A stretch of 64,000 bases of DNA, from NCBI GenBank assembly GCA_040905715.1, contig JBBDRA010000003.1, positions 7,075 to 71,074 of the forward strand, written 5' to 3'. This document shows, piece after piece, positions 1-64,000 of this stretch (position 1 is its first letter; each line of letters starts with the position of its first letter). Source of the DNA: Minisyncoccota bacterium. Lineage in GTDB: Bacteria > Patescibacteriota > Minisyncoccia > Phycocordibacterales > CSBR16-193. The notes under the pieces were generated by a model. The model was given only the letters and a program-made list of their open reading frames with translations. It was not told the origin of the DNA and did no database searches. Both the position numbers and the translations under genes were made by a program.

Positions 1-628
1 GGTCGGTGACTATGTGGCTATGGGGGCAAAGTTCGCCAAGTGGCGCAACGTGGTTCACATAGGGAAAGACATTCCAACGTCGGAATGTATTCATACCAAT
101 GCTATCAATCTCTCTCGTTACGCCCGTATCTGCCAAGAAGGCGGGTTAGTACCGATCGTTGAGCCGGAGGTTATTCTCAAAGGCGATCATTCCATAGAGC
201 GAGCGGAAGAAGTTACCACCTCGATGCTCTCTGAGCTTTTCTATCAGCTCAAGCGCTACCGGGTTGATCTCTCGGCACTAATCCTCAAGTCGAGCATGGT
301 GCTTCCGGGCGACGAGCACGGTGAACACGCTGAGGCGAGCGTGGTGGCAGACGCAACCGTGCGCACGCTTAAAGCGACCGTGCCGAGCGAGGTTCCCGGC
401 GTGGTCTTTCTTTCCGGCGGGCAGGGTCCTGAAGAAGCGACCGCAAACCTCAACGCAATTGCCAAGCAGGAGCCACTACCGTGGGGTATAACCTTCTCCT
501 ATGCTCGTGCTATTCAAGGTCCGGCCCTCGAGGTATGGAAAGGCAAGAAGGAAAATGTTGAGCCGGCTCGCCAAGTATTCCTCGAACGCTTGCGCTTGAA
601 CATCGAGGCTGACAAGGGTGAGTTATAG
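1..628 (+). CDS. Fructose-bisphosphate aldolase class I, C-terminal portion (5' end cut by window edge)
   Basis: ORF 14..628 in a frame that is open from the window start; class I FBA-like C-terminal motifs (PEVILKGDH, VFLSGGQ...EEATANLNA, ITFSYARA). Confidence 0.8.
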   Translation, partial: VGDYVAMGAKFAKWRNVVHIGKDIPTSECIHTNAINLSRYARICQEGGLVPIVEPEVILKGDHSIERAEEVTTSMLSELFYQLKRYRVDLSALILKSSMVLPGDEHGEHAEASVVADATVRTLKATVPSEVPGVVFLSGGQGPEEATANLNAIAKQEPLPWGITFSYARAIQGPALEVWKGKKENVEPARQVFLERLRLNIEADKGEL

Positions 629-660
629 GACTTTGATCTATCGCTAAATAAATTTTAGGA

Positions 661-696
661 CAAACGCCTAAACGAGCGCTCTCGTTTAGGCGTTTG
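661..696. terminator. Perfect inverted repeat (stem-loop) downstream of the aldolase gene
   Basis: caaacgcctaaacgagcgctctcgtttaggcgtttg, 15-bp perfect stem. Confidence 0.5.
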
Positions 697-786
697 TCTA
701 TTGTGGTAGTTGACATTACCTCTCTCAGGTATAAAGTAGGCCATGGTGTTCATGAGGGCTTTGGGTACTTATCAGGAGTTACGATC

Positions 787-1185
787 ATGGCAGACGACTG
801 GGACGATATCGTTAACGCGTTGGCCACGTACATTCGAGAAGAGACGGCAATTCTCATCAGAGGGAAGGGAAAGAGGAAAGAAGGGTACAAGGTGTCTCCT
901 CGACAAGCGGTTGCCTGTGCGATCCGTTGGCGCGAGATCAAAGATGAAACGACCCCTGTCGACATTCAGACGCTGGCCGATTCGGCGGACGACGCGCTGG
1001 AAGTCTTCTATCGGGAGATCCCGGAGAGCAAGCTGAACTACTTCCTGTTCGATGTTCTTGAAATGTTCAATATCGAGGTTCGATCGAAAGACAGGGTTCC
1101 AAGGGACAAACTCCTGGAGATCGTTCAGGAGGTTGTGGCTAAGGTGAACCCGAAAAAGGGTGCACCCCAGGCAGTCGCCTCATAA
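787..1185 (+). CDS. Hypothetical small protein, paralog 1 of a tandem pair (SPRQ-x2-ACA-x3-WR motif)
   Basis: ATG at 787 preceded by AGGAG; shares N-terminal (VSPRQAVACAIRWREIKDE) and C-terminal (..KVNPKKGA) similarity with the next ORF; followed by an intrinsic terminator. Confidence 0.55.
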   Translation: MADDWDDIVNALATYIREETAILIRGKGKRKEGYKVSPRQAVACAIRWREIKDETTPVDIQTLADSADDALEVFYREIPESKLNYFLFDVLEMFNIEVRSKDRVPRDKLLEIVQEVVAKVNPKKGAPQAVAS

Positions 1186-1234
1186 AACGGTCTGACTCAC
1201 TGTCTGGCTCGTGGCGCTAGCTTTTCTTAGCGAA

Positions 1235-1266
1235 CCCGCTCTCAACGGAGGGCGGGTTTTTTTTAT
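1235..1266 (+). terminator. Rho-independent terminator
   Basis: cccgctctcaacggagggcggg followed by a T-run. Confidence 0.8.
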
Positions 1267-1374
1267 TTATGTACGTCTATGAATTCTATGAGTCACTTCT
1301 TGACCTGCGGTTAGCATGCGTGTAGGTTGTGTACGGGATCGGTTATTTCAGTAACGTCTGACAAGGAGGCGGCC

Positions 1375-1824
1375 ATGAGCGTTAACGGTCAGCTTATATC
1401 GAACTCGTTTGAATTCGTTAAAGAAGAGGTGGGGCTTGAGCTTTCCCCGCGACAGTTTTTTGCCTGTGCATGGTTGTGGAGAGACCGGCGTGAGCCTGAC
1501 CTGACAGCATTACGTAATCAGCAAACAGGCGATCCGGCAGTGATCGCAGTGAGAAAGAGGCTAGGACTGTTGCCGGAGCCTTTTGAACAACCTCCACAGA
1601 AACCAAGAGACGCACGGGAGCTGGCGGCTCAAGCTGATCTGACCATCGGTGTCTTGTGTGGCACTGATGCGGACACAGGTGAGCCGTCCTGTGAGGATGT
1701 GGTCGAGCAGTTTTGCTTAGACCTTCTGAGTCGAATTTCAGAAAAAGCTCTCTTTGAGCTTGTGACATACGTGATGCTTAACATACAAGAAAAAAACGAG
1801 GAAAGGAAAGGAGCCAGGGTATAG
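1375..1824 (+). CDS. Hypothetical small protein, paralog 2 (LSPRQFFACAWLWRDRRE; ..EKNEERKGA)
   Basis: ATG at 1375 with AAGGAGG RBS; homologous to the ORF at 787..1185; the longer ORF from 1327 lacks an RBS. Confidence 0.55.
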   Translation: MSVNGQLISNSFEFVKEEVGLELSPRQFFACAWLWRDRREPDLTALRNQQTGDPAVIAVRKRLGLLPEPFEQPPQKPRDARELAAQADLTIGVLCGTDADTGEPSCEDVVEQFCLDLLSRISEKALFELVTYVMLNIQEKNEERKGARV

Positions 1825-1912
1825 TGGTCGTCACCTAACCTGTAATTGCCCGTACCAGTAAAGTGGTGCGGGCATCTTTTATTACCAAAGGTATTTGCTA
1901 TACTAAAACGTT

Positions 1913-2833
1913 ATGTTTAGTAAACAATTTATAGTACTACTCCTGATCCTTGCCGGGAGTATTGGATTTGCCGGCTATACTTTTTATAGTCCACATCCGT
2001 GTCTTGAGCCACTTCGTTATTCTATCGGTCAGATCGACGAGGAGTTTGATATTGCCACTACAACACTGCACTCGATCCTGGCCGAGGCAGAAGAGCCGTG
2101 GGAGACTGCTGCCGAACGAGATCTTTTCGTATACGACCCGACCGCTGAATTCAAGGTGAATCTTCTTTTTGACGAACGACAAGAGTTTACGAATGAGTCC
2201 GTAGAAGTAAAAGAAGAGCTGGAAGAGTTGCAGACAGAGCGGGAAGAAGTGCTTGCGCGATATCGGTCTCTCTCAGTTCGGTATGAAAACGAAACCGAAG
2301 TGTTTGAAGCAATGCAGGCTGAGTACGAAGAAGAGCTTGCGGTGTACAACGAAGAAGTTGAGCGCTGGAACAGTCAAGGAGGAGCTCCTCCCGCTGTTGC
2401 CGAGGACCTACAGGATCAGCAACAGGAATTAGAGGCTCAGCGTCAGACGCTTCAGGAGAAACAGCAAGAGGTGGTTAGTCTTGTCGATCAGATCGATCGG
2501 GTGGTGGCTGAAGAGCGTGCGATCGTTGATAGATATAATGAAGCAGCGAACACGTACGATGATCGCCACGGTGAGTCACGGGAGTTTGAGCAAGGTCATG
2601 CAACACGCAATGAGATCAACGTGTACCAATTTATGGAACACACCGATCTGCGCTTGGTGCTTACACACGAATTAGGGCACACGCTCGGGATCGACCACGT
2701 GGAAGATCCGGAAGCAGTAATGAATCGCCTGATGCAGGCGCAGTCGCTTGATCCGATCACACTAACGGAAGCGGACACTGATGCGCTTGTCCAGGCGTGT
2801 GAAGATGCATCGTACTGGTTGTTCTGGAATTAA
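1913..2833 (+). CDS. Membrane-anchored coiled-coil zinc metalloprotease (metzincin/matrixin-like HExxHxxGxxH)
   Basis: N-terminal TM helix; long Glu/Gln-rich heptad region; HELGHTLGIDHVEDPEAVM zinc-binding motif with a Met-turn-like M; terminator downstream. Confidence 0.7.
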   Translation: MFSKQFIVLLLILAGSIGFAGYTFYSPHPCLEPLRYSIGQIDEEFDIATTTLHSILAEAEEPWETAAERDLFVYDPTAEFKVNLLFDERQEFTNESVEVKEELEELQTEREEVLARYRSLSVRYENETEVFEAMQAEYEEELAVYNEEVERWNSQGGAPPAVAEDLQDQQQELEAQRQTLQEKQQEVVSLVDQIDRVVAEERAIVDRYNEAANTYDDRHGESREFEQGHATRNEINVYQFMEHTDLRLVLTHELGHTLGIDHVEDPEAVMNRLMQAQSLDPITLTEADTDALVQACEDASYWLFWN

Positions 2834-2864
2834 GATGGCAACCAAGCAAATACAGCAAATACAA

Positions 2865-2900
2865 AACCCGTCGCGCAGAGTACGACGGGTTTTGTATTGA
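2865..2900. terminator. Bidirectional terminator between convergent genes
   Basis: caaaacccgtcgcgcagagtacgacgggttttg hairpin flanked by A/T runs. Confidence 0.7.
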
Positions 2901-2914
2901 TGCGGTCAGTCGGC

Positions 2915-3751
2915 CTAAACCTCTTTGCCGTAAACACCATCTAAAAGATCAAGATCTTTCTTGCTGGTGCGAAGGAGGTCGATGTTCTTTTCTTCAAATG
3001 CCTTAAGCAGAGCGAGGCTTTTCTCGTCGCCGACGTGCTGTTCGAAAAACTCACGCAAGGCAGCAAAGTCTTTAATAAAACAGTGTCCGCCGGCACCACG
3101 ACCTGAGTCGTGCACCGGGTCCATGTGACTGTCGCCAACCCGTGGGTCATGCGCCATTGCCTTCTTCACTTCGTCAAAGTCGCATTCGAGTGATTCGCAG
3201 AGGTCGTACATAAGATTCATGAAGATGACCTTGCTAAAGAGGAAGCAATTGCCGCCGTACTTGATAAGCTCTGCTTCTTTGGCAGAAACGATCCGCTCGT
3301 ACAGTGCATCCGGGAGCACATCGAGCACTTCTTGGGCACGTTTACGGTACTCATCGGTATCAATAGGAATACCGATAATGTTTCTCTTCGGGTGTGCGGC
3401 GTCGGTGGCGGCGCTTTTTTCTACTAAAAATTCCGGAGAGTGGAGAACGTAGCGGTCCGGGTACTGTGTCTGTATCGATTCGGTCGTGCCGGGCGCGATG
3501 GTGGATTTAATAACTGCTGTTTTGCCTGTGCCGACAAGTCCGATCACGCTTCGCAGGATGCTGTCGTCAAAACCATCAGGTGTAGTGGGTGTGGGGACGG
3601 CGATCAGCACAATGTCACAGTCAGCGATCGCATCTTTGTTTTGTTCAAATGGAGCTTCTTTAGCGTAGCGGACAATATTAAATCCACGATTCTCGAATTC
3701 GTCCGCGTAATTTTTGCCGATAAATCCTTGGCCGATAAATCCAATTTTCAT
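2915..3751 (-). CDS. Short UDP-glucose/GDP-mannose dehydrogenase family protein (nucleotide-sugar dehydrogenase)
   Basis: N-terminal Rossmann GxGxxG (IGFIGQGFIG); catalytic-Cys-like region GGHCFIKD; 278 aa. Confidence 0.65.
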   Translation of the reverse strand: MKIGFIGQGFIGKNYADEFENRGFNIVRYAKEAPFEQNKDAIADCDIVLIAVPTPTTPDGFDDSILRSVIGLVGTGKTAVIKSTIAPGTTESIQTQYPDRYVLHSPEFLVEKSAATDAAHPKRNIIGIPIDTDEYRKRAQEVLDVLPDALYERIVSAKEAELIKYGGNCFLFSKVIFMNLMYDLCESLECDFDEVKKAMAHDPRVGDSHMDPVHDSGRGAGGHCFIKDFAALREFFEQHVGDEKSLALLKAFEEKNIDLLRTSKKDLDLLDGVYGKEV

Positions 3752-3793
3752 GATGTGTGGTGGTTAGAAGTAAATGGTCTCTGTGCGACGGTG

Positions 3794-4771
3794 CTACGGG
3801 GTTGTGACCGGAAGTTCGGCCAAAGGATTACAGGCCTTGTGTATCGTTGTGCCGTTTTTCTGGCTACGGGCTGTTGTGGTGGATGTCCCAAGCAGTGTTT
3901 CTCTGTCGAGCGTGACTGTGGCAACAAGGCCGCACCGAACCGCCGGATGCCAGTATTGGTCGAAGACAAAGTTTCCAAGTGAGTACAGTATGAGGCCCTC
4001 GCCGTAGGTTTCTGTTGTTTGGACGACGTGGGGGTGGGTCCCGACAACAAGTGTTGCGCCGGCATCCACAAAGCGACGGGCAAGATCACGCTGAAATACT
4101 GTTGGCGTACTCTGATATTCCTCTCCCCAGTGAGCTAGAACCACTGTGTGGTCAGTGGTTTCGCCGGCGCGCTCAATCGCCGAAACCGTTTCCGCGCCTG
4201 ATTGGCCGGTGAATTGATTGTAGGCGATAAACGCTATTGAAACACCGTTGATGGTCGTGGTGGCGGCACGCGGTTTGTCATACGGATCGCCAATAAACTG
4301 TATGTCGGCTTGGGTGAGGTGGTGTTTTGTTTGGCGAACGCCGTCAGGGCCGAAGTCGGTGATGTGATTGTTGCCGATCGAGACAAAGCTGATGTTGTTC
4401 GCGGTGAGAAACGCGAGACTTTCAGGAGAGAAGGTGAAGCGCATATTGTTCTGGTCACCGATATAGGTGTGCTCACTAAGCGAGGGTGTGGTCGTGACCG
4501 GTCCTTCGAGATTGCCGAGAATAAGGTCGCTTTTGTTAAATACCTCATTGAACCCGACCGCTATGTTCTCGAAGCCGTGACCCGCTCCGGTTTGCGGGCG
4601 TGCTTTTTTGAGGATGTAGCGGTCGAGCATGATGTCGCCGACAAAGGTGAGCGTGGCCGATTCATCTCCGAGTGAGAGCGCGAGCGGAGAAGCGGGGACC
4701 GTGAAGAGGGGCACGCCAAGTATGGCGAGGGCACTTGTTCCAAAAAGAGAAAGTCTGAGAAGGCGGTTCAT
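3794..4771 (-). CDS. capA: CapA/PGA_cap family metallophosphoesterase (poly-gamma-glutamate capsule synthesis-like), secreted
   Basis: Signal peptide; GDIMLDR, GNLEGP, IGNNH, GTHPHV, SLGNF motifs typical of the CapA family. Confidence 0.75.
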   Translation of the reverse strand: MNRLLRLSLFGTSALAILGVPLFTVPASPLALSLGDESATLTFVGDIMLDRYILKKARPQTGAGHGFENIAVGFNEVFNKSDLILGNLEGPVTTTPSLSEHTYIGDQNNMRFTFSPESLAFLTANNISFVSIGNNHITDFGPDGVRQTKHHLTQADIQFIGDPYDKPRAATTTINGVSIAFIAYNQFTGQSGAETVSAIERAGETTDHTVVLAHWGEEYQSTPTVFQRDLARRFVDAGATLVVGTHPHVVQTTETYGEGLILYSLGNFVFDQYWHPAVRCGLVATVTLDRETLLGTSTTTARSQKNGTTIHKACNPLAELPVTTP

Positions 4772-4873
4772 TTTCTTTTACTATAATCAATACTATAACC
4801 AAGAGTGGCTGATACGTCGAATCACGGTGCATTTGGGAATAACACCCCTTACCAAGCGGTAAGGGGTGTTTAT

Positions 4874-4903
4874 TTGACAGGTGAACGAACGTTCACGTAT
4901 ACT
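4874..4903 (+). promoter_or_regulatory. lexA promoter (TTGACA-18-TATACT) with an embedded Cheo-type LexA box GAACGAACGTTC at 4883..4894
   Basis: Palindrome tGAACgaacGTTCa lies between the -35 and -10 hexamers; ATG of lexA sits 10 nt after the -10, making it nearly leaderless. Confidence 0.7.
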
Positions 4904-4912
4904 GTATTTCGT

Positions 4913-5497
4913 ATGGGTACTAAAACAACCACCTATGAGAAGGCAGTTATTGAATTGCGGACGTTTCACCGTCGGCACAAACGCATGCCGAGTTTTGCCG
5001 AGCTTGGTGAATTGGTCGGGCTTAGATCTAAGAATGCGGTCTCGAAACTTATCTCGAAGCTTTCTGAGAATGGAGTCGTGGACAAGGATAGTACCGGTCG
5101 GCTTATTCCGCTCGATCTCGAGGGCGAGCTTAAAGTACTCGGCTCGGTCGAAGCAGGTTTCCCATCGGCAGCAGAAGAAGAACTTTTGGACACCTTGAGC
5201 CTCGATGAGTATCTGGTTGAGAACAAGGAAGCGAGCTTTCTTCTCGAAGTGAAGGGCGAGTCGATGATCGATGCCGGTATCCGCGAAGGTGACTTGGTTA
5301 TTGCCGAGCGAGGTGCAACACCGCGGTCGGGCGACGTGGTGGTTGCTGAGGTAGATGGCGAGTGGACTATGAAGTATTACCGCACGAAAGGATCGAAGAT
5401 CTGGCTGGAGCCGGCCAATAAAAAGTTTAAGCCGATCTATCCGAAAGAGGAACTGCAGATCGCGGCGGTGATAAAAGGAGTTGTTCGTAAATACTGA
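4913..5497 (+). CDS. lexA: LexA repressor (S24 peptidase)
   Basis: N-terminal wHTH (MPSFAELGELVGLRSKNAVSKLISKL); C-terminal S24 Ser/Lys region (GESMIDAGIREGDLVI..EWTMK); the longer ORF from 4805 is unlikely to be the true start. Confidence 0.85.
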   Translation: MGTKTTTYEKAVIELRTFHRRHKRMPSFAELGELVGLRSKNAVSKLISKLSENGVVDKDSTGRLIPLDLEGELKVLGSVEAGFPSAAEEELLDTLSLDEYLVENKEASFLLEVKGESMIDAGIREGDLVIAERGATPRSGDVVVAEVDGEWTMKYYRTKGSKIWLEPANKKFKPIYPKEELQIAAVIKGVVRKY

Positions 5498-5500
5498 TCT

Positions 5501-6709
5501 ATGCACATACTACACATTGATGGTGATAGTTTCTTCGCAAGCGTGGAGCAGGCGCGTGATCCGTCGCTGAAAGGAAAACCGGTCGTGACCGGCAAAGAGC
5601 GAGGTGTGGTCACGGCGGTAAGTAAAGAGGCAAAAAAGTGCGGAGTGGTCCGCGGGATGCCGAGCTGGGAGATCAGGCAGAAGTGCCCGGAGATACAGTT
5701 CGTACAGTCTGACTACCGTCTGTATTCAATGGTGTCACAGCGGATGTTCGCGATCGCTCGCCGACATTGCGAGATCGTGGATGAGTATAGTATCGATGAA
5801 TTCTTCGCGGGGGTGTCGGGCAAGAAAGAAGAAGCAGAGCGGGTGGCGTGGCAGGTTAAAAACGAGATCCAGCGCGAGCTCGGTATTACCGTGTCGGTCG
5901 GTGTGGCGTCGAGTAAGGTGCTAGCCAAGGTTGCTTCTAATTGGTCAAAACCCGATGGCTTTACTTCGTTCAAGGATGTTGATGTTTCTTCGAACCTGCG
6001 TCAGCTTAACTGCGAGAATGTTTGGGGTATTGGCTCGAGCACTGCGCTAACCCTTGCGCGTTTGGGTGTGCGTACTGCCGAGCAGTTTCGCTCGTGTTCA
6101 CACGGATGGGTGCGGGCGCACTTGAGTAAGCCCTACGAAGAGATCTGGTATGAGCTGCAGGGCGTGTCGGTAATGCCGCTTGATGTGCCGGCACGAACCC
6201 GCCGATCTCTCAGGGTATCGCGTACGTTCAAGCCTAGTGCGTCTCGGGAGACGGTCATGCGCGAGTTCTCGAGAAACGTCGAGCGAGCATGCGAGAAAGC
6301 TCGCCGAAAAGGGCTCGTTGCACGGCGGGTAAGCGTGTTCCTTAAAACCCAGCAGTTTGAGGGCGCAACCGTGGAGGTTCCATTGGTGACCGCGAGTGCG
6401 TCGTCTCACCAGATCCTTGACTGGGTTATCGATGCGGCGCATGAGTTGTTTCGACCCGGCACGGAGTATCGAGCCACCGGTATCGTGCTGGCCGATCTTA
6501 TTGATGCACAGCACCTCCAGGCTGATCTGTTCGGGGCGCACGAGCAGAGCACAGCCTACGAGCCGCTTTATACGGTGCTCGACACGATCAATCGCCGTTT
6601 CGGCGGTGGTCATATTGCGCTTACGTCCAGTCTTGGAGCTCAGGGAAGATCTGCTCCCTCGAACCCTCTCCGGCGCCTTTGGTTACCGCTCTTGGGGGAA
6701 GTGAAATAG
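5501..6709 (+). CDS. dinB: Y-family DNA polymerase (DinB/Pol IV-like), 4 bp downstream of lexA (SOS operon)
   Basis: HIDGDSFFASVE catalytic-aspartate motif, palm/finger/little-finger arrangement, 402 aa. Confidence 0.8.
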   Translation: MHILHIDGDSFFASVEQARDPSLKGKPVVTGKERGVVTAVSKEAKKCGVVRGMPSWEIRQKCPEIQFVQSDYRLYSMVSQRMFAIARRHCEIVDEYSIDEFFAGVSGKKEEAERVAWQVKNEIQRELGITVSVGVASSKVLAKVASNWSKPDGFTSFKDVDVSSNLRQLNCENVWGIGSSTALTLARLGVRTAEQFRSCSHGWVRAHLSKPYEEIWYELQGVSVMPLDVPARTRRSLRVSRTFKPSASRETVMREFSRNVERACEKARRKGLVARRVSVFLKTQQFEGATVEVPLVTASASSHQILDWVIDAAHELFRPGTEYRATGIVLADLIDAQHLQADLFGAHEQSTAYEPLYTVLDTINRRFGGGHIALTSSLGAQGRSAPSNPLRRLWLPLLGEVK

Positions 6710-6710
6710 G

Positions 6711-6756
6711 TCTGTCGGGAACTCTATGGCTAGCTCTAGAGCCAGCTCTAGAGTTA
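6711..6756. repeat. Tandem palindromic 12-mers (agctctagag x3) between convergent genes; likely bidirectional terminator
   Basis: gctagctctagagccagctctagagttagctatagag. Confidence 0.45.
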
Positions 6757-7059
6757 GCTATAGAGTTCGTGCTTTACCGTCTCCGGGTCCTTTGTATAGA
6801 CGTAAAATTGTTGAAGTGCGCCGGTTCCTTGAACCTTGACGATAAGGCCGGCTCCTTGCCTGCCGTCGGGTAGGCTGATCGGAAGGCACTTTATTCTTGG
6901 CGTGCGAGAGCGGTTTGACTCGATCGGGCCGATAACGATCTTGGTAACCGAATCGAGTTTACGGATACGGTCGAGCACCGCCAGCGCGTCCTGGATGACG
7001 GTCTGGTGGGTTGTGGTGATCTTCGGATCAGCAGATAGTTTGTTGCGGGGAGTGGTCAT
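6754..7059 (-). CDS. Hypothetical protein (101 aa)
   Basis: ORF fills the gap between dinB and the FNR-like gene; mixed beta/alpha composition; no recognisable family; weak RBS. Confidence 0.4.
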   Translation of the reverse strand: MTTPRNKLSADPKITTTHQTVIQDALAVLDRIRKLDSVTKIVIGPIESNRSRTPRIKCLPISLPDGRQGAGLIVKVQGTGALQQFYVYTKDPETVKHELYS

Positions 7060-7112
7060 GGGCTAGAAGTGTATATGCTACACTACACGTTGTTAAATCG
7101 ATTGCAATACGT

Positions 7113-7808
7113 ATGGCTTACCCAACAAGATTGATAAAGAAGGAGATCGTGGCAGAGGGAACGATTGTACTTCATCTAAAAAAACCTGAAGAGTTTTCCT
7201 TCAAGCCGGGTCAGCATATTGATCTGGGTATAGAAAATATGAGCGAGAGCGATGATCTGGGTAGCGTTCGAACTCTTTCGCTCGTGAGTGCGCCGCATGA
7301 AGACGAGCTAGCAGTGGCGACATGTCTTCGCAACACGGCTTTTAAGCGTGAGTTGCAGAAACTCGAGGTGGGTGCAGATAATCTCTCGATCGACGGGCCG
7401 TTCGGGAATATGACACTACATTCACGCAGTGAACGGCCGGCAGTGATGCTTGCCGGCGGTATCGGCATTACGCCGTTCGTTTCGATGATCCGCCATGCCG
7501 AGCACGAGAATCTGCCGCACACCATTACTGTACTGTATTCCGCTCATACAGCCAAAGACACGCCGTTTCTCGAAGAGCTTTCCGAAACAGCGGTGCGCAC
7601 TGATCGTCTCGCGTTGGTCTCAACGTTAACGCAGGAGGACGGGAAGAGAATCGATGAAGACCTGATTCGAGCGAGTGTGGAGAACATTGCTGACAGCGTG
7701 TACTATCTGGCCGGTCCGCCGAAGTTCGTCAAAGCGATGCAGGATCTGCTTGAGCGTATGGGTGTTGTGGACGATGATGTGCGATTTGAAGAATTTGCCG
7801 GATACTGA
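7113..7808 (+). CDS. Ferredoxin-NADP reductase-like FAD/NAD(P)-binding oxidoreductase
   Basis: RxxS FAD motif (RTLSLVS), GGIGITP NAD(P)-binding motif, 231 aa two-domain FNR layout. Confidence 0.65.
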   Translation: MAYPTRLIKKEIVAEGTIVLHLKKPEEFSFKPGQHIDLGIENMSESDDLGSVRTLSLVSAPHEDELAVATCLRNTAFKRELQKLEVGADNLSIDGPFGNMTLHSRSERPAVMLAGGIGITPFVSMIRHAEHENLPHTITVLYSAHTAKDTPFLEELSETAVRTDRLALVSTLTQEDGKRIDEDLIRASVENIADSVYYLAGPPKFVKAMQDLLERMGVVDDDVRFEEFAGY

Positions 7809-7895
7809 GTTAGGCTCTGGTATTAGGTGTTAGACCTCGTCCGGCAAAGCCGGTTGGGGCTGTTTTTATGGTGAGGTTTGGTATACTAATGAGCA

Positions 7896-8426
7896 ATGGG
7901 CAGAAAACTTGTATACACAGTACTAGGTATTTCGGTTGTCGTATTTCTTTTTGCGGTCGTCTTTTTGCTGTTCTCAGATCAGCAAAGTGAAACTTCGGAT
8001 CTGGAATTTGAGACGGTGAGCACATCAACAGATACCGAGGATGGGTCGAGTAGTGAAACTGATGTTCCTGAAGGTGTTGGATCACAAGCAACTACTACAG
8101 TTAACGCGGATGTATTTGATGAAGAGAAGGCACAAGGAAGCTGTGTGAGTGAGCATGAGGAAGAACTTGAGGAACAGAACTACACCGAAGGGAGTCTTTT
8201 GGTCGCGTTCGAATCTGATATTGAATTTAATGACGCGAGACGGATCATCGAGGTGGAGGGCGCTTCGTTTGGCGATGAGGATTCCGCCGAGTCCTCGTTT
8301 GATGATCAGGGTTGGCTCGAGGTTTCGGTAACCGAAGGCGAGGAGGCACGGTATATGTGCCGATTTGAACGGTATCCGGAAGTGCGAAGCGTTCGGGCTA
8401 ACATGGTTTTTGAATTGCACGAATAA
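7896..8426 (+). CDS. Membrane-anchored highly acidic hypothetical protein
   Basis: N-terminal TM helix followed by a D/E/S/T-rich region; promoter-like TGgTATACT upstream. Confidence 0.5.
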   Translation: MGRKLVYTVLGISVVVFLFAVVFLLFSDQQSETSDLEFETVSTSTDTEDGSSSETDVPEGVGSQATTTVNADVFDEEKAQGSCVSEHEEELEEQNYTEGSLLVAFESDIEFNDARRIIEVEGASFGDEDSAESSFDDQGWLEVSVTEGEEARYMCRFERYPEVRSVRANMVFELHE

Positions 8427-8437
8427 AGAGTGTGTCG

Positions 8438-8504
8438 CAACATGGTATGTGTTCTTAAAGCCCAGATCCTACGCCCAACCACTTTAAGAACACATGCCAT
8501 GTTG
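8438..8504 (+). promoter_or_regulatory. 67-nt near-perfect hairpin (23-bp stem with one G:U, 21-nt loop) between the acidic protein gene and mscL
   Basis: caacatggtatgtgttcttaaag / ctttaagaacacatgccatgttg. Confidence 0.5.
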
Positions 8505-8578
8505 CTTAGGAGAGAGGGTAGGAAAAACATCCTGTTAGGGAACAGATGAGAGGAGAAGAGATTAAAATACTATAGACT

Positions 8579-9058
8579 ATGACATTTTTTAGATCGTTTT
8601 TTAATGAGTTCAAGCAGTTCGCACTGAAAGGGAGCGTGGTCGATCTGGCGGTCGGTATCGTTATCGGTGCGGCGTTTAACAGTATTGTTACATCTCTTGT
8701 TAATGACATTATCACGCCACCGCTTGGGCTACTTATCGGTCGCGTTGATTTTTCAAATTTGTACGTGAATCTTTCCGGAATTGAGTACGATAGCTTTGCG
8801 GCCGCTCAAGCAGCCGGCGCCCCGACGATCAATTACGGATCATTCTTTAATTCATTGTTCAGTTTTGTATTGATGGCCCTTGCGGTGTTCGTGCTTGTGA
8901 AGGTGATCAATCGCCTTCGTGCACAGGAAGCGAAAGATCCTAAAACAACACCGTCGGTGCGCGCCTGTCCGTACTGCTTTAAAGAGGTGTCACGAAAAGC
9001 GATCAAATGTCCCTTCTGTACAGCTGACATTAAGCCGCTCAAAGATGACGCGGTGTAA
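8579..9058 (+). CDS. mscL: Large-conductance mechanosensitive channel MscL with a C-terminal CxxC-x12-CxxC zinc-ribbon-like tail
   Basis: [26 protein letters not shown] signature of MscL TM1; TM2; C-terminus [18 protein letters not shown] replaces the usual helical bundle. Confidence 0.8.
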
Positions 9059-9247
9059 GCAGAGCTTGCTCCAACTGCACTCGCGAGTCATGCGAGAATG
9101 CAATCTTCGCCTTCGCTCGGATAAAGACGTGAGTGAACCCGCCTACCGGAAGGCAGCCCCCCCCACTTTATCCTCGTTTGCCGAAGATTGCGCTCTCGCG
9201 CGACCTCACTCGTTTGTTGCAGTAAGTGAAAAGGCGTAGAACAGTCT
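9059..9247 (+). promoter_or_regulatory. GC-rich, structured 190-nt intergenic region / 5' leader of the ECF sigma gene
   Basis: Multiple complementary GC-rich segments (gcgagtcatgcgag.., cgctctcgcgcgacctcactcg); no ORF. Confidence 0.3.
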
Positions 9248-9790
9248 ATGAATACAGACGACCAACAAAGAGCAAAAGAGCAGTTTCTCAAGGTGTACGA
9301 CGAGTACGCGGATGCTATTTTCAAGCATTGTTATTTTCGGGTATCTGATCGGGAACTGGCTAAAGACCTCATGCACGACACGTTCGCTCGTACTTGGAAA
9401 TCTATTACGAAAGGGAACGACATCAAGAATATGAGAGCATTTCTGTACCGTGTTGCACACAATCTTATTGTGGATTCGTATGGAAAGAAAAAAGAAATGT
9501 CGCTTGATCAGCAGCGTGATGAGAATGAGGAAAATACAAATCCGATCTTTGACCCGGCCGATACGGATGCGGTAGAGCGGATCGAGGGAAACGCTGAGCG
9601 TGACCGGGTGCGAGCGGCTGTTGACCAGCTTGACGAAAAATACCGAACTGCTGTTACGATGCGCTTCCTTGACCAGCTGTCACCTACCGAGATCGCCCGT
9701 ATAACCGGAGAGTCAGAGAATGTGATATCCGTTCGTGTTAATCGAGGGCTCGGACAGCTGCGTACACTTTTAGGCATCGAAAAAATATAG
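9248..9790 (+). CDS. ECF-type RNA polymerase sigma factor (sigma-70 regions 2 and 4)
   Basis: Region 2 (FLKVYDEYADAIFKHCYFRV..DLMHDTFARTW) and region 4 HTH (LSPTEIARITGESENVISVRVNRGL). Confidence 0.8.
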   Translation: MNTDDQQRAKEQFLKVYDEYADAIFKHCYFRVSDRELAKDLMHDTFARTWKSITKGNDIKNMRAFLYRVAHNLIVDSYGKKKEMSLDQQRDENEENTNPIFDPADTDAVERIEGNAERDRVRAAVDQLDEKYRTAVTMRFLDQLSPTEIARITGESENVISVRVNRGLGQLRTLLGIEKI

Positions 9791-9801
9791 ATTTATTTAT
9801 C

Positions 9802-11412
9802 ATGGATAACCTTATTAAAACAATCAAAGATCTGTTTCAGCGCACGGCGCCGACTCTCTCAAAAGATGAGAAAGAGTCAATTCGAAACATGCTTTCTGAG
9901 ACCATTGATCTGTCTCCTGTAAGTTCCGCTCAAGCGAAGCGTCTTGATGATGTGAGCCGTTCAGCATATAAAACACGAACAGTTCGATCATTATTCGTAG
10001 CCTACATACGACCTATGCCAGCACTAGCAGTAGCTCTTGCGCTGATCCTTACCGGTGGAACATCAGTAGCTGCCCAGCAGTCACTTCCGGGCGACGTCCT
10101 CTACCCGGTTAAGACAAATGTAAACGAAGAGATCGCCGGTTGGTTCTCCGTCTCGGCCGAAGCTGACGCAAAGCGCGCATCAATGCTCGCCGAGCGACGC
10201 TTGCAGGAAGCTGAGCAGGTTGCTGTAATTGATAGTGAATTAAGCACAGAGACCCGATCGGGTATTTCGGTCGCTTTTGCGAAGCAGGTAGAACGATACC
10301 AGCAAGAACTTGAGCAGATCGAGGATGAAGAGACAACGGTTGAAATACGCTCAGGCTTTGAGGCTGCGCTTGAGTCTCACGATCGGGTTTTAGCCCGACT
10401 GGAAAGTACGGGACGAGATGTTGCTCAGCTACGAGCTGATGTTGCATCAGTGATGCCGGTACGGGTCGCGGCGTCACTAGGCGCAGAGGCCGCAACTGAA
10501 AGCACAGAAAACAAAAGCGAAATGAGTACAATGAGTACAATGCGTGCCGAAAGCGACGCTGACCAGGCGGTGAGTGATGGTGTCGACGTTAAAACCAGCT
10601 CTCGAGCCGGTTCAGAGGCCGGCTTTGAGGCTCGGGCACGAGGCAAAATAAAAGCTGCGGCTAACGTTATCGCTTCTGCCGAAAGCACCCTGAAGCGAGT
10701 AAATGGATCAAGGGATGATGTAGAAGCTGAAGCCAAAACCCGACTAAAGGAAGCCCGGGAGCTTTTTCTTGAAGCACGGGGTGGTCTCGATGGCGGTGAA
10801 TATCGAAAAGCCTTTCATGTCGCCGAGTCAGCTCTTCGTGCAGCAAACGATGCGCGAACCTCCTTTGAGTTAACAAAGCTCGGACTGTCGGTCTCTGTTG
10901 GGAATGGATCGTCCGGATCATCTGCGGGACAAGGAGCAGGTGGTGGTGTTGAACAAGATTGGGTAGAAGGATTTATTTTTGCTATCTCTGAGAATAGGAT
11001 TTTAGTGGCCGAGAGCTTGGCTTCGGGAGTAAAGGAGTATACCGGAGAGTTGGGTGAACTTCGTGGCACCGCTGTTTGGTATGCTGTTTCGAGCGATACA
11101 GAAATAACAGATCAGGACGGAAGAGAGATGACTTTTGTGGATCTCGATACCCATGTGGGTGTAGAAGTGTACTCAAGCGGACCAATGGCTGAATCGTATC
11201 CTGCCCAGGGCGGGGCTGACCGGATCGTTGTAACCGATGAACAGTATAAGGTTCAAAGCAATGCTAATTTGCCTGAGGTATCGCCGTATGAGCAAGGGCT
11301 GGAGAGTGAGGCCGGCGTAAATGCGGGCGTTGAGGGCGAATCTTCTGAAGGTAGTGGGGTTGATCTTTCAACTGAGGTTGAGGTAGACGTTCGACTCGAT
11401 ACCTCACTTTAA
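9802..11412 (+). CDS. Putative anti-sigma factor / DUF5667-like membrane protein with a long coiled-coil ectodomain
   Basis: Follows the ECF sigma by 11 bp; single TM (ALAVALALILTGG); Ala/Glu/Arg-rich helical repeats; acidic C-terminus. Confidence 0.55.
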   Translation: MDNLIKTIKDLFQRTAPTLSKDEKESIRNMLSETIDLSPVSSAQAKRLDDVSRSAYKTRTVRSLFVAYIRPMPALAVALALILTGGTSVAAQQSLPGDVLYPVKTNVNEEIAGWFSVSAEADAKRASMLAERRLQEAEQVAVIDSELSTETRSGISVAFAKQVERYQQELEQIEDEETTVEIRSGFEAALESHDRVLARLESTGRDVAQLRADVASVMPVRVAASLGAEAATESTENKSEMSTMSTMRAESDADQAVSDGVDVKTSSRAGSEAGFEARARGKIKAAANVIASAESTLKRVNGSRDDVEAEAKTRLKEARELFLEARGGLDGGEYRKAFHVAESALRAANDARTSFELTKLGLSVSVGNGSSGSSAGQGAGGGVEQDWVEGFIFAISENRILVAESLASGVKEYTGELGELRGTAVWYAVSSDTEITDQDGREMTFVDLDTHVGVEVYSSGPMAESYPAQGGADRIVVTDEQYKVQSNANLPEVSPYEQGLESEAGVNAGVEGESSEGSGVDLSTEVEVDVRLDTSL

Positions 11413-11476
11413 GATCTCGGCTCTAAGTAGACGGTAAAGAGGCCGAAAATTGTGAGGAACATCTTTTTCCTCTACA

Positions 11477-12376
11477 ATGATACTTATGGTAAAAATTCTA
11501 GACGGAAAAAAAGTTCGCGATGAGCGCAAAGCAAAACTTACAGAGCTGGTCTCGCTATTTAACGATACGCCCACGTTAGTTATTCTTCAGGTGGGAAGTC
11601 GTGCGGACTCAACCGCGTACATCGAGCAGAAGAAAAAATTCGGCGCCGAGATAGGTGTTGCCGTTGAGGTTCGTCAGTTCCCTGAGGATGTGCAGGAAAG
11701 TGATCTGATCGACGCAATAGAAGAAGCAAATAAGGATACGAGCACGCACGGTATTATCGTACAGTTGCCGTTGCCGGACCGTTTAGACACCTCTTCGGTC
11801 ATTGAGGCGATCGAACCGAACAAGGATGTGGACGGTCTGACGGCGGTGAACGTAAAGAAACTGCAGGCGGGAGACGGCTCCGGTTTTACGCCTGCCACAG
11901 CAAAGGGGATCGGCTCACTTCTGGATGCGTACGATATTGATCTTGCTGGTAAGCGGGTAGTAGTAGTTGGCCGGTCAGCGCTTGTGGGTAAGCCAACAGC
12001 TTCTGTAATGCTCGTTCGCGACGCGACAGTGACGATCGCTCACAGCAAAACCACTGACCTTGCTCAGGTTACCCGGCAAGCAGATGTGCTGATCGTGGCG
12101 ACCGGTCGGCCGAAACTGATCGGCGCGGAGCATGTGCGAGAAGGGCAGACGGTAATTGATGTCGGTATTAACCTAAACACCGGGGAAAGTCTGGAAGAAG
12201 AAATAGCTCTTCAGACCGGGTCAGGCAAAAAATTTATTGGTGACGTGGACTTTGAGGCGGTCGAAGGGATCGTGTCCGCGATCTCGCCGGTACCCGGCGG
12301 TGTTGGTCCGATGACCGTGCTTTCATTATTTGAAAATTGCATCAAAGCATATCAAAAGCAGGTCGAGGAAAGATAA
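11477..12376 (+). CDS. folD: Bifunctional methylenetetrahydrofolate dehydrogenase / methenyl-THF cyclohydrolase
   Basis: Conserved FolD layout: YxxxK region, GRSxxVGKP, PVPGGVGPMT. Confidence 0.85.
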   Translation: MILMVKILDGKKVRDERKAKLTELVSLFNDTPTLVILQVGSRADSTAYIEQKKKFGAEIGVAVEVRQFPEDVQESDLIDAIEEANKDTSTHGIIVQLPLPDRLDTSSVIEAIEPNKDVDGLTAVNVKKLQAGDGSGFTPATAKGIGSLLDAYDIDLAGKRVVVVGRSALVGKPTASVMLVRDATVTIAHSKTTDLAQVTRQADVLIVATGRPKLIGAEHVREGQTVIDVGINLNTGESLEEEIALQTGSGKKFIGDVDFEAVEGIVSAISPVPGGVGPMTVLSLFENCIKAYQKQVEER

Positions 12377-12408
12377 GTAATTATTAAAGAGGTAAGAAGT
12401 AACAGAAT

Positions 12409-13230
12409 ATGGAACAGAATACTACGCAAAGTGATTCAATGCTGAAAGAAAAGACAAAGCTATTTAAGATAGGATCAGTCGTGTTATTGGTCCTTGCCTT
12501 TTTCATTGCGATTCAAGCAGTGAATTCGATCCGTGAATTTTGGCATATCGGAAGTGAGATCGAGCCGCAGGCGACGATCAGTGTTTCGGGTGAAGGTGAG
12601 GTGTTTGCAGTACCGGATACAGCTCGGGTTTCGTTCAGTGTGATCGAGACAGCAGAGACAACAGAGGGAGCACAAAGCGCCGCGTCAGAGCGTATCAGTG
12701 AAGTGCTGGCCGCTCTTGCAGATCTTGATATCGATGAAAATGATATCAAGACGCAGAACTATACACTTAATCCACGATACGAATACTCGCGTACTGCGTG
12801 TGAAGCAGGACAGTTGTGTCCGCCGGAAGGCAGGCAGATACTTGTTGGCTACGAGCTTCGCCAAACGATCGAGGTAAAGGTTGAGGATCGGGAGCGAGCA
12901 AGCGATGTGGTTCAGATCCTTGGAGACACTGGAGTTCAACAGATCAGCAATGTTCAGTTGACGATCGATGATGAAGACGCGGTGAATGCAGAGGCGCGTG
13001 CCGAAGCTATCGCTGACGCAAAAGCAAAAGCTCAGGAGCTTGCGAGTGATCTTGGTGTGCGGTTGGTTCGCGTGATTCGCTTTGAGGAATCAGGGCAGCC
13101 ATATCCGTATGCGCGCATGGAATCCGTACAGATGGCTTTTAATGGAGATGACGCTGTCGCTTCGCCACAGTTGCCTGCCGGAGAGAATCGGATAGTCTCA
13201 AATGTGAATATTACGTACGAGATACGGTAA
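12409..13230 (+). CDS. SIMPL-domain (DUF541) periplasmic/membrane-anchored protein
   Basis: N-terminal TM, SIMPL signature (ISVSGEG..V.PD.A..SFSV, NPRYEY), 273 aa. Confidence 0.65.
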   Translation: MEQNTTQSDSMLKEKTKLFKIGSVVLLVLAFFIAIQAVNSIREFWHIGSEIEPQATISVSGEGEVFAVPDTARVSFSVIETAETTEGAQSAASERISEVLAALADLDIDENDIKTQNYTLNPRYEYSRTACEAGQLCPPEGRQILVGYELRQTIEVKVEDRERASDVVQILGDTGVQQISNVQLTIDDEDAVNAEARAEAIADAKAKAQELASDLGVRLVRVIRFEESGQPYPYARMESVQMAFNGDDAVASPQLPAGENRIVSNVNITYEIR

Positions 13231-13266
13231 ATTCCGTAGTGGTTTACAGTAGGAGGGAGTTAAGAA

Positions 13267-13296
13267 ACACCGCCCCGCAAAATGGGGCGGTGTTTT
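13267..13296 (+). terminator. Rho-independent terminator
   Basis: acaccgccccgcaaaatggggcggtgtttt. Confidence 0.85.
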
Positions 13297-13421
13297 CTGT
13301 GCCTGAGCTGATATCCGATATCACTCAGGTGTTTTTGGCTACTATTGACACTAAACCCAAAAAGAGTATTATGATATTTAACGACGCCCCGGGAGGGGTT
13401 TTTTATTAGGCAAATCAACTT

Positions 13422-13613
13422 ATGAATTACGTTACTCAATTCATCAATTACGTGAAAGACACACAGGGAGAAATGCTGCACGTCAGCTGGCCAACGCGTC
13501 GCCAGGCGATCATCTATACGGTTATTGTGATCGCTATATCGCTTGCAATCGCTCTGTTCCTTGGCTTTTTTGACTGGATATTCTCAGTGGGATTAAACAC
13601 GTTTGTACTGTAA
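13422..13613 (+). CDS. secE: Preprotein translocase subunit SecE
   Basis: 63 aa, single C-terminal TM, immediately upstream of nusG (conserved secE-nusG-rplK order). Confidence 0.75.
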
Positions 13614-13635
13614 CGAGTCACCTTCATTCTTTATT

Positions 13636-14187
13636 ATGGTTCAACAGAAACAACAAGTTAATCAGGGACGCAACTGGTATGTCGTGCACACGTACGCCGG
13701 TTACGAGGATGCTGTGCGCCGAAACCTTAAGCAACGCATCGAGTCGCTTGGTATGACCGATCGGATCTTTGATGTGGTCGTGCCGACTGAAAAGAAGATC
13801 AAGATCAAGGGAGGCAAGCGTATTGAAGAAGAAGAAAAGATCTATCCCGGCTATATCCTCGTGAACATGATCGTGACTGATGAGTCGTGGTATGTGGTAC
13901 GAAACACTCCTCGCGTGACCGGATTTGTTGGGGCCGGTGTGTTTCCGGTTCCGGTTGATCAGGCAGAGATCGATGGCCTTTTTGCTCGTATGAATGCTGA
14001 CACAAGCTCTCACGAGATCGACTTGAGTGTCGGTGAGCTGGTATCGATCGTGGACGGTCCGTTCAAAGAGCTTGAAGGGAAGGTAAGCGAGGTGGATCAC
14101 GAGCGAGGCAAGGTGAAAGTGCTTGTCTCGATGTTCGGTCGCGAGACGCCGGTTGAACTTGATTTCTTGCAGGTGAAGAAAACCTAA
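13636..14187 (+). CDS. nusG: Transcription termination/antitermination factor NusG
   Basis: NGN domain ([11 protein letters not shown]) and KOW domain ([18 protein letters not shown]); alternative TTG start at 13603 is less likely. Confidence 0.85.
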
Positions 14188-14241
14188 TCGATTGACTAAT
14201 CCACTTTAATTCTATAAGCTACAACGTACTAAGCTAATTGT

Positions 14242-14664
14242 ATGGCAAAAGAAGTCCAGAAAAAACTAAAACTCCAGGTTCCTGCCGCAAAGGCAACGCC
14301 TGCACCTCCGATCGGACCGGCTCTCGGTCAGGCCGGTATTAATATTGGTGAATTCGTTACTCGATTTAACGAAGGAACTGCTCAGATGGCCGGTGATATC
14401 ATTCCGGTTGAGGTTCTCGTGTACGAAGATAAGAGTTTTGACCTCGTCTACAAGACTCCGCCGGCTTCCCGTCTTATTCTAAAGGCTATCGGCAAGGATA
14501 AAGGAGCTGCAAATCCGCTTACTACAAAAGTCGGAACCATCACTAAGGCTCAGATCAAAGAGATCGCCGAGCGAAAAATGGCCGACTTGAACGCTCACGA
14601 TCTTGATCAGGCTTCCAAGATCATCGCGGGAACCGCTCGCTCAATGGGTGTTGAAGTAAAATAA
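14242..14664 (+). CDS. rplK: 50S ribosomal protein L11
   Basis: [22 protein letters not shown]... canonical L11 N-terminal domain; 140 aa. Confidence 0.9.
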
Positions 14665-14691
14665 AAGCCGGTTAGAGCGTTTAATGATACT

Positions 14692-14730
14692 AAACCCGTC
14701 ACGTACAAGTGACGGGTTTAGTGTTTTATT
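14692..14730 (+). terminator. Rho-independent terminator directly after rplK (no rplA follows)
   Basis: aaacccgtcacgtacaagtgacgggttt + T-run. Confidence 0.85.
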
Positions 14731-14818
14731 ATGTTGCCGGCTATTGCTATACCTGGTAAACTCGTTTTGGTTTGTACACTGTGCTCGAAACGAAAGACAA
14801 ATAAAAAAGGAGACTCTG

Positions 14819-15571
14819 ATGAAAGAGAATACACGATCGCGTACAACTCGTATTGCTGAGGTTCTTCAGTTCGTGTCGGTGTCCTATCCGGTGTTTGCCA
14901 TGAGCGTGATCCTCTACGGGGTACTGCGGTTGACGGGCAGGATCCGGATCCGGTATCCCGAGCGATGGCCTCGAGGAAAAGGGAGGGTGATCATTGCTCC
15001 TAACCATCCTTCGCTCTGGGAGCCGATGCTGCTCATGCTTCTGTTTCCTTGGGAGGGGTTGCGCCATCCGCGTACTCGCATTCCTTGGAGTACTCCGGAT
15101 AAAGGGAATTATGATCGGTGGTACTGGGCTCTGTTTCGACAACGGTTTATTTTCGTGCCGAGAGGTAAGCGGAAAGGCGAGCTGAAAGCTCTTAGTGCGA
15201 TCATTCAGAAGCTCAAAGTGGGCGCACGCGTTATTATGTTCGGCGAAGGAGGTCGCACAGCCCGAGGGGCTACATTTTGTTGGTCTCAAAACAAGGCAGG
15301 GCGAGTTCGTACTTTACAACACGGCTTGTCGCGTGCCGCCTGTGACTCCGGCGCAACGATTGTGCCTATCTGGATCTCTGGGGCAGAAAAGGTGCTTCCG
15401 GTCGGGTGCGGTGTGCCGCGTATGTGGCGGTGCGTCACAATAACTATCGGAGAACCGTATACGGTCGAGCGCGTCTCTTCTAAAGATCCCCAACGTAAAG
15501 ATCGAGTAGTTGCCGAGACAGAAAAGCTTACGACAGCGCTTCTTGAGTTGGCTGACGAGCAGGACGAGTAA
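14819..15571 (+). CDS. plsC: Lysophospholipid (1-acyl-sn-glycerol-3-phosphate) acyltransferase family protein
   Basis: Strong RBS AAGGAG before ATG 14819; NHPSLWEP (H-x4-E variant of H-x4-D) and FGEGGRT motifs; N-terminal TM. Confidence 0.6.
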   Translation: MKENTRSRTTRIAEVLQFVSVSYPVFAMSVILYGVLRLTGRIRIRYPERWPRGKGRVIIAPNHPSLWEPMLLMLLFPWEGLRHPRTRIPWSTPDKGNYDRWYWALFRQRFIFVPRGKRKGELKALSAIIQKLKVGARVIMFGEGGRTARGATFCWSQNKAGRVRTLQHGLSRAACDSGATIVPIWISGAEKVLPVGCGVPRMWRCVTITIGEPYTVERVSSKDPQRKDRVVAETEKLTTALLELADEQDE

Positions 15572-15605
15572 AGGGTGCACCACGAGCGTGCACCCTTTTT
15601 TTCTT
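15571..15605 (+). terminator. Rho-independent terminator
   Basis: aagggtgcaccacgagcgtgcaccctttttttc. Confidence 0.85.
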
Positions 15606-15642
15606 TTCTTTTCATACCGTGTTCTTTGTACGGTTTTAAAAA

Positions 15643-15675
15643 TGCCGTCCGGGGATACCGGACGGCGGGTTTGGT
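15643..15675. terminator. Second hairpin; the strand it terminates is ambiguous (probably the minus-strand small gene)
   Basis: gccgtccggggataccggacggc flanked by aaaaat / gggtttggttt. Confidence 0.5.
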
Positions 15676-15686
15676 TTAGAGTTAGT

Positions 15687-15941
15687 TTAAATGACGTGTG
15701 CTTCCACGGAAAGTCGCAAGATCTCTGCATCTTGGCGAGATTCTTCCCGGAGCACTTCATCTCCGGCGTCGATCAGCTCATCGAGATTGTCGACCGGCAG
15801 ATTACCGCCGTTCTCCCTCTTTCTTAATTCTGTTTCCGAGACACAGTCGCCATCATTTCGCTCGACTTCTCGGATGAGTCTTTGGCGTAGAACGCGGCGT
15901 TGCCGTCGGCGCGCTCGAACCTTCATTTCTCGAACTGTCAT
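15687..15941 (-). CDS. Hypothetical small Arg-rich protein (84 aa)
   Basis: ATG (MTVREMKV..) preceded by GAGGAGG RBS on the minus strand; hairpin terminator downstream; no family recognised. Confidence 0.4.
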   Translation of the reverse strand: MTVREMKVRARRRQRRVLRQRLIREVERNDGDCVSETELRKRENGGNLPVDNLDELIDAGDEVLREESRQDAEILRLSVEAHVI

Positions 15942-16097
15942 AGCGAACCTCCTCAAAAGGACGTGATATCAGAACTAATGTGAATAGTACCTATTTTTGC
16001 AAACGCGTCAACAATATCATGGCCACATTTTTTCAGGGTGTGGTATAACTGTATGGGATGTGGTTTATCGTAGAACGATCAAAAAAGGAGGTTCCTC

Positions 16098-16529
16098 GTG
16101 TCAAAACTAAAATTGTACGTTGGATGTTCTCTTACTCACGCACCGCAAGCGTACCGAGATCTGGTTGATTCAATGAAGCAGGATCTTGAGCAACAATTTG
16201 AAGTGCTCGGTTTTCTTGGTCTCACGCAAGGTTCGCCGGTAGATGTGTATCGTTGGGATATCGAGGGGTGCGTGGCCTCCGCCGATCTGTTTGTTGCAAT
16301 GTGCGATTACCCGTCAACCGGGTTAGGTCTTGAGATCGGCGCGGCGCTCTGGCGGTACGATGTTCCGACACTAGGGCTTGCCTCTGTTGAGAGCAAAGTT
16401 ACACGGATCATTCTTGGGGTTGGCGAAGAGGCAGATCAAGAGTTGTTCACCTTCCAGAGGTACAACGACCATCGGCATGCGGTGGAACTGGTGTTGCGTT
16501 TTGCCGACTCGCGCACTCAGTCCACATGA
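16098..16529 (+). CDS. Nucleoside 2-deoxyribosyltransferase-like / Rcl (dNMP N-glycosidase)-like protein
   Basis: GTG start after AAGGAGG; NDT-fold signature YPSTGLGLEIGAAL; 143 aa; extended -10 TGgTATAAC upstream. Confidence 0.55.
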   Translation: MSKLKLYVGCSLTHAPQAYRDLVDSMKQDLEQQFEVLGFLGLTQGSPVDVYRWDIEGCVASADLFVAMCDYPSTGLGLEIGAALWRYDVPTLGLASVESKVTRIILGVGEEADQELFTFQRYNDHRHAVELVLRFADSRTQST

Positions 16530-16548
16530 TGAAAATACTGTATACAGG

Positions 16549-16580
16549 TACCCCGTCACCATCCGTGGCGGGGTATTTCT
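16549..16580 (+). terminator. Rho-independent terminator
   Basis: accccgtcaccatccgtggcggggtatttctttg. Confidence 0.8.
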
Positions 16581-16609
16581 TTGTCATCAGCGATTCTTTT
16601 CGGTAGTAT

Positions 16610-17734
16610 ATGAATACTATGACCTCACACAAGAAAGGAGCGATCGCGTCGCAGACGATCGCAGAGTTGATACAGAGCGGGTTTATTATGGGTGCAACAG
16701 AAGATAATGTTCGTCCGGCGTCGCTCGATCTTTCTATCTCGGATGAGGTGTATTCAGTTGGAGGTGTGTTTCAGCCACGTCCGGGAGAAACAGTTCGAGA
16801 AGTACTGGAACTTATAGATAAAAAGAAGCACGACCTCAAAAGTCCACTCCAGCGCGAGCAGATGTATATCGCCCGTCTGAACGAAACGCTTGAACTCCCC
16901 GAGACTGTATATGCGTTCTGCAATCCTAAATCAACAACCGGTCGTCTCGATATCCATGTTCGCCTCATTGCCGATGGTGTGCCGCGGTACGATTCAGTAA
17001 CTCCCGGTGGCTGGAAAGGGGAGCTGTGGGTATCGATCGTTCCCAAAACATTTCCGATCAAAGTAGCACCGGGTCAGTCGCTGAACCAGCTTCGGTTTTT
17101 TAATGCTGATACGCGACTTGACCAGCTCGAGCTTGAAATGGCCATGAAGCGGGACAAGCTTCTGTGGAATCCGGAAAATAAAAAGCCGTATCTATATGAG
17201 GAGCTTTTGGTACGTGATAACGATGACTCTCTTATCCTCTCACTCGACGGTATGAATGACCTGATCGGCTACCGCGGTAGGATCGGCGACACACCGATCG
17301 ATCTTGCGAAGATCGGCGGATACGACCCAAAGGATTTCTTTGAACCGGTTAAAAAGGACAACGGCTATATTTATTTAAAGCAGAATGAGTTCTACATTCT
17401 CTCAACCAGAGAGGCGGTGAAGGTGCCGCCTACCTTGGCTTGCGAGATGGCGCCGATGGACGAGCGGAGCGGGGAATTCCGTTCTCATTATGCCGGATTT
17501 ATCGATCCGGGCTGGGGGTATGGAAAAGAGGGTGAGGGTAATGGCCGACCGCTGACGCTTGAGGTGCGACCATTTGAAGACTTGGTTGCCCGTGACGGTC
17601 AACCAATTGCTAAGATCCGTTTTGAGCGCGTGACCGAAACGCCTGACCAGAACTACGACCAGCTCGACTCAAACTATTCAGTTCAATCCGGTCCACGGCT
17701 CGCGAAGCAGTTTAAAGCACCTAAAAACAAGTAA
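16610..17734 (+). CDS. Long-form 2'-deoxycytidine-5'-triphosphate deaminase family protein (DCD, dUTPase-fold)
   Basis: 374 aa; size, composition and motif spacing recalled as consistent with the ~360-aa DCD family (PF06559); assignment from memory, needs HMM confirmation. Confidence 0.45.
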   Translation: MNTMTSHKKGAIASQTIAELIQSGFIMGATEDNVRPASLDLSISDEVYSVGGVFQPRPGETVREVLELIDKKKHDLKSPLQREQMYIARLNETLELPETVYAFCNPKSTTGRLDIHVRLIADGVPRYDSVTPGGWKGELWVSIVPKTFPIKVAPGQSLNQLRFFNADTRLDQLELEMAMKRDKLLWNPENKKPYLYEELLVRDNDDSLILSLDGMNDLIGYRGRIGDTPIDLAKIGGYDPKDFFEPVKKDNGYIYLKQNEFYILSTREAVKVPPTLACEMAPMDERSGEFRSHYAGFIDPGWGYGKEGEGNGRPLTLEVRPFEDLVARDGQPIAKIRFERVTETPDQNYDQLDSNYSVQSGPRLAKQFKAPKNK

Positions 17735-17946
17735 AAGAGACGGTTTAGAAGAGGGTGAGATGGGGTGTAAAAAACCGCCACGCTGAAAGCGTTGCGGTGT
17801 TGGATCTCATCCTGTTGTTGTACGGGTTCCGGAACTTCCTTGTCCGATGGCGACCTGGTCGGTTCAATGATCGGTCGATCATCAGGTCGGCTGTGAACAC
17901 AGCCAACCGTTATCGAGACCAGAAGAACAGCAAGAACGCATTTCAT
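17683..17946 (-). CDS. Possible small lipoprotein (MKCVLAVLLVSITVGC lipobox), convergent with the DCD gene and overlapping its 3' end
   Basis: Signal peptide plus Cys; overlap of ~50 nt with the opposite-strand gene lowers confidence. Confidence 0.3.
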   Translation of the reverse strand: MKCVLAVLLVSITVGCVHSRPDDRPIIEPTRSPSDKEVPEPVQQQDEIQHRNAFSVAVFYTPSHPLLNRLFYLFLGALNCFASRGPD

Positions 17947-18004
17947 AGAGCACCCTTTCCAGTGTAAATAGTAGTACAAAGCTGTTAGTACTATATATAA
18001 TTAT

Positions 18005-18517
18005 TTACCCCCTGTCAAGGGTAACCCACGCATAGCGAAGCCCGTCTTCCGTCGAGTGTTCTTCGCGATGTGCCTCTCGTGAAAATTCCTGTTCGTATTT
18101 AGGAAACCAGGTGTCACCTTCCTTGCTGGAATCGACCAGCGTTAGATATAAACGGTTGATGAATGGAAGTGCTTGCTCATAGATCTGCTGTCCGCCGATC
18201 ACAAATATTTCATCACTATCGAGTACGGAAGCTTGTTCAAGCGCGCCCTCAATCGAGTCAGCGATCTGAGCTCCTTGTGTATCGTAATCATTCCGGCGGG
18301 TAACAACAATGTTCGTGCGACCGGGAAGTGGTTTGCCAAGGATCGAGAGAATGGATTCAAACGTTTTTCGCCCCATTATCACCGGATGACCGCGAGTGAT
18401 CTCTTTAAAACGTTTTAGATCCTCAGGTATATGCCAAAGGAGTTGGTTGTCCTTGCCGATCACTCGCGTTCTTTCGCCGACTGCGGCGATCGCACTGATT
18501 CGTGGGTGTTTCTTCAT
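18005..18517 (-). CDS. folA: Dihydrofolate reductase
   Basis: ISAIAAVGERTRVIGKDNQLLWHIPEDLKRFKEITRGHPVIMGRKTFESI canonical DHFR N-terminus; 170 aa. Confidence 0.9.
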   Translation of the reverse strand: MKKHPRISAIAAVGERTRVIGKDNQLLWHIPEDLKRFKEITRGHPVIMGRKTFESILSILGKPLPGRTNIVVTRRNDYDTQGAQIADSIEGALEQASVLDSDEIFVIGGQQIYEQALPFINRLYLTLVDSSKEGDTWFPKYEQEFSREAHREEHSTEDGLRYAWVTLDRG

Positions 18518-18541
18518 ACGTTTTTTGATCTCTGGAACTAG

Positions 18542-19393
18542 CTAGACCGCCATTTTTGCTTTGATCTGGTCGTGGTGTTCGTAGTTCTCAAGTTTTATGT
18601 CGTTCATTGTGAAGCTGTCGATATCTTTTACTTCCGGGTTGAGCCACAGTGTTGGAAGCGGTAGAGGTTTGCGAGACAACTGTTCCTTAACTGCATCAAA
18701 GTGATCGTGGTAGACGTGCGCGTCGTTCAGCGTAAGGATACATTCGTCGGGTTCGAGGTCGGTTACTTGTGCAACCATCGACAGGAGAAGAGCGTAAGAG
18801 GCGATGTTGAACGGCACACCGAGGAACATGTCGCAGCTACGTTGAGTCATGTGAAGACTTATTTTGCCGTTTGCAACGAAAAACTGGAACATCATGTGAC
18901 AGGGCGGAAGCGCCATGAGATCGAGCTCGCCCGGGTTCCAGGCCGAGACGATCAGCCGTCGGTCACCAGGTTTATTCTTGATCTTATCTATTACTTCCGC
19001 AAGCTGATCGATCTCTTTTACTTCGTTTCGTCCACGGTCCGGATAGGCGGGAGAGCGCCAGTTACGCCATTGAACACCGTAGATTCGACCACAGTCTCCG
19101 TCGAAAAGTGCGTGGGGCTTCCAGTAGTCAGAATACGCATTGTCGGTCCAGATGGTCCAGTCCTTACCCATGATCTCGCGAAGTCGGTTTTCGTCTCCGC
19201 TACCTTCAATGAACCACAGCAATTCGCCGGTCATCATTTTGAAGGCAAGTTTTTTTGTTGTGACCGCCGGAAAACCTTCGCTCATTTTGAACCGAAGCTG
19301 TTTTGCAAACAGTGCACGAGTGGAACCATTTCGACCTTCACGGTCAACGCCGGTATCCATGATCTCCTGGAGAAGTGATAGATATGCTTTCAT
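18542..19393 (-). CDS. thyA: Thymidylate synthase (ThyA type; Asn retained in the PFNIASYALL motif, so dUMP-specific)
   Basis: LPPCH catalytic Cys, SAWNP, YGVQWR, GVPFNIASYALL. Confidence 0.9.
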   Translation of the reverse strand: MKAYLSLLQEIMDTGVDREGRNGSTRALFAKQLRFKMSEGFPAVTTKKLAFKMMTGELLWFIEGSGDENRLREIMGKDWTIWTDNAYSDYWKPHALFDGDCGRIYGVQWRNWRSPAYPDRGRNEVKEIDQLAEVIDKIKNKPGDRRLIVSAWNPGELDLMALPPCHMMFQFFVANGKISLHMTQRSCDMFLGVPFNIASYALLLSMVAQVTDLEPDECILTLNDAHVYHDHFDAVKEQLSRKPLPLPTLWLNPEVKDIDSFTMNDIKLENYEHHDQIKAKMAV

Positions 19394-19442
19394 GATGAAT
19401 ATTTACATGTATAACGTTGTATCTATAGTAACAAAAAAATCA

Positions 19443-19468
19443 GCGTCTCGCTGATTCCGGTCTTTTCT
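19443..19468 (-). terminator. Minus-strand terminator downstream of the small acidic ORF and upstream of thyA
   Basis: Minus strand reads aatcagcgagacgctgatt followed by ttttttt. Confidence 0.65.
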
Positions 19469-19486
19469 TCTGATTACGTTTCCAGG

Positions 19487-19762
19487 TTATTCCTTGGGCT
19501 GTAGTTCACGTAAAAGCTGGTCTTCCTCCTCAAGAAGTTGATCGAGGGAAGGGGCGTCATCTGTGCCGATCAAGTAGTCACGCTTTTTATTAATGACGGT
19601 ATTGAGACGATTGAGAAAATCAGTCATTTTCTCGCCCTGCCCAATAAGCCGAGCGCGCTCTTGATGGGACAGACCTCGTTCAACAACTTCTGCAAGTTGT
19701 TCTTTTTCTTCGCCGGAGATATCAAGTTCCGCGATGGATGTAGTTAGGGAATCATCTAGCAT
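19487..19762 (-). CDS. Hypothetical small acidic protein (91 aa)
   Basis: ORF bounded by its own downstream terminator; weak RBS; no family recognised. Confidence 0.35.
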   Translation of the reverse strand: MLDDSLTTSIAELDISGEEKEQLAEVVERGLSHQERARLIGQGEKMTDFLNRLNTVINKKRDYLIGTDDAPSLDQLLEEEDQLLRELQPKE

Positions 19763-20568
19763 ATATTCTTTCTAAGACTGGGTGAGGCGGGTTTTGCTTA
19801 CACCGATAGAGTGAGTAGCGCTACCTTTGTTCTGTTACTAGGCTCGATTCAGTGCCGCTTCTATAGTTGTATTAGTATAATTCTCTCCAAACATCTCCAC
19901 CTCTGCTGCGCGCAGATCATCTAGACGCTCTTGTTGCTCCTTTGATAATTCAACGTGTTCTACGGATTCTATAGGAAACGATCGAGACTCAAGTGAAGAC
20001 ATAGGCGCAAAGAATTAATTGATTAGCTCTATTGTACCAAGCTGTTTTAAAAGTACAAATGAAGAGGATGGCGCAGTTACTAGAAGTGGTTTGTTAGCTG
20101 TGGATACCTGTAGTGAATAGAGAGGGCGGTACGTTTATTGACGAAATCAATTTAATATGTATAATTTTAAGTCTGTGGTTCGAACAACGTTCTTTGATCC
20201 AAAAATGAAGAAGGAAGCATTAGTATGCCAAGGACGGGAAAATTTCGTATGCAGACGCTCGACGGTCGGATCGCTAGCAGCTCCAATGCGCCTCCGGGCG
20301 GATGTCATGAGCACGCCAGGATACTAAATATACCTCCTGCTCCGAGGCAGGTCAGGTTGGCCAGCGATCCGAGAGTGCTTAATTTCGGTGGTGTTAGATC
20401 GCTCGATGGAGTTAAAGCACGCCGCCGACAGCTATAAATGTCCTACTAGGACTGCGTCCTTTCAACTTACTACCCCACGCGCGCTCAGTGCCGTGGGGTT
20501 TTTCTTAGGGTTTTTTGATCGCTTTTCTAATTGTATTTTTAGGACCTTTCCTCTAGAATGGGTTTATT
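19763..20568. other. ~800-bp gene-poor region upstream of glyA ending in an attenuator-like terminator; candidate structured RNA or leader
   Basis: Only short, non-protein-like ORFs are present; GC-rich complementary segments at 20230-20470; terminator at 20473-20506 lies 60 nt before the glyA ATG. Confidence 0.35.
20473..20506 (+). terminator. Intrinsic terminator immediately upstream of glyA (attenuator, or 3' end of an upstream sRNA)
   Basis: ccccacgcgcgctcagtgccgtgggg + tttttctt. Confidence 0.7.
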
Positions 20569-21765
20569 ATGAAAGATACTCAGATTGAAAAGCGAATTCG
20601 TGAAGAAGCGAAGCGACAGGATAGAGTAGTGAACTTGATAGCCTCTGAGAATATTGTCTCGCAAGACGTGCTTGTGGCACTTGGCTCAGTGCTGACCAAT
20701 AAATACGCCGAAGGCTATCCCGGCAAACGATACTATGGCGGCAACGACATTATTGACTCAGTTGAAGCACTTGCTCAAAAGCGCGCCCTCAAGACCTTTG
20801 ATCTCTCTGAAAAAACCTGGCACGTGAATGTTCAGCCGCTTTCCGGTTCCCCGGCGAACCTCGCGGTGTATTTGGCATTGGTTCCTCAAGGCGGAAAGAT
20901 CATGGGGATGTCGCTTGATCAGGGAGGACATCTCTCGCATGGGTTCAAGGTTTCGGCAACCGGCATGTTCTGGAAACAGGTATCCTACGGCGTTGATCCC
21001 AAAACCGAGCAGATCGATTACGAGGCACTCAAGAAGCTCGCTTTAAAAGAGAAGCCAGATATCATTGTTGCCGGTTTTACGGCGTATCCGCGGAAGGTGA
21101 ATTGGAAAAAATTCCGGGAGATCGCTGATGCAGTGGTTTACCCTGAGCAAGGTCGAAAGGGTGCGTACTTACACGTTGATATGTCGCATATCGGCGGGTT
21201 GGTTGCCGGCGGGGCGCATCCGTCGCCATTTCGCTATGCAGACACCGTAATGACCACGGTTCACAAAACACTGCGCGGACCGCGCGCGGCGATCATATTT
21301 GCTCGCAAGGACAAGCGTGGCATTCCAAAAGCGATCGACAAAGCGGTATTCCCGGGACTGCAGGGAGGACCGCACATGAACCAGGTGGCAGCAACCGCTG
21401 TTGCGCTCAAAGAAGCAAGTACGAAAGGATTTGAAAAGTATGTTACCCAAGTCGTCGCAAACGCAAAGGTGTTGGCCGATGAGCTGGCAGCGCGTGGTTG
21501 GCGTGTTATCTCCGGAGGCACTGATACGCACTTGCTTTTGATAGACACGTGGCTCGACGGCAAAGGGATCTCCGGTAAAGAGGCCAGCGACCGGCTTGAG
21601 AAAGAAGATATTATTGTAAACAAAAATACGATCCCGAACGAAACGCGTTCGCCGATGGACCCATCCGGTATTCGCATCGGTACTGCCGCTGAAACATCCA
21701 AAGGAGCAAAAGAAAAGGATATGGAGAAGATCGCTGAGCGCATTGATAGAATTCTAAAACAGTAG
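20569..21765 (+). CDS. glyA: Serine hydroxymethyltransferase
   Basis: NLIASENIVSQDVLVALGSVLTNKYAEGYPGKRYYGG; PLP-Lys region VMTTVHKTLRGPR. Confidence 0.9.
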   Translation: MKDTQIEKRIREEAKRQDRVVNLIASENIVSQDVLVALGSVLTNKYAEGYPGKRYYGGNDIIDSVEALAQKRALKTFDLSEKTWHVNVQPLSGSPANLAVYLALVPQGGKIMGMSLDQGGHLSHGFKVSATGMFWKQVSYGVDPKTEQIDYEALKKLALKEKPDIIVAGFTAYPRKVNWKKFREIADAVVYPEQGRKGAYLHVDMSHIGGLVAGGAHPSPFRYADTVMTTVHKTLRGPRAAIIFARKDKRGIPKAIDKAVFPGLQGGPHMNQVAATAVALKEASTKGFEKYVTQVVANAKVLADELAARGWRVISGGTDTHLLLIDTWLDGKGISGKEASDRLEKEDIIVNKNTIPNETRSPMDPSGIRIGTAAETSKGAKEKDMEKIAERIDRILKQ

Positions 21766-21767
21766 AC

Positions 21768-22499
21768 ATGGCTAAAAAGGACACAGGAAAACCACGTAAA
21801 GTTACACCACGCGGCAAGCTGATCGTTATTGATGGTATTGATGGGTCCGGTAAAGCGACGCAAGTTGGTTTGCTTAAAAAATATCTTAAGAAAGAAGGGG
21901 TAAAGGTAAAAACGATCGACTTTCCCCGTTATGAAGATAACTTTTTCGGAAGTCTTATCGGTAATTATCTTTCCGGTGAGTATGGAGATTTTGCAAAAAC
22001 TGATCCACGGGTCGCCTCAGTGCTGTACGCAGCAGATCGATTCGAATCCAGTAAAAATATCCGAAAGTGGTTGGAAGAGGGGTATACCGTTTTGGCTGAT
22101 CGGTACGTAAGTGCTAACCAGATCCATCAGGGTGGTAAAATTGCAGATGCGCGAAAACGAAAAGAATTTCTCGAGTGGCTTGAAAAAATGGAGCACGGCG
22201 TGTTCGGCATCCCAAAGCCGGACCTTGTTATTTATTTAGATGTGCCGTTCGAGGTTAGTCGAGAGTGGCTGAAAAAGAAGTCTGCTCAATCGTCGAAAAA
22301 GTATTTAAAGGGAAGAAAGGATGTCGTGGAAGATAATTTAAAATATTTGAAAAATTCTCGAAACGCTGCCCTGTGGTTGGAGCGGAATAATAAAAACTGG
22401 GAGAAAGTCACGTGTTGTGACGGCATGACCTGCATGCTCCCTGAGGAGGTTCACGGGTACGTGGCCAAGATCACACAAAAGCGATTACGACGTATATAG
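21768..22499 (+). CDS. tmk: Thymidylate kinase (with C-terminal extension)
   Basis: P-loop GIDGSGKATQ, DRY motif (LADRYVSA), lid region; 243 aa. Confidence 0.85.
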   Translation: MAKKDTGKPRKVTPRGKLIVIDGIDGSGKATQVGLLKKYLKKEGVKVKTIDFPRYEDNFFGSLIGNYLSGEYGDFAKTDPRVASVLYAADRFESSKNIRKWLEEGYTVLADRYVSANQIHQGGKIADARKRKEFLEWLEKMEHGVFGIPKPDLVIYLDVPFEVSREWLKKKSAQSSKKYLKGRKDVVEDNLKYLKNSRNAALWLERNNKNWEKVTCCDGMTCMLPEEVHGYVAKITQKRLRRI

Positions 22500-22522
22500 A
22501 TCTAGTACTTCTGCTATACCTT

Positions 22523-22960
22523 TTGTTACATATGGGGCTTACGATACAGATCAAAAAACTTTACAAGAATACTAAGATGCCTGCCTATGCTCGAGCGGGT
22601 GATGTGGCGCTCGATATGTTCTCCCGAGAAGAAGGCGTACTCCTGCCAGGCGAGCGTAAAGTGTTCCATACCGGATTTGCTCTAGAGTTCCCGGAGGGAT
22701 TTGCAGCTATCGTGAAAGATAAAGGCGGCATAGCGAATGTCGGCGTTACTACACTCGGCGGGGTTTTCGATGCCGGATATCGCGGAGAGTATAATGCCCA
22801 GTTGTTTAATCTTAGTACAGAGCCGTATACGGTCGAGGTTGGTGACAAGGTAGCCCAGCTAATGATCCTTCCGGTGGAGATCGTAACACTCGAGGAGGTG
22901 GATGAACTCAGTGATTCTGATCGCGGTGACGGTCGGTTCGGGAGTACCGGTTTGAAATAA
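22523..22960 (+). CDS. dut: dUTP diphosphatase
   Basis: dUTPase motifs AGDVALD, GxIDAGYRGE, RGDGRFGSTG. Confidence 0.85.
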   Translation: MLHMGLTIQIKKLYKNTKMPAYARAGDVALDMFSREEGVLLPGERKVFHTGFALEFPEGFAAIVKDKGGIANVGVTTLGGVFDAGYRGEYNAQLFNLSTEPYTVEVGDKVAQLMILPVEIVTLEEVDELSDSDRGDGRFGSTGLK

Positions 22961-23054
22961 TCGGGTGCGTAATGTGTCTTTATAGGGTAGGAGTATGCTT
23001 GAGTACAAGTATACATGTTATTTATGACAACTTTCTCATTGAGGAGCGAGATCA

Positions 23055-23543
23055 ATGGAAACCTCTAGTGTTTCGTACTCATCGTTCAGTGTAACCCGAT
23101 TTAGACGTGTGCAGGTTGACCTGCTTGAGCCAATAGACCGGCTCCTGAGTCGAGTTGGTGTAAGGGAGTATGATGTGCCTCTTGGAATAACCGCGCTCGA
23201 TAGTTGTAAGGCGGAAGTCTACGAAGTAAAAATTCGTAGCTGGTTTTATGACAGGCCGCTGGCATCAGTCGAAGAGGCGTGTCTGCACCTTGAGTGTGGG
23301 GAACGATTCGCCACGCTTCGAGAATTTCTGAGCTGGGTTGCCGTACGACCAGGCATTGCTCGAGTCGGTGCGTACACTATTTGGGGGAGTCAGTGTCGCA
23401 ATATTGTTCCTGTTGTACGAAACAAGGGGGTCAATGATATTTCAGATCTACGGGTCAGCTGTGAGCATGTTAAAGAAGCTCTGCGGATTCAGCGGATCCC
23501 CACGGTCGTTCGCTGCGTCGCGCAGCATTCAGTTGCCGCATGA
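23055..23543 (+). CDS. Hypothetical protein (Cys/Arg/Trp-rich, 162 aa)
   Basis: GAGGAG RBS; own terminator downstream; no recognisable family. Confidence 0.45.
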   Translation: METSSVSYSSFSVTRFRRVQVDLLEPIDRLLSRVGVREYDVPLGITALDSCKAEVYEVKIRSWFYDRPLASVEEACLHLECGERFATLREFLSWVAVRPGIARVGAYTIWGSQCRNIVPVVRNKGVNDISDLRVSCEHVKEALRIQRIPTVVRCVAQHSVAA

Positions 23544-23571
23544 GCGAGTGCTCGTATCATCCCTTGCCCCG

Positions 23572-23612
23572 GTTCTAATAAAGAACCGGGGTTTTCTTTG
23601 TGTTTTTCCACC
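23572..23612 (+). terminator. Rho-independent terminator
   Basis: ccccggttctaataaagaaccggggttttctttgtgttttt. Confidence 0.85.
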
Positions 23613-23681
23613 GTCTCTTTCTTGCAGGGTATGAAGTAGAGAAAGTTGGTATGATCGCACAGATACTTTATACTGTGAGCT

Positions 23682-25391
23682 ATGATCCAGGACATCCTGA
23701 AAGACACAATTAGCGAAGCGTTGCAACAGATCGGTATTGCTGACCCGGAGGTTGAGCTGGAGCACCCGGCCGATCTTGCACACGGTGATTTTTCAACGAA
23801 TGTGGCGATGAGATATGCCAAAGAGCAGGGTAGCAGTCCGCGAGATATTGCTGAAAAAGTCATTTCTCTTATTGAAGAGAGTAAGCCTTCTTTCGTAAAC
23901 AAAGTAGAGATCGCCGGCCCCGGTTTTATTAATTTCTTTTTAGCACGTGATTTCTTTGCAAAGTCACTAGAGGATATTGCTGCTCATGCAATGGATTTTG
24001 GCAGGAGCGAGGTTCTTGAAGGAAAGAGAGTGTTGGTCGAATACACCGATCCGAACCTCTTCAAAGAGTTTCATGTCGGTCACATTATGAATAATACGGT
24101 CGGCGAAGCGATCGCAAATCTCTTTGAGAGCCAAGGCGCGTCAGTCGTGCGAGCTAATTACCAGAGTGATGTTGGTCCGCCTGTTGCTAAAGCGATCTGG
24201 GGAATGCGCCAGCTTGCTCATAAAATGCCGAAAGATGACGCGCCGCTTATCGAGAAGGTGCGATTTCTCGGTGACTCGTATGTTACCGGTAGTGCGGCGT
24301 ACGAAGAAGGCAGCTCCAAAGAAGAGATCGACGCGATCAATACGCACATATATGAACGTGATAACGACGAGCTAAATGAGCTCTACAAATGGGGTCGTAC
24401 CGTAAGCCTGAATCATTTTGAAGAGATCTACAAAAAACTCGGCACACGGTTTGATTGTTATTATTTCGAAAGTCAGGTTTTTGAAGACGGACTCAAACTT
24501 GTGGAGGAAGGGAAAGAAAAAGGTGTTTTCAAAGAGTCGGATGGCGCGATCGTGTACCACGGTGAAGAGGATGGATTGCATACGCGCGTGTTCGTAAATG
24601 CGCGCGGTTTGCCAACCTACGAGACCAAGGAGCTCGGGCTTACCAAGCAGAAATTTGAAACCGAAACATACGAGCAATCGGTCGTGGTAACAGCAAACGA
24701 GCAGACATCGTACTTTCAAGTGGTGATGGCCGCGCTTACCAAGCTTTATCCGGAGTGGGTTAAGAGAACGAAGCACATAGAGCACGGCATGCTCCAGACG
24801 CCGGATGGCAAGATGTCGTCGCGAAAAGGCAATGTAATCGGCGGCGGGACACTCATCGAAGATGTTGAAGCTCGGGCCAACGAAAAGATACAGGAAACTG
24901 ACCGTGATCTTGAAGACCCCGATATATTGGCGACCCAGGAAGCGGTCGCGGCGATCAAGTACGCTATTTTAAAGCAGGCGCCGGGTAAGAACGTGACGTT
25001 CGATATGGAGCAATCACTCTCGTTGGAAGGAGATTCCGGACCGTATCTACAGTATGCACATACTCGCTGTTACTCGATCCTGGCAAAAGCAAAGACAGAA
25101 GGAATTGTGGCATCGATCGAGAATCCACCGGCCGAGTCGTATGAGTTGGAGCGAGTACTGTATCGATTCCCGGAGATCGTCGAGAAGGCATTTAGCGATC
25201 TTTCTCCGCAGTATGTTACAACGTACCTGACCGAACTTGCCTCCATGTTCAATAGTTTTTACGGCACCGAGCAGATAGTAAATGTAGATGATGAGTTCTC
25301 GCCGTACAAACTCGCGCTCACTCGAGCTACGCAAACCGTTCTCGCCAACGGACTCAATGTTCTTGGCATCGAAGCTCCTGAGCAAATGTAG
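23682..25391 (+). CDS. argS: Arginyl-tRNA synthetase
   Basis: Class I HIGH-type motif FHVGHIMN; N-terminal Arg-tRNA-binding domain; C-terminal DALR anticodon-binding domain; 569 aa. Confidence 0.9.
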   Translation: MIQDILKDTISEALQQIGIADPEVELEHPADLAHGDFSTNVAMRYAKEQGSSPRDIAEKVISLIEESKPSFVNKVEIAGPGFINFFLARDFFAKSLEDIAAHAMDFGRSEVLEGKRVLVEYTDPNLFKEFHVGHIMNNTVGEAIANLFESQGASVVRANYQSDVGPPVAKAIWGMRQLAHKMPKDDAPLIEKVRFLGDSYVTGSAAYEEGSSKEEIDAINTHIYERDNDELNELYKWGRTVSLNHFEEIYKKLGTRFDCYYFESQVFEDGLKLVEEGKEKGVFKESDGAIVYHGEEDGLHTRVFVNARGLPTYETKELGLTKQKFETETYEQSVVVTANEQTSYFQVVMAALTKLYPEWVKRTKHIEHGMLQTPDGKMSSRKGNVIGGGTLIEDVEARANEKIQETDRDLEDPDILATQEAVAAIKYAILKQAPGKNVTFDMEQSLSLEGDSGPYLQYAHTRCYSILAKAKTEGIVASIENPPAESYELERVLYRFPEIVEKAFSDLSPQYVTTYLTELASMFNSFYGTEQIVNVDDEFSPYKLALTRATQTVLANGLNVLGIEAPEQM

Positions 25392-25488
25392 ACTTGAATT
25401 ATTGTGTTTGAACTGCTGGTGTGGTATGACCATATCAGCGGTTCTTCATGTTCCATGAAATTAAGATAAATACGAAAGGGGGCTACCA

Positions 25489-26511
25489 ATGGTAGCGCTT
25501 GCAGATCTAGCAGAAGAACGTGCACGTCTCGATAGAGAGCTTGGTCGGGTTTGGGGAGGGTCCGGGGTGCGAAATCTTTGCCTTGAGGGGTACTGGTTTC
25601 ACAAACCGATCAAACTGGGGCACCCGCGAGGCTTTTCCTTTAAAGGTCTTGAAGAGGTCGCCAAGACAACAACACTTCTTCCAAACGCGGGTCGAATGCC
25701 ACTGAATAAGCGCAATCAGCCAAAGGAGTGGTCTCCCAACTGTATCTGGGTTGATCGAAAACGGAGCATCGCACTCAACGCGATCGGACTTTCCGGTCCG
25801 GGAGCGAAAGTGGTTTTCGAAAAACTCCAGAAGCTTCGACATCGTTTTCAACCGTCAATTATGGCGATCGGCACAACGCTAGAGGAGCGACTTGCCGAGA
25901 TGCGGCTCCTGATGAAGTTGATCGTGGAGCACTTCTCGTATGAGCAAGTTCCGATCGTTCAGATCAATGTTTCGTGCCCGAATCTTGAGCACGGCTTTGA
26001 TCCAATAAACGAACGGATCGTAGAGACTCAGAATATCCTGGACATCGTGTACGAGTACGGTCGCTTCGCGGTGATCAAGCTTAGTGCGGACTTCCTGCCC
26101 GAGCGGGTGATGGAGTTTGCTGAGCACCCGGCGTTGTTCGGTATCAGTGGCACAAATACTATTCCGTTCCGTATGATCATCCCGTGGCTTCCCGAAGATC
26201 ATGAATGCCAGATCCCATGGGATGAACTTTTCGGCGTCGGACAGCCATCTCCGCTTCGTGCTCGCGGGATCGATGCTGATGGCGGTCTTTCGGGCGCACC
26301 GCTCAAAAACCTCGCCTGTTTGTGGATCGGTCGGATCCGAAAAGCGGGGTTCAGGAGGCACCTGAACGGAGGTGGCGGTATTTTGCATCCGAATGATATT
26401 GAGTCCTTCCGTGTTGCAGGTGTTGACTCGATCTCGCTCGGTTCGGCTGCGTTTCTTGCTTCAGCGCAAGTGCAACCGATCATCCGGTACGGAAATAAAA
26501 TTCTATCCTAA
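25489..26511 (+). CDS. Dihydroorotate dehydrogenase family (PyrD-like) TIM-barrel protein with atypical N-terminus
   Basis: NAIGLSGPG, NVSCPN, GGLSGAPL, NGGGGI motifs alignable to class 1 DHODH. Confidence 0.6.
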   Translation: MVALADLAEERARLDRELGRVWGGSGVRNLCLEGYWFHKPIKLGHPRGFSFKGLEEVAKTTTLLPNAGRMPLNKRNQPKEWSPNCIWVDRKRSIALNAIGLSGPGAKVVFEKLQKLRHRFQPSIMAIGTTLEERLAEMRLLMKLIVEHFSYEQVPIVQINVSCPNLEHGFDPINERIVETQNILDIVYEYGRFAVIKLSADFLPERVMEFAEHPALFGISGTNTIPFRMIIPWLPEDHECQIPWDELFGVGQPSPLRARGIDADGGLSGAPLKNLACLWIGRIRKAGFRRHLNGGGGILHPNDIESFRVAGVDSISLGSAAFLASAQVQPIIRYGNKILS

Positions 26512-26527
26512 AATAAGGAAGAAGCTG

Positions 26528-27679
26528 ATGGAACTAATACGAGACAGCGCTGGAGTTGTGTGTGAGATCAGAATGCGTCGACCTGACAACTTCCACGCCC
26601 ACTACCGACAGAACGGGATGCTCCAGCTCATGGTGCTTCTATTCTTGCGGTATGGTTGGGGACGGGTTGAGGCAATGCCTAATAATCCGTTCATTGACAC
26701 CGGTCAGAAAGCTATAAAATATCGTTATGAGGCGATGCGTATCGCGCGAGCGAATGAATCCCGCTTTAATTATTCCGAGTTTGAGATGGTGCCGTCGATG
26801 CAGATCACGCCTGAGACAACACCGCAGATGGTGCTCGAGGCGTGGCGGCTCGGTGTTCGGATCTTTAAGATCTACCCGCGTTTCGTCACTACCGCCTCTG
26901 AAAACGGCGTTATTGATTACAAAGCACTTTACTCGGTTTTTGCAGAGATGGAGCGGATCAATACGCACGTGGTGGGAAAAGAGTTTCCTCATCCGTGTGT
27001 GTTGTCGCTTCACCCTGAGGACCCGAATGAGAATGTTGAGCCGTTCGACAAGGAGTCGGCTTTCATCGACAATCACGCTCACGATATCGTTCTTCGTTTC
27101 CCGGGATTACCGATCGTCTTCGAGCATATCTCGACAAAGGCGCTCGTGGATTTCGTGAAAAGCGACAATGCAGCTCGGAGAAATATCGCGGCAACGATCA
27201 CGCCTCAGCACATGATACGTACATACGCGGATCTGCTGGGGTATACACCTGCTTCGAATTTCAAGCTGCAGGTGGATGACTTTTGCAAGCCGGTCCTTAA
27301 GCCGCGTGAGGATCGTGATGCGGTTCGTGAAGCGGCAATGAGCGGTAATCCGAAGTTCTTTTACGGCGGAGACGACGCGCCGCATCCGGTAGGGAGCAAG
27401 GATTGCCGGGAGTGCTGTGCCGGTACGTTCAACACTGATGCCGGACTGCGGGTTTGTGTTGAAGAGTTCTATCAGCACAAGAAGCTCGAAAATCTTGACC
27501 CTTTCTTCTCAGAAAGCGGCGCTCGGTTCTACAGTTTCCCTCAAAACAAAGGAAAAATTACACTCAGACGTGAACCGTCAGTGGTTCCTGAGATGCATGT
27601 TATTCCGTGTGACGAGGGAGAGGCTCGTCCGTGGCTGGCCGGTGAAACGCTTCCCTGGAGCATCACCGCCATTCACTGA
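26528..27679 (+). CDS. pyrC: Dihydroorotase, class II (E. coli PyrC type)
   Basis: IRRPDNFHAHYR, VFEHISTK, AATITPQH, GGDDAPHP..CCAG, LAGETLPWSI all align with E. coli PyrC; RBS AAGGAAG. Confidence 0.85.
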   Translation: MELIRDSAGVVCEIRMRRPDNFHAHYRQNGMLQLMVLLFLRYGWGRVEAMPNNPFIDTGQKAIKYRYEAMRIARANESRFNYSEFEMVPSMQITPETTPQMVLEAWRLGVRIFKIYPRFVTTASENGVIDYKALYSVFAEMERINTHVVGKEFPHPCVLSLHPEDPNENVEPFDKESAFIDNHAHDIVLRFPGLPIVFEHISTKALVDFVKSDNAARRNIAATITPQHMIRTYADLLGYTPASNFKLQVDDFCKPVLKPREDRDAVREAAMSGNPKFFYGGDDAPHPVGSKDCRECCAGTFNTDAGLRVCVEEFYQHKKLENLDPFFSESGARFYSFPQNKGKITLRREPSVVPEMHVIPCDEGEARPWLAGETLPWSITAIH

Positions 27680-27706
27680 TCAACCTTTGTTCGTTTCTCA
27701 ATTCAA

Positions 27707-27746
27707 TACCACACCCTGTCGATCCGTCGACGGGGTGTTTTTTTGC
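27707..27746 (+). terminator. Rho-independent terminator
   Basis: acaccctgtcgatccgtcgacggggtgttttttt. Confidence 0.85.
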
Positions 27747-27760
27747 ACAAAGGGTGAAAA

Positions 27761-30700
27761 TTGGTAGTATTAGCCGTATACATGACTACTTGCAAAGACG
27801 AAAATACAAAAAGCGAACTGGCCAAGCGAGAGGAGGAGATACTCAAGCAGTGGCAGGAAAATAGCATATTTGAAAAAACGCTTGAGCAGACCAAGGGCGG
27901 GGAGGAGTTTGTATTTTATGAGGGGCCGCCGACCGCCAACGGCCGACCCGGCATTCATCATCTTGAGGCGCGCGCATTTAAGGACGCTATTCCTCGGTAC
28001 AAAACAATGCGGGGCTATCATGTCCGCCGCAAAGGTGGCTGGGACACGCACGGCCTGCCGGTTGAGCTTGAGGTAGAGAAGCAGCTTGGCCTTACATCGA
28101 AAAATGAAATTGAGGAATACGGTATCGAGAAGTTTAACGAAAAGTGCCGTGAGAGTGTCTGGACGTACGTAAACGAGTGGCGATCTTTTACAGAGCGAAT
28201 CGGGTTCTGGGTTGATTTGGACGATCCGTACGTTACGTATCAGCCGGATTACATGGAGTCAGTGTGGAATGTTCTTGGCCAGGCAAACGAGCGCAAGCTT
28301 CTCTACAAAGACTATAAGGTATTGCCGTGGTGTCCACGGTGCGGTACCGCGCTTTCGAGTCATGAACTAGCGCAAGGATACGAAACGGTCAAGGACCTAT
28401 CGGTGTATGTTGCCTTTAAGATAACCGATAGAGACGAGTACCTTCTGGCCTGGACCACTACTCCGTGGACGCTCCCGGGAAATGTCGCGCTTGCGGTTTC
28501 GAAAGAAGTTGAGTATGTACTCATAGAAGTTGAGGGCAAAAAGGTGTGGTTAACCAAGGATCGGCTTGAGCATGTTGCCCCGGAAGCGGTTGTAGAAAAA
28601 GAGGTGAAAGGGGGCGAACTAGTCGGTCTCGCCTACGAGCCGCTTTACGCGTATCTCAAAGATAATCTTCCCGAGAGCGAGAAAGAGAAACTTGCGAACG
28701 CCTTTCAGGTCTATGATGCAGATTTTGTAACCACTGAGGATGGTACCGGTATTGTGCACACCGCTGTGATGTACGGGCAGGATGACTTTGAGCTTGGTTC
28801 TCGAGCGGGTCTTCCAAAATTTCACTTGGTGAAAGAGAATGGCACGTTTATCCCGGAGACAGACTTTCTTGCCGGGCGTTTTGTTAAAGATGAATCCACC
28901 GATGTTGAGATCATCAAAGACCTTGCTCATCGCGGGCTTTTGGTTAAGAAAGAAAAAGTTGAGCACACCTATCCGCACTGTTGGAGGTGTAAAACACCGC
29001 TTATTTATTACGCACGTGGATCATGGTATATCCGCATGTCAGAGTTGCGTGATGAGTTGGTTAAGGAGAATCAGGAAATTAATTGGGAACCGGAGCATAT
29101 TCGCGACGGTCGTTTTGGCGAGTGGTTGAGTGAAGTAAAGGACTGGGCGATCTCGCGCGAGCGGTATTGGGGCACACCGCTGCCGATCTGGACCGATGAG
29201 AGCGGAGACGAGGTCGAGGTAGTTTCTTCGCGGGAAGATCTCCATAAAAAAGCGCCGGAGAAGGTGGTCAAAGTATTTTTTATGCGACACGGAGAGAGTG
29301 TGAAGAATGTTACGCATACGTTTGACAGCGGGCAAGCCGATTTTCCGCTGACCGAAAAAGGAAAAGAAGAAGCGAAGCGCGCGGGAGAAGAACTAAAAGA
29401 TGCCGGTATTGATCTGGTTGTTACTTCACCGATCCAGCGAACACTCGAGACTGCCGAGATCGTAGCCGGTGAGCTAGGGGCTGAGTTGGTGGTGGAGGAA
29501 GGGCTTTCTGAGATCAAAAGCGGGAGTTGGGACGGCAAGAAACTTGACGATGAATCGATCAAGGAAAGCCGTGCAACCTACTGCGCGCTTGGTCCGGAGG
29601 ATTATTATACTGCTCCGCGCGGAGAGACAGGAGAGAGCTGGAAGGAGATCGAGGCGCGTGCGTTCGGTGCGGTGAGTAAGGTGATAGACGAAAATCCCGG
29701 CAAGACAGTTCTCTTTGTAGCGCACCAGGGTATTGTGGTGTATGCGCTTAAGCCACTTAAAGGGTGGGATATTGTTGAAACCCGCAATGAGCGTGTTTAC
29801 GACAAAGAGTTCCATGCTCATGCTCACCCTGTTCTTGTATACATAGACCGAGAGCGAAAACGTGAACTTGACCTGCACCGACCATACATTGACGCTATTA
29901 CATACGAAAAAGACGGAAAGGAAATGAAACGAGTTCCGGAAGTGATGGATGTATGGTTTGACTCAGGGTCGATGCCGTTTGCCCAAGATCACTATCCGTT
30001 TGAGAATAAAGAGCGTCTTGAGGCAGGAGGCTATCCGGCTGACTTTATATCTGAGGCGATCGATCAAACTCGTGGCTGGTTCTATACACTTCACGCTATC
30101 GGGGCGATAATGGGCTTCGGCAAGGCGTACAAGAATGTAATTTCTCTTGGTCATATTCTTGATGCAGAAGGAAAGAAGATGTCGAAATCGAAAGGGAATA
30201 CAGTAGATCCCTGGGAGCTCATGGATAAATACGGTGCGGATGCCCTTAGATTTTGGATGTACTCGGTCAACCAGCCCGGTGAGCCGAAGAATTTTGTAGA
30301 GCAAACTGTGGATGAGGTAGTTAAGAAAGTGTTCAATCTGGCTTCTAACACAGCTCGGTTCTATGAGATGTACAAAGATTCTGATGACGGAACCGATCCG
30401 GACAAGACCGACGTGCTTGATCAGTGGATCGAAAGTTATACCAACAAGGTGGTTCAGGATGTTACGGATGATCTTGAAAATTACAAGCTTCTTGAAGCCA
30501 GCCGATCCATTCGTGAATTCATTACCGATCTCTCCCAATGGTACCTCCGTCGTTCTCGTGATCGGATAAAGGAAGGTGATCAAGCCGCGCTTTCAACGTT
30601 GCGCCAGACATTGCTGACACTCGCAAAACTTCTAGCTCCGTTTGCGCCGTTCTTTGCCGAGGATCTCTATAGTCGAGTTGGTGGCGGAAAGGAAAGTGTT

Positions 30701-31207
30701 CATATGGAAAGCTGGCCGAAGGGCCCTCAACCCGATGAGCAAGTGCTTACTAATATGGAAAAAGTTAGAGAGATCGTCACACAAGCGCTTGAATTGCGGG
30801 CGAAGGCAGGAGTGAAAGTTCGCCAGCCGTTGGCAGTGTTGACGATCGCTGAAGACATGGATGAAGCATATCGGGCGATCATTGCCGAGGAAGTGAATGT
30901 GAAGGAGGTGGCGGTTGGCAATGAGCTTGCGCTTGATACCGAATTCACCGATGAACTTAAGCAAGAAGGCGCTGTACGTGAGCTTGTTCGTGCAATTCAA
31001 GGGCTTCGCAAGGACTCCGGCATGAATCCGAGCGACAAGGCCACTCTTGCTGTCTCCACGGACGAGGCGGGCGCACAATTGATCGAGCAGTACCGAGACG
31101 AAGTTACCAAAACAACGAACCTTTCAGAGGTAACGTATGGCGATGTTGCTCAAGGAAAAAGTGTGGAGGCGAATAGCTATTCGTTCACTATTGATCTTCA
31201 TATATAA
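27761..31207 (+). CDS. ileS: Isoleucyl-tRNA synthetase (type 2) carrying an embedded histidine-phosphatase (PGAM-like) domain
   Basis: Class I motifs PPTANGRPGIHH and KMSKSKGN; editing domain; DWAISRERYWGTPLPIW, then an ~200-aa insert before DLHRPYID..DVWFDSGSMPF; TTG start at 27761 (an ATG alternative lies at 27782). Confidence 0.85.
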   Translation: MVVLAVYMTTCKDENTKSELAKREEEILKQWQENSIFEKTLEQTKGGEEFVFYEGPPTANGRPGIHHLEARAFKDAIPRYKTMRGYHVRRKGGWDTHGLPVELEVEKQLGLTSKNEIEEYGIEKFNEKCRESVWTYVNEWRSFTERIGFWVDLDDPYVTYQPDYMESVWNVLGQANERKLLYKDYKVLPWCPRCGTALSSHELAQGYETVKDLSVYVAFKITDRDEYLLAWTTTPWTLPGNVALAVSKEVEYVLIEVEGKKVWLTKDRLEHVAPEAVVEKEVKGGELVGLAYEPLYAYLKDNLPESEKEKLANAFQVYDADFVTTEDGTGIVHTAVMYGQDDFELGSRAGLPKFHLVKENGTFIPETDFLAGRFVKDESTDVEIIKDLAHRGLLVKKEKVEHTYPHCWRCKTPLIYYARGSWYIRMSELRDELVKENQEINWEPEHIRDGRFGEWLSEVKDWAISRERYWGTPLPIWTDESGDEVEVVSSREDLHKKAPEKVVKVFFMRHGESVKNVTHTFDSGQADFPLTEKGKEEAKRAGEELKDAGIDLVVTSPIQRTLETAEIVAGELGAELVVEEGLSEIKSGSWDGKKLDDESIKESRATYCALGPEDYYTAPRGETGESWKEIEARAFGAVSKVIDENPGKTVLFVAHQGIVVYALKPLKGWDIVETRNERVYDKEFHAHAHPVLVYIDRERKRELDLHRPYIDAITYEKDGKEMKRVPEVMDVWFDSGSMPFAQDHYPFENKERLEAGGYPADFISEAIDQTRGWFYTLHAIGAIMGFGKAYKNVISLGHILDAEGKKMSKSKGNTVDPWELMDKYGADALRFWMYSVNQPGEPKNFVEQTVDEVVKKVFNLASNTARFYEMYKDSDDGTDPDKTDVLDQWIESYTNKVVQDVTDDLENYKLLEASRSIREFITDLSQWYLRRSRDRIKEGDQAALSTLRQTLLTLAKLLAPFAPFFAEDLYSRVGGGKESVHMESWPKGPQPDEQVLTNMEKVREIVTQALELRAKAGVKVRQPLAVLTIAEDMDEAYRAIIAEEVNVKEVAVGNELALDTEFTDELKQEGAVRELVRAIQGLRKDSGMNPSDKATLAVSTDEAGAQLIEQYRDEVTKTTNLSEVTYGDVAQGKSVEANSYSFTIDLHI
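29270..29865 (+). other. In-frame histidine phosphatase superfamily (phosphoglycerate-mutase-like) domain inserted within IleRS
   Basis: FFMRHGESVKN (RHG catalytic His motif), SPIQRTLETAEIV, second His region VAHQGIVVYAL; flanked by canonical IleRS segments. Confidence 0.75.
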
Positions 31208-31259
31208 TTCTAGTTGGAATACGGCAGATAGCTTTTATCATTAACGCAAGGAGAATCTC

Positions 31260-31520
31260 ATGTCGAGTACTGTGTACGGATTGCGCATGATGGTGGCTTT
31301 GTTCTTCTTTCTTTTGCCGTTCGCGTTCGCCGGTGTCCTTGTTGTGAGTGCGCCTGATGGAGTGATTTTTCAGTGGTTTAAGTTATTTGAAGGGTCAACA
31401 CACCTGGAAGGAACCTTGCTCCTTATTCCCTGGGGTACGGCCGCCGCGATCGCCGGTCATACGCAAGGATGTCGTGACCGAACCATCGCAGCACAGCAGA
31501 AAGATGACCCTGTGTTATGA
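31260..31520 (+). CDS. Small hydrophobic membrane protein (86 aa)
   Basis: AAGGAG RBS; two predicted TM segments. Confidence 0.45.
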   Translation: MSSTVYGLRMMVALFFFLLPFAFAGVLVVSAPDGVIFQWFKLFEGSTHLEGTLLLIPWGTAAAIAGHTQGCRDRTIAAQQKDDPVL

Positions 31521-31619
31521 ATTCTTTCGCTAAAGAACTTCTCAGGTTGTTTCCGCTCGCACCAAATGGTGTCGGGCGGTTTTCTAAATACGAAATACTA
31601 GATACTATATACTGACTAT

Positions 31620-32231
31620 ATGGAATACCGTCTCTACACTACCCCTGCTTTTGTGCTCGCCCGAACGCCCTCGGGTGAAGCAAATAGCCGTGTCTGGTTT
31701 CTCACCAGAGATCTGGGTCTTATTCAAGCAAATGCCCAGGCGGCGCGATCATTGGCAAGCAAACACCGCTACGGCCTGCAGACCCTATCGCTCTCGGTAG
31801 TTTCGGTAGTTCGTGGAAAAAGCGGTTGGCGGGTGACGAGCGTAATGCCGCAGTACTCATATTATTCGCGCTTGAATAGTTCAACAGCTGCTGTGGATGT
31901 GGCGGCGAAAGTGGCGCTCGCTTTGCGCACCTTGTGTGCCGGTGAGGAGCATCAGCCTGAGCTGTTCACTATTTTTACTGAGGTAGTGAATAGTCTTTCA
32001 GAAGATTCTCTTAATTATAAAGAGTGTCGAGCCATTGAGTGTATTGCCTTGTTGCGTATACTCTCGCGTCTTGGTTACGTGGGCGACGATAAACTCCTTA
32101 TTCCGTTTACTTCCTCGTCCGGATTTGATCAACCGTTGATTCAGAAGGTAACAGAACATAAGAGGAACATTATTCGAACGATCAATAAAGCTTTTGAAGC
32201 AAGTCACCTGGTTTCCGCACGCTACGCGTAG
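31620..32231 (+). CDS. recO: DNA repair protein RecO-like (N-terminal OB-fold)
   Basis: AFVLARTPSGEANSRVWFLTRDLGLIQANAQAAR matches the RecO N-terminal pattern; 203 aa. Confidence 0.55.
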   Translation: MEYRLYTTPAFVLARTPSGEANSRVWFLTRDLGLIQANAQAARSLASKHRYGLQTLSLSVVSVVRGKSGWRVTSVMPQYSYYSRLNSSTAAVDVAAKVALALRTLCAGEEHQPELFTIFTEVVNSLSEDSLNYKECRAIECIALLRILSRLGYVGDDKLLIPFTSSSGFDQPLIQKVTEHKRNIIRTINKAFEASHLVSARYA

Positions 32232-32268
32232 CCACTGTTGGGGCGAGGTGGTATAATTTCAATTATCT

Positions 32269-34443
32269 ATGGCTGATCGAGAGGGCGATAACAAACTTGA
32301 AAAGGCGCAGAATCGACTATATTCTCGCGATTACAATGAACCGGATTCAAATCGCCGAAGCGGTTTTGAAGAGGATGATGAGCCGGTTAGACGCAATTGG
32401 GACGACTTGCACGCGCAAGAACAAGAAACAGTAGAGGCTCAAGAGCCGGACCCGCAGGACCGGTCAGAAGAGCAAGTAGACGAGCAGCCTTCAGAACAAA
32501 CCCTTTCAGAAACCACCGAAGAACAAACTGAAGAACAAATCGAAAAACAAACTGAAGATCAACCCCAAGGATACTCTGAAGAACCACAAGAGAGATCGCC
32601 GGAGGCACGTTCGGTACAAGACTCGTCAGCCGATCGAGAGGCGGTGAGCGTGAGCGCTGGAGTAGACGAGAAACCCCGGGGCTCCCGCACGGACAGCTTT
32701 TTTAATACATTATTCTGGCTGTCGCTAGCTTTTTTCGTGCTAGCGATCAGCGGTGCAGTAGCACTCTTTTTAACCGGCTCTTTTTTCACGTCCGGCGACA
32801 ATGTGCTGGTTAGAGTTGAGGGACCAACATCCGTAAGTGGAGCAGAAGATAGTGAGTTCGATATTATTGTGGCAAATAACAACGACACCGGATTGACCAA
32901 CGCAAAGCTTACCGTTACGTACCCTGAGGGCGCCCGATACACAGATGATCTGGGCCGCAAAAAAGCACGCGAAGTGGTGGTACTCGATACGGTTGATCCG
33001 GGCCAACAGATCCGAGCCACGATCGATACGACTATCATAGGAAGAGCTGATACGACCGAGACAATAACACTTTCCCTTGAGTACGGGCTTGAAAATTCAA
33101 GCGCAACGTTTGTAAAGGAGACGGAATACGATGTTGCTATCACAAATGCTCCGATCGATGTTTCTATTAGTTCCCCGACCGAAATAAACAGTAATCAGCC
33201 GGTCACCTTTGATCTAACGATCAGTTCGAACACGAGTAAGCAATTGGAGAACCTGTTACTGGTCACTCAGTATCCGTTCGGGTTCAGTTTGCGAAGCGCT
33301 GACCCTGAGGCGAGCGACGGCGACACGGTCTGGGAGATAGGCACCCTTGAGCCCGGGGAAGAAAAGAACATTCGAATATCCGGTCCTTTGCAGGCGCAGG
33401 AGAAGGAACAGCGAACATTTACGTTCAGTATCGGTATTGCCGATGAGAACCGAAGGGAAACCCTGGCGCACGTGCTCGATGAAACCAAACGAACGCTATC
33501 GATCAACGCACCGTACTTAGACCTCGACGCGACATTTCAGAACATGACACCGGAAGAGTTCGTCGGGGAAGTCGGCGACAATATCAGAGCTGATATATCA
33601 TGGAAAAATAATTTAGACGAACGGATTGCTGATGTTGAATTGATAGCGACACTCGGTGGAAATGCCTTTTCACGCGAATCGGTTCAGGTGGATCGTGAAG
33701 GATTTTATCGATCTTCTAATAATGAAGTTGTCTGGAACATGAGCACGAACCCGGCTCTTTCTTCAATGGATAGCAATGAGCAAGTAAATGTTAATTTCCT
33801 TTTTGCTTCACAGAAAGAGATATCATCAGGGTCAGCAGATGTTGCTAATCCACACATCACCGTTGAGCTCGAAGCGATCGGCAATCAGTTTACAGACGCA
33901 GAACTTCCTGAAACCGTAAGTACAGCACATAGCTTTTTGTTGAAGATGAACACGGTCATGGATATCGAGGCTCACGCGGTCTACAGTGACGGACCGTTCG
34001 TAAACACGGGTCCGGTGCCGCCTGTTGCCGATAAGCCGACAACATTTACCGTTGTTGTGAACGCGCTTAATCGCTATAACGATGTAGAGGATGCGGAGTT
34101 CACTGCCCGCTTACCAACCTATGTTGAATGGACCGGTAATACCACAAACGATGAGGTTATCTCATATAACAGTAATACTCGTGAAATTCGATGGAACATT
34201 GGAGAGTTGAGAAGGCAGAGTGGGCATGCGCTGTCCGCTGAGCAGGTCGCGTTTCAGGTTGAGGTTACACCAAGTATTAGTCACATCGACGAACAGCCGG
34301 AGATCGTGACGGATGGTTTACTGCTTGGTCGTGATACGTATACTGAGCAGGATCTTCGTGTGCAGCCTCGCGATGTGACAACGAACTTGGAGATCGATCC
34401 CCAATACTCAGCCCGTCGTGACGGCACAGTGCGAGCACGCTAA
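32269..34443 (+). CDS. Large membrane-anchored surface protein with an acidic disordered N-terminus and repeated Ig-like (CARDB/DUF11-like) domains
   Basis: Cytoplasmic acidic/Q-rich N-terminus; one TM (LFWLSLAFFVLAISGAVALFL); ~100-aa repeats with T/N/S-rich beta patterns. Confidence 0.55.
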   Translation: MADREGDNKLEKAQNRLYSRDYNEPDSNRRSGFEEDDEPVRRNWDDLHAQEQETVEAQEPDPQDRSEEQVDEQPSEQTLSETTEEQTEEQIEKQTEDQPQGYSEEPQERSPEARSVQDSSADREAVSVSAGVDEKPRGSRTDSFFNTLFWLSLAFFVLAISGAVALFLTGSFFTSGDNVLVRVEGPTSVSGAEDSEFDIIVANNNDTGLTNAKLTVTYPEGARYTDDLGRKKAREVVVLDTVDPGQQIRATIDTTIIGRADTTETITLSLEYGLENSSATFVKETEYDVAITNAPIDVSISSPTEINSNQPVTFDLTISSNTSKQLENLLLVTQYPFGFSLRSADPEASDGDTVWEIGTLEPGEEKNIRISGPLQAQEKEQRTFTFSIGIADENRRETLAHVLDETKRTLSINAPYLDLDATFQNMTPEEFVGEVGDNIRADISWKNNLDERIADVELIATLGGNAFSRESVQVDREGFYRSSNNEVVWNMSTNPALSSMDSNEQVNVNFLFASQKEISSGSADVANPHITVELEAIGNQFTDAELPETVSTAHSFLLKMNTVMDIEAHAVYSDGPFVNTGPVPPVADKPTTFTVVVNALNRYNDVEDAEFTARLPTYVEWTGNTTNDEVISYNSNTREIRWNIGELRRQSGHALSAEQVAFQVEVTPSISHIDEQPEIVTDGLLLGRDTYTEQDLRVQPRDVTTNLEIDPQYSARRDGTVRAR

Positions 34444-34484
34444 CGGTTTGGCGGAAGCGATAAGTATGATATGCATAAGAGTCT

Positions 34485-35870
34485 ATGACCAATACCACCA
34501 CACAACCAACACTTGAAGATATTGTTTCACTGGCGAAGCGCCGAGGATTCATCTACCCTGGTTCAGAGATCTACGGGGGGCTTGCCGGTGCCTATGACTA
34601 CGGCCCGCTCGGTGTAGCGCTGAAGAACAACGTCAAGCAGCTTTGGTGGAAGCGTTTCGTGGACGGGCGGGATGATATGTACGGTGTCGACGCCTCGATC
34701 TTAATGAACAGAAAAACATGGGAAGCGAGCGGACACGCCGCCGGATTCGCCGACCCGCTCGTGGAAGACCTTGAGACAAAACAGCGATATCGAGCTGATC
34801 ATCTTCTTGAAGATGCTGAGATCGATCCGTCAGGGATGGACTTTGCCGCCATGAGTGCCGCGATACGTGACAACAATATTAAAAGCCCTGAGGGCAACGA
34901 GCTGTCTGATGTTCGTGAATTTAATATGATGTTTCAAACATCAGTCGGCGCAACGAGTGGAGAGGAAGGGAAAACGTACCTTCGACCGGAGACCGCGCAG
35001 GGAATTTTTGTGAACTTTAAAAACATTGTTGACTCGCTCTACCCGAACTTCCCGTTCGGTATCGCTCAGGTTGGTAAAGCGTTCCGCAATGAGATCGCTC
35101 CGCGAGATTTTGTGTTCCGAACGCGTGAATTTGAACAGATGGAAATAGAGTACTTTATCCGAGAAGAGGAATGGGAGCAGTGGTTTGAATACTGGCGCGA
35201 GCAAATGTGGGGCTGGGTTGATGATATCGGTCTCACGAAAGAAAAGGTGCACGAGCTAGAGGTCCCCGACACCGAGCTTGCGCATTATTCAAAGCGTACG
35301 ATCGATTTTGAATATGATTATCCGATCGGTAGAAAGGAGCTGTACGGCTTAGCCTACCGAACCGACCACGATCTCAAGCAGCACATGGAGCACTCCGGCG
35401 TCAGTCTTGAGTACACCGACAAGCAGACCTCTGAGCGATTCATCCCGCACGTGATCGAGCCGTCGCTTGGGTTGGATCGAACGGTTCTGGCGCTCTTGTG
35501 CGACGCATATCAGGAAGACGAAGTGAACGGGGAGAAGCGAATGTATCTGGCGTTCAAGCCGGATGTTGCACCGGTACGAATGGCGGTCTTTCCGCTTTTG
35601 AAGAACAAGCCGGAATTGGTAGAGAAGGCAAGAGAGGTCTTTGCCCTGCTTAAAGCAGAGTTTGGCCGGGTCTGGTTCGATGATAATGGCAACATCGGTA
35701 AGCGGTATCGACGGCAGGACGAGATCGGAACCCCGCACACGATAACGATAGACTTCGATACCCTTGAAGGAGGGGAGAACGGCGAGAAGGACACGGTCAC
35801 CGTCCGTGACCGGGACACAGCAGCGCAGGAGCGAGTTTCAATTTCTGAGTTAATTCAGAAATTGAAATAG
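34485..35870 (+). CDS. glyQS: Glycyl-tRNA synthetase (dimeric alpha2 class II form)
   Basis: RRGFIYPGSEIYGGLAGAYDYGPLG N-terminus and class II motifs; 461 aa. Confidence 0.9.
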   Translation: MTNTTTQPTLEDIVSLAKRRGFIYPGSEIYGGLAGAYDYGPLGVALKNNVKQLWWKRFVDGRDDMYGVDASILMNRKTWEASGHAAGFADPLVEDLETKQRYRADHLLEDAEIDPSGMDFAAMSAAIRDNNIKSPEGNELSDVREFNMMFQTSVGATSGEEGKTYLRPETAQGIFVNFKNIVDSLYPNFPFGIAQVGKAFRNEIAPRDFVFRTREFEQMEIEYFIREEEWEQWFEYWREQMWGWVDDIGLTKEKVHELEVPDTELAHYSKRTIDFEYDYPIGRKELYGLAYRTDHDLKQHMEHSGVSLEYTDKQTSERFIPHVIEPSLGLDRTVLALLCDAYQEDEVNGEKRMYLAFKPDVAPVRMAVFPLLKNKPELVEKAREVFALLKAEFGRVWFDDNGNIGKRYRRQDEIGTPHTITIDFDTLEGGENGEKDTVTVRDRDTAAQERVSISELIQKLK

Positions 35871-35896
35871 AAGGTAAGAATATGATTCAACAACCA

Positions 35897-35931
35897 AACC
35901 ACCGTTCGATCACGTCGAACGGTGGTTTTTC
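35897..35931 (+). terminator. Rho-independent terminator
   Basis: accaccgttcgatcacgtcgaacggtggtttttc. Confidence 0.85.
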
Positions 35932-35956
35932 CGTATTACGTAAAGGCCGGTTACAA

Positions 35957-36000
35957 ATATTAGAGTTAACTCTAATATAACTCTAATATAACTCTAATAT
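35957..36000. repeat. Palindrome plus 3x tandem 11-mer (aactctaatat) upstream of the M16 peptidase gene; iteron/operator-like
   Basis: atattagagtt|aactctaatat perfect inverted repeat, then two further direct copies. Confidence 0.6.
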
Positions 36001-36053
36001 TTAAAATTCACGTATTTTCTGCTACACTACGGCCACTCTATAAGCCACCTTTT

Positions 36054-37325
36054 ATGAAAGCTAACAAAAAGATACTCAAGAACGGCATGCGTCTTATAAC
36101 CGTGCCGATGAAAGACAACCCGGCGGTAACCGTAATGGCAATGACCGAAACCGGGTCAAAGAACGAGACGGATGAGACGAGCGGTATTGCTCACTTTCTC
36201 GAGCACATGTGTTTTAAAGGCGGCAAGAAATACACAAGTCCGCGAGAGGTAAGTACGGCGCTTGATAAGCTCGGCGCTGAATCAAACGCAATGACCGGTC
36301 ATGAATACACCGGCTATTACGGCAAGGCGCACCCGAAACACTTCAAAAAGATCCTTGATGTTGTTGCGGATATCTATATACATACTCGCCTGGACGAGGA
36401 CGAGATGGAAAAAGAGCGGGGAGTGATCCTCGAGGAGATAAACATGTACGAGGATTTTCCACCACGTCATGTTGCTGACCTGTTCTATCAATTGATCTAT
36501 AAAGGTCAGCCAGCCGGTCGACCGATCTTGGGTCCACGCGAGAACATTAAACAAATGTCTCGGGAAACATTTCTTGAGTTTCATCAGACACACTACGTCG
36601 CTGAGAAGACGATCCTCTTTGTTGCTGGTGAATTTGACCAAAAAGAAGTAGTTAAGGAAGTGGAGAAAGCATTCGCACAGATCCCCTCATCCAAGGCGCC
36701 GAAAATGCCGAAAACAGTCGAGAAGCAGGTGGCGCCACAGCTATTTATTCAACAGAAGAAGACCGATCAGATGCACTTTATGCTTGGGGTACGGGCATAC
36801 AAAGCAAAAGACAAGCGGGTCCCGGCGTTGAATGTTCTTAAAACAGTGCTCGGTGGCGGTATGTCGAGTCGCTTGTTTCTGAAGCTTCGCGAAGAAATGG
36901 GAGTTTGCTACTACGTAAAAGCACCGCTTGGTTTGCATATCGACCACGGCTATCTCGGTGTTGCTGCCGGAGTAGATAAAAACCGGCTTGAGGAAGTATT
37001 AGGAGAGGTTATGGGAGAAATGAATCGTCTTAAAGATGAATTGATCGACGAGAAGGAGCTTAAAAAAGCCAAGGATTATATTATCGGCAATATGTCGCTC
37101 GGACTTGAGACATCGGACTCTGTCGCTGATTTTTTTGCCGAGCAGGAGATAATGGAGGGCGGGATCTTGAGAACACCTAATCAAGTGATACAAGAGATTC
37201 GTGCGGTGACTGCTAAAGATGTACAAAAAGTTGCTCGAGATATCTTTAAAAACGAAAAATTAAATATGGCGGTCGTGGGGGATGTAAAAGACGAGGCAAA
37301 GGTTAAGAAAGCACTTAAGATCTAG
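36054..37325 (+). CDS. M16 family zinc peptidase (insulinase/pitrilysin-like)
   Basis: HxxEH inverted zinc motif HFLEHMCFKG plus downstream Glu; 423 aa. Confidence 0.85.
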   Translation: MKANKKILKNGMRLITVPMKDNPAVTVMAMTETGSKNETDETSGIAHFLEHMCFKGGKKYTSPREVSTALDKLGAESNAMTGHEYTGYYGKAHPKHFKKILDVVADIYIHTRLDEDEMEKERGVILEEINMYEDFPPRHVADLFYQLIYKGQPAGRPILGPRENIKQMSRETFLEFHQTHYVAEKTILFVAGEFDQKEVVKEVEKAFAQIPSSKAPKMPKTVEKQVAPQLFIQQKKTDQMHFMLGVRAYKAKDKRVPALNVLKTVLGGGMSSRLFLKLREEMGVCYYVKAPLGLHIDHGYLGVAAGVDKNRLEEVLGEVMGEMNRLKDELIDEKELKKAKDYIIGNMSLGLETSDSVADFFAEQEIMEGGILRTPNQVIQEIRAVTAKDVQKVARDIFKNEKLNMAVVGDVKDEAKVKKALKI

Positions 37326-37367
37326 TTGCTTTTCTCCTAGCACGCGTCCGTGCTCAATGGTAGGATA

Positions 37368-38465
37368 ATGGTTATGATAAACGAACAGCCCTCCAACACA
37401 CCTCGCACTCATACGATGATTTCCATCAGCTTGAATACCGTTCTGATGATCGTCGGGGTTGCTCTCACGCTCTTAGCCGCGTATTTGTTGCGCGATCTTG
37501 TGTTGGTTGTATTTGCTGCGGTTGTTATCGCGGTGGCGGTAGAGCCGGCTATTCAGTGGTTTCATCGTCGAAAAGTACCGAGACTTCCCGCGGTTATCAT
37601 TATCTATTTGATCATTGCTACTATTTTTGTCGGAGTGATCGCGTTTCTTTTGCGACCTCTTATCGGACAGGCCATGGAATTTTTGAATTCACTACCGGAG
37701 TACTGGCAGTCTCTACAGGCGTGGGCGTCTATGCAAACCGGGGGCAGTGTTGGAACCGGAGGAGAGGCTCTATCTATACAGGAGGTTTCACGAGAGTTGC
37801 GTGATTCGCTCACCGGTCTGTCCGGCGGCGCGTTAAGTGTTATTTCTAATGTGTTTGGCGGTGTGTTGAGTTTTGTTTTGATCGCTGTGCTGTCGTTTTA
37901 TCTTTCGGTCCAAGAGAATGGAGTCACGGACTTCTTGCGCATGGTTACGCCGACTCGCTATGAGCCATATGTGCTTGGTCTATGGAAACGTGCCGAGCGA
38001 AAGATCGGCCTGTGGATGCAGGGACAGTTGATCCTGGTGGTGATCATCGGTGTTTTGACATACATTGGTTTGACCTTGCTTGGTGTCGAGCACGCGTTGC
38101 TCCTTGCGGTGCTGGCCGGAGCATTTGAGATTATTCCGCTTTTCGGTCCGATTCTGGCAGCGATTCCGGCGATCCTGATCGCGTTTACAACCGAAGGCGT
38201 TACTCTGGCGCTTCTGGTAACCGGGCTGTATGTTGTTATACAGCAGCTTGAAAACCACGTGATCTATCCGATGGTAGTGAAGAAGGTGGTCGGCCTCTCG
38301 CCAATAGTGATCATTATCGGCCTGGTTGCCGGTGGTCAGCTCGGCGGGTTTCTCGGTATTCTTCTGGCTGTACCGATAGCGGCGATCTTGATGGAGATCA
38401 TAAATGACGTACAGGAAGGAAAAGAGATGCGATCAAAGAGGATGGAACCGGAAGGATCTGAGTAG
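37368..38465 (+). CDS. AI-2E family transporter (PerM/YhhT, UPF0118)
   Basis: Eight-TM pattern; conserved YVVIQQLENHVIYPMVV segment; start at 37368 (ORF opens at 37350). Confidence 0.75.
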   Translation: MVMINEQPSNTPRTHTMISISLNTVLMIVGVALTLLAAYLLRDLVLVVFAAVVIAVAVEPAIQWFHRRKVPRLPAVIIIYLIIATIFVGVIAFLLRPLIGQAMEFLNSLPEYWQSLQAWASMQTGGSVGTGGEALSIQEVSRELRDSLTGLSGGALSVISNVFGGVLSFVLIAVLSFYLSVQENGVTDFLRMVTPTRYEPYVLGLWKRAERKIGLWMQGQLILVVIIGVLTYIGLTLLGVEHALLLAVLAGAFEIIPLFGPILAAIPAILIAFTTEGVTLALLVTGLYVVIQQLENHVIYPMVVKKVVGLSPIVIIIGLVAGGQLGGFLGILLAVPIAAILMEIINDVQEGKEMRSKRMEPEGSE

Positions 38466-38500
38466 GAAACCTCTACCTAACTAATCGTTACGTGACCGAA

Positions 38501-39946
38501 ATGAATACACAAACACCATTTTATATCACTACAACGCTGCCATATGTAAACGCCAGTCCGCATATCGGTTTTGCCATGGAGTTAGTGCGTGCAGACATTA
38601 TTGCTCGGTACAAACGTCAGGCGGGTTTTGATGTGTTTTTTAACACCGGCACAGACGAGCATGGTGCAAAGATCCACGAGAAGGCGCTCGAGAAAGGCAT
38701 TGAACCTCAGGAATACGTTGACGAGGCAGCAGAAAAGTTCAAGGATCTGATCGATCTCCTCAACATTTCACCAGAGGTTCATTTCATTCGTACGACCGAT
38801 GAGCGTCACGTAAAAGCAGCGCAAGAGTTTTGGAGGCGGTGCAACGAGAACGGCGATATCTATAAAGGAACCTACAAGGTGAAATACTGTGTGGGCTGCG
38901 AACTCGAGAAGACGGAATCCGACCTCGACGAGAGCGGTCACTGCCCGATTCATCCGAATCGCGAGCTCGAGGTTCGCGAAGAGGAGAACTATTTCTTTAA
39001 GTTTTCCGCGTATGCTGAAAAGTTGCTCGATCTGTATACTAGCACGCCGGACTTTGTGATCCCTGACTTTCGTCTGGGTGAAATACGGGCATTTGTAGAG
39101 CGCGGGCTCACTGACTTTAGTATCTCTCGGGTGAAGGAGAAGATGCCGTGGGGGATCGAGGTGCCTGGTGATCCTGACCATGTGATGTATGTATGGTTCG
39201 ATGCGTTAGTGAACTACGTCTCAACACTTGACTGGCCGATCGAGTCAGAGATGTTCGAGAGGTACTGGAAGAATGGCACGCCAACCCAGTACGCCGGCAA
39301 GGATAACCTGCGCCAGCAGTCTGCCATGTGGCAAGCAATGCTCATGTCGGCCGGTTTACCTGCTTCTCGCCAGATCGTGATAAATGGTTTTATTACCAGC
39401 GGTGGTCAGAAGATGTCGAAGTCGACCGGTAACGTGATCAGTCCGCAGGAGATAGTTGAGGTATACGGTGCTGATGCACTGCGCTACTACTTAGCGCGAG
39501 AGTTGCAGTCGTTCGAAGATAGCGACTTTACCCAAGAGCGATTTCGCGAGGTCTACAACGCTAACCTCGCAAACGGTCTTGGGAACCTGGCTAGTCGGAT
39601 CATGAAAATGGCTGAGACGCACCTAACGACCGCCCCGATACTGCCGGCACAAGTGTATGAGCAGGATTTCCAGGAAGCATTGGAGCGATTCGATCTTCAG
39701 CGAGCAACAGACATCATCTGGGAGAAGATCCAAGCTATGGACGGAAATATCCAGGAGACAGAGCCGTTCAAACTGGTTAAAACTGATCTAGAGCAAGCCA
39801 AAGCTATTATTAGCGACCTCGTGATCGATCTGTATAAAGTAAGTCAGATGCTTGCTCCGGTCATGCCGAGTACGTCAGCGGCAATTCAAGAGGCGGTCAA
39901 GACGAACACAAAGCCGGAAACACTTTTTCCTCGCCGAGAAGAGTAG
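38501..39946 (+). CDS. metG: Methionyl-tRNA synthetase (short form)
   Basis: PYVNASPHIGF (HIGH-type) and KMSKS (QKMSKSTGN) motifs; zinc knuckle CVGCELE..HCPIH; ATG at 38501 (ORF opens with GTG at 38492). Confidence 0.85.
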   Translation: MNTQTPFYITTTLPYVNASPHIGFAMELVRADIIARYKRQAGFDVFFNTGTDEHGAKIHEKALEKGIEPQEYVDEAAEKFKDLIDLLNISPEVHFIRTTDERHVKAAQEFWRRCNENGDIYKGTYKVKYCVGCELEKTESDLDESGHCPIHPNRELEVREEENYFFKFSAYAEKLLDLYTSTPDFVIPDFRLGEIRAFVERGLTDFSISRVKEKMPWGIEVPGDPDHVMYVWFDALVNYVSTLDWPIESEMFERYWKNGTPTQYAGKDNLRQQSAMWQAMLMSAGLPASRQIVINGFITSGGQKMSKSTGNVISPQEIVEVYGADALRYYLARELQSFEDSDFTQERFREVYNANLANGLGNLASRIMKMAETHLTTAPILPAQVYEQDFQEALERFDLQRATDIIWEKIQAMDGNIQETEPFKLVKTDLEQAKAIISDLVIDLYKVSQMLAPVMPSTSAAIQEAVKTNTKPETLFPRREE

Positions 39947-39954
39947 AACCAGAC

Positions 39955-40767
39955 ATGACTCAACTGAACTACATCGATATTCATGCTCACTTTGATACCT
40001 ACGAGCCTGAAGAGCGTCAGGCTGTGCTGGGGCGGATGCGCGAGCATGGCGTTCACGCGATTGCTGTCGGTACCGATGTGCAGAGCTCGCAAAGTGTTGT
40101 TCGGCTTGCCCGAGAAGAAGAAAGCGTGTCTGCCTGTGTTGGTGTTCATCCGGACGCAAGCAGAGACGCCGACCTGGATATGATCGCAGGTCTTGCCGGT
40201 GACCCGCAGGTGGTTGCGATAGGTGAGTGCGGGTTTGATTACTTTAGGCGCGAGGGGAGAGAGGGTGGAGGAAGTGATCGAGATGATCTGAAGCCGGTTC
40301 AGCAAGCGGTGTTTGAGCGGCAGGTGGAGCTTGCGGTGCAGTATCAGAAACCGCTCATGCTTCATGTGCGCCCGGCGAAGGATTCTATGGATGCCTACGA
40401 AGACACACTTGAGCTCCTCGAGAGCTATGCACAAGAACATGGCGAGGCTCTGGGCGGTAACGCGCACTTTTTTGCCGGCACAGTTGAACATGCGCGGCGG
40501 TTTCTTGAGATCGGCTTTACGCTTTCGTTTACCGGAGTTATTACGTTCACAAATGATTACGACGAGGTGATTCGATACATTCCCTCGGATATGCTACACG
40601 CGGAGACCGATTCGCCGTTTGTTGCGCCTGTTCCGTATCGTGGCAAGCAGAACGAGCCGAGCTATGTACAACACGTTGTTGAGCGGCTAGCCCGGATACG
40701 CGACGAGGACCCGCAGGTGTTGGGAAAAGCGCTTGTGGACAACGCACGGCGACTTTTTGGAGTATAG
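39955..40767 (+). CDS. tatD: TatD family metal-dependent DNase/hydrolase
   Basis: IDIHAHFD, IGECGFDY, HVR.., ETDSPF motifs. Confidence 0.8.
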   Translation: MTQLNYIDIHAHFDTYEPEERQAVLGRMREHGVHAIAVGTDVQSSQSVVRLAREEESVSACVGVHPDASRDADLDMIAGLAGDPQVVAIGECGFDYFRREGREGGGSDRDDLKPVQQAVFERQVELAVQYQKPLMLHVRPAKDSMDAYEDTLELLESYAQEHGEALGGNAHFFAGTVEHARRFLEIGFTLSFTGVITFTNDYDEVIRYIPSDMLHAETDSPFVAPVPYRGKQNEPSYVQHVVERLARIRDEDPQVLGKALVDNARRLFGV

Positions 40768-40809
40768 TAAATAAGAGGCGATGAGGTTATTTTATGAATA
40801 ATTATTTTT

Positions 40810-41763
40810 ATGCAACAAGATCTTGAACAAAATACTGTGTCCGGATCATCGGAAGGTTTTGACACAACACCTGCATACGGACAACAGGAGACTCTTGTTT
40901 CCGGAGCAGGCCCTGTAAATGAGCAAACAAAATTACCAAGCATCGGCACTCACTTGAAGGAAGCGTACGCAATGGTGGTAGATCGCGCCGGCGTGCTTAG
41001 CGTAGCTTATATAGCTTTGTTTATTGTTAATATCCTTACACTCTACATAGCTGCGAAAGTAGTGTTCCTTTTAGCGTTTAATTCTGGTGGTTTCGAAATG
41101 ATCCTGCCATTAATGGCGTTGGTCGGTATTGGGTGTGTGGCCTATGGGGTTTGGACGGTTATTATAGTAATGATCGTGGATTCACTACTTACTCCGCACG
41201 AAAACTCAACTGTAGGACGTCACATTTACCGTGCTGTTGCGTTGTTTGTCCCGGCTCTTTGGATTGTTATTCTCGTCGGATTGGCCACGACCGGTGGATT
41301 TGTTTTACTGGTCATCCCCGGAATCCTTCTTAGTTTGTGGTTCTCTCTAGTTATTCCAGTTATGATTGCTGATAGATATCGCGGATGGGATGCGCTGTGT
41401 GCCAGTCGAGAACTTGTACGTAACTACACAGGGGAAGTATTTATTCGATATCTCGTTGTTGGTATCCTTCTTGCCGTCATTGGGGGAATAGCTGGCTTGA
41501 TCCTTGACCTGGTCGTATCAGCTGTTTTGCCATCGTACGGGCTAATGGAATTGATCGTTAGCCAAATTATTCCTATATTGATCAATACTGTTCTTTGGAT
41601 ATATATTGTGGCGTTTGGCGTTCGATTATATCAGTATTTGAAGGAGCGAAAAGGGGTAGTTGATCCGTCAAATCCAAAACGCGGTTGGTATATGGCCGCT
41701 GCCGTACTCGGCCTTTTGGTTATTTTAGGGTATACCGCTATGATCGGTAGTGTTCTATTGTAA
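40810..41763 (+). CDS. Polytopic membrane protein, function unknown
   Basis: Six or more hydrophobic helices; no recognised family. Confidence 0.5.
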   Translation: MQQDLEQNTVSGSSEGFDTTPAYGQQETLVSGAGPVNEQTKLPSIGTHLKEAYAMVVDRAGVLSVAYIALFIVNILTLYIAAKVVFLLAFNSGGFEMILPLMALVGIGCVAYGVWTVIIVMIVDSLLTPHENSTVGRHIYRAVALFVPALWIVILVGLATTGGFVLLVIPGILLSLWFSLVIPVMIADRYRGWDALCASRELVRNYTGEVFIRYLVVGILLAVIGGIAGLILDLVVSAVLPSYGLMELIVSQIIPILINTVLWIYIVAFGVRLYQYLKERKGVVDPSNPKRGWYMAAAVLGLLVILGYTAMIGSVLL

Positions 41764-41930
41764 CTGGTGCTGGACTAAGATAATCTGAGATTCGAAGTTT
41801 GGTAGCAGGAATGATGAATAGAATAAGCAGGTGCGGGTGAATCGGCAATAATCACTTGCGCCTGCTATGTCGGTGTGATAGGCTAGATTTCATTAAGAAA
41901 AGAAGATAGCCAGTAAAAAAGAAGCCCCAT

Positions 41931-42440
41931 ATGGCAGAAAACGACACACAAGCACTTCAAGAGAACGGATCTGAGATCATCGCGCGCGAATACGAATGCG
42001 CGTATTTACTCATGCCAACGATCGCTGAGGAGAAGGTTGCTGGCGAGGTTGAGGCGATCCGATCTGTGATCGAAAAGAACAGCGCCGGTATTGTCCAGGA
42101 AAAAGAGCCTGAGAAAATGCCACTGGCCTACGAGATGACGATCAAGCGAGAAGGAAAGAAAGATCGTTTCTTGGAAGCGTATTTCGGTTGGATGACCTTC
42201 ACGGCTTCAAGCGAGGCGATCGCCGTGATGAACGAAGAGCTTGCCCGTAACAGTTCACTGATCAGATTCATGATCATTCTTGCCGCTGCTGAGCAGGGTG
42301 TCGACGATGTTGATGAGTCACTGGTCTCGCCGCAAAGCGAGGAAGATCAGGTCAAACTCGATGATGACGCCTCTTCGGAAGATATCGACAAAAGCATCGA
42401 TGCACTTGTTGACGAGGAAGAAACTGTGACGGCATCGTAA
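41931..42440 (+). CDS. rpsF: 30S ribosomal protein S6 with acidic C-terminal tail
   Basis: YECAYLLMP.. S6 core; conserved rpsF-ssb-rpsR order. Confidence 0.75.
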   Translation: MAENDTQALQENGSEIIAREYECAYLLMPTIAEEKVAGEVEAIRSVIEKNSAGIVQEKEPEKMPLAYEMTIKREGKKDRFLEAYFGWMTFTASSEAIAVMNEELARNSSLIRFMIILAAAEQGVDDVDESLVSPQSEEDQVKLDDDASSEDIDKSIDALVDEEETVTAS

Positions 42441-42462
42441 TTACCACCTCAACTCTTAGTCT

Positions 42463-42924
42463 ATGTACCTTAATAAAGCGATCATCATTGGTAACCTTAC
42501 TCAAGATCCTGAACTAAAATCACTTCCATCAGGTGTTCAGGTCTCGAACTTTTCACTTGCAACAAACCGTGTGTACAATGACAAAGACGGCAACAAGCAG
42601 GAGAGCTCTGAATTCCACAATATTGTGGTCTTTGGAAGGCAGGCGGAAACAAGCGCGCAGTATCTGAAGAAAGGCCAGCAGGCGCTTGTCGAAGGACGGT
42701 TGCAGACGAGAAGCTGGGAAGATCAAAACGGAGTAAAGAAGTACCGAACCGAGATCATTGCCGACCGGGTACAGTTCGGGCAGAAGGCCGGTGACGCACC
42801 TGCGGGAGGCCAAGGAGGCGGACAAAAGCAAGCTGCTAACACCGGCAGTCAACAGCAGGATCAGCAAGGACAAGATATTAACTATCCGGACGAAGAGATC
42901 AATCCTGACGATATCCCGTTTTAG
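42463..42924 (+). CDS. ssb: Single-stranded DNA-binding protein
   Basis: OB-fold MYLNKAIIIGNLTQDPELK..; Gly/Gln tail ending DDIPF. Confidence 0.9.
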   Translation: MYLNKAIIIGNLTQDPELKSLPSGVQVSNFSLATNRVYNDKDGNKQESSEFHNIVVFGRQAETSAQYLKKGQQALVEGRLQTRSWEDQNGVKKYRTEIIADRVQFGQKAGDAPAGGQGGGQKQAANTGSQQQDQQGQDINYPDEEINPDDIPF

Positions 42925-42957
42925 AAAAATAAGGAGTGAAGCGACTATATTTTTCTA

Positions 42958-43022
42958 CCCGGTTAAATAATCGAGACCAGTGGTCTCGATTCCGGTCGAC
43001 CTGTCGGCCGGATTTAACCGGG
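42958..43022 (+). promoter_or_regulatory. 65-nt Y-shaped (three-way junction) structured element between ssb and rpsR
   Basis: 11-bp closing stem cccggttaaat/atttaaccggg enclosing two hairpins (aatcgagacc-agtg-ggtctcgatt and ccggtcgac..gtcggccgg). Confidence 0.5.
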
Positions 43023-43065
43023 TGACTTAAGCGAGTAATTCGTTTCACTCATAACACGTTAAGCC

Positions 43066-43254
43066 ATGAATTCAAACATCAATCTTACATCACTCGACTA
43101 TAAGCACACAGAAACACTGAAGAAGTTTCTGGATGATCACGGTCGTATTCTACCGCGTCGTAAAACCGGCGTGACTGCAAAGAACCAGCGTCGAGTAGCA
43201 AACGCTATCAAGCGCGCTCGATTCATGGGGCTTCTGCCTTACATTCTTCGATAG
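43066..43254 (+). CDS. rpsR: 30S ribosomal protein S18
   Basis: [41 protein letters not shown]. Confidence 0.9.
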
Positions 43255-43258
43255 TCGT

Positions 43259-43666
43259 TTGGTGGGTGCTTCGGGTATGAATTACTGGCCAATATATTTA
43301 CCGTCGTTGTCTTTTTCAGAAAAAGTAAAAAACATACTTGTGTGTTTTTTGATCATGGCCTTGGGTTTAGGATTGTTTAAATTTGCTCCGATCTCATTGT
43401 GGGGGAGCGGTATCCAGTTTGACGCATCGTTTCATGTTGTCGCAACGATATTTGGTCTGTACGTAATTTGGTATTTTATCGAAAGAAATAAACGATGGCG
43501 GGTACCGTTCTTTATTGTGGCAACCGGTTTGGTGACGGTTATTTCAATCCAGCGGATCTTTGCTGAGGCTCATAACGAGATCGGCATACTTATCGCTCTT
43601 GCGCTCTCTGCGGTAGCGATCATTCTGTCGCGTCCGGAATATTTTCTTAAGCGCCTGAGGTTTTAG
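43259..43666 (+). CDS. Small membrane protein, weak PAP2-like motifs
   Basis: Four hydrophobic segments; SFH and R-x5-H-x3 resembling PAP2 motifs 2 and 3; low certainty. Confidence 0.35.
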   Translation: MVGASGMNYWPIYLPSLSFSEKVKNILVCFLIMALGLGLFKFAPISLWGSGIQFDASFHVVATIFGLYVIWYFIERNKRWRVPFFIVATGLVTVISIQRIFAEAHNEIGILIALALSAVAIILSRPEYFLKRLRF

Positions 43667-43708
43667 TGAGGTTCTAGATCTGTCGACACGTAGACATGGT
43701 AGCTAAAT

Positions 43709-43741
43709 AAAACACCATCCGCCGGGTGGTGTTTTATTTTT
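43709..43741. terminator. Bidirectional terminator
   Basis: aaaacaccatccgccgggtggtgtttt flanked by A-run and T-run. Confidence 0.85.
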
Positions 43742-44303
43742 TGGAAACTCGCTCTACGTAGACACCTTTTTCTGTGTTCACGCGGATCACGTCTCCGGCT
43801 TCAATGAACATCGGTACTTCTATTTCAGCACCGGAGGAGAGGGTAATACGTTTGTTGCCTCCTTGTGCGGTGTTGCCCTTGATATTTGGCGGGGCATCAG
43901 TAACCTCAAGTTCGACTTTAACCGGCAAGGTAATGCCGATGTATGCATCCTGGTGGCGAATACCGCTTACCTCCATTCCTTCAATGAGGTAGATAGCTTG
44001 TTTACCGATAACCTCTTCAGAGATAGAGAAACGATCACTTTTATCTTCTTTAGAATGAAAAATGTAGTCACCTCGCTTTTCGTAAATAAAAATGATCGGC
44101 TGAGTATCAATGGAAGCCTTCTCAACTTTGTCAGATTGCTGAAATGTGCGCTCCATAACATTTCCTGTTATAAGGTTGCGAAGCTTGGTCTGATTGACCG
44201 CTTTTCGTTGCTGTTTGCGGAAAATGTGAGAATCGAGTACTTCGTAGGGTTGGCCGTCGAGCTCAATATAGGTTCGGTTTGTGATGTCGCTGTAGCTAAG
44301 CAT
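43734..44303 (-). CDS. efp: Elongation factor P (atypical modification loop FRKQQRKA)
   Basis: Three-domain EF-P; alignment to E. coli EF-P over its whole length; the loop KPGKG is replaced. Confidence 0.8.
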   Translation of the reverse strand: MLSYSDITNRTYIELDGQPYEVLDSHIFRKQQRKAVNQTKLRNLITGNVMERTFQQSDKVEKASIDTQPIIFIYEKRGDYIFHSKEDKSDRFSISEEVIGKQAIYLIEGMEVSGIRHQDAYIGITLPVKVELEVTDAPPNIKGNTAQGGNKRITLSSGAEIEVPMFIEAGDVIRVNTEKGVYVERVSKK

Positions 44304-44461
44304 GGGCGAGAGTATAGCATATATCCATCCGTTTTGGATGGATGGTCGTCTTGTATCTTAAATCGTATCTACCTATAACAACAAATAGCGTAACTAATTC
44401 TTCATCAGTCCGGCGGATCTTTTTTACGAGACATGGCCTTTTCTGTGCGCAAGTATGCTAC

Positions 44462-46597
44462 TCAGGCTTCCGCTTGTAGGTTTTCGCGGATCTGTTTGAG
44501 GAGTTCAGTTCTGATCTTCTTGCTTTCTTTCTGTTGGAGAAGTTGGCGAGTGGCGTCGTATCCGCGACCAAGTTTCTCCTCGCCGTAGTAGTAGACGCTT
44601 CCTTTCTTGGTCACGAGCCCAAACCGCTCGCCAAGGGCGATAAGTTCGCCTTCTTTGGAGATACCTTCGTTATACATCAGATCGAATTCGGTCTGTTTGA
44701 ACGGTGCAGCAACCTTGTTTTTCACCACCTTTACACGTACCCGTCCGCCCATGACAGCATCACCTTTCTTGATCTGGGCAATACGGCGCACGTCAAGGCG
44801 AACCGACGTGTAGAACTTGAGCGCTCGACCACCCGGAGTCGTCTCGGGAGAGTTACTTACCAGACAGTCATCTATAAAGTAGTTGTGGTTGTTAGCAACA
44901 GAAATATCAAATCGCTGTTTACTGATCCGCTGACCGTCTCGATAGGGAACGCGGGTTCCTATCTTCTGTACTCGCATTGGTCTCAATACCTCGGTTTGGT
45001 TTGTCTGAGTCGGCAGTTGGTGAAACTGTCCGCGGTAGGAAGCAGGGAGTTTGTACTCCATTGACGAGGGTACGAACGGAGCGATCAGCTCAAATAGTTT
45101 GTCCGACTCTGCTACTGAAAATGAGAGCACGTCGTACTCGCCACACGCTCGCCATGTAGGTGTTATACCGAAACGCGCAAATATGCGGTCGATACGTTCA
45201 CGACTTTTTGTGTCATTGGAAAATCCGTTTACATATAACGCGGCGCGTGGGCGACGGGTGTAGGTTTTACCCTTCCAGTATGTTTTGCCGGTCTGAAGTG
45301 ATCCGTCGCCACAGTACCACAACGCGATCGCTCGGGGCGTGATCGTCTCAACGATCGATTCCGGTACTATCTTTTTCTTTTCAACGTAGAATAGGGAATG
45401 AAGGTCACCGATACGCAAAAGCGCTTGTGTTTCCATTGTCGCGGTACCGCGCGAGGTTTGCGTAGTAACATTACGTGTTAGGTCACCGAGCTCTTCAGCT
45501 AACCAGGATACATATCCGCTTTGAGAGGCGGCGTGTTCTTCTCTAAAGTACGCCGTTTGCTCACCTTGTTTCTTGATATTTCCGTCACCAAGTAGGGAGC
45601 CGATGATTATCTGCTCTTGTTCATGGCTCATCTCGGTATTTGATATGCGGACAGAGATTTCATCGCCTTCCTTAATATCTTTTGCCTTTCTCCAGCCATG
45701 CGGCGTGTAAACCTTGTGGTCAGGAGTACACGAGAACCCGCGCCGTCCGTTCCCTGTGTGGTTTTGTACAAAAAACTGGAGAAATGAGTCTGTTTCTCCG
45801 TTAATGTGCCAGTCAAGCACCGGTTGAGGTTCAATCTGCTTTGTCTCAAAGTTGTACGAGAGTACTTCTACCGGAAGTGTCTGGTTTACAATCTTTCCAA
45901 TTTTCTCACGACTTCCGTCGGCGAGCATTACCTGGGAGTCGTACGAGAAACAGCCGAACATAACGCCGATCTTCTCACGGATCTGGTTAATAAATATGAC
46001 CGTGGTGTTGCTTTTGGCGACGATAGCGGTCAGCTTACGGAGTGCTTGGGACATCAGGCGTGCCTGCTTGCCCACCTGGGCGTCACCCATCTCACCCTCG
46101 ATTTCGTCTCGGGGAGTAAGAGCGGCAACTGAGTCAACGACGATAATGTCTACTTTGCCGGATCGAACAAGGCTTTCGGTTATCTCCAGTGCCTGCTCCC
46201 CGTTGTCCGGCTGAGAGATCAAGAGGTCATTGATATTCACTCCAAGTTTCTTGGTGTACTCCGGGTCCATGGCGTGCTCGGCATCAATGAATGCTGCGAT
46301 CCCTCCTTGCTTTTGTGCTCCGGCAACTGCGTGGAGAGCAAGCGTGGTCTTTCCGGAAGATTCCGGTCCGTATATCTCGATAACACGCCCGCGGGGAAAT
46401 CCTCCAACACCAAGAGCGTAGTCAAGACCCACCGAACCGCTTGGGATAGCATCAATATCTACCTTAGGTCTCTCCCCAAGTTTTGTAATGGATTCTTCTC
46501 CGAACTTTGTCTGGATCTCGCGAAGAGTGTCGTCAATACTTGTACTTGCGTCATCTTTCTTTTGCAAGGTCTTTGCGGTTTTCTGTTTCTTGGCCAT
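44462..46597 (-). CDS. recA: Recombinase RecA precursor interrupted by a 367-aa intein
   Basis: Exteins give a 344-aa RecA (Walker [10 protein letters not shown]; ..[10 protein letters not shown] | [14 protein letters not shown]..); intervening sequence begins with Cys and ends with Asn before Ser+1. Confidence 0.9.
44852..45952 (-). mobile_element. RecA intein with LAGLIDADG homing-endonuclease domain, inserted at the VMFG/SPETT (RecA-b-like) site
   Basis: Block A CFSYDSQV; LAGLIDADG motifs [12 protein letters not shown] and [12 protein letters not shown]; C-terminal ..[14 protein letters not shown] then S+1. Confidence 0.85.
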
Positions 46598-46623
46598 ATA
46601 CGCTGAGTCTCGTTTTGAGATGA

Positions 46624-47043
46624 TTAGGATTCGTTTCCGGCCTCAGGATCTTGTGGCTCTTCTTGACTTAGTGGATCAGAATCGGACTGAGCAAGAGGAG
46701 TATGAACGATCTCAACCGTATCTGTGGTTGTGCGTCCGAATCGGTCGGTCGCTTCGATCGTGATCACGTTGTATCCCTGGGCAAGAACAACCGGTTCTTC
46801 AAATTGTCCTTCTTCGTTAATATAAATTGTTCGGTCGTTGAGGCTGATGGCGGAGATGTTCGAAGTGATGCCTTCAACGTTAACTAATGTGGTGCGCACG
46901 GTAGCGCCGTTTTGTGGGTGCTGAATTGACACGTTTGGACCGCTGATCAGGTCGCGCGCCTGGAACAAGCCGTAGCCCACCAGGAGGCAGACGATCATGG
47001 TGCCGATGGTAAAGTGAAGTATTCGCTGTCCTTTAATGGTCAT
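46624..47043 (-). CDS. Hypothetical membrane-anchored protein between ftsK and recA
   Basis: Internal ATG with GGAGGG RBS; one TM; possibly co-transcribed. Confidence 0.4.
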
Positions 47044-47181
47044 AGTGTTTGCATGCCCTCCTGACCCCTTTGTGGGGGAAATTCGCGGTCGTGCGGGTCC
47101 TTCTGTAAGGACAGGAGTGTAAACCTCCACTGCCGTACAACCTCGGATATGACCACAGTATACCACGCACAATGTCTTATA

Positions 47182-49482
47182 CTACTGTGGATTTTGTCCG
47201 TTATCCCCAGGGGCGGACGGGTAGGTTCCATCATCGGTGAAACTGTTGTGACCGCCGAAATTACCGGCTTCCTCGTTCACAAGAACACGTCGCGGTTTTG
47301 ATCCCTCTCCTTCACTAACAACCCCGCGCTCTTCAAGCATGTCCATAAGACGAGCCGCTCTCGCGTAGCCCACTTTAAGCTTACGCTGAATGAGTGAGGT
47401 TGATGCCTTGTTCATTTCTATAACAAGCTCTCGCGCTTCTTCAAAGAGTTCGTCCTCGTCGTCACCGTCTTCGTCAAAGGATACATCGGTAACACTGCCG
47501 GCTGATTCACCGGTGAAGTCGATCTGCTCAGGCAACTCGTTGCTGTACTGGTCGGCAAGGTACGTAACAACTTTCTTCACCTCATCTTCGGTAATGAAGG
47601 CGGACTGAATACGGCTTGGTTGTGACATCTCACCTGATAGGTACAACATGTCACCGGCACCCAACAGCTTCTCGGCGCCACCGGCATCGAGAATGGTGCG
47701 GGAGTCTACCTGTGAGGCCACCTGAAGGGCAATACGTGCCGGAATGTTTGCTTTAATAAGACCGGTGATGACATTTACACTCGGGCGTTGAGTTGAGAGC
47801 ACGAGGTGAATACCAACCGCGCGGGACATCTGCGCGAGTCGTACGATAGCCGATTCCATTTCTCGCGGGTACGCCTGCATAATATCGGCAAGCTCATCAA
47901 CGATAACCACGATGTACGGCATGGTTTCAGGCAGCTCATCGTCTTCGCCGGCCTCGCCCTTCTTGTGCTTCGCGAGAGCCGGTTCCAGAACGTTCTTGTG
48001 ATATGAACCGATGTCGCGAACTTTTTCTGTTTCCAGAATGTCGTATCGACGATCCATTTCTTTCTGTGCCCACTTGAGTGAGAGAATAGCTTTTTTAGGA
48101 TCGGTGATCACCGGGGTAAGCAGGTGGGGGATGCTGTTGTAAAGTGTTAGCTCCACACGTTTTGGATCGACCATGATAAAGCGCATGAACTCCGGCGAGT
48201 TTCGGTACAGAAGCGAGGTGATCAGCGAATGAATGGTCACTGATTTACCGGAACCGGTTGCGCCGGCGATCAGCACGTGAGGCATCTTAGCTAGGTTGCC
48301 AAAGTGCGTCTCGCCGGTGATGCCTTTTCCAAGCGCCATCAATAGAGGCTTGTCAGGTTCAGAGAAAGCCTTTGAGCCAAGCAATGTGGCAAGACCGATC
48401 GTGGACTTGGTCGTGTTTGGTAGCTCGATACCTACTAAGGACTTGCCTGGAATTGGGGCTTCGATGCGGAGTGGGTGAGCCGCAAGCGCGAGCGAAAGGT
48501 CGTTCTGGAGCGCCACGATACGTGAGAGCTTTACTCCTTCTGCCGGCTTGAGTGCGTAGCGGGTTACAGTCGGCCCGACTGACACCTCGTCCATTTCAAC
48601 CTGAACACCGAAGTTGTGAAGCGTTCGCTTTATAACATTTGCGTTTGCCTTGATGTCACCTACGCCCGGCTTTCCTCGATCTTTCTCAAGGAGTTTCAAC
48701 GGAGGCGGCTTGTACTCGATCGAGAATGAGCTTGATGGTGTTAGATCCAGCTCACCGGTCGTCGAAAGGGTTCGATCTTCAGTGTCGCTATCTATTTCCG
48801 CGGGCGCAGCTGGTGGTTCGGGCGGTAGATCTGTCTCAAGCGTGGTACCCATCTCGTCGTCGGCCACATCGCTGTCCAGGTGGAACGTGCCAAGATCTTG
48901 ACCCTCGTCGGCAAGCTCGTCATTGCTTCCGAACAAGCGCTGGGGAAGTGAAAGGACCGCCTCAAGAGAAATGAGGTGGTCGAATACGATCAAGAGCGCA
49001 ATAAAAAGCGTCGCTCCTAAAATGATAACCGTGAGGTACAGCTCAAAAAGCGAGAGGAGTGGTGCGGTTATCGCTGCTCCGATCACACCACCGGGACTTT
49101 CGATCTTGCCGGCGAGCAATATCTGGATAAGACCTAATCCACCGATTATGAATAGGATACCTCCAAGTGCTTGCGAGATAGCAACCTTCTGCCGAAGTGC
49201 TTTGAGGAAGGATATTCCTAAAAGGATAAACAAAACCGGAAGCAAAAAGTAGCCGACACCCAGTAACATATCGAGAAGGGTAAATGCCTTCTCTCCCACT
49301 AAGCCTGCATTGCCAAAATAAGCCAGCACAAGGAAAGCGGTGATAACAAAAAACACGATCGCCACAACCGCCTGAATAGTCTCTTCGCGGATGTATTCGT
49401 ATAGTCCGAGGGATTCCTCCTCTTCAAACTCCTCTTCCTCCGTATCCTTTTTCTTTGTTTTCTTTTGTGATTTCTTTGCCAT
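47182..49482 (-). CDS. ftsK: DNA translocase FtsK/SpoIIIE
   Basis: N-terminal 4-5 TM; linker; motor domain with Walker A GATGSGKS, Walker B; gamma domain wHTH. Confidence 0.9.
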   Translation of the reverse strand: MAKKSQKKTKKKDTEEEEFEEEESLGLYEYIREETIQAVVAIVFFVITAFLVLAYFGNAGLVGEKAFTLLDMLLGVGYFLLPVLFILLGISFLKALRQKVAISQALGGILFIIGGLGLIQILLAGKIESPGGVIGAAITAPLLSLFELYLTVIILGATLFIALLIVFDHLISLEAVLSLPQRLFGSNDELADEGQDLGTFHLDSDVADDEMGTTLETDLPPEPPAAPAEIDSDTEDRTLSTTGELDLTPSSSFSIEYKPPPLKLLEKDRGKPGVGDIKANANVIKRTLHNFGVQVEMDEVSVGPTVTRYALKPAEGVKLSRIVALQNDLSLALAAHPLRIEAPIPGKSLVGIELPNTTKSTIGLATLLGSKAFSEPDKPLLMALGKGITGETHFGNLAKMPHVLIAGATGSGKSVTIHSLITSLLYRNSPEFMRFIMVDPKRVELTLYNSIPHLLTPVITDPKKAILSLKWAQKEMDRRYDILETEKVRDIGSYHKNVLEPALAKHKKGEAGEDDELPETMPYIVVIVDELADIMQAYPREMESAIVRLAQMSRAVGIHLVLSTQRPSVNVITGLIKANIPARIALQVASQVDSRTILDAGGAEKLLGAGDMLYLSGEMSQPSRIQSAFITEDEVKKVVTYLADQYSNELPEQIDFTGESAGSVTDVSFDEDGDDEDELFEEARELVIEMNKASTSLIQRKLKVGYARAARLMDMLEERGVVSEGEGSKPRRVLVNEEAGNFGGHNSFTDDGTYPSAPGDNGQNPQ

Positions 49483-49780
49483 AACTGAAGATTCTACCAA
49501 TTTAGTATAACACCCGCAAAGGCGCAAAGGAATAAATGAAATATAGAACGGAATACAGAGAATACGGCAAGTAATAGTGAATAAAAGTAGAAGAAGGCCG
49601 GAAAAAGCTATCGCACTTGCAAAGCGCAGCAACAACCCCTTTTTGCTTCTTAAGTACCCAAATGAAAGGGTCGTGAGCCCTCAAAAGAGCCGATCTGTTG
49701 CAAAAGGACAGGTTTTATATACTATAAGACATGTCTTTTAAAACGCTCTGTATAGGACAATATGTTAAGGACAGTATTGA

Positions 49781-49815
49781 CATTAAGAATTGTCTCTTAT
49801 ATAATCTCTAGACAA
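49781..49815 (+). promoter_or_regulatory. Sigma70-like promoter TTGACA-N18-TATATAAT
   Basis: ttgacattaagaattgtctcttatataat. Confidence 0.6.
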
Positions 49816-49831
49816 GGTAAAGGACATAATC

Positions 49832-50689
49832 GTGTCCATGACAGATAACTCAAAAAACCGCTACATACAAGAGACAAGCGAAAACACCGCCCTCACTAAC
49901 ACTCCTAGTGACAGCAGTTTTGTCTCTTTGTACAAAAAGACAGAAAAGATAGCTACGGCTATCTATCTCGTGACCGACCTCCTCGATCACGAGGAACCTT
50001 TACATTGGTCGCTTCGAGAGAATGTTACCTACCTACTCAATCTTTTGGTGTCCTTAAGAGATACTGTTGATACTCGTTCGAATACGAAGAACGCCTGCCG
50101 CAATAAACTTATTGATCTGATCACGCAGATCAATGTCGCCACATCGGCCGGACTTATCTCTCAGATGAACGGTTCGGTCCTTGTGCGTGAGCTGAATACG
50201 CTTGCCGATAGGATAGATCAGCTTTCAATTGATTCTGTCGGAGGACCTCATCTAGACGATGCGTTTTTCAAGTCGTCAGATTCGGAAAACGTAGCATCTG
50301 CGCCTGATCAAGGCCGCAGACATGCTTCTGTAAATAAGCCTGCTTTGAAGAGTGAACCGCTTAACGGTGGATCTGCTTTAGCCTCAAGCCAGGCGAGTAA
50401 ACAGGGTGTGGATAATCCGCAAATACAGGGTGGTAATACTGACAGTGCTTCATCCGAAGTTACTCGTTCAAAAGGCACAAAACCGGCGGTTCAGGCCAAG
50501 AAGAACAAGCGTCAGCGCGCCATCCTTCACCTTATTAAGGAGAAGGGCGAGGTGAGCGTGAGAGACGTTGCTACAGTGATCGCTGACTGCAGTGAGAAAA
50601 CACTTCAGCGTGAGCTCATGGCGTTGGTTGATGAGGGAGTTTTACAAAAGTCCGGGAAGCGGAGGTGGACACGGTATTCGTTCGCGTAG
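49832..50689 (+). CDS. Hypothetical protein with C-terminal winged-HTH (DeoR-like) domain
   Basis: C-terminal ILHLIKEKGEVSVRDVATVIADCSEKTLQRELMALVDEGVL; low-complexity S/T/Q-rich middle. Confidence 0.5.
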   Translation: MSMTDNSKNRYIQETSENTALTNTPSDSSFVSLYKKTEKIATAIYLVTDLLDHEEPLHWSLRENVTYLLNLLVSLRDTVDTRSNTKNACRNKLIDLITQINVATSAGLISQMNGSVLVRELNTLADRIDQLSIDSVGGPHLDDAFFKSSDSENVASAPDQGRRHASVNKPALKSEPLNGGSALASSQASKQGVDNPQIQGGNTDSASSEVTRSKGTKPAVQAKKNKRQRAILHLIKEKGEVSVRDVATVIADCSEKTLQRELMALVDEGVLQKSGKRRWTRYSFA

Positions 50690-50702
50690 CGTCTGCCGGT
50701 AA

Positions 50703-50740
50703 GGGCGTAGTAGAGCGCTCTGCTACGCCCTAGTTCTTGC
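50703..50740 (+). terminator. Rho-independent terminator
   Basis: agggcgtagtagagcgctctgctacgccct + agttcttg. Confidence 0.7.
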
Positions 50741-50960
50741 CCTGGGTCCTTGACTCACACGACGTTTCCTTTTAAAGTAGCCGCACGTTGAAATATGCAA
50801 TAGAGCTTGTAACCAAACACTTCTTCTGCTGTTTAGTTTTGTGTTCTTCGAGACGTTGTCCGGTGTAAAGATCCGGTGTAAAAGTACAGACCGGACTACG
50901 GCTCATAAGAAGAAAAGTGATAAAGAGTAGAAGTGGTGCTTGGTTGTCCACACAATTATT

Positions 50961-50989
50961 TTGCTCACTAATCAATGTGGGGATATAAT
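50961..50989 (+). promoter_or_regulatory. Strong sigma70-like promoter TTGCTC-N17-TATAAT heading a non-coding, structured locus
   Basis: ttgctcactaatcaatgtggggatataat. Confidence 0.6.
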
Positions 50990-50995
50990 TTAAGA

Positions 50996-51400
50996 GAGGG
51001 GATAGGTAATAAGACCTGTGTGCCTGTTTCTCGTACGGAAACAGGCTTCGGTGATACCTCCCCTCTGAGGTGTAAGAGAATAGAAAGTAGACGATAGACA
51101 GAAGACGAGCAGTCTTGACAAGCTACTTCTTCTATTCTTTAGAAGATGAAGAAGCTCGCGACGTGTAATATCTGAACGAGTTTCTGAGTCTACACGACCA
51201 AGCACTGGAATTGTCAGATATAACGAACATTTTTCGTTCGTCCTGTCTGAAAATTATAGTGCGTATGTCCTTTGACAATTAAATACAGATTCGTGTCACG
51301 GTGCTCTTAGCACGGTGACCACTATCCAGTATGCCTAAGGCATACTCACTATAATCCAGAGCAATATACATATTGCCCTGCTGTGTCGCTTGTCGTATAC
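50996..51400 (+). ncRNA. Candidate structured non-coding RNA / orphan rRNA-operon-like leader (several perfect hairpins plus a boxA antitermination element)
   Basis: Hairpins agagggg..cccctct enclosing cctgtttc-tcgtacg-gaaacagg, gaatagaaagtag..ctacttcttctattc, gtcacggtgc..gcacggtgac, agtatgcc-taa-ggcatact, gcaatat-aca-atattgc; boxA at 51266-51285; no protein-like ORF. Confidence 0.4.
51266..51285 (+). promoter_or_regulatory. boxA-like antitermination element TGTCCTTTGACAATTAAATA (copy A)
   Basis: 19/20 identical to the element 140 nt upstream of 23S (57395..57414); resembles rrn boxA (TGCTCTTTAACAATTTATCA). Confidence 0.55.
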
Positions 51401-51522
51401 CATTCATTTGTATACCAAGGACATGGAAAAGAAGGCTGTGAAGAGAAAAAGGAAGAGAAGAAAGTAAAAGTATAAGTGATGACTGTTCAACAGTTTCATC
51501 ACTTTCAATTCAATCGATTGTA

Positions 51523-51879
51523 TTGGAAGAGAAGAATGAAAGGAAGAACGAGGCGGCGGCTCAGAGCGTGCTGAAAAACTGCTTTCGAGTCGAGGGTTCC
51601 AATTTTGAGTCGAGGCGCGAGCTGGAGACCGAAAAATATTTTAGATATTTTAAGGTCGAAGCAAAGTGTCGCAGGCCAAAATTGAAATTCGTAGACCGGA
51701 ATGAGTTTTTCCGGCACGCTCATCCTCTCGGTGCTCGGCTTCGCTCACTAAACACTTCATTGATCCGGCGACACTTTGGTGAGGTCAGATCAAAGAAGAA
51801 TTGTTTAATAGCGATGCCGGGCGCCGAGGTGAGCGGCCCGACGATACACAATGCGTATCTACACTACTTTGTAGCATAG
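51523..51879 (+). CDS. Doubtful ORF (118 aa, basic) inside the non-coding locus
   Basis: GGAAGAG RBS-like upstream; composition not convincingly protein-like. Confidence 0.2.
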   Translation: MEEKNERKNEAAAQSVLKNCFRVEGSNFESRRELETEKYFRYFKVEAKCRRPKLKFVDRNEFFRHAHPLGARLRSLNTSLIRRHFGEVRSKKNCLIAMPGAEVSGPTIHNAYLHYFVA

Positions 51880-52082
51880 GTCGCATGGTGTCGTGCGCCA
51901 GGTCGGGAAACCGATAGGTGCGCTATTACAAGCATTGCTCCGTATGCTTCGTGCGCAAGTGCGGAGAATACAGTACGGAGGAATAGTGATTACAAAGTCT
52001 GCCCGTTACACACAGCTAATTAGTGAATAGTTAGTATTATCAACAAGACAGATAACGGGTAGCAACAAAATTAGTAGAAAAT

Positions 52083-53984
52083 ATGACTGCACAAGACACG
52101 ATAAGAAGTAAAGCAATTGCTGGCTTTGTAGGCCTCGCAATGGCTATGACCTTTGCATTCGCTGGCGCCATGAGCGTAAGCGCGCAGAGTGACAGCGTTG
52201 CCGAACTACAAGCACAGATCGAAGCACTGCAAGAAGCGCTTGCAGCATTAACAGGAGGTAATGCATCTGCTGAATGTTCAGTAACTTTCAGCCAGAACCT
52301 TTCACAGGGTGACACTGGTTCAGAAGTTATGGCTCTTCAGCAGTTCCTTAACGCCAACGGCTACACTGTAGCTTCAGCTGGCGCAGCAGGATCAGCAGGT
52401 ATGGAGACCAGCTACTTTGGTCCCGCAACCCACCAGGCTGTTGTAGCGTTCCAGAACGCTAACTCAGCTCAGGTACTTGCACCGGTTGGCCTTTCCATCG
52501 GAACAGGTTACTGGGGTCCATCTTCACGCTCACACGCAAACACAATGTGTGCAGCTGACTCAGGCTCTGACTCAGATGACTCTGACTCAGATGGCGACTC
52601 AACTTCTGGTGACCTCGAAGGTGGCGTTGGCGACATTGACGACGCTGACTTCATCTCAGGCATCAACAACGAAAGCGTTGGAGAAGGCGAGAGCGACGTA
52701 GAGGTTCTCGGTCTTGAGATCGAGGCTGACGACGGTTCAGACATTGAGATTATGGCTGTAACCATCGACTTCGACTACAACGGCACATCAAGCGACGACT
52801 TCGATGACTACGCTGAGGAGGTCTCAGTATGGTTCGAGGGAGAGAAGGTTGCTGAAGTTGACGCTGATGAGTTTGAGGACGATGACGACTACAACCGAAC
52901 TGTCTCACTTGACCGCGGTGCGATCATTCGCGCAGGTGACACAGCTGACTTGACTGTAGCTGTCTCAGGACAGAACACCATCGACTCAGCTGATCTTAAC
53001 GACAGCGACTGGGACGTATCGGTAGAGCAGGTTCGCATCCGTGATGCAGCCGGCGCTATCCTTACCGTTTCTCAGGGAGATATCGATGCAGCCAAGGAGC
53101 GCAGCTTCGACTTTGAGGACGAGGCAGCAGACGAGAGCATCGAGATCAAGTCTTCATCAAACGACCCTGACTCAGACGTCTTCCTCGTAGAGGACGACAC
53201 CAATGAATCTGACTGGTTCGAGACATTCATCTTCCGACTAGAAGGTGAAGAGAATGACATCGAAGTTGATGAGATCGTTATTAACCTCGAAATCGGCTCA
53301 AAGGCATACAGTGCTGTTGTAAGCGACATGGCTCTTGAGATCGACGGCGAGGAGTTCAGCGATTTCGATGTATCAACGAGCTCAGCTAGCTCAACAAACG
53401 TTACCTTTGACATCGACGGTGACTTCACTATCGATGCTGATGACGACGTTGAGGTAGTTGTACTCATGGAGTTCCAGGGAACTAACAGCGGAGCTAACTA
53501 CGCTGACGGTGAGACCATCCAGGTCAACACTGTATCTGTTGAAGGTGAAGGAAACGACGATGTTTCTGACACTGCAACTGTTACCGGTGACGAGCACACG
53601 CTCAGCACGTCAGGTGTTGTGATCTCTGGTGTTGACTCTGAGGGAAGTGTCAACGAGGCTGGCGACACAGCATTCATCTCATGGGAGTTCACCATCGGCG
53701 CTGAGGACGGTGACATTGACTTCAATGTTGCTGACAAGAACAACGTTGATGGAGACACTGACGATGTACGATTTGATGTCCTCGGTGGAGGAAACGCAAC
53801 GTCATCGATCATTCTTCTCTCAGGAGACGCTACTTCTGATGGAAGTGGTTGGACTATCAACGAGGGTGACGAGGCAACATTCGGTCTCGACACTACTATC
53901 ACAGGATCAGGTACACACCGTGTACGACTTGAGACAGTTGAAGGTGTAACCGTAGATGAACTATCTGGTTCACAAAACATCTAA
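52083..53984 (+). CDS. Secreted protein with a peptidoglycan-binding (PG_binding_1-like) domain and a long poly-acidic Asp/Ser/Glu-rich region
   Basis: Signal peptide (AMAMTFAFAGAMSVSA); coiled segment; LSQGDTGSEVMALQQFLNANGY..THQAVVAFQ PGBD-like; D/E-rich repeats. Confidence 0.65.
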   Translation: MTAQDTIRSKAIAGFVGLAMAMTFAFAGAMSVSAQSDSVAELQAQIEALQEALAALTGGNASAECSVTFSQNLSQGDTGSEVMALQQFLNANGYTVASAGAAGSAGMETSYFGPATHQAVVAFQNANSAQVLAPVGLSIGTGYWGPSSRSHANTMCAADSGSDSDDSDSDGDSTSGDLEGGVGDIDDADFISGINNESVGEGESDVEVLGLEIEADDGSDIEIMAVTIDFDYNGTSSDDFDDYAEEVSVWFEGEKVAEVDADEFEDDDDYNRTVSLDRGAIIRAGDTADLTVAVSGQNTIDSADLNDSDWDVSVEQVRIRDAAGAILTVSQGDIDAAKERSFDFEDEAADESIEIKSSSNDPDSDVFLVEDDTNESDWFETFIFRLEGEENDIEVDEIVINLEIGSKAYSAVVSDMALEIDGEEFSDFDVSTSSASSTNVTFDIDGDFTIDADDDVEVVVLMEFQGTNSGANYADGETIQVNTVSVEGEGNDDVSDTATVTGDEHTLSTSGVVISGVDSEGSVNEAGDTAFISWEFTIGAEDGDIDFNVADKNNVDGDTDDVRFDVLGGGNATSSIILLSGDATSDGSGWTINEGDEATFGLDTTITGSGTHRVRLETVEGVTVDELSGSQNI

Positions 53985-54077
53985 CTAACCTTAGTTAGAG
54001 GTAACAGCAAAGGATCACGGGTGTAACCCGTAGGACAGTCAAGCAGGTCTCAAACAGAGCCGTTGCAGGTCCGAAAC

Positions 54078-54116
54078 AAAAACCCCGCCTCCCTTTTGGG
54101 ACGGCGGGGTTTTTGT
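54078..54116 (+). terminator. Rho-independent terminator
   Basis: aaaaccccgcctcccttttgggacggcggggtttttg. Confidence 0.85.
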
Positions 54117-54126
54117 TATGTATTTT

Positions 54127-54149
54127 TTGCCAACCCCTGGGGTTGGCAA
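54127..54149. repeat. 23-bp perfect palindrome TTGCCAACCCCTGGGGTTGGCAA (copy 1)
   Basis: Exact palindrome; second copy at 54421. Confidence 0.8.
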
Positions 54150-54200
54150 AAGTGGAAGGATGTGGATTGGACGACGTCTTTAGCTGATATACTAGAAGGT

Positions 54201-54404
54201 ATGCTGAAGTATTTCGACAAAGCTTTTTTCCGATTTATGACCGGATTCCTCATCACGCTGGCTGCCAGCTTGGTGGTTTTGTATATAGCCGTAGATTCTT
54301 CTTCGAACCGACCTCCATCTCATACGGCAGATGTTCCTGATCAGAGTGAAGATAACAATGCGGGTCATAGAGAAGACCGCAATAAAAGTCGCAACGAAAG
54401 GTGA
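54201..54404 (+). CDS. Small membrane protein ORF (67 aa) flanked by the two palindromic repeats
   Basis: AGAAGG RBS; one TM (FMTGFLITLAASLVVLYIAV); hydrophilic tail. Confidence 0.35.
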   Translation: MLKYFDKAFFRFMTGFLITLAASLVVLYIAVDSSSNRPPSHTADVPDQSEDNNAGHREDRNKSRNER

Positions 54405-54420
54405 TCATCATCATGGATTT

Positions 54421-54443
54421 TTGCCAACCCCAGGGGTTGGCAA
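54421..54443. repeat. 23-bp palindrome TTGCCAACCCCAGGGGTTGGCAA (copy 2)
   Basis: Differs from copy 1 only at the central base. Confidence 0.8.
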
Positions 54444-54471
54444 AAATATTCTAATTCAACGTGTAAAGTAG

Positions 54472-54499
54472 TTGACGCGGGAGAGTTTGTGCGTATACT
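54472..54499 (+). promoter_or_regulatory. Sigma70-like promoter TTGACG-N16-TATACT followed by a ~170-nt structured leader (possible L10-type autoregulatory leader)
   Basis: ttgacgcgggagagtttgtgcgtatact; leader contains aaacatg-cgccggag-catgttt and other GC-rich hairpins. Confidence 0.5.
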
Positions 54500-54674
54500 G
54501 ACTCACATAAGGCCGTAGACAAGGGGCGAGGTGGTGCGCAGTGCGTACGCCGGTAAGTCCTCTCGAGGTCACTGAAACATGCGCCGGAGCATGTTTGGTG
54601 ATGATCTACTTAACCGGCCCTTATAGGTCGATTTTTTATTAGCTGTGAGTGAAGCGAATAGCTAACCCAGTTAA

Positions 54675-54953
54675 ATGATTTCAAATCAGGAGCATGCGTT
54701 TTATTACGTTTACGTCCTTTACTCAGTGAAAGATACTAATCTTTACGTTGGGTTTACTAGAGATTTGAAATCACGATTTGAGGATCATCAAAAAGGAATA
54801 GTCCCGTCTACAAGGGATCGTGCGCCTCTAAAGTTAATATACTACGAAGCGTACGTTTCAAAATCAGATGCGGTTCACAGGGAAAAGTATCTGAAGACAT
54901 ATCACGGACGTTTTTTCCTTAAGAAAAGACTTAAATCGTATTTAACCGGGTAG
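54675..54953 (+). CDS. Small GIY-YIG nuclease superfamily protein (YhbQ/UPF0213-like)
   Basis: YVYVLYS..DTNLYVGFTRDL..R...H..G pattern of GIY-YIG; 92 aa. Confidence 0.7.
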   Translation: MISNQEHAFYYVYVLYSVKDTNLYVGFTRDLKSRFEDHQKGIVPSTRDRAPLKLIYYEAYVSKSDAVHREKYLKTYHGRFFLKKRLKSYLTG

Positions 54954-54982
54954 GTTTAACTTCACTACGTTACGTTAAACCT

Positions 54983-55480
54983 ATGCCTTTAACCCGAACG
55001 CAAAAAGAAAAAGAAGTAGAAAGTCTCGCCGGTGCGGTAAAGAGCTCCGCCTCAACAGTGTTCGTGAACTTTCACGGCCTCACTGTTGATCAGGCAAGCG
55101 AGCTTCGAAGCGCGCTTCGTGAGAACGACGTGTCCTACAAGGTTGTTAAAAAGAGTTTGACGAACATTGCTCTTGATAACAGTAAGATCGCCGGGAAGAA
55201 GCCTGTACTCGAAGGAGAGCTTGCTATTGCCTACAGCGACGACTACCTTGAGCCGGCTCGCGGAGTGTACGAATTTCAAAAGAAGTTCGAAGGACACCTC
55301 TCGATCATCGGAGGTATCTATGATGGCGAGTATCAAAGCCAAGCTCAGATGCTTGATATCGCGCTTATCCCGCCAAAGGACGTCTTGCGTGGTATGTTCG
55401 TGAACATCATCAACTCACCGATCCAGGGATTTGTTGGTGCGCTCGGTCAGATCGCAGAACAGAAAGAAGCACAAGCTTAA
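54983..55480 (+). CDS. rplJ: 50S ribosomal protein L10
   Basis: MPLTRTQKEKEVESL.. L10 N-terminus; 165 aa. Confidence 0.85.
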   Translation: MPLTRTQKEKEVESLAGAVKSSASTVFVNFHGLTVDQASELRSALRENDVSYKVVKKSLTNIALDNSKIAGKKPVLEGELAIAYSDDYLEPARGVYEFQKKFEGHLSIIGGIYDGEYQSQAQMLDIALIPPKDVLRGMFVNIINSPIQGFVGALGQIAEQKEAQA

Positions 55481-55545
55481 TAGTATTTACCCATAGGCTA
55501 TACGTTTATTTTTAAACGATACCTTACAATCAATAACTTAATCAT

Positions 55546-56067
55546 ATGGCAGAAGAAGACAAAAAAGACGAACAGCAGGCACCTGCTGAGGAAGTAAAGG
55601 AAGAGAAAGTCGAAGAAGCACCTGCTGAAGAAGCAAAGGAAGAGGCTCCGGCAGAGGAGAAGAAAGAGGAGGAAACTGAAGAAGCAGGCGAGGATGTAGA
55701 GGTTCCGGAGAAGTTCCAAGACCTCGTTACCCAGATCGAGAACATGTCAGTTCTTGACCTTAACGAGTTAGTGAAACTCCTTGAGAAGAAGTTCGGTGTT
55801 TCAGCAGTCGCTGCCGCCGCTCCTGCAGCCGCAGCCGGCGAGGAGGCCGAGGAGAAGAGCAGCTTCACCGTTGAGCTTACTGACGCAGGGTCTCAGAAGA
55901 TCGGTGTTATTAAGGCAGTTAAGAACGCCCTAGGTCTTGGTTTGAAAGAGGCGAAAGATCTTGTGGATGGCGTGCCGGCAAAATTGAAGGACGATATGCC
56001 AAAGGAAGAAGCAGAAGCACTAAAATCAGCCATTGAAGAGGCTGGAGGTTCTGTAGAACTTAAGTAA
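55546..56067 (+). CDS. rplL: 50S ribosomal protein L7/L12 with a ~50-aa acidic N-terminal extension
   Basis: Canonical NTD ([29 protein letters not shown]), Ala-rich hinge and CTD ([24 protein letters not shown]..), preceded by an E/K/A-rich extension. Confidence 0.85.
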
Positions 56068-56173
56068 GTTATTGAAGAGCCATCCTTCGGATGGTCGGCC
56101 GAAGGCCGAAGGAAGCAGGTGGAAGTGTGGAGCTGAAATAAGTATAGAGATCATAGCTGTACTGAAATACAAT

Positions 56174-56205
56174 AAACCGCCCGGCTTTGCCGGGCGGTTT
56201 TTGTG
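56174..56205 (+). terminator. Rho-independent terminator after rplL (no rpoB follows)
   Basis: aaaccgcccggctttgccgggcggtttttgtg. Confidence 0.85.
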
Positions 56206-56242
56206 TCCGGCTTCCCGGATCTTCATTGTTTCAACCTAAACA

Positions 56243-56881
56243 ATGGTTTATACTACGATTACCATGGACGTACTGGACCGACTATTTGGAAGTCACGCGC
56301 AAGTTAAGATAATGCGCCTATTTTTATTTCACCCTGGGGAGATCTACGAACCCAAGGATGTTGTTCGGTTGGCTCGCGTGGACAGTAAGGTGGTGCGACG
56401 TGAGCTTGAGAACCTCTCTAAGGCAGGTCTTGTTCAGAAAAAGTCTGCTTCGAAAGAAACCAAGGTTCTTAATAAGAACGGCAAGCCCAAGAAAAAGAAG
56501 GTTTCCGGATGGATGCTGAACGCAGATTTTCCCTACCTCAAGCCGCTTCAGAATATCCTGGTCAATGTGCGTCCGCTTTCATCGGGTGAACTCGCCAAGC
56601 GCTTTCACGGCGCAGGGACCATAAAGTTCCTGGTAGTCTCGGGTGTCTTTCTCCAGCAATGGGAAAGCCGAGTTGATCTGTTGGTAGTAGGCGACAAGTT
56701 GAGCGAAGCTCGCGTTCATAATGTAGTGAAAGTGCTGGAATCCGAAGTGGGTCGTGAGCTTTCGTACGCTTCTTTTTCAACTCAAGACTTCCTGTACCGC
56801 CTAGACGTATACGATAAGCTTATTCGTGACATTCTCGATTACCCTCATGAGAGGATCGTAGACAAATTGCAGATCCAGTAG
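56243..56881 (+). CDS. Hypothetical protein with N-terminal winged-helix-like segment
   Basis: 212 aa; VRLARVDSKVVRRELENLSKAGLV helix-turn-helix-like; no firm family. Confidence 0.45.
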   Translation: MVYTTITMDVLDRLFGSHAQVKIMRLFLFHPGEIYEPKDVVRLARVDSKVVRRELENLSKAGLVQKKSASKETKVLNKNGKPKKKKVSGWMLNADFPYLKPLQNILVNVRPLSSGELAKRFHGAGTIKFLVVSGVFLQQWESRVDLLVVGDKLSEARVHNVVKVLESEVGRELSYASFSTQDFLYRLDVYDKLIRDILDYPHERIVDKLQIQ

Positions 56882-57078
56882 CTGATTCAAAGCTGCCTGT
56901 CTCTATGAATAATGTGTCGTCAGTTGTTTGTGTCTGATAGGACCGATCTAAACACTGAATCTCGTCTTTTTATCCGTGTAACAGCTGGTAAGTGATACTT
57001 TTTACTGTCTGAGACATTTGGCTAAAAGAAACTAAGATAGTGACAAAATAGAAGTCGGACAAAAACTGGTGATGTGGG

Positions 57079-57106
57079 TTGACACAGCATCAAAGCTGTA
57101 TATAAT
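57079..57106 (+). promoter_or_regulatory. rRNA promoter TTGACA-N16-TATAAT about 440 nt upstream of 23S
   Basis: ttgacacagcatcaaagctgtatataat. Confidence 0.65.
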
Positions 57107-57394
57107 AGCAAGACAAACTTATGGCAATAGGAACTTGTTTGTATACTTGTTTGAGTACGTAGAGCGGATGGCACCAAACTCCTCACGGAGAACCTAGACG
57201 GTGTACCGCTTCACAGGCGGTTTTTCTTTTGTTAACGTAGGTTGTGCGTCAGAAAAGAAAACCGCATCAGCTGCTAAAAATAGTAGGAAGACAGTAAAAT
57301 ATTCTTGCTCCTCACATGGGTCGCTTACGCTTGAGTGGTTGTATGACTTCTCCCGTTCGTACGTGCGAGCCAGGTGAGAGGCCGGAATAGGGCC

Positions 57395-57414
57395 TGTCCT
57401 TTGACAACTAAATA
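57395..57414 (+). promoter_or_regulatory. boxA-like antitermination element TGTCCTTTGACAACTAAATA (copy B) in the 23S leader
   Basis: rrn boxA-like; near-identical to copy A at 51266. Confidence 0.6.
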
Positions 57415-58020
57415 GTTCTAGCAATGACATGAGCCTCATTGTTAGAACGAGGTAACAAACAGCAAATGAAATGTTGATACATTGATTGTATGTATCAGAG
57501 CAAAACATTGGTTAATGAATTTCCTAATAGGAAATTAAAGGGCGTATGGTGGATGCCTTGACTTCAAGAGGCGATGAAGGACGTGGTACGGCTGCGATAA
57601 GCTTCGGTGAGGTGCCTAACAACCTATGAACCGAAGATCTCCGAATGGGGAAACCCAATTCCGTTTAAGCGGGATTACCCTGTCGTTGAAGAACGGCAGG
57701 GAGTACACCCGGGGAAGTGAAACATCTCAGTACCCGGAGGAATATAGACAAATATGCATTCCCTTAGTAGTGGCGAGCGAAACGGGAGGAGCCTAAACCA
57801 CTGTGCTTGCACAGTGGGGTTGCAGGGTAGAAGTGCGGGGAATCCCGGATTTATTATTATTGTTAGCAGAATCAGCTGGGAAGCTGAACCCAAGGGGGTA
57901 ATAGTCCCGTACGCGAAAACAATAATGTATTTCTGACTTCTATTCCTAAGTAGTTCAGGACACGAAAAGCCTGAGTGAATCTGCCAGAACTAACTGGTAA
58001 GGCTAAATACTCTTGAAGAT

Positions 58021-58063
<43 letters not shown>

Positions 58064-59517
58064 GATAAGGGGAGTGAAATAGATCCTGAAACCATACGCC
58101 TACAAGGAGTCGGAGCGGGCGCTTGCGTCCGTCACGGCGTGCCTATTGAAGAATGAGCCAACGAGTTGATATATGCGGCTTGGGTAAGCTCTGAGAGGAG
58201 CGCACCCGTAGGGAAACCGAGTGTGAATAGCGCGTATGCTCCACAATGTGGGGTCGTCGTATGTATCAGACCCGAAACCAGGCGATCTTGCCATGGGCAG
58301 GGTGAACTCCGGCGAAAGCCGGAGGGAGGCCCGAACCGAATGGCCGTGCAAAACCATCGGATGACCTGTGGTAAGCAGTGAAAAGCTAATCGAGCTTGGT
58401 AATAGCTGGTTCTCTCCGAAACAGCTTTAGGGTTGGCGTCCGGATTACCCGCTTGGGGTAGAGCTACTGGATGGTCTAAATAGGGGCTACGCCTCATTAG
58501 ACCAATCAAACTCCGAATACAAGCGGTCAACTTCCGGGCAGTTAGACCATGGGCGCTAAGGTCCATTGGTCAAAAGGGAAACAGCCCAGACCTCCAGTTA
58601 AGGTCCCTAAATCTATGCTAAGTGCACTTAAGGTGGTGGAATTTCTCAGACACTGAGGAGGTTGGCTTAGAAGCAGCCATCCTTTAAAGAGTGCGTAACA
58701 GCTCACTCATTTAGAGATTCTGCGCCGAAGATAATCGGGGCTAAGCATAGTACCGAAACTGAGGATGTTTACGATCTCCGGATCGTAAGCGTGGTAGGAG
58801 AGTATTTCACGCTGCGATGAAGCTGAAGGGGTGACCCACAGTGGAGCGCGTGGAAGTAAGAATGTTGGCACAAGTAACCGCAAGGCAGGTGAGATCCCTG
58901 CCCGCCGAAAGACTAAGGATTCCTTGGCGATGGTGATCAGCCAAGGGTTAGTCGGGGCCTAAGGCAATCCCGAACGGGGGAGCCGATGGAGACTATGGTT
59001 AATATTCCATGACCCCCATATAGTCCGATTGGAGTGACGGAGCGCTGTACTTCTCGCATATTAGCGGATTTATGTCCTTTCTGTGAGGCCGCTCTCTAGG
59101 TAAATCCGGAGAGCATAAGCCGAGCAGCGAGGCGAATCCGTCGTACGCGACGGAGAAGGAGGAGGAGCGCGCTTCCAGGAAAAGCTTCTCAGGATAACTA
59201 TATGGGGCCCGTACCAAAACCGACACAGGTAGTCAGGTCGAGTAGACCAAGGCGAACGAGTGAAATGTCCCTAAGGAACTCGGCAAAACAGCGGCCGTAC
59301 CTTCGGTATAAGGCCTGCCTTCACTGCTTCGGTAGTGAAGGCCGCAGCTAAAGATTCCCTGGCAACTGTTTACCAAAAACATAGCTCCCTGCGAACTCGA
59401 TAAGAGGATGTATAGGGAGTGACGCCTGACCAATGCCAGAAGGTTAAACATGGGCTGTACACGCGTTTACGTGTGTGCCGACTTTTGTATGCCCTGGTGA
59501 ATGTCGGCCGTAACTAT

Positions 59518-60298
59518 AAACCTGACCGTTGTAGTTACGTAAATAAACTTTGCTATATGCGGGAAAACCCGGATGCATCTTGACGGTACTCGCTTCTTGT
59601 CGAAGAAGCAGTAACAAGCCGTCAAGTGAGCTTCGCATGAGCGCCGGACGATCCGCAGGAAAGACTTCCGCAAGTCACATCTATGGAAGGATATAAGGTG
59701 CAATCAGTAAAACCAGAGCATGGATATTACATAGCCGGCTTTACTGACGGAGAAGGAAGCTTCAACGTTTCGATAAAAAAGAGAAAAGATTATCGAAATA
59801 CGTGGAAATTAACAGCTTCCTTTAACATTTCTCAACGAGATCGTGTAATACTCAGCTTCATTAAGAAGCAGTTACAATGCGGAACGCTCCGCACACGGAA
59901 GGATGGGGTGGTGTACTACGAAGTAACTAACCCAACTTCCTTGTACGAGAATGTTATCCCATTCTTTACACGATTTCGGTTTCTGTCTGCTAAGAAAAAG
60001 CGAAATTTCTCGTTATTTTGTCAGATAGTAGAGAAGATGTACCGAAAAGAACATCTCTCAGAGGAAGGATTTCAAGAAATTCTTCAACTGAGGGAAAAAC
60101 TCAACAAGGGTATTGGAAGGAAGAGAAAGTACGATATTACAAGTTGTAGTTAATGCGGAAGAATCCTCAGAGACTATACGCAAAGTACCACTGAAACAAT
60201 GATTGGAAGCCGACTGTTTCAGGGTAATGATATAGTCCGATCCTTATGGCGACATAAGGTCTGAGCGTCAATCTGACGCTTGGTAGAAAACAGAGACG
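59518..60298 (+). mobile_element. Group I intron in 23S domain IV (helix 69-71 region, E. coli ~1917 site) carrying a LAGLIDADG ORF
   Basis: Exon junction CGTAACTAT | AACGGTCCTAAGGTAGCG restored when 59518-60298 is removed; 5' exon ends in U and the intron ends in G. Confidence 0.8.
59683..60153 (+). CDS. Intron-encoded single-motif LAGLIDADG homing endonuclease
   Basis: YIAGFTDGEGSF LAGLIDADG motif; 156 aa, basic. Confidence 0.8.
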   Translation: MEGYKVQSVKPEHGYYIAGFTDGEGSFNVSIKKRKDYRNTWKLTASFNISQRDRVILSFIKKQLQCGTLRTRKDGVVYYEVTNPTSLYENVIPFFTRFRFLSAKKKRNFSLFCQIVEKMYRKEHLSEEGFQEILQLREKLNKGIGRKRKYDITSCS

Positions 60299-61116
60299 AA
60301 CGGTCCTAAGGTAGCGAAATTCCTTGTCTGGTAAGTTCAGACGCGCACGAATGGCGTAATGACTGGGGAACTGTCTCAGGGGCATGCTCGGTGAAAATAC
60401 AATACCAGTGAAGATGCTGGTTACCTGCAGCAGGACAAAAAGACCCCAGAAGCTTTACTGTAGTTTGATATTGGATGTACAGTTTCTCTGCGAAGTATAG
60501 GTGGGAGACTTTGAAGCGTTGGTTTCGGCTAGCGTGGAGTCGTCAGTGGGATACCACCCTTAGAACCTGTATATTCTAACCCGGTGAGAAAAACTCATCA
60601 GGGACAGTATCTTGCGGGCAGTTTGAGTGGGGCGCTCTCCTCCCAAAAAGTAACGGAGGAGCCTATAAGGTCGGCTAGGCGCGAATGGAAACCGTGCCGA
60701 TAGTGTAATGGCACAAGCCGGCTTAACTGTAAGACGTACATGTCGAGCAGATGCGAAAGCAGAGCATAGTGGTCCGACGGTTCGTCTTAGAGACGGCCGG
60801 AGCTTAACGGATAAAAGCTACTCTGGGGATAACAGGCTGGTACCGCCTAAGAGTTCATATCGACGGCGGTGTTCGGCACCTCGATGTCGGCTCGACTTAT
60901 CCTGGCGCTGGAGAAGGTGCCAAGGGTTCGGCTGTTCGCCGATTAAAAAGTCACGCGAGCTGGGTTCAGACCGACGTAAGTCAGGTTGGTCTTCTATCCG
61001 CTGCAGGCGTAGATTCTTGAAGAGATTCGCTCCTAGTACGAGAGGGCCGGAGTGAACTGACCTCTGGTGTATCAGCTGTCACGCCAGTGGCACTGCTGAG
61101 TAGCTATGTCGGGAAT

Positions 61117-61149
<33 letters not shown>

Positions 61150-61404
61150 AACTCTAAGATTAGGAATCATAGATCCCTGGGAGATGACCAGGTTGATAGG
61201 CACTAGGTGTGCGCACAGTAATGTGCTTAGCCGAGGTGTACTAATTCATCATATCCTATTAGGAAATTTGGATGCCAGCGTCCGCACCACACAGGTGTGG
61301 CGCGGGCGAAAAGTGTTTTGCTCTGTTAGATGGAATGAATGCGTTTGTTTCATTGTTAGTTTGTAATATTGAGTTGTGTGTATTGGGTGTATACGGGATG
61401 TAGC

Positions 61405-61460
61405 CGGTCGTGCTTTCTTAGTAGTGGCGAGCGAACAGAATGTGAGTGAGGGTACGCCTT
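61405..61460 (+). repeat. Short duplicated 23S-like fragment in the 23S-5S spacer
   Basis: tgctttcttagtagtggcgagcgaacagaatgtgag mirrors 23S 57763-57795 (cattcccttagtagtggcgagcgaaacgggagg). Confidence 0.5.
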
Positions 61461-61624
61461 CGCCGGCTCGACCATAGCGCTCCGTCATGGACGGAGAGTG
61501 GGGGAAGGACCCATCATCCCGATTTCTGAAATTAGCGCCAGTTCTTTTCACGCACCACTAACGTGGTGCCTAATATACACAGCTCAATAATACGATCAAA
61601 AAGTAACGCGAATTGAGTATTGTA

Positions 61625-61734
61625 TGCTGGTGCTTTGGCGAGAGGGGTACACCTGTTCCCATCCCGAACACAGCAGTTAAGCCTTTCAGCACCGATGATA
61701 GTCTTTCAAGGCGAAAGTAGGTCGGCGCCAGCAT
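61625..61734 (+). rRNA. rrf: 5S ribosomal RNA
   Basis: GCTGGTGCTTTGGCGAGAGGGGTACACCTGTTCCCATCCCGAACACAGCAGTTAAGCC..GTAGGTCGGCGCCAGC. Confidence 0.85.
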
Positions 61735-62030
61735 AGAGTACTTAATTTTCTTTTCAGATATAATTTCGGAATATATTTAGACGGTAGCGAAAGTAAGCAA
61801 AGCTTGCTTTGACTGCATTCGGACGAAATGTGAATGCTTCGCATTCCCGTTTCGCTCCTCATTTGTCAAAGTAGGTCGGCGCCAGCACTACAAGAGCACT
61901 TCTTGTTTTCTAATTCACAGCAAAGCTGTTCACAAGAAAACAAAGTCGCACTACCAGAGCACTTCTTTATCCCTAATTCACTATCGTTCATAAGGGCTAA
62001 ATGTCGCATAGAGTACTCAATTTTCTCCAT
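61735..62030 (+). repeat. Degenerate direct repeats derived from the 5S 3' end and flanking sequence
   Basis: aaagtaggtcggcgccagca recurs at 61869; catagagtact[tc]aattttct at 61733 and 62005; actac[ac]agagcacttctt at 61887 and 61939. Confidence 0.55.
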
Positions 62031-62062
62031 AAACAATCTCCTTCAAGGAGGTTGTTTTTGTT
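62031..62062 (+). terminator. rRNA operon terminator
   Basis: aacaatctccttcaaggaggttgtttttgt. Confidence 0.75.
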
Positions 62063-62118
62063 TATAAACACCCGGTATCAACAGTAACGAGTGTTTATTT
62101 GATATACTACGTAAATAT

Positions 62119-63528
62119 ATGGAAAAAAATGTAGACCAGAGCTCCGCGCCAGTTGAAAAACAAGAAGAGATCTCTGAAAAGCAAACCGGTATTGACTGGG
62201 CCACAAAACGAAAGATAACCGTTTTGAGTATGATCGCGGGGGTTTTGTTTGTCGTGACCGCGTTGGCCATGTTTTTCTTGTTTTACGAGGAGTCAGCGCC
62301 GGTTTCTGAGGATCTTCCATCCGGCACAGTTTCTGATCCGATCGTGCTGTGGGAGCGTGCGTTTCCGGCGCGTGAAGGAAGTTATAGCCTTGTCGCTTAC
62401 ATTGAGAATCCTAATACAGCAACCCGGGTATCATCAGCGCCATATGAGTTCAGTGTGTATGATCGAGATAACGTGCTTCTTGAAACAATTCAAGGAGCAA
62501 CAGTTGTTCCACCTGATCAGTTTTTTGCGGTTTTCGAGGGACCTGTTAGTTTTGATCGGGAGCCCGCTCGTGTAACGTTCAGATTTGCTGATGAGCTGCC
62601 GTGGAGATCCGTTCAAGATCATGAAAAAAATCTGATCAGTGTATCTAATAGAGTGTTCTCCTCACTGGAAACTCGTCCACGGGTACAGGCTGATTTTACG
62701 AACACGTCGATCTTGCCAATAAAGAACATCGAAGCGGTCACGATCGTTTATGACAGTAATAATGTTGCCATTGGCGCGTCGCGCACCGTTATAAGTGAGC
62801 TGAAAAAAGGAGAAACTACAAACAAAACATTTACCTGGCCGAGACCGTTTGACGCGGGGACCCGCATTTGCCAGCAACCGGCTGATACCATGCTGGTGAT
62901 CGACCGTTCAGGTAGTATGCAGTTCGACAGCGAAGATCCGCCGCAACCTCTAACTGATGTTAAAGAGGCGGCCAAGTCGTTTCTGGATATGCTTTCGGAT
63001 ACGGATAAGGCCGGCATGGTGTCGTTTGCGACCGAGGCGAGTGATCCGGTCGATCAGCAGCTGACCTCAAGCCTTGATACGGTTAAACAAGCGATCGACT
63101 CGATCTCGATCGGTACACCACACCTCGATGAGCACACGAATATAGCAGACGGTATTCGTCGCTCGCTGGATGAGATGCGCTCATCTCGTCGTTCACCGGA
63201 AACGTCTGGCGTGATCGTGTTGCTTAGTGACGGTGTTGCGACAAGACCGCTTCCTCCTGAAGACAGTGACTTGAGTCGGCAGGAGTATCCGAAACAGCAA
63301 GCACTCGACGCAGCAGAAGTGGCTGCCGAAGAAAATATAGAACTATACGTAATCGGGCTTGGTGAAGGAGCAAGTGGTGATTTTTTGAGGGAGCTTGCTC
63401 CTTCATCGGATAATCATTTCTTTGCCCCTACCACAGATGATCTTGATGGCATCTACCAGGAAGTTGCGACAAGTGTGTGTGAGCAGGACCGTGCTGTTGT
63501 GCGGATTCTCACAAAAATACTCGAATAA
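62119..63528 (+). CDS. Membrane-anchored von Willebrand factor type A (VWA) domain protein
   Basis: N-terminal TM; MIDAS motif VIDRSGSM; ..LLSDG.., ..GLGEGA..; 469 aa. Confidence 0.75.
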   Translation: MEKNVDQSSAPVEKQEEISEKQTGIDWATKRKITVLSMIAGVLFVVTALAMFFLFYEESAPVSEDLPSGTVSDPIVLWERAFPAREGSYSLVAYIENPNTATRVSSAPYEFSVYDRDNVLLETIQGATVVPPDQFFAVFEGPVSFDREPARVTFRFADELPWRSVQDHEKNLISVSNRVFSSLETRPRVQADFTNTSILPIKNIEAVTIVYDSNNVAIGASRTVISELKKGETTNKTFTWPRPFDAGTRICQQPADTMLVIDRSGSMQFDSEDPPQPLTDVKEAAKSFLDMLSDTDKAGMVSFATEASDPVDQQLTSSLDTVKQAIDSISIGTPHLDEHTNIADGIRRSLDEMRSSRRSPETSGVIVLLSDGVATRPLPPEDSDLSRQEYPKQQALDAAEVAAEENIELYVIGLGEGASGDFLRELAPSSDNHFFAPTTDDLDGIYQEVATSVCEQDRAVVRILTKILE

Positions 63529-63615
63529 GGTTTTGTTGAAAGGTGTGCAGGTAGATCTTTTAAGATCGAAAGCTTTTAGGATGGGTGTTTTGCCAGTATG
63601 ATATGATGTCGCTAC

Positions 63616-64000
63616 ATGTTAGGGTATCTTACTGCGTTTTCACGACGAGCGATCGACACAGCCTGGTCGTTTGACTGGATATTGTTCGGCGCTGCTTTGG
63701 CGATATCTCTTGCCGGACTTATCACAATGAATTCGTTTACCGGCGAGGATAGGTTTTTTGAAAAACAGATCGTATGGATCGGCGTATCACTCGGAGCCTG
63801 TTTTCTGGTTAGTATGATCGATCTTCGATTTCTTCGAAGGACCGGGGTCGTTGTAGCGTTGTATGTGCTCACAGTTGCATCACTTGCGCTTCTCTTTGTT
63901 GTAGGAAGCACGTTTCAAGGTGCGGAAAGTTGGTTTTCGATCGGCGGGTTTTCGTTTCAGCCGGTTGAGCCGGCAAAACTTGTGCTCGTTATACTGCTGG
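63616..64000 (+). CDS. SEDS family cell-wall polymerase (RodA/FtsW), N-terminal part running off the window end
   Basis: MLGYLTAFSRR..DWILFGAALAISLAGLITMNS..EKQIVWIGVSL..FQPVEPAKLVLVILL; open to the window edge. Confidence 0.7.
   Translation, partial: MLGYLTAFSRRAIDTAWSFDWILFGAALAISLAGLITMNSFTGEDRFFEKQIVWIGVSLGACFLVSMIDLRFLRRTGVVVALYVLTVASLALLFVVGSTFQGAESWFSIGGFSFQPVEPAKLVLVILL

Follow-up and report, generated by a model that had tools for sequence, protein, structure and literature searches.

A histidine phosphatase embedded in the CP3 hairpin of a type-2 isoleucyl-tRNA synthetase from Patescibacteria

Results

The ileS gene of the window (the whole 64-kb stretch of DNA analysed) encodes a type-2 isoleucyl-tRNA synthetase (IleRS) whose CP3 subdomain is extended at its tip by an in-frame branch-1 histidine phosphatase of about 200 aa, and the embedding of such phosphatases is a lineage-wide, multi-site and multi-copy phenomenon that includes valyl-tRNA synthetases (ValRSs). 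We regard this architecture and its conservation, as described below, as virtually certain. An earlier note, made from the letters of the sequence, had proposed an IleRS with an in-frame PGAM-like domain flanked by the WxISRxRYWG block on one side and the DVWFDSG strand on the other, and profile searches bear this out: the protein reaches 893 bits with NCBIfam ileS (TIGR00392), whose cut-off is 621, and 132.7 bits (E=1.7e-38) with Pfam His_Phos_1 (PF00300), whose cut-off is 21.7; the latter match, at aa 505-677, lies inside a tRNA-synt_1 domain split in two parts (aa 27-501 and a later part). Anticodon_1 (aa 887-1026) and DUF5915 (aa 1056-1146) complete the Pfam picture.

The gene is a single uninterrupted ORF on the forward (+) strand, 27761..31207, as are all features given below. 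The length of 1148 aa claimed earlier holds for this ORF, counted from its listed TTG at 27761, and probably not for the protein; the true start is most likely the ATG at 27782 (M8), judging by its fit to the N-terminus of the family in a 120-sequence alignment (A1), which places ileS with its embedded phosphatase at 27782..31207 and gives 1141 aa. The class I signature at 27947..27961 takes the non-canonical form P-G-I-H-H (GXHH instead of HXGH), in which P, H and H are invariant in A1; GXHH is known as the mupirocin hyper-resistance variant in IleRS2 (PMC10485003). The CP1 editing domain shows WTTTPWTLP (28451-28477; columns W224-L231 invariant in A1) and GTGIVHTA (28742-28765; G321, G323, V325, H326 and A328 invariant in A1), whilst DVWFDSGSMPF (aa 730-740, 29948..29980) aligns where the Rossmann fold resumes with its second half, and the K, M, S and K of the KMSKS loop (30176..30190) are again invariant in A1. 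The gene product is an intact type-2 IleRS, predicted to be working and editing-competent.

[quoted passage not shown] The similarity is strong both in sequence (E=1e-248 to 8C8W) and in structure (E=1e-89 by Foldseek, with a target TM of about 0.76), and 8C8W, an engineered hyper-resistant mutant, has the same GXHH motif. The difference lies at the CP3 tip, where PmIleRS2 has a turn of 6 residues (479-484 of 8C8W) and the window's protein has, by alignment, about 203.

This tip is a structurally plastic hairpin directly after the CP2-CP3 linker DWAISRERYWGTPLPIW (aa 461-477, 29141..29191), which is homologous to the yeast IleRS segment 453-ARDWNVSRNRYWG-465, a lining of the tRNA CCA-end pocket and part of the tRNA/reveromycin site (PMC7955072). 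The N-terminal half of CP3, TDESGDEVEVVSSREDLHKKA (29192..29254), has lost the CxxC of the zinc knuckle, and the C-terminal half, ELDLHRPYIDAITYEKDGKEMKRVPEVM (29864..29947; aa 702-729, beginning ELDLHRPYID, in which DLHRPYID is aa 704-711), has lost its CxC, so that, unlike PmIleRS2 and 1ILE, the protein lacks the CP3 zinc-binding cysteines. Between the two halves lies the PhoE/CobC-like insert, at 29255..29863 (about aa 499-701) on the combined evidence of PF00300, the match to PhoE, the AlphaFold2 model and Foldseek; the length of about 200 aa and the frame proposed earlier thus stand, with the limits redrawn from about 29270-29865.

The full histidine-phosphatase signature was likewise claimed, and on re-inspection every motif is where it was said to be, including FFMRHGESVKN (aa 506-516) and SPIQRTLETAEIV (aa 556-568). 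Conservation singles out R509-H510-G511 (29285..29293), with H510 as the predicted phospho-acceptor nucleophile, the R and H of this RHG being kept in 99% of IleRS-embedded copies and in 98-99% of ValRS-embedded and free-standing ones. The remaining predicted catalytic residues, with their conservation in IleRS-embedded copies, are N516 of the phosphate pocket (29306..29308; 98%), R560 as second phosphate-binding arginine, in SPIQRTLETA (29438..29440; 100%), E584 as putative general acid/base, in LSEIKSGSWDG (29510..29512; 97%), which pairs in alignment with the Glu of PhoE LREIHLGDWEG, and H655 as second catalytic histidine, in VAHQG (29723..29725; 100%).

AlphaFold2 models the whole protein with pLDDT 92.3 and pTM 0.85, the phosphatase appearing as a folded excursion out of CP3; modelled alone, the insert is confidently predicted (pLDDT 95.6, pTM 0.92) to take a phosphatase fold. 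Its best sequence match in the PDB is PhoE (1EBB/1H2E, E=7e-21, 31% identity), and among size-matched folds the best are CobC, PhoE and PspA, that is, small phosphatases and not mutases. With PhoE of Geobacillus stearothermophilus (Foldseek rmsd 2.1 A) it shares the size of about 200 aa and the RHG/Asn/Arg/Glu/His catalytic set, but PhoE is free-standing, whereas here the domain is internal, both termini being tied to the hairpin. The highest structural TM-scores (0.76-0.79) go to CobC, the alpha-ribazole-5'-phosphate phosphatase (6E4B, 6NRU; TIGR03162), although nothing else in this analysis points to cobalamin metabolism. The best NCBIfam matches, of the CobC/PRK07238 type, fall far under their cut-offs, with scores of 93.6 and 96 where 162.9 and 326 are required, and the SixA profile matches the N-terminal part of the insert weakly (E=5e-10, under cut-off). 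The closest free-standing relatives are tandem di-domain phosphatases, and in clustering the IleRS copies stand apart from the ValRS copies, with free-standing enzymes in between. Among relatives of the free-standing phosphatases, fusions to GNAT domains occur.

The insert is widespread. All of the best 120 homologues (52-100% identity) have PF00300 together with IleRS domains, and the insert at the same site, and the named organisms among them are all Patescibacteria. In GTDB genomes other phyla, represented by about 55 IleRS2, show a spacer of 57-67 aa from ISRxRxWG to DxWFxSG, and Paceibacteria-type and Peregrinibacteria genomes one of 245-272 aa with a His_Phos match. Variants with two to three phosphatase copies, in tandem and in two other loops, occur among IleRSs. 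The ValRS of Peregrinibacteria/Gracilibacteria houses the domain in CP3 too, at the homologous position (52 in the sample with a single copy there); PF00300 is found in about 70 of the 120 best matches to one ValRS (P0184), and one ValRS fragment holds four copies. The loops with extra copies are widely spaced along the sequence (they follow DxWFxSG, KMSKS and the ValRS editing domain), and these copies, tandem or dispersed, retain R-H-(G/A). When 1.84 billion representatives were searched exhaustively, every synthetase host checked among the best 150 matches proved to be an IleRS or a ValRS, and within the window neither MetRS, ArgRS nor a class II synthetase has a phosphatase insert, and no second His_Phos gene is present. 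On the other hand, some Patescibacteria (L011, L012 and the Saccharimonadales L072) have an IleRS without the insert, which is therefore dispensable for IleRS function, and in these no free-standing copy adjoins ileS.

The insertion is ancient and was passed down with ileS across many of the ultra-small Patescibacteria. Mean identity is only 33% in the insert, against 62-69% in the synthetase core, and even so the full Arg-His-Asn-Arg-His set is found in 131 of 133 IleRS-embedded copies (178 of 195 for free-standing enzymes), with R502, H503, N509, R553 and H648 (A1 numbering) invariant in A1. Purifying selection falls on exactly the residues that catalysis requires. ValRS-embedded copies are laxer, 23 of 88 having lost at least one catalytic residue. 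Distances hardly vary in embedded IleRSs, from Trp to RHG (median 30 aa, IQR 30-31) as well as over the total spacer (251 aa, IQR 249-253). The CP3 zinc knuckle, CxxC...CxC, is kept in 60 of 115 carriers and lost in 52, the window's protein included. Embedded copies have no conserved polar residues of their own, conservation being confined to generic residues of the superfamily; and since the embedded domains are as acidic as the free-standing ones (net charge -4.2 and -5.0, the insert studied here having -11), nothing suggests that an RNA-binding surface has been acquired.

Discussion

Given such conservation, the insert is very probably a catalytically active phosphatase. The polypeptide would then be bifunctional: the synthetase half would charge tRNA-Ile as usual, and the insert would cleave a phosphomonoester through a phospho-His510 intermediate, with the phosphate held by R509, N516, R560 and H655, and E584 serving as acid/base. 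Kept at a fixed geometry on CP3, which by homology to yeast adjoins the tRNA CCA pocket (PMC7955072, PMC7191050), the phosphatase domain could, at our first guess, have as its substrate a phosphorylated species of nucleotide type, found at the entrance for the acceptor end or close to it. This might be, for example, a tRNA made unchargeable by a 3'-phosphate, a 3'-pyrophosphate or a 2',3'-cyclic phosphate or, alternatively, a nucleotide or adenylate-like phosphate compound.

That the active phosphomonoesterase is functionally coupled to its synthetase is, in our judgement, a little short of an even chance. The presence of the same domain in the CP3 of both IleRS and ValRS, and its later multiplication, argue for coupling and not mere co-expression. 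Pyrophosphorylation of the tRNA 3'-CCA by toxSAS stops aminoacylation and can be tRNA-specific (PMC11559606), and in vitro both DNA and ATP lose terminal phosphates to broad-specificity members of the superfamily (PMC2737285). Dephosphorylation of tRNA 3' ends as the specific role is nevertheless doubtful: copies also sit at distant loops, and in arrays of up to four, and a precise role at the CCA entrance is therefore hard to reconcile with them. Repair limited to tRNA-Ile and tRNA-Val would also fail to restore translation globally.

The main rival, which is possible but less probable than coupling, is that a housekeeping phosphatase hitch-hikes on the synthetase, i.e., that an enzyme of the PhoE/GpmB/PspA type, acting autonomously and with broad specificity on small-molecule phosphomonoesters and without mechanistic tie to aminoacylation, landed in a permissive loop of an abundant, constitutive and essential protein of a streamlined genome that needs the activity. 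This would fit the conservation of generic superfamily residues only, as expected of an unspecialised phosphatase, the acidic charge shared with free-standing enzymes, the broad specificity of PhoE as nearest solved relative, and the lack of another His_Phos gene in the window. CP3 itself varies strongly, with three topologies among solved IleRSs (PMC7191050), and one to four copies in several unrelated loops would be expected if dosage alone matters. What hitch-hiking leaves unexplained is the repeated choice of IleRS and ValRS as hosts, where terminal fusions to arbitrary proteins would be expected; nor does it sit well with the narrowly constrained linker lengths, or with the lack of a free-standing copy beside ileS in Patescibacteria without the insert.

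An improbable alternative is regulatory, the domain being either a protein phosphatase (acting on phospho-His, Ser, Thr or Tyr) that undoes phosphorylation by which the synthetase or a partner is inhibited, or a sensor that tunes IleRS by a phosphorylated metabolite. HipA-like kinases target aminoacyl-tRNA synthetases, and the superfamily includes protein phosphatases (SixA, PGAM5, Sts-1), to which the weak, sub-threshold SixA match could be added, as could the conservation of catalytic and phosphate-binding residues and the fixed position adjoining the active-site entrance. However, the analysis gives no sign of a kinase partner, the insert is far closer to metabolite phosphatases of about 200 aa than to SixA, and multi-copy arrays would be unexpected for a sensor.

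Slightly less probable again is a built-in immunity to antibiotics, in which a phosphate-bearing natural product that inhibits IleRS or ValRS, for instance an adenylate mimic, would be inactivated at its binding place by the phosphatase. The family-wide GXHH suggests past selection by IleRS-directed antibiotics, enzymes of the GNAT and HinT type detoxify aminoacyl-adenylate mimics, and GNAT domains occur both in an IleRS family curated by NCBI (NF040702) and in fusions among relatives of the free-standing phosphatases. Still, the idea is wholly circumstantial; we know of no IleRS or ValRS inhibitor that bears a phosphomonoester, and histidine phosphatases cleave monoesters, whereas adenylate mimics have diester or phosphoramidate linkages.

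A structural role only, with the domain replacing or buttressing the zinc knuckle of CP3, or serving oligomerisation or complex formation, and catalysis irrelevant, is very improbable. PGAM-like domains often dimerise, the closest free-standing relatives are tandem di-domains, and both the loss of zinc-binding cysteines in about half of the carriers and the incomplete catalytic sets of the 23 ValRS-embedded copies would agree with it. The insert is not simply a replacement of the knuckle, though, because the 60 carriers that keep the latter have both, and retention of all catalytic residues in nearly every IleRS-embedded copy, at about 33% domain identity, speaks against irrelevance of catalysis. 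Finally, an artefact has next to no probability, as the earlier note had already held for inteins and frameshifts: an intein is rejected by the lack of any intein/Hint match in the ORF and of Cys/Ser/Thr and His-Asn at the junctions, a frameshift fusion by one continuous frame with canonical IleRS sequence on both sides of the insert, and a chimera by more than 120 independent assemblies with identical architecture and a confident AlphaFold2 model, whilst other assemblies contain an identical partial protein (P0001) as well as relatives of 82% and 77% identity, which excludes a local assembly or frameshift error. The recA of the window does contain an intein match.

Several known proteins come near to this design. 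PRK07238, a bifunctional RNase H/acid phosphatase, fuses a CobC-like phosphatase to a nucleic-acid enzyme, but end to end and not by insertion. NF040702 (ileS_w_GNAT), known here by its model name, is a curated IleRS with an extra enzyme domain, which is a GNAT; with a score of 350 bits for a cut-off of 1999, the window's protein is not a member. The leucine-specific domain of LeuRS, the INS subdomain in ARD2 of IleRS2 (bioRxiv 10.64898/2026.02.03.703510) and the eukaryotic UNE-I are likewise idiosyncratic surface-loop modules on a synthetase core, but these bind tRNA or partners and have no catalysis of their own, whereas the module described here is a complete enzyme of an unrelated superfamily, with its active site preserved. 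The earlier suspicion that the architecture is new agrees with our literature search, which found no paper on an IleRS or ValRS with an embedded histidine phosphatase, and a 2026 survey of 96,219 IleRS sequences never mentions a phosphatase. IleRS and ValRS with a built-in phosphatase are an undescribed design that recurs in many CPR/Patescibacteria.

Results

The ileS product is encoded by one uninterrupted reading frame on the forward strand (27761..31207), in which translation most likely starts at the ATG at 27782, to judge by the alignment of the family and by what lies upstream, to give a predicted protein of 1141 aa. Pfam divides the frame into a split tRNA-synt_1, His_Phos_1 (PF00300, aa 505-677), Anticodon_1 and DUF5915. 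Against TIGR00392, the NCBIfam ileS equivalog, it scores 893.2 bits (cut-off 621.4), and its signature motifs are all invariant in the alignment of the 120 closest IleRS homologues: the GXHH form of the HIGH motif, PGIHH (aa 63-67, window 27947-27961; 120/120), KMSKS (aa 806-810), and the CP1 editing motifs WTTTPWTLP (aa 231-239) and GTGIVHTA (aa 328-335). The C-terminus has the type-2 organisation (no C-terminal zinc-binding domain, and an ARD2/ARD3-type end), with PF19302 (DUF5915) assigned by Pfam to aa 1056-1146. The best full-length structural matches of the AlphaFold whole-protein model (pLDDT 92.3, pTM 0.85) are the IleRS2 structures 8C9D/8C8V and yeast 8WND, and the insert is found in none of the IleRS2 structures matched. 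By model score and signature motifs the protein is thus an intact IleRS2, predicted to charge tRNA-Ile. The GXHH form is functional in IleRS2, where it raises mupirocin resistance up to 1000-fold (PMC10485003).

Between the upstream gene and ileS, a GC-rich inverted repeat precedes a T-run (27720-27746; ccgtcgacgg...ttttttt), a combination that looks like an intrinsic terminator, so that ileS may have its own promoter. The gene belongs to a group of four aaRS genes within 16 kb of one strand (23682-39946: argS, ileS, the gene of a 461-aa class II enzyme, and metG), among which pyrimidine-metabolism-like genes, a RecO-like gene and an M16 peptidase are interspersed.

An IleRS with a histidine-phosphatase insert is what the earlier note had proposed, and profile searches of the translated frame bear it out (PF00300 at E=1.7e-38; TIGR00392 at 893 bits), with PF00300 lying inside the split tRNA-synt_1 and every motif quoted there found in place. 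The PF00300 match reaches 132.7 bits, as opposed to a gathering score of 21.7, and covers profile positions 1-169 of 194. The active-site set is present (R509-H510-G511, N516, R560, E584, H655), and among IleRS-embedded copies R509, H510, N516, R560 and H655 are conserved at 98-100% and E584 at 97%; the full catalytic set occurs in 131/133 of these copies, compared to 178/195 free-standing enzymes. Modelled alone with AF2 (pLDDT 95.6), the insert is matched by Foldseek at probability 1.00 to CobC, PhoE, PspA and dPGMs, with TM up to 0.79. The PF00300 score, the RHG with the Arg, His and Glu residues, and the modelled alpha/beta fold together make it a branch-1 member of the histidine-phosphatase superfamily, predicted to work through a phospho-histidine.

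As to its place in this superfamily, the best solved relatives by sequence are PhoE (1EBB/1H2E, E=7e-21), then CobC and PspA, and the best superpositions are with phosphatases of about 200 aa (CobC, TM 0.76-0.79; PhoE, rmsd 2.1 A). The broad-specificity PhoE, whose family is without a curated model, is the nearest of them (77.7 bits, 31% identity, rmsd 2.1 A). A dPGM reading fails on several counts: the best of its models, NF038349, reaches 80.6 bits where 225 are required and aligns over no more than roughly the first 100 residues, the others give 33-45 bits against cut-offs of 305-421, the insert has some 195-200 aa where a mutase domain has about 230-250, and dPGM matches give a TM on the target of 0.59-0.68 and an rmsd of 4-8 A, compared to 0.70-0.79 and 2-3 A for the 200-aa phosphatases. 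Identity with the CobC alpha-ribazole phosphatase is likewise rejected (TIGR03162; 93.6 bits for the insert alone, cut-off 162.9), and so are PspA and SixA, whose models score far under their cut-offs. By relatives, fold fit and these sub-cut-off scores it is an unassigned member of the superfamily's phosphatase side, and not a mutase.

The insert occupies about aa 499-701 (nt 29255-29863, forward strand), in frame, at the tip of the connective subdomain CP3. The alignment of the protein to P. megaterium IleRS2 8C8W (E=1e-248) stops after residue 478 and restarts at 485, which means that about 203 residues replace a 6-residue turn. Before the insert comes the CP2-CP3 linker (DWAISRERYWGTPLPIW), and after it the DVWFDSG strand, with which the second half of the Rossmann fold begins; the segment between these two is the CP3 subdomain of published IleRS structures, zinc-binding in T. 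thermophilus IleRS and of different topology in every solved IleRS (PMC7191050). In yeast IleRS the linker preceding CP3 is part of the tRNA CCA / reveromycin pocket (PMC7955072). The CxxC...CxC zinc knuckle flanking the insert is kept in 60/115 family members and lost in 52/115, the protein studied here being among the latter (29192-29254 and 29864-29947); to judge from these sequences, zinc binding by CP3 is evidently dispensable once the phosphatase is in place. Linkers are tight throughout the IleRS family, with a median of 30 aa from Trp to RHG (IQR 30-31) and a total spacer of 251 aa (IQR 249-253).

That the insert is neither an intein nor the product of a frameshift fusion, as the earlier note had argued, is upheld. 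Inteins are recognised by a Hint/splicing domain, by Cys, Ser or Thr at the N-junction, and by His-Asn plus a nucleophile at the C-junction; here Pfam finds no intein family match in the frame, and the junctions read ...HKKA/PEKVV... and ...RERKR/ELDLH.... The frame is continuous, it aligns to 8C8W on both sides of the insert, and homologues have the same architecture, so that intein, frameshift and chimera are all rejected and an artefact of any sort deserves virtually no credence. A positive comparison for the intein test is offered by recA of the same window (44462-46597, reverse strand), which holds an intein with a LAGLIDADG homing endonuclease (RecA at aa 20-214, LAGLIDADG_2 at 328-500, RecA_C at 649-706).

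The search of related genomes, which had also been suggested, shows PF00300 together with IleRS domains in all of the best 120 homologues (52-100% identity), and those with names, as labelled in metagenome-assembled-genome records, are Patescibacteria (Paceibacterota, Taylorbacteria, Vogelbacteria). Public databases contain many such sequences, under no other label than 'class I tRNA ligase family protein' or 'isoleucine--tRNA ligase'. In a sample of GTDB species genomes, the spacer from ISRxRxWG to DxWFxSG measures 57-67 aa, with no His_Phos, in at least about 55 IleRS2 of other phyla, in a Saccharimonadales locus (L072) and in two Patescibacteria-like loci (L011, L012); it measures 245-272 aa, with His_Phos, in Paceibacteria-type genomes and one Peregrinibacteria genome, and 445 aa, with two tandem His_Phos copies, in the IleRS of a Peribacteria locus (L016; CAYRXE010000008.1, 3866-8281). 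Mean identity to the window's protein across the family is 33% for the insert and 62-69% for the synthetase core; among close relatives the two are equal (0.89 and 0.87). These comparisons characterise the insert as lineage-wide and, as far as sequence conservation can tell, selected for catalysis.

In a rough NJ tree of IleRS cores, the non-carriers L011/L012, L072 and L077 fall among the carriers, so that the history of the insert takes in losses, or more than one gain, and not a single gain alone; the tree is too crude for event counts. No free-standing His_Phos adjoins ileS in the Patescibacteria loci without the insert, and the sole His_Phos match near an insert-less ileS (Lachnospiraceae, L052) is on the opposite strand and looks coincidental. 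In a Candidatus Peregrinibacteria locus (L008; JACPMA010000018.1), the tblastn match to IleRS starts at 4001 and the table-11 frame is open only from 4556, a mismatch that could be due to an in-frame stop, a frameshift or an alternative genetic code.

When the insert alone was searched exhaustively against 1.84 billion representative proteins and the matches were scanned for domains, the same domain emerged in several copies, at other sites and in ValRS. Two or three tandem copies stand at CP3 in the IleRS P0136, P0132 and L016. In L016 (also P0136) two copies are separated by a remnant of the DLH+P.ID flank (AMDLHKETVD), a sign that the 3' flank was copied along in a tandem duplication. Two IleRS (P0126, P0129) have, besides the copy in CP3, a second one that separates the KMSKS region from the anticodon-binding domain, and one (P0238) has copies at three sites. 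A cluster of six IleRS (P0162 with P0271-P0275; contigs up to 1.06 Mb) has a normal CP3 zinc knuckle and copies elsewhere, in a loop after DCWFESGSMPYA and in another at the start of the anticodon-binding domain. One member of this cluster is on 439,541 bp, as is a ValRS without the insert (P0384; contig of 439,541 bp), and the two may share a genome.

Among ValRS, P0184 (1538 aa; valS 849 bits, cut-off 704) has two copies, one at the CP3-homologous site and one after the editing domain, with about 290 aa between them (aa 630-870) that match nothing tested, and P0121 is an N-terminal ValRS fragment followed by four tandem copies. About 70 of the best 120 matches to P0184 have PF00300, 52 of the sampled ValRS carry one copy only, at the CP3-homologous site, and domain-bearing ValRS are common in Peregrinibacteria and Gracilibacteria. 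In a crude and effectively unrooted NJ tree of the domain, all ValRS-embedded copies form one cluster and nearly all IleRS-embedded copies, whatever their site, another, with free-standing enzymes between; this clustering suggests that the domain entered each of the two enzymes once, at the same hairpin, and was then duplicated within the gene, in tandem and to dispersed sites. Among free-standing proteins the nearest relatives are tandem di-domain phosphatases of 405-430 aa, as yet uncharacterised, the named ones mostly from Chloroflexota. The insert is absent from the window's MetRS, ArgRS and one class II synthetase, and the 64 kb contain no further His_Phos copy.

Discussion

Few enzymes are as conserved as the aminoacyl-tRNA synthetases, and their accessory domains in bacteria are usually tRNA binders or editing modules. 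What we describe is an essential synthetase that harbours, within its catalytic domain, a whole enzyme of an unrelated superfamily with a preserved active site. The components, an IleRS2 and a PhoE/CobC-like histidine phosphatase, are known; their combination was not found in the literature searched, where no paper has both 'isoleucyl-tRNA synthetase' and 'histidine phosphatase', in agreement with the earlier note, to which no description of the architecture was known. There is no word of a phosphatase in a 2026 preprint that annotates 96,219 IleRS sequences by domain architecture (bioRxiv 10.64898/2026.02.03.703510), or in a 2023 phylogenetic and structural study of IleRS2 (PMC10485003). Conceptual precedents do exist: the NCBI IleRS-with-GNAT class, for an extra enzyme domain embedded in IleRS, and PRK07238, a family of RNase H/acid-phosphatase fusions. 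The protein itself is not of the former class (NF040702; 350.3 bits, cut-off 1999). Several relatives of the free-standing phosphatases are fused to GNAT domains (P0466, P0467, P0470, P0472, P0476, P0480), and the recurrence of GNAT and His_Phos around IleRS may be a coincidence.

If the predictions hold, the polypeptide would be bifunctional, a synthetase and a phosphatase, the latter hydrolysing a phosphomonoester via phospho-His510. Whether the two activities are functionally coupled is a matter on which we incline to slightly less than an even chance. For coupling speak the parallel recruitment of the domain at a homologous site by IleRS and ValRS, the two closest class Ia paralogues, the constrained linkers, the proximity in sequence of the insert to the CCA-pocket linker, and the existence of physiological tRNA 3'-end phosphorylation, which blocks charging and can be tRNA-specific (PMC11559606). 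Against it speak the acidic surface of the domain, which is the same as in its free-standing relatives, the lack of polar residues specific to the embedded copies, the arrays and dispersed sites, which are at odds with a single precise geometry, and the absence of the insert from some Patescibacteria. Electrostatics do not differ between embedded and free-standing domains and so lend no support to RNA binding by the insert; the only positions specific to the embedded clades are the hydrophobic I550 and I567, no polar specificity determinants being found in them.

The same observations bear on the explanation by hitch-hiking, that is, a housekeeping phosphatase that merely travels within the synthetase, which we consider somewhat unlikely: a surface shared with free-standing enzymes is set against recruitment by two paralogues at one site. 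A regulatory or protein-phosphatase role is improbable, the detoxification of an inhibitor slightly more so, and a purely structural role is very unlikely for a domain apparently selected for catalysis.

Within functional coupling, dephosphorylation of tRNA ends specifically is a rather doubtful proposition, and similarly doubtful is the wider proposal that the insert is an in-cis repair or immunity device of CPR IleRS and ValRS, clearing phosphate or pyrophosphate from the 3'-CCA or destroying a phosphate-bearing inhibitor at the entrance of the active site. In the repair version, the blocking groups on the 3'-CCA would be the damage that toxSAS-type toxins and antiphage systems inflict, and in either version the synthetase would clean its own substrate ahead of charging.

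The domain is kept in a large part of Patescibacteria, was taken up in parallel by IleRS and ValRS, and is present in up to four copies. Such retention, parallel recruitment and amplification suggest a selective benefit tied to both enzymes, a benefit that current aaRS biology does not predict. On the practical side, automated metabolic reconstructions of CPR genomes could take the insert for a phosphoglycerate mutase of glycolysis. Should the insert be a hitch-hiking metabolic enzyme, it would illustrate strikingly how ultra-small symbionts may streamline their genomes by domain insertion. If, instead, the phosphatase acts on tRNA ends or inhibitors, it would represent quality control or defence of a new, synthetase-linked kind, and, should the repair or immunity proposal be true, aaRS accessory domains would gain a new functional class, catalytic, non-editing and devoted to substrate repair.

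Follow-up and report, generated by a model that had tools for sequence, protein, structure and literature searches.

What is the function of the long stretch of seemingly non-coding DNA that separates the gene of a small HTH protein (49832-50689, + strand, 285 amino acids) from that of a 633-residue surface protein (52083-53984, + strand)? The gap extends from 50690 to 52082 in the 64-kb stretch of DNA analysed in this work (the window), and its 1393 nucleotides contain no convincing ORF, as had been noticed before. The original prediction also described a promoter, a series of hairpins and a 20-nucleotide element resembling the boxA of rRNA operons, and offered three alternatives: a 16S/rrn leader stranded by rearrangement, a processive-antitermination leader for the surface-protein gene and a distinct structured non-coding RNA. 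The second fits best the observations presented below. With a probability of roughly 60 per cent, 50944-52082 would comprise the promoter and the approximately 1.09-kb structured 5' leader of the surface-protein gene, with a boxA that recruits NusB/NusE.

The gap was compared with 12 related loci representing two CPR classes (Paceibacteria and one Saccharibacteria MAG). The shared gene order is FtsK (on the - strand), the small HTH protein, a gene-free gap of 492-1514 nt and a peptidoglycan-binding surface protein of about 650 amino acids; it was found in full in L002, L003, L005, L006, L008, L009, L011, L012 and L137, and in part in L135 and L136. Wherever a locus reaches far enough, the gap is followed by a protein gene. 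FtsK and RecA adjoin the gap region. The flanking proteins are 30-63% identical across the 12 loci, and in all 12 the same elements follow one another in the same order: a DnaA-box-like 9-mer, a -10 hexamer, a boxA and a long stretch leading to the ATG. Judged from sequence, conservation of the whole arrangement extends over Paceibacteria and at least one Saccharibacteria MAG.

The HTH protein, which gives a weak match to Pfam HTH_DeoR, begins with an N-terminal four-helix bundle and ends with a C-terminal DeoR-like winged helix, the two being connected by a disordered linker (AF2 model and fold matches). It has 35 homologues, and its gene lies directly upstream of the gap wherever the locus extends far enough. 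A perfect 15-bp GC-rich hairpin just past its stop codon (50702-50731, + strand) is probably the end of the HTH transcript, although this inverted repeat is not followed by a T-run. The 633-residue protein has a signal/anchor sequence, a coiled coil, a PG_binding_1 domain (Pfam) and an acidic region; at least 211 homologues of 590-715 amino acids were found in Paceibacteria/Parcubacteria. Its gene is followed by two canonical terminators, GC-rich hairpins with T-runs (54075-54117 and 54124-54151). In three Paceibacteria, genes for secreted proteins with PG-binding domains belong to the most highly expressed ones (PMC10936435), and the surface protein of this locus is probably highly expressed, too.

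The main promoter, TTGCTC-17-TATAAT (50961-50989, + strand; -35 at 50961-50966, -10 at 50984-50989), reads as originally claimed. It was missing from a generic promoter scan because its -35 hexamer matches TTGACA at only three of six positions, and the case for this predicted promoter is its conservation, not the scan: a -10 hexamer (TATAAT, TATACT or TATATT) with a -35 of the TTGC/TTGT type is kept in all 12 loci. The scan did report a candidate upstream promoter, TTGACT-17-TAAAGT (50750-50778, + strand), whose type, TTGACT-17-TA(A/G)A(G/T)T, recurs in L005 (3968-3996), in L003 (near 6859) and in L134; L006 has TTGACT-17-TATAAT at 7119-7147. Just upstream of the main promoter, at about -52 to -44 from the inferred transcription start, lies the DnaA-box-like 9-mer TTGTCCACA (50944-50952, + strand). 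In 11 of the 12 loci a box of the form TT[A/G/T]TCCACA begins 39-41 nt before the -10 hexamer, the L009 version being TTATCCCCA. The DnaA box TTATCCACA is matched exactly in six loci and with one mismatch in six, and the 9-mer is essentially single-copy per locus. By sequence, the two features by which a DnaA-regulated promoter would be recognized, a consensus box and a conserved position relative to the promoter, are both present. Since the box stands at a fixed position by the -35 hexamer, initiation at the main promoter is probably controlled by a DNA-binding protein, and this protein is possibly DnaA.

The boxA-like element TGTCCTTTGACAATTAAATA (51266-51285, + strand) is the proposed RNA site for NusB/NusE. 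Its 19/20 twin is at 57395-57414, in a leader which starts with the promoter TTGACA-16-TATAAT (57079-57106; leader with boxA 57079-57414, + strand) and leads to the 23S rRNA gene; an element of this kind is, by this copy, present in one of the organism's own rRNA leaders. The copy had been placed about 140 nt before 23S; its location in the 23S leader was correct, and the measured distance to the gene start assigned by Rfam (57525) is 130 nt. With up to three mismatches allowed, the two copies, one in the surface-gene leader and one in the 23S leader, were the only ones on both strands of the window, against 0.02 expected by chance, and two copies occurred in none of 100 shuffled sequences. 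Within the window, the 20-mer is not the common dispersed repeat against which the original prediction had warned.

In the boxA consensus (U/G)GCUC(U/C)UU(A/G)(A/G)CA, the bases contacted by NusB/NusE are G2, C5, C/U6, U7 and U8 (PMC3177189). The window boxA reads U-G-U-C-C-U-U-U-G-A-C-A, with the contacted bases kept and with UC at positions 3-4 versus CU in E. coli and Aquifex. A boxA-like element was present in the leader of all 12 loci; G2, C5, Y6, U7 and U8 are retained in 10, whereas the weaker variants in L012 (A6) and L136 (G5) are changed at one of the critical positions. A degenerate 11-mer derived from boxA occurred in 10 of the 12 leaders and outside these leaders three more times in 161 kb of the loci, one occurrence being the 23S leader. 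In 803 kb of unrelated DNA its background frequency was 2.86 per 100 kb; the loci from a metagenome scan with the 17-mer TTCAATTCAATCGATTG were used for this and served as background DNA only. The scan itself yielded 120 loci, essentially all of them chance matches in unrelated contexts, with five look-alikes without rRNA. In all 12 related loci the element lies on the transcribed strand between the promoter and a long untranslated RNA, 27-317 nt after the inferred transcription start and 325-827 nt before the ATG. This recurrence in place, the match at the contacted positions and the near-identity to the 23S-leader copy support the reading of the element as a boxA. The NusG gene is in the window (13603-14187), and no NusB, NusA or Rho gene was found in these 64 kb. 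A literature search with boxA variant sequence strings returned unrelated primers only, and no paper linking boxA with CPR bacteria was found.

Downstream of the main promoter, the predicted leader can be divided into several segments, all on the + strand. Domain 1 (50990-51265), from the inferred start to boxA, is structured (RNAalifold) and contains blocks conserved in close relatives (GTTTCTCGTACGGAAA, GTGTAATATCTGA and GAGTCT.CACGACCAAGCAC); its length among the loci ranges from 27 to 317 nt. Domain 2 (51286-51475) is a row of short hairpins, including TATGCC-TAA-GGCATA and GCAATAT-ACA-TATTGC, followed by a purine-rich tract; the hairpins of L003 and L005 are at corresponding positions and differ in sequence. 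Next comes a hairpin (51476-51502), three pairs of which show compensatory changes, and the conserved 22-mer TTCAATTCAATCGATTGTATTG (51504-51525), which contains the palindrome CAATCGATTG. L003, L005, L006, L008 and L135 have the 22-mer in identical or nearly identical form, 164-251 nt after boxA. The locus contains the palindrome AAGACATGTCTT. The strongly folded segment 51531-51722 is a genome-specific expansion missing in L003 and L005, with no second copy in the window. Domain 3 (51723-52062; 66 pairs by RNAalifold) has seven helices. It includes a 21-bp helix (51723-51745 with 51810-51832), a GNRA hairpin (51902-51915), a ATTACAAG junction (51925-51932) and a terminal hairpin (51999-52008 with 52053-52062). 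The last 20 nt before the ATG (52063-52082) are A-rich and apparently unpaired. They contain the conserved ATTAGTAG (52070-52077) and no Shine-Dalgarno sequence, which is rare in this genome generally; ATTAGTA[G/A] was found 3-14 nt before the ATG in L003, L005, L006, L008 and L137.

The hairpin series of the original prediction is present and folds far more strongly than dinucleotide shuffles. Of the hairpins, described as perfect, most are perfect or nearly so, and one contains a G-G mismatch at its centre. Folding z-scores on the + strand were -6.2 (50990-51265), -3.1 (51286-51530), -6.5 (51531-51722) and -8.8 (51723-52062), compared with -1.2 to -3.0 for three coding controls. The values were mostly stronger on the + strand (for domain 3, -8.8 versus -5.4 on the - strand), and the folding energy of the whole leader was -407 kcal/mol for the + and -352 kcal/mol for the - strand. 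In an alignment of three sequences, on which the covariation of domain 3 is based, 93.4% of the cells were paired (86.0% in shuffles), and 16 pairs had changes on both sides versus 6.0 ± 1.9 in shuffles; none of 500 shuffles reached 16, and slid controls gave at most 7. A covariance model built from the last 160 leader positions was significant only for its three training loci. With the filters off, it matched the + strand at the expected place before the ATG in L008, L006 and L009 with E values of 0.1-2.3, comparable matches being present elsewhere in the same loci. A canonical + strand terminator was not found between promoter and ATG in the window, L005 or L008, and the leader of L006 contains a terminator-like hairpin (8208-8236) together with an additional promoter-like site (8007-8034). 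Among the other genes inspected in this genome, about one in three seems to lack a leader, which makes a 1.1-kb leader odd.

Could the gap have a different function? The strong folding and the conserved helices would suit an independent large structured RNA, made like a stable RNA with a boxA, next to which the surface-protein gene merely lies or has its own start. A boxA is typical of stable-RNA operons, the many apparently leaderless genes fit such an RNA, and its possible partner is close by: the N-terminal bundle of the neighbouring HTH protein resembles the 23S-IVS/Avd family (fold matches), one member of which binds nucleic acids. There is also no known RNA family that would explain the structure. 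The Rfam scan gave nothing in the gap even at E ≤ 10 for 16S, 23S, tRNA or any other family, apart from chance matches such as the top one of Rfam 15, a U12 snRNA (E = 0.078), and nothing at E ≤ 0.5 in the gaps of eight relatives. The third of the original alternatives was right, then, in foreseeing a conserved structured RNA outside the known families, but as a separate RNA it fits less well than the antitermination leader. No conserved terminator or 3' end precedes the gene, the last helix ends only 20 nt before the ATG, no conserved promoter was found next to the ATG, and despite a threefold variation in length the RNA region always stands before the same gene in the same orientation. For these reasons we regard an independent RNA as unlikely. 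A bolder version, that the leader, an RNA of 0.4-1.1 kb, represents a large structured RNA class new in CPR bacteria, which is produced by the rRNA-type antitermination/chaperone machinery from a promoter tied to DnaA and is released or acts as a stable RNA, appears rather doubtful; such an RNA might bind the four-helix-bundle/HTH neighbour or organize the synthesis of the main surface protein. It is improbable that the 20-mer is instead a DNA operator or promoter element, serving for example the HTH protein whose gene is always adjacent, and resembles boxA by coincidence. The 20-mer does include a perfect -35 hexamer, TTGACA, and its TGTCC recurs as GGACA upstream of the HTH gene. However, neither in the window nor in the relatives does a -10 hexamer follow at 16-18 nt, and the same element precedes the 23S gene. 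Conservation reaches beyond TTGACA on both its 5' (G-Y-Y-C-Y-U-U) and 3' (AYTRMATA) side, as in boxA, and relatives with GTTC or GCTC in place of GTCC still have the GGACA repeats before their HTH genes, so that the motifs do not covary.

The remaining explanations have very little in their favour. A leader stranded after loss or move of 16S was suggested by the lack of a 16S gene in the window, where 23S-5S are isolated and have a promoter and a boxA of their own. This reading is hardly credible, because a rearrangement remnant would not be conserved, whereas in 12 loci of two CPR classes the two protein genes are the same and so are the elements of the gap between them. The proposed inspection of relatives for a 16S gene at this place turned up no rRNA or tRNA in any scanned gap; a protein gene follows instead. 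Beyond the 20-mer nothing is shared with the 23S leader: a search for wider similarity to this leader or to the 23S-5S spacer found the 20-mer only, and a match of AAATTA.AG.GCGTATG to the 23S 5' end had E = 3. A search for a long-range helix of the leader-trailer type, pairing the surroundings of boxA with the stretch before the ATG, gave nothing above shuffled controls. The candidate of an rRNA operon leader, functional or stranded, was rejected, as no rRNA or tRNA follows here or in the nine related loci that were scanned. A role at the DNA level, for instance as a replication origin, might be suspected from the conserved DnaA-box-like 9-mer, the long gene-free region and the position next to FtsK and RecA, and 5 of the 14 near-consensus DnaA boxes of the window are within 47-52 kb. 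Yet 14 boxes are at the chance level (11.7 expected), each locus has one conserved box linked to the promoter at a fixed spacing, and along the window the cumulative GC skew increases steadily and does not turn at 51 kb. An origin is expected to have a cluster of boxes and a skew switch; the compensatory changes and the strand asymmetry of folding point to RNA, and we consider an origin very improbable. Just as little can be said for hidden small protein genes. Several ORFs of 30-118 amino acids exist in the gap, and a 63-residue ORF was called in the gap of L008, but none is conserved among the loci: an all-versus-all comparison of six-frame peptides from nine gaps gave only short matches scattered across frames and strands, the best of which (minus strand, L003 versus L005) has no counterpart in the window. 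The lengths of indels between aligned gaps are not divisible by three. The longest + strand ORF (51523-51879, 118 amino acids) has no Pfam match and overlies the segment absent from the two closest relatives. A confident protein gene, which would have spoken against the original prediction, was not found.

Taking these observations together, we prefer the antitermination leader, and leader and surface-protein gene would form one transcription unit. RNA polymerase would start at the sigma-70-type promoter TTGCTC-17-TATAAT, with the DnaA-box-like site just upstream of the -35 hexamer. About 270 nt into the transcript boxA would emerge and be bound by NusB/NusE(S10), and with NusG and NusA the polymerase would become a termination-resistant complex as on rRNA; we infer this step from the sequence identity with the 23S leader and from the positions contacted by NusB/NusE. 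With the modified complex, transcription would then continue over more than 800 nt of RNA that is untranslated and rich in hairpins, which if unprotected would face Rho-dependent and pause-linked termination, and the complex may also aid its folding. More speculatively, the folded 3' domain would most likely set the stability and/or the translation of the mRNA of a very abundant envelope protein.

The closest parallel is the boxA of rrn leaders (NusB, NusE/S10, NusA and NusG, with S4 and SuhB in E. coli), where likewise a long structured untranslated RNA follows a boxA located shortly behind a strong promoter. The 20-mer differs from that of the organism's own 23S leader in one position of 20, and tandem promoters may also be common to both. 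In contrast to rrn leaders, the transcript described here ends in a protein-coding gene and not in rRNA, and no leader-trailer helix was detected. S-layer genes (Lactobacillus slpA, Thermus slpA) have long stable 5' UTRs of about 100-200 nt with no known boxA. They resemble the present locus in that a single envelope gene with very high expression has an unusually long structured leader ending in a hairpin near the start codon; here, however, the leader measures 0.36-1.09 kb and has a boxA. With RfaH/ops-JUMPStart, the LoaP leader and the EAR RNA of the B. subtilis eps operon, a cis element in the leader makes the polymerase processive for cell-surface genes; the factors and signals are NusG paralogues or RNAs acting on the polymerase, and they serve long multi-gene operons. 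The gene studied here is likewise surface-related, but the signal is different, it serves a single gene, and there is no Rfam match to EAR. The LoaP leader belongs to a processive antitermination system (PMC12691694). In PMC7862264, citing Stringer et al., and in PMC12360218, boxA is described as protecting long transcripts that are not translated, for example rRNA and CRISPR arrays. The CRISPR-array boxA, as described in PMC7862264 from Stringer et al. 2020, is likewise a non-rRNA boxA that keeps the polymerase going through RNA that is never translated, whereas the RNA protected here would be an mRNA leader of 325-827 nt with conserved structure instead of repeats. The 5' UTRs of gamma-proteobacterial suhB, rpsJ, prsA and parE carry a boxA (Baniulyte et al. 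2017, PMC5725501); that of the suhB type lies within about 50 nt of the start codon and represses translation, and so promotes Rho termination (PMC5725501). In both cases boxA is in the 5' UTR of a protein gene, but the present one lies 325 nt or more before the start codon. This long distance, far from the ribosome-binding region, makes a positive, rrn-like role likelier than suhB-type repression.

Antitermination by boxA and Nus factors is usually viewed as a device of rRNA (and phage) transcription, apart from a few extensions in recent years. Here the signal is apparently conserved before one single protein gene throughout a large uncultured lineage whose genomes are minimal, and it sits in a long structured RNA of no known family, in an organism with many seemingly leaderless mRNAs. 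That the leader carries the same boxA as the 23S leader suggests that the surface-protein gene may be transcribed in an rRNA-like way. If this is true, what is probably the dominant surface/host-contact protein would be expressed like rRNA, and with its 20-nt RNA site, its DnaA-like box at fixed spacing and its defined helices the locus offers a concrete target for studies of gene control in CPR bacteria.

The 1393-nt gap at 50690-52082 lies between the gene of a small HTH protein (285 aa, 49832-50689) and that of a 633-aa surface protein (52083-53984), which has a signal/anchor sequence, a PG_binding_1 domain and a long acidic region. An FtsK gene on the minus strand (47182-49635) is located upstream of the HTH gene, and the surface-protein gene is followed, in order, by terminators, a GIY-YIG ORF, L10, L7/L12 and a hypothetical protein. 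The window is DNA of a CPR bacterium; its HTH protein has a 100% match in a 'Candidatus Paceibacterota' MAG. The same order, FtsK(-), HTH gene, a gap of 789 nt and surface-protein gene, was found in a Saccharibacteria MAG (L002), whose HTH protein is 30% identical to that of the window. Further loci were gathered via homologues of the two flanking proteins on their contigs, and the arrangement recurred in L003, L005, L006, L008, L009/L010, L011, L012/L013, L135, L136 and L137, with gaps of 492-1514 nt. In Paceibacteria/Parcubacteria at least 211 proteins of comparable size belong to the surface-protein family.

The original prediction had correctly noted that no convincing ORF and no 16S, 23S or tRNA gene is present in the gap; no ORF is conserved among the loci compared either, and the idea of a hidden gene was rejected on this ground. 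A 118-aa ORF overlies a 190-nt segment (51531-51722) that is an insertion specific to the window genome and is itself strongly folded. An Rfam scan gave nothing in the gap even at E <= 10, and a known RNA family was rejected as well. One of the proposals had been a leader stranded by rearrangement of an rRNA operon, which raised the question whether a 16S gene occupies this place in relatives. The surface-protein gene follows instead, and an RNA-family scan of nine related loci detected no rRNA or tRNA in the gap. Since a remnant would not persist between the same pair of genes in lineages with flanking proteins only 30-63% identical, this proposal was rejected.

Elements of the leader were located by a single script in 12 loci, and their order is a DnaA-box-like 9-mer, a promoter, a boxA-like element, a long stretch and the ATG. 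In the window the promoter reads TTGCTC-17-TATAAT (50961-50989), as had been predicted; among the loci the -10 is TATAAT, TATACT or TATATT and the -35 is of the TTGC/TTGT type. The boxA-like element lies 27-317 nt downstream of the inferred start and 325-827 nt from the ATG, the whole leader being 362-1086 nt long. A 22-mer, TTCAATTCAATCGATTGTATTG, which holds the palindrome CAATCGATTG, is common to the window, L003, L005, L006, L008 and L135 and is positioned 164-251 nt after boxA. In the window it is flanked by purine-rich tracts with repeated GGA/AGGA (51416-51475 and 51525-51556), and similar tracts are present in L003, L005 and L006. An ATTAYAAG motif is found 100-160 nt upstream of the ATG in most loci, which also have ATTAGTA[G/A] immediately upstream of it. 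Close relatives keep a further promoter-like site, TTGACT-17-TA(A/G)A(G/T)T (50750-50778 in the window), some 200 nt 5' of the main promoter.

The candidate boxA, TGTCCTTTGACAATTAAATA at 51266-51285, has, as claimed, a 19/20 copy at 57395-57414 in the leader of the 23S rRNA. It is not a common dispersed repeat: no third match was detected on either strand of the 64 kb with three mismatches allowed (chance expectation 0.02). Its core is UGUCCUUUGACA in the window and GCUCUUUGACA, GUUCUUUGACA or GGUUCCUUGACA in relatives, and the extended form (TGTTCTTTGAAAACTAAA...) is similar to boxA regions in rRNA operons of Gram-positive bacteria. The degenerate 11-mer G[ACT][ACT]C[CT]TTGA[AC]A matches the 23S leader and all but two of the 12 leaders, and on both strands of the loci, 161 kb in all, it has only two further sites; from its background in unrelated metagenome DNA (2.86 matches per 100 kb), about 0.14 would be expected by chance in roughly 10 kb of leader. 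The contacts in the NusB-NusE-BoxA crystal structure extend over bases 1-8, of which G2, C5, C/U6 and U8 are critical, and the Aquifex rrn boxA is GGCUCCUUGGCA (PMC3177189); the consensus GYTCTTTAANA is gamma-proteobacterial (PMC5725501). All critical positions are kept in 10/12 loci, which bears out the predicted likeness, and by these sequence-level tests the element qualifies as a putative, rrn-like boxA. A cryptic promoter starting from the TTGACA within boxA is unlikely because a -10 is absent at 16-18 nt after it in every locus. The 17 nt reaching into the 5' end of the element, AAATTATAGTGCGTATG (51251-51267), match the mature 23S start AAATTAAAGGGCGTATG (57532-57548) at 15 of 17 positions, probably by chance (E = 3).

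The hairpins of the original prediction were reflected in a plus-strand RNA far more folded than chance: four consecutive leader segments had z-scores of -6.2, -3.1, -6.5 and -8.8, compared with -1.2 to -3.0 for coding controls, and the whole leader folded at -407 kcal/mol on the plus and -352 kcal/mol on the minus strand. When the window, L003 and L005 were aligned, conserved blocks alternated with variable stretches, and indels were not multiples of three. The 3' domain (51723-52062) was predicted by RNAalifold to form seven helices, 66 pairs in all, and 93.4% of its cells were in a standard pair (86.0% in shuffles). Pairs changed on both sides numbered 16, against 6.0 ± 1.9 in shuffles (reached by 0/500) and at most 7 when partners were slid, a count from only three sequences (window, L003 and L005), from which the structure was also derived. 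One hairpin occupies the same place in the three genomes despite wholly different sequences; in another, a GNRA loop (GAAA or GUAA) is retained on a stem with compensating changes. Only the three training loci were recovered with significance by a covariance model of the final 160 positions; judged by eye, L006 and L008 have the same helix order.

Canonical terminators of the window genome are GC-rich hairpins followed by T-runs, as after the surface-protein gene (54075-54117) and L7/L12 (56174-56200). None was found on the plus strand from promoter to ATG in the window, L005 or L008, and L006 has one AT-rich candidate. Because, in addition, the last conserved helix stops at 52062, 20 nt upstream of the ATG, and no conserved promoter was seen adjoining the ATG, the folded RNA is taken to be the leader of the mRNA for the surface protein; alternatively, it could be processed to a stable leader RNA. 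A -10-like hexamer lies 5-11 nt before the ATG in about a third of 36 genes inspected (TATACT/TATAAT-like examples near 1913, 7896, 23682, 31620, 43734(-) and 62119) and Shine-Dalgarno sequences are few, which suggests that leaderless mRNAs are widespread in this genome. Against these genes the long leader stands out.

For the DnaA-box-like 9-mer, six loci have TTATCCACA, the classical DnaA box; the window and its closest relatives have TTGTCCACA, the actinobacterial form; two loci have TTTTCCACA and a single one has TTATCCCCA. In 11/12 loci the 9-mer starts 39-41 nt upstream of the -10 hexamer (about -52 to -44), and this fixed spacing argues for a protein acting on the main promoter. A replication origin, which such boxes might also mark, is unlikely, since each locus has a single conserved box, the box count in the window is at chance level and the cumulative GC skew shows no turn. 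As identities of the locus, rRNA leader, known RNA family, origin and hidden gene were all rejected. Five of the window's 14 near-consensus DnaA boxes lie within 47-52 kb, and a perfect TTATCCACA within the HTH gene (50407-50415, minus strand) is not conserved in L003 or L005. Alternatively, the adjacent HTH protein could bind the 9-mer, but the region upstream of its own gene has another conserved motif, which does not co-vary with the 9-mer. This FtsK-HTH intergenic region (49700-49831; L003 5850-6000; L005 2990-3123) contains a perfect promoter (49777-49805). Several (A/T)AGGACA repeats are also located there, together with the conserved palindrome AAGACATGTCTT of 12 nt, and these two features likely form an operator array for the HTH protein itself. 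In its AF2 model (mean pLDDT 77) the N-terminal part is a four-helix bundle, which a disordered linker connects to a winged helix at the C-terminus. The best fold matches of the bundle were the DGR protein Avd (4dwl) and two members of the '23S rRNA intervening-sequence protein' family, Xcc0516 (2gsc) and BT_0352 (2rld); as four-helix bundles are a generic fold, this modelled likeness is only a lead.

Several other features of the window were recorded. Neither 16S nor tRNA genes were detected by RNA gene scans of the whole 64 kb; 23S rRNA (57525-61263) and 5S rRNA (61626-61733) stand alone behind their own perfect promoter, TTGACA-16-TATAAT (57079-57106). The 23S gene measures 3739 nt against a 2925-position model and probably holds a homing-endonuclease intron, as a LAGLIDADG endonuclease ORF (59683-60153) lies in the additional sequence; such introns are common in CPR rRNA genes. 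The RecA gene (44462-46597, minus strand, 711 aa) is split by an intein that includes a LAGLIDADG endonuclease domain; the L003 gene is interrupted likewise, and RecA of L006, L008 and L009 is intein-free (about 348 aa). A class I (Ile/Val/Leu-type) tRNA synthetase of 1148 aa (27761-31207, plus strand) has a His_Phos_1 (histidine phosphatase) domain at residues 505-677, in the middle of its catalytic domain. Two near-identical 28-nt hairpins (TTTTTGCCAACCCC.GGGGTTGGCAAAA; 54124-54151 and 54418-54446) lie 294 nt apart 3' of the surface gene. They are followed by the GIY-YIG ORF (54675-54953), and a Y1 (IS200-like) transposase is at the corresponding position in L006 (11842-12537) and L136 (3124-3858); judging from these genes, the spot appears to attract mobile elements.

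Among the original proposals, an antitermination leader for the downstream surface-protein gene is the reading adopted, boxA being placed early in the leader in every locus. The element would protect, by rrn-type antitermination, a leader that needs protection because it is 0.4-1.1 kb long and never translated; NusG is encoded in the window. According to PMC12360218 and PMC7862264 (citing Stringer et al.), boxA antitermination also acts upstream of CRISPR arrays, where the protected RNA is likewise long and untranslated. In contrast, the suhB-type mode, in which a boxA beside the start codon represses translation (PMC5725501), fits poorly, since boxA is here at least 325 nt from the ATG. In three Paceibacteria the most strongly expressed genes include those of PG-binding secreted proteins (PMC10936435), which may be of another family than that of the window; the surface-protein gene is probably very highly expressed as well. 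The folded domains could possibly serve mRNA stability, control of the Shine-Dalgarno-less start or protein binding. We put at roughly 60 per cent the probability that in these CPR bacteria rrn-type boxA antitermination acts on the long, conserved and structured leader of a single surface-protein gene. This type of antitermination is known as such; what would be new is its application to the structured leader of a single protein gene.
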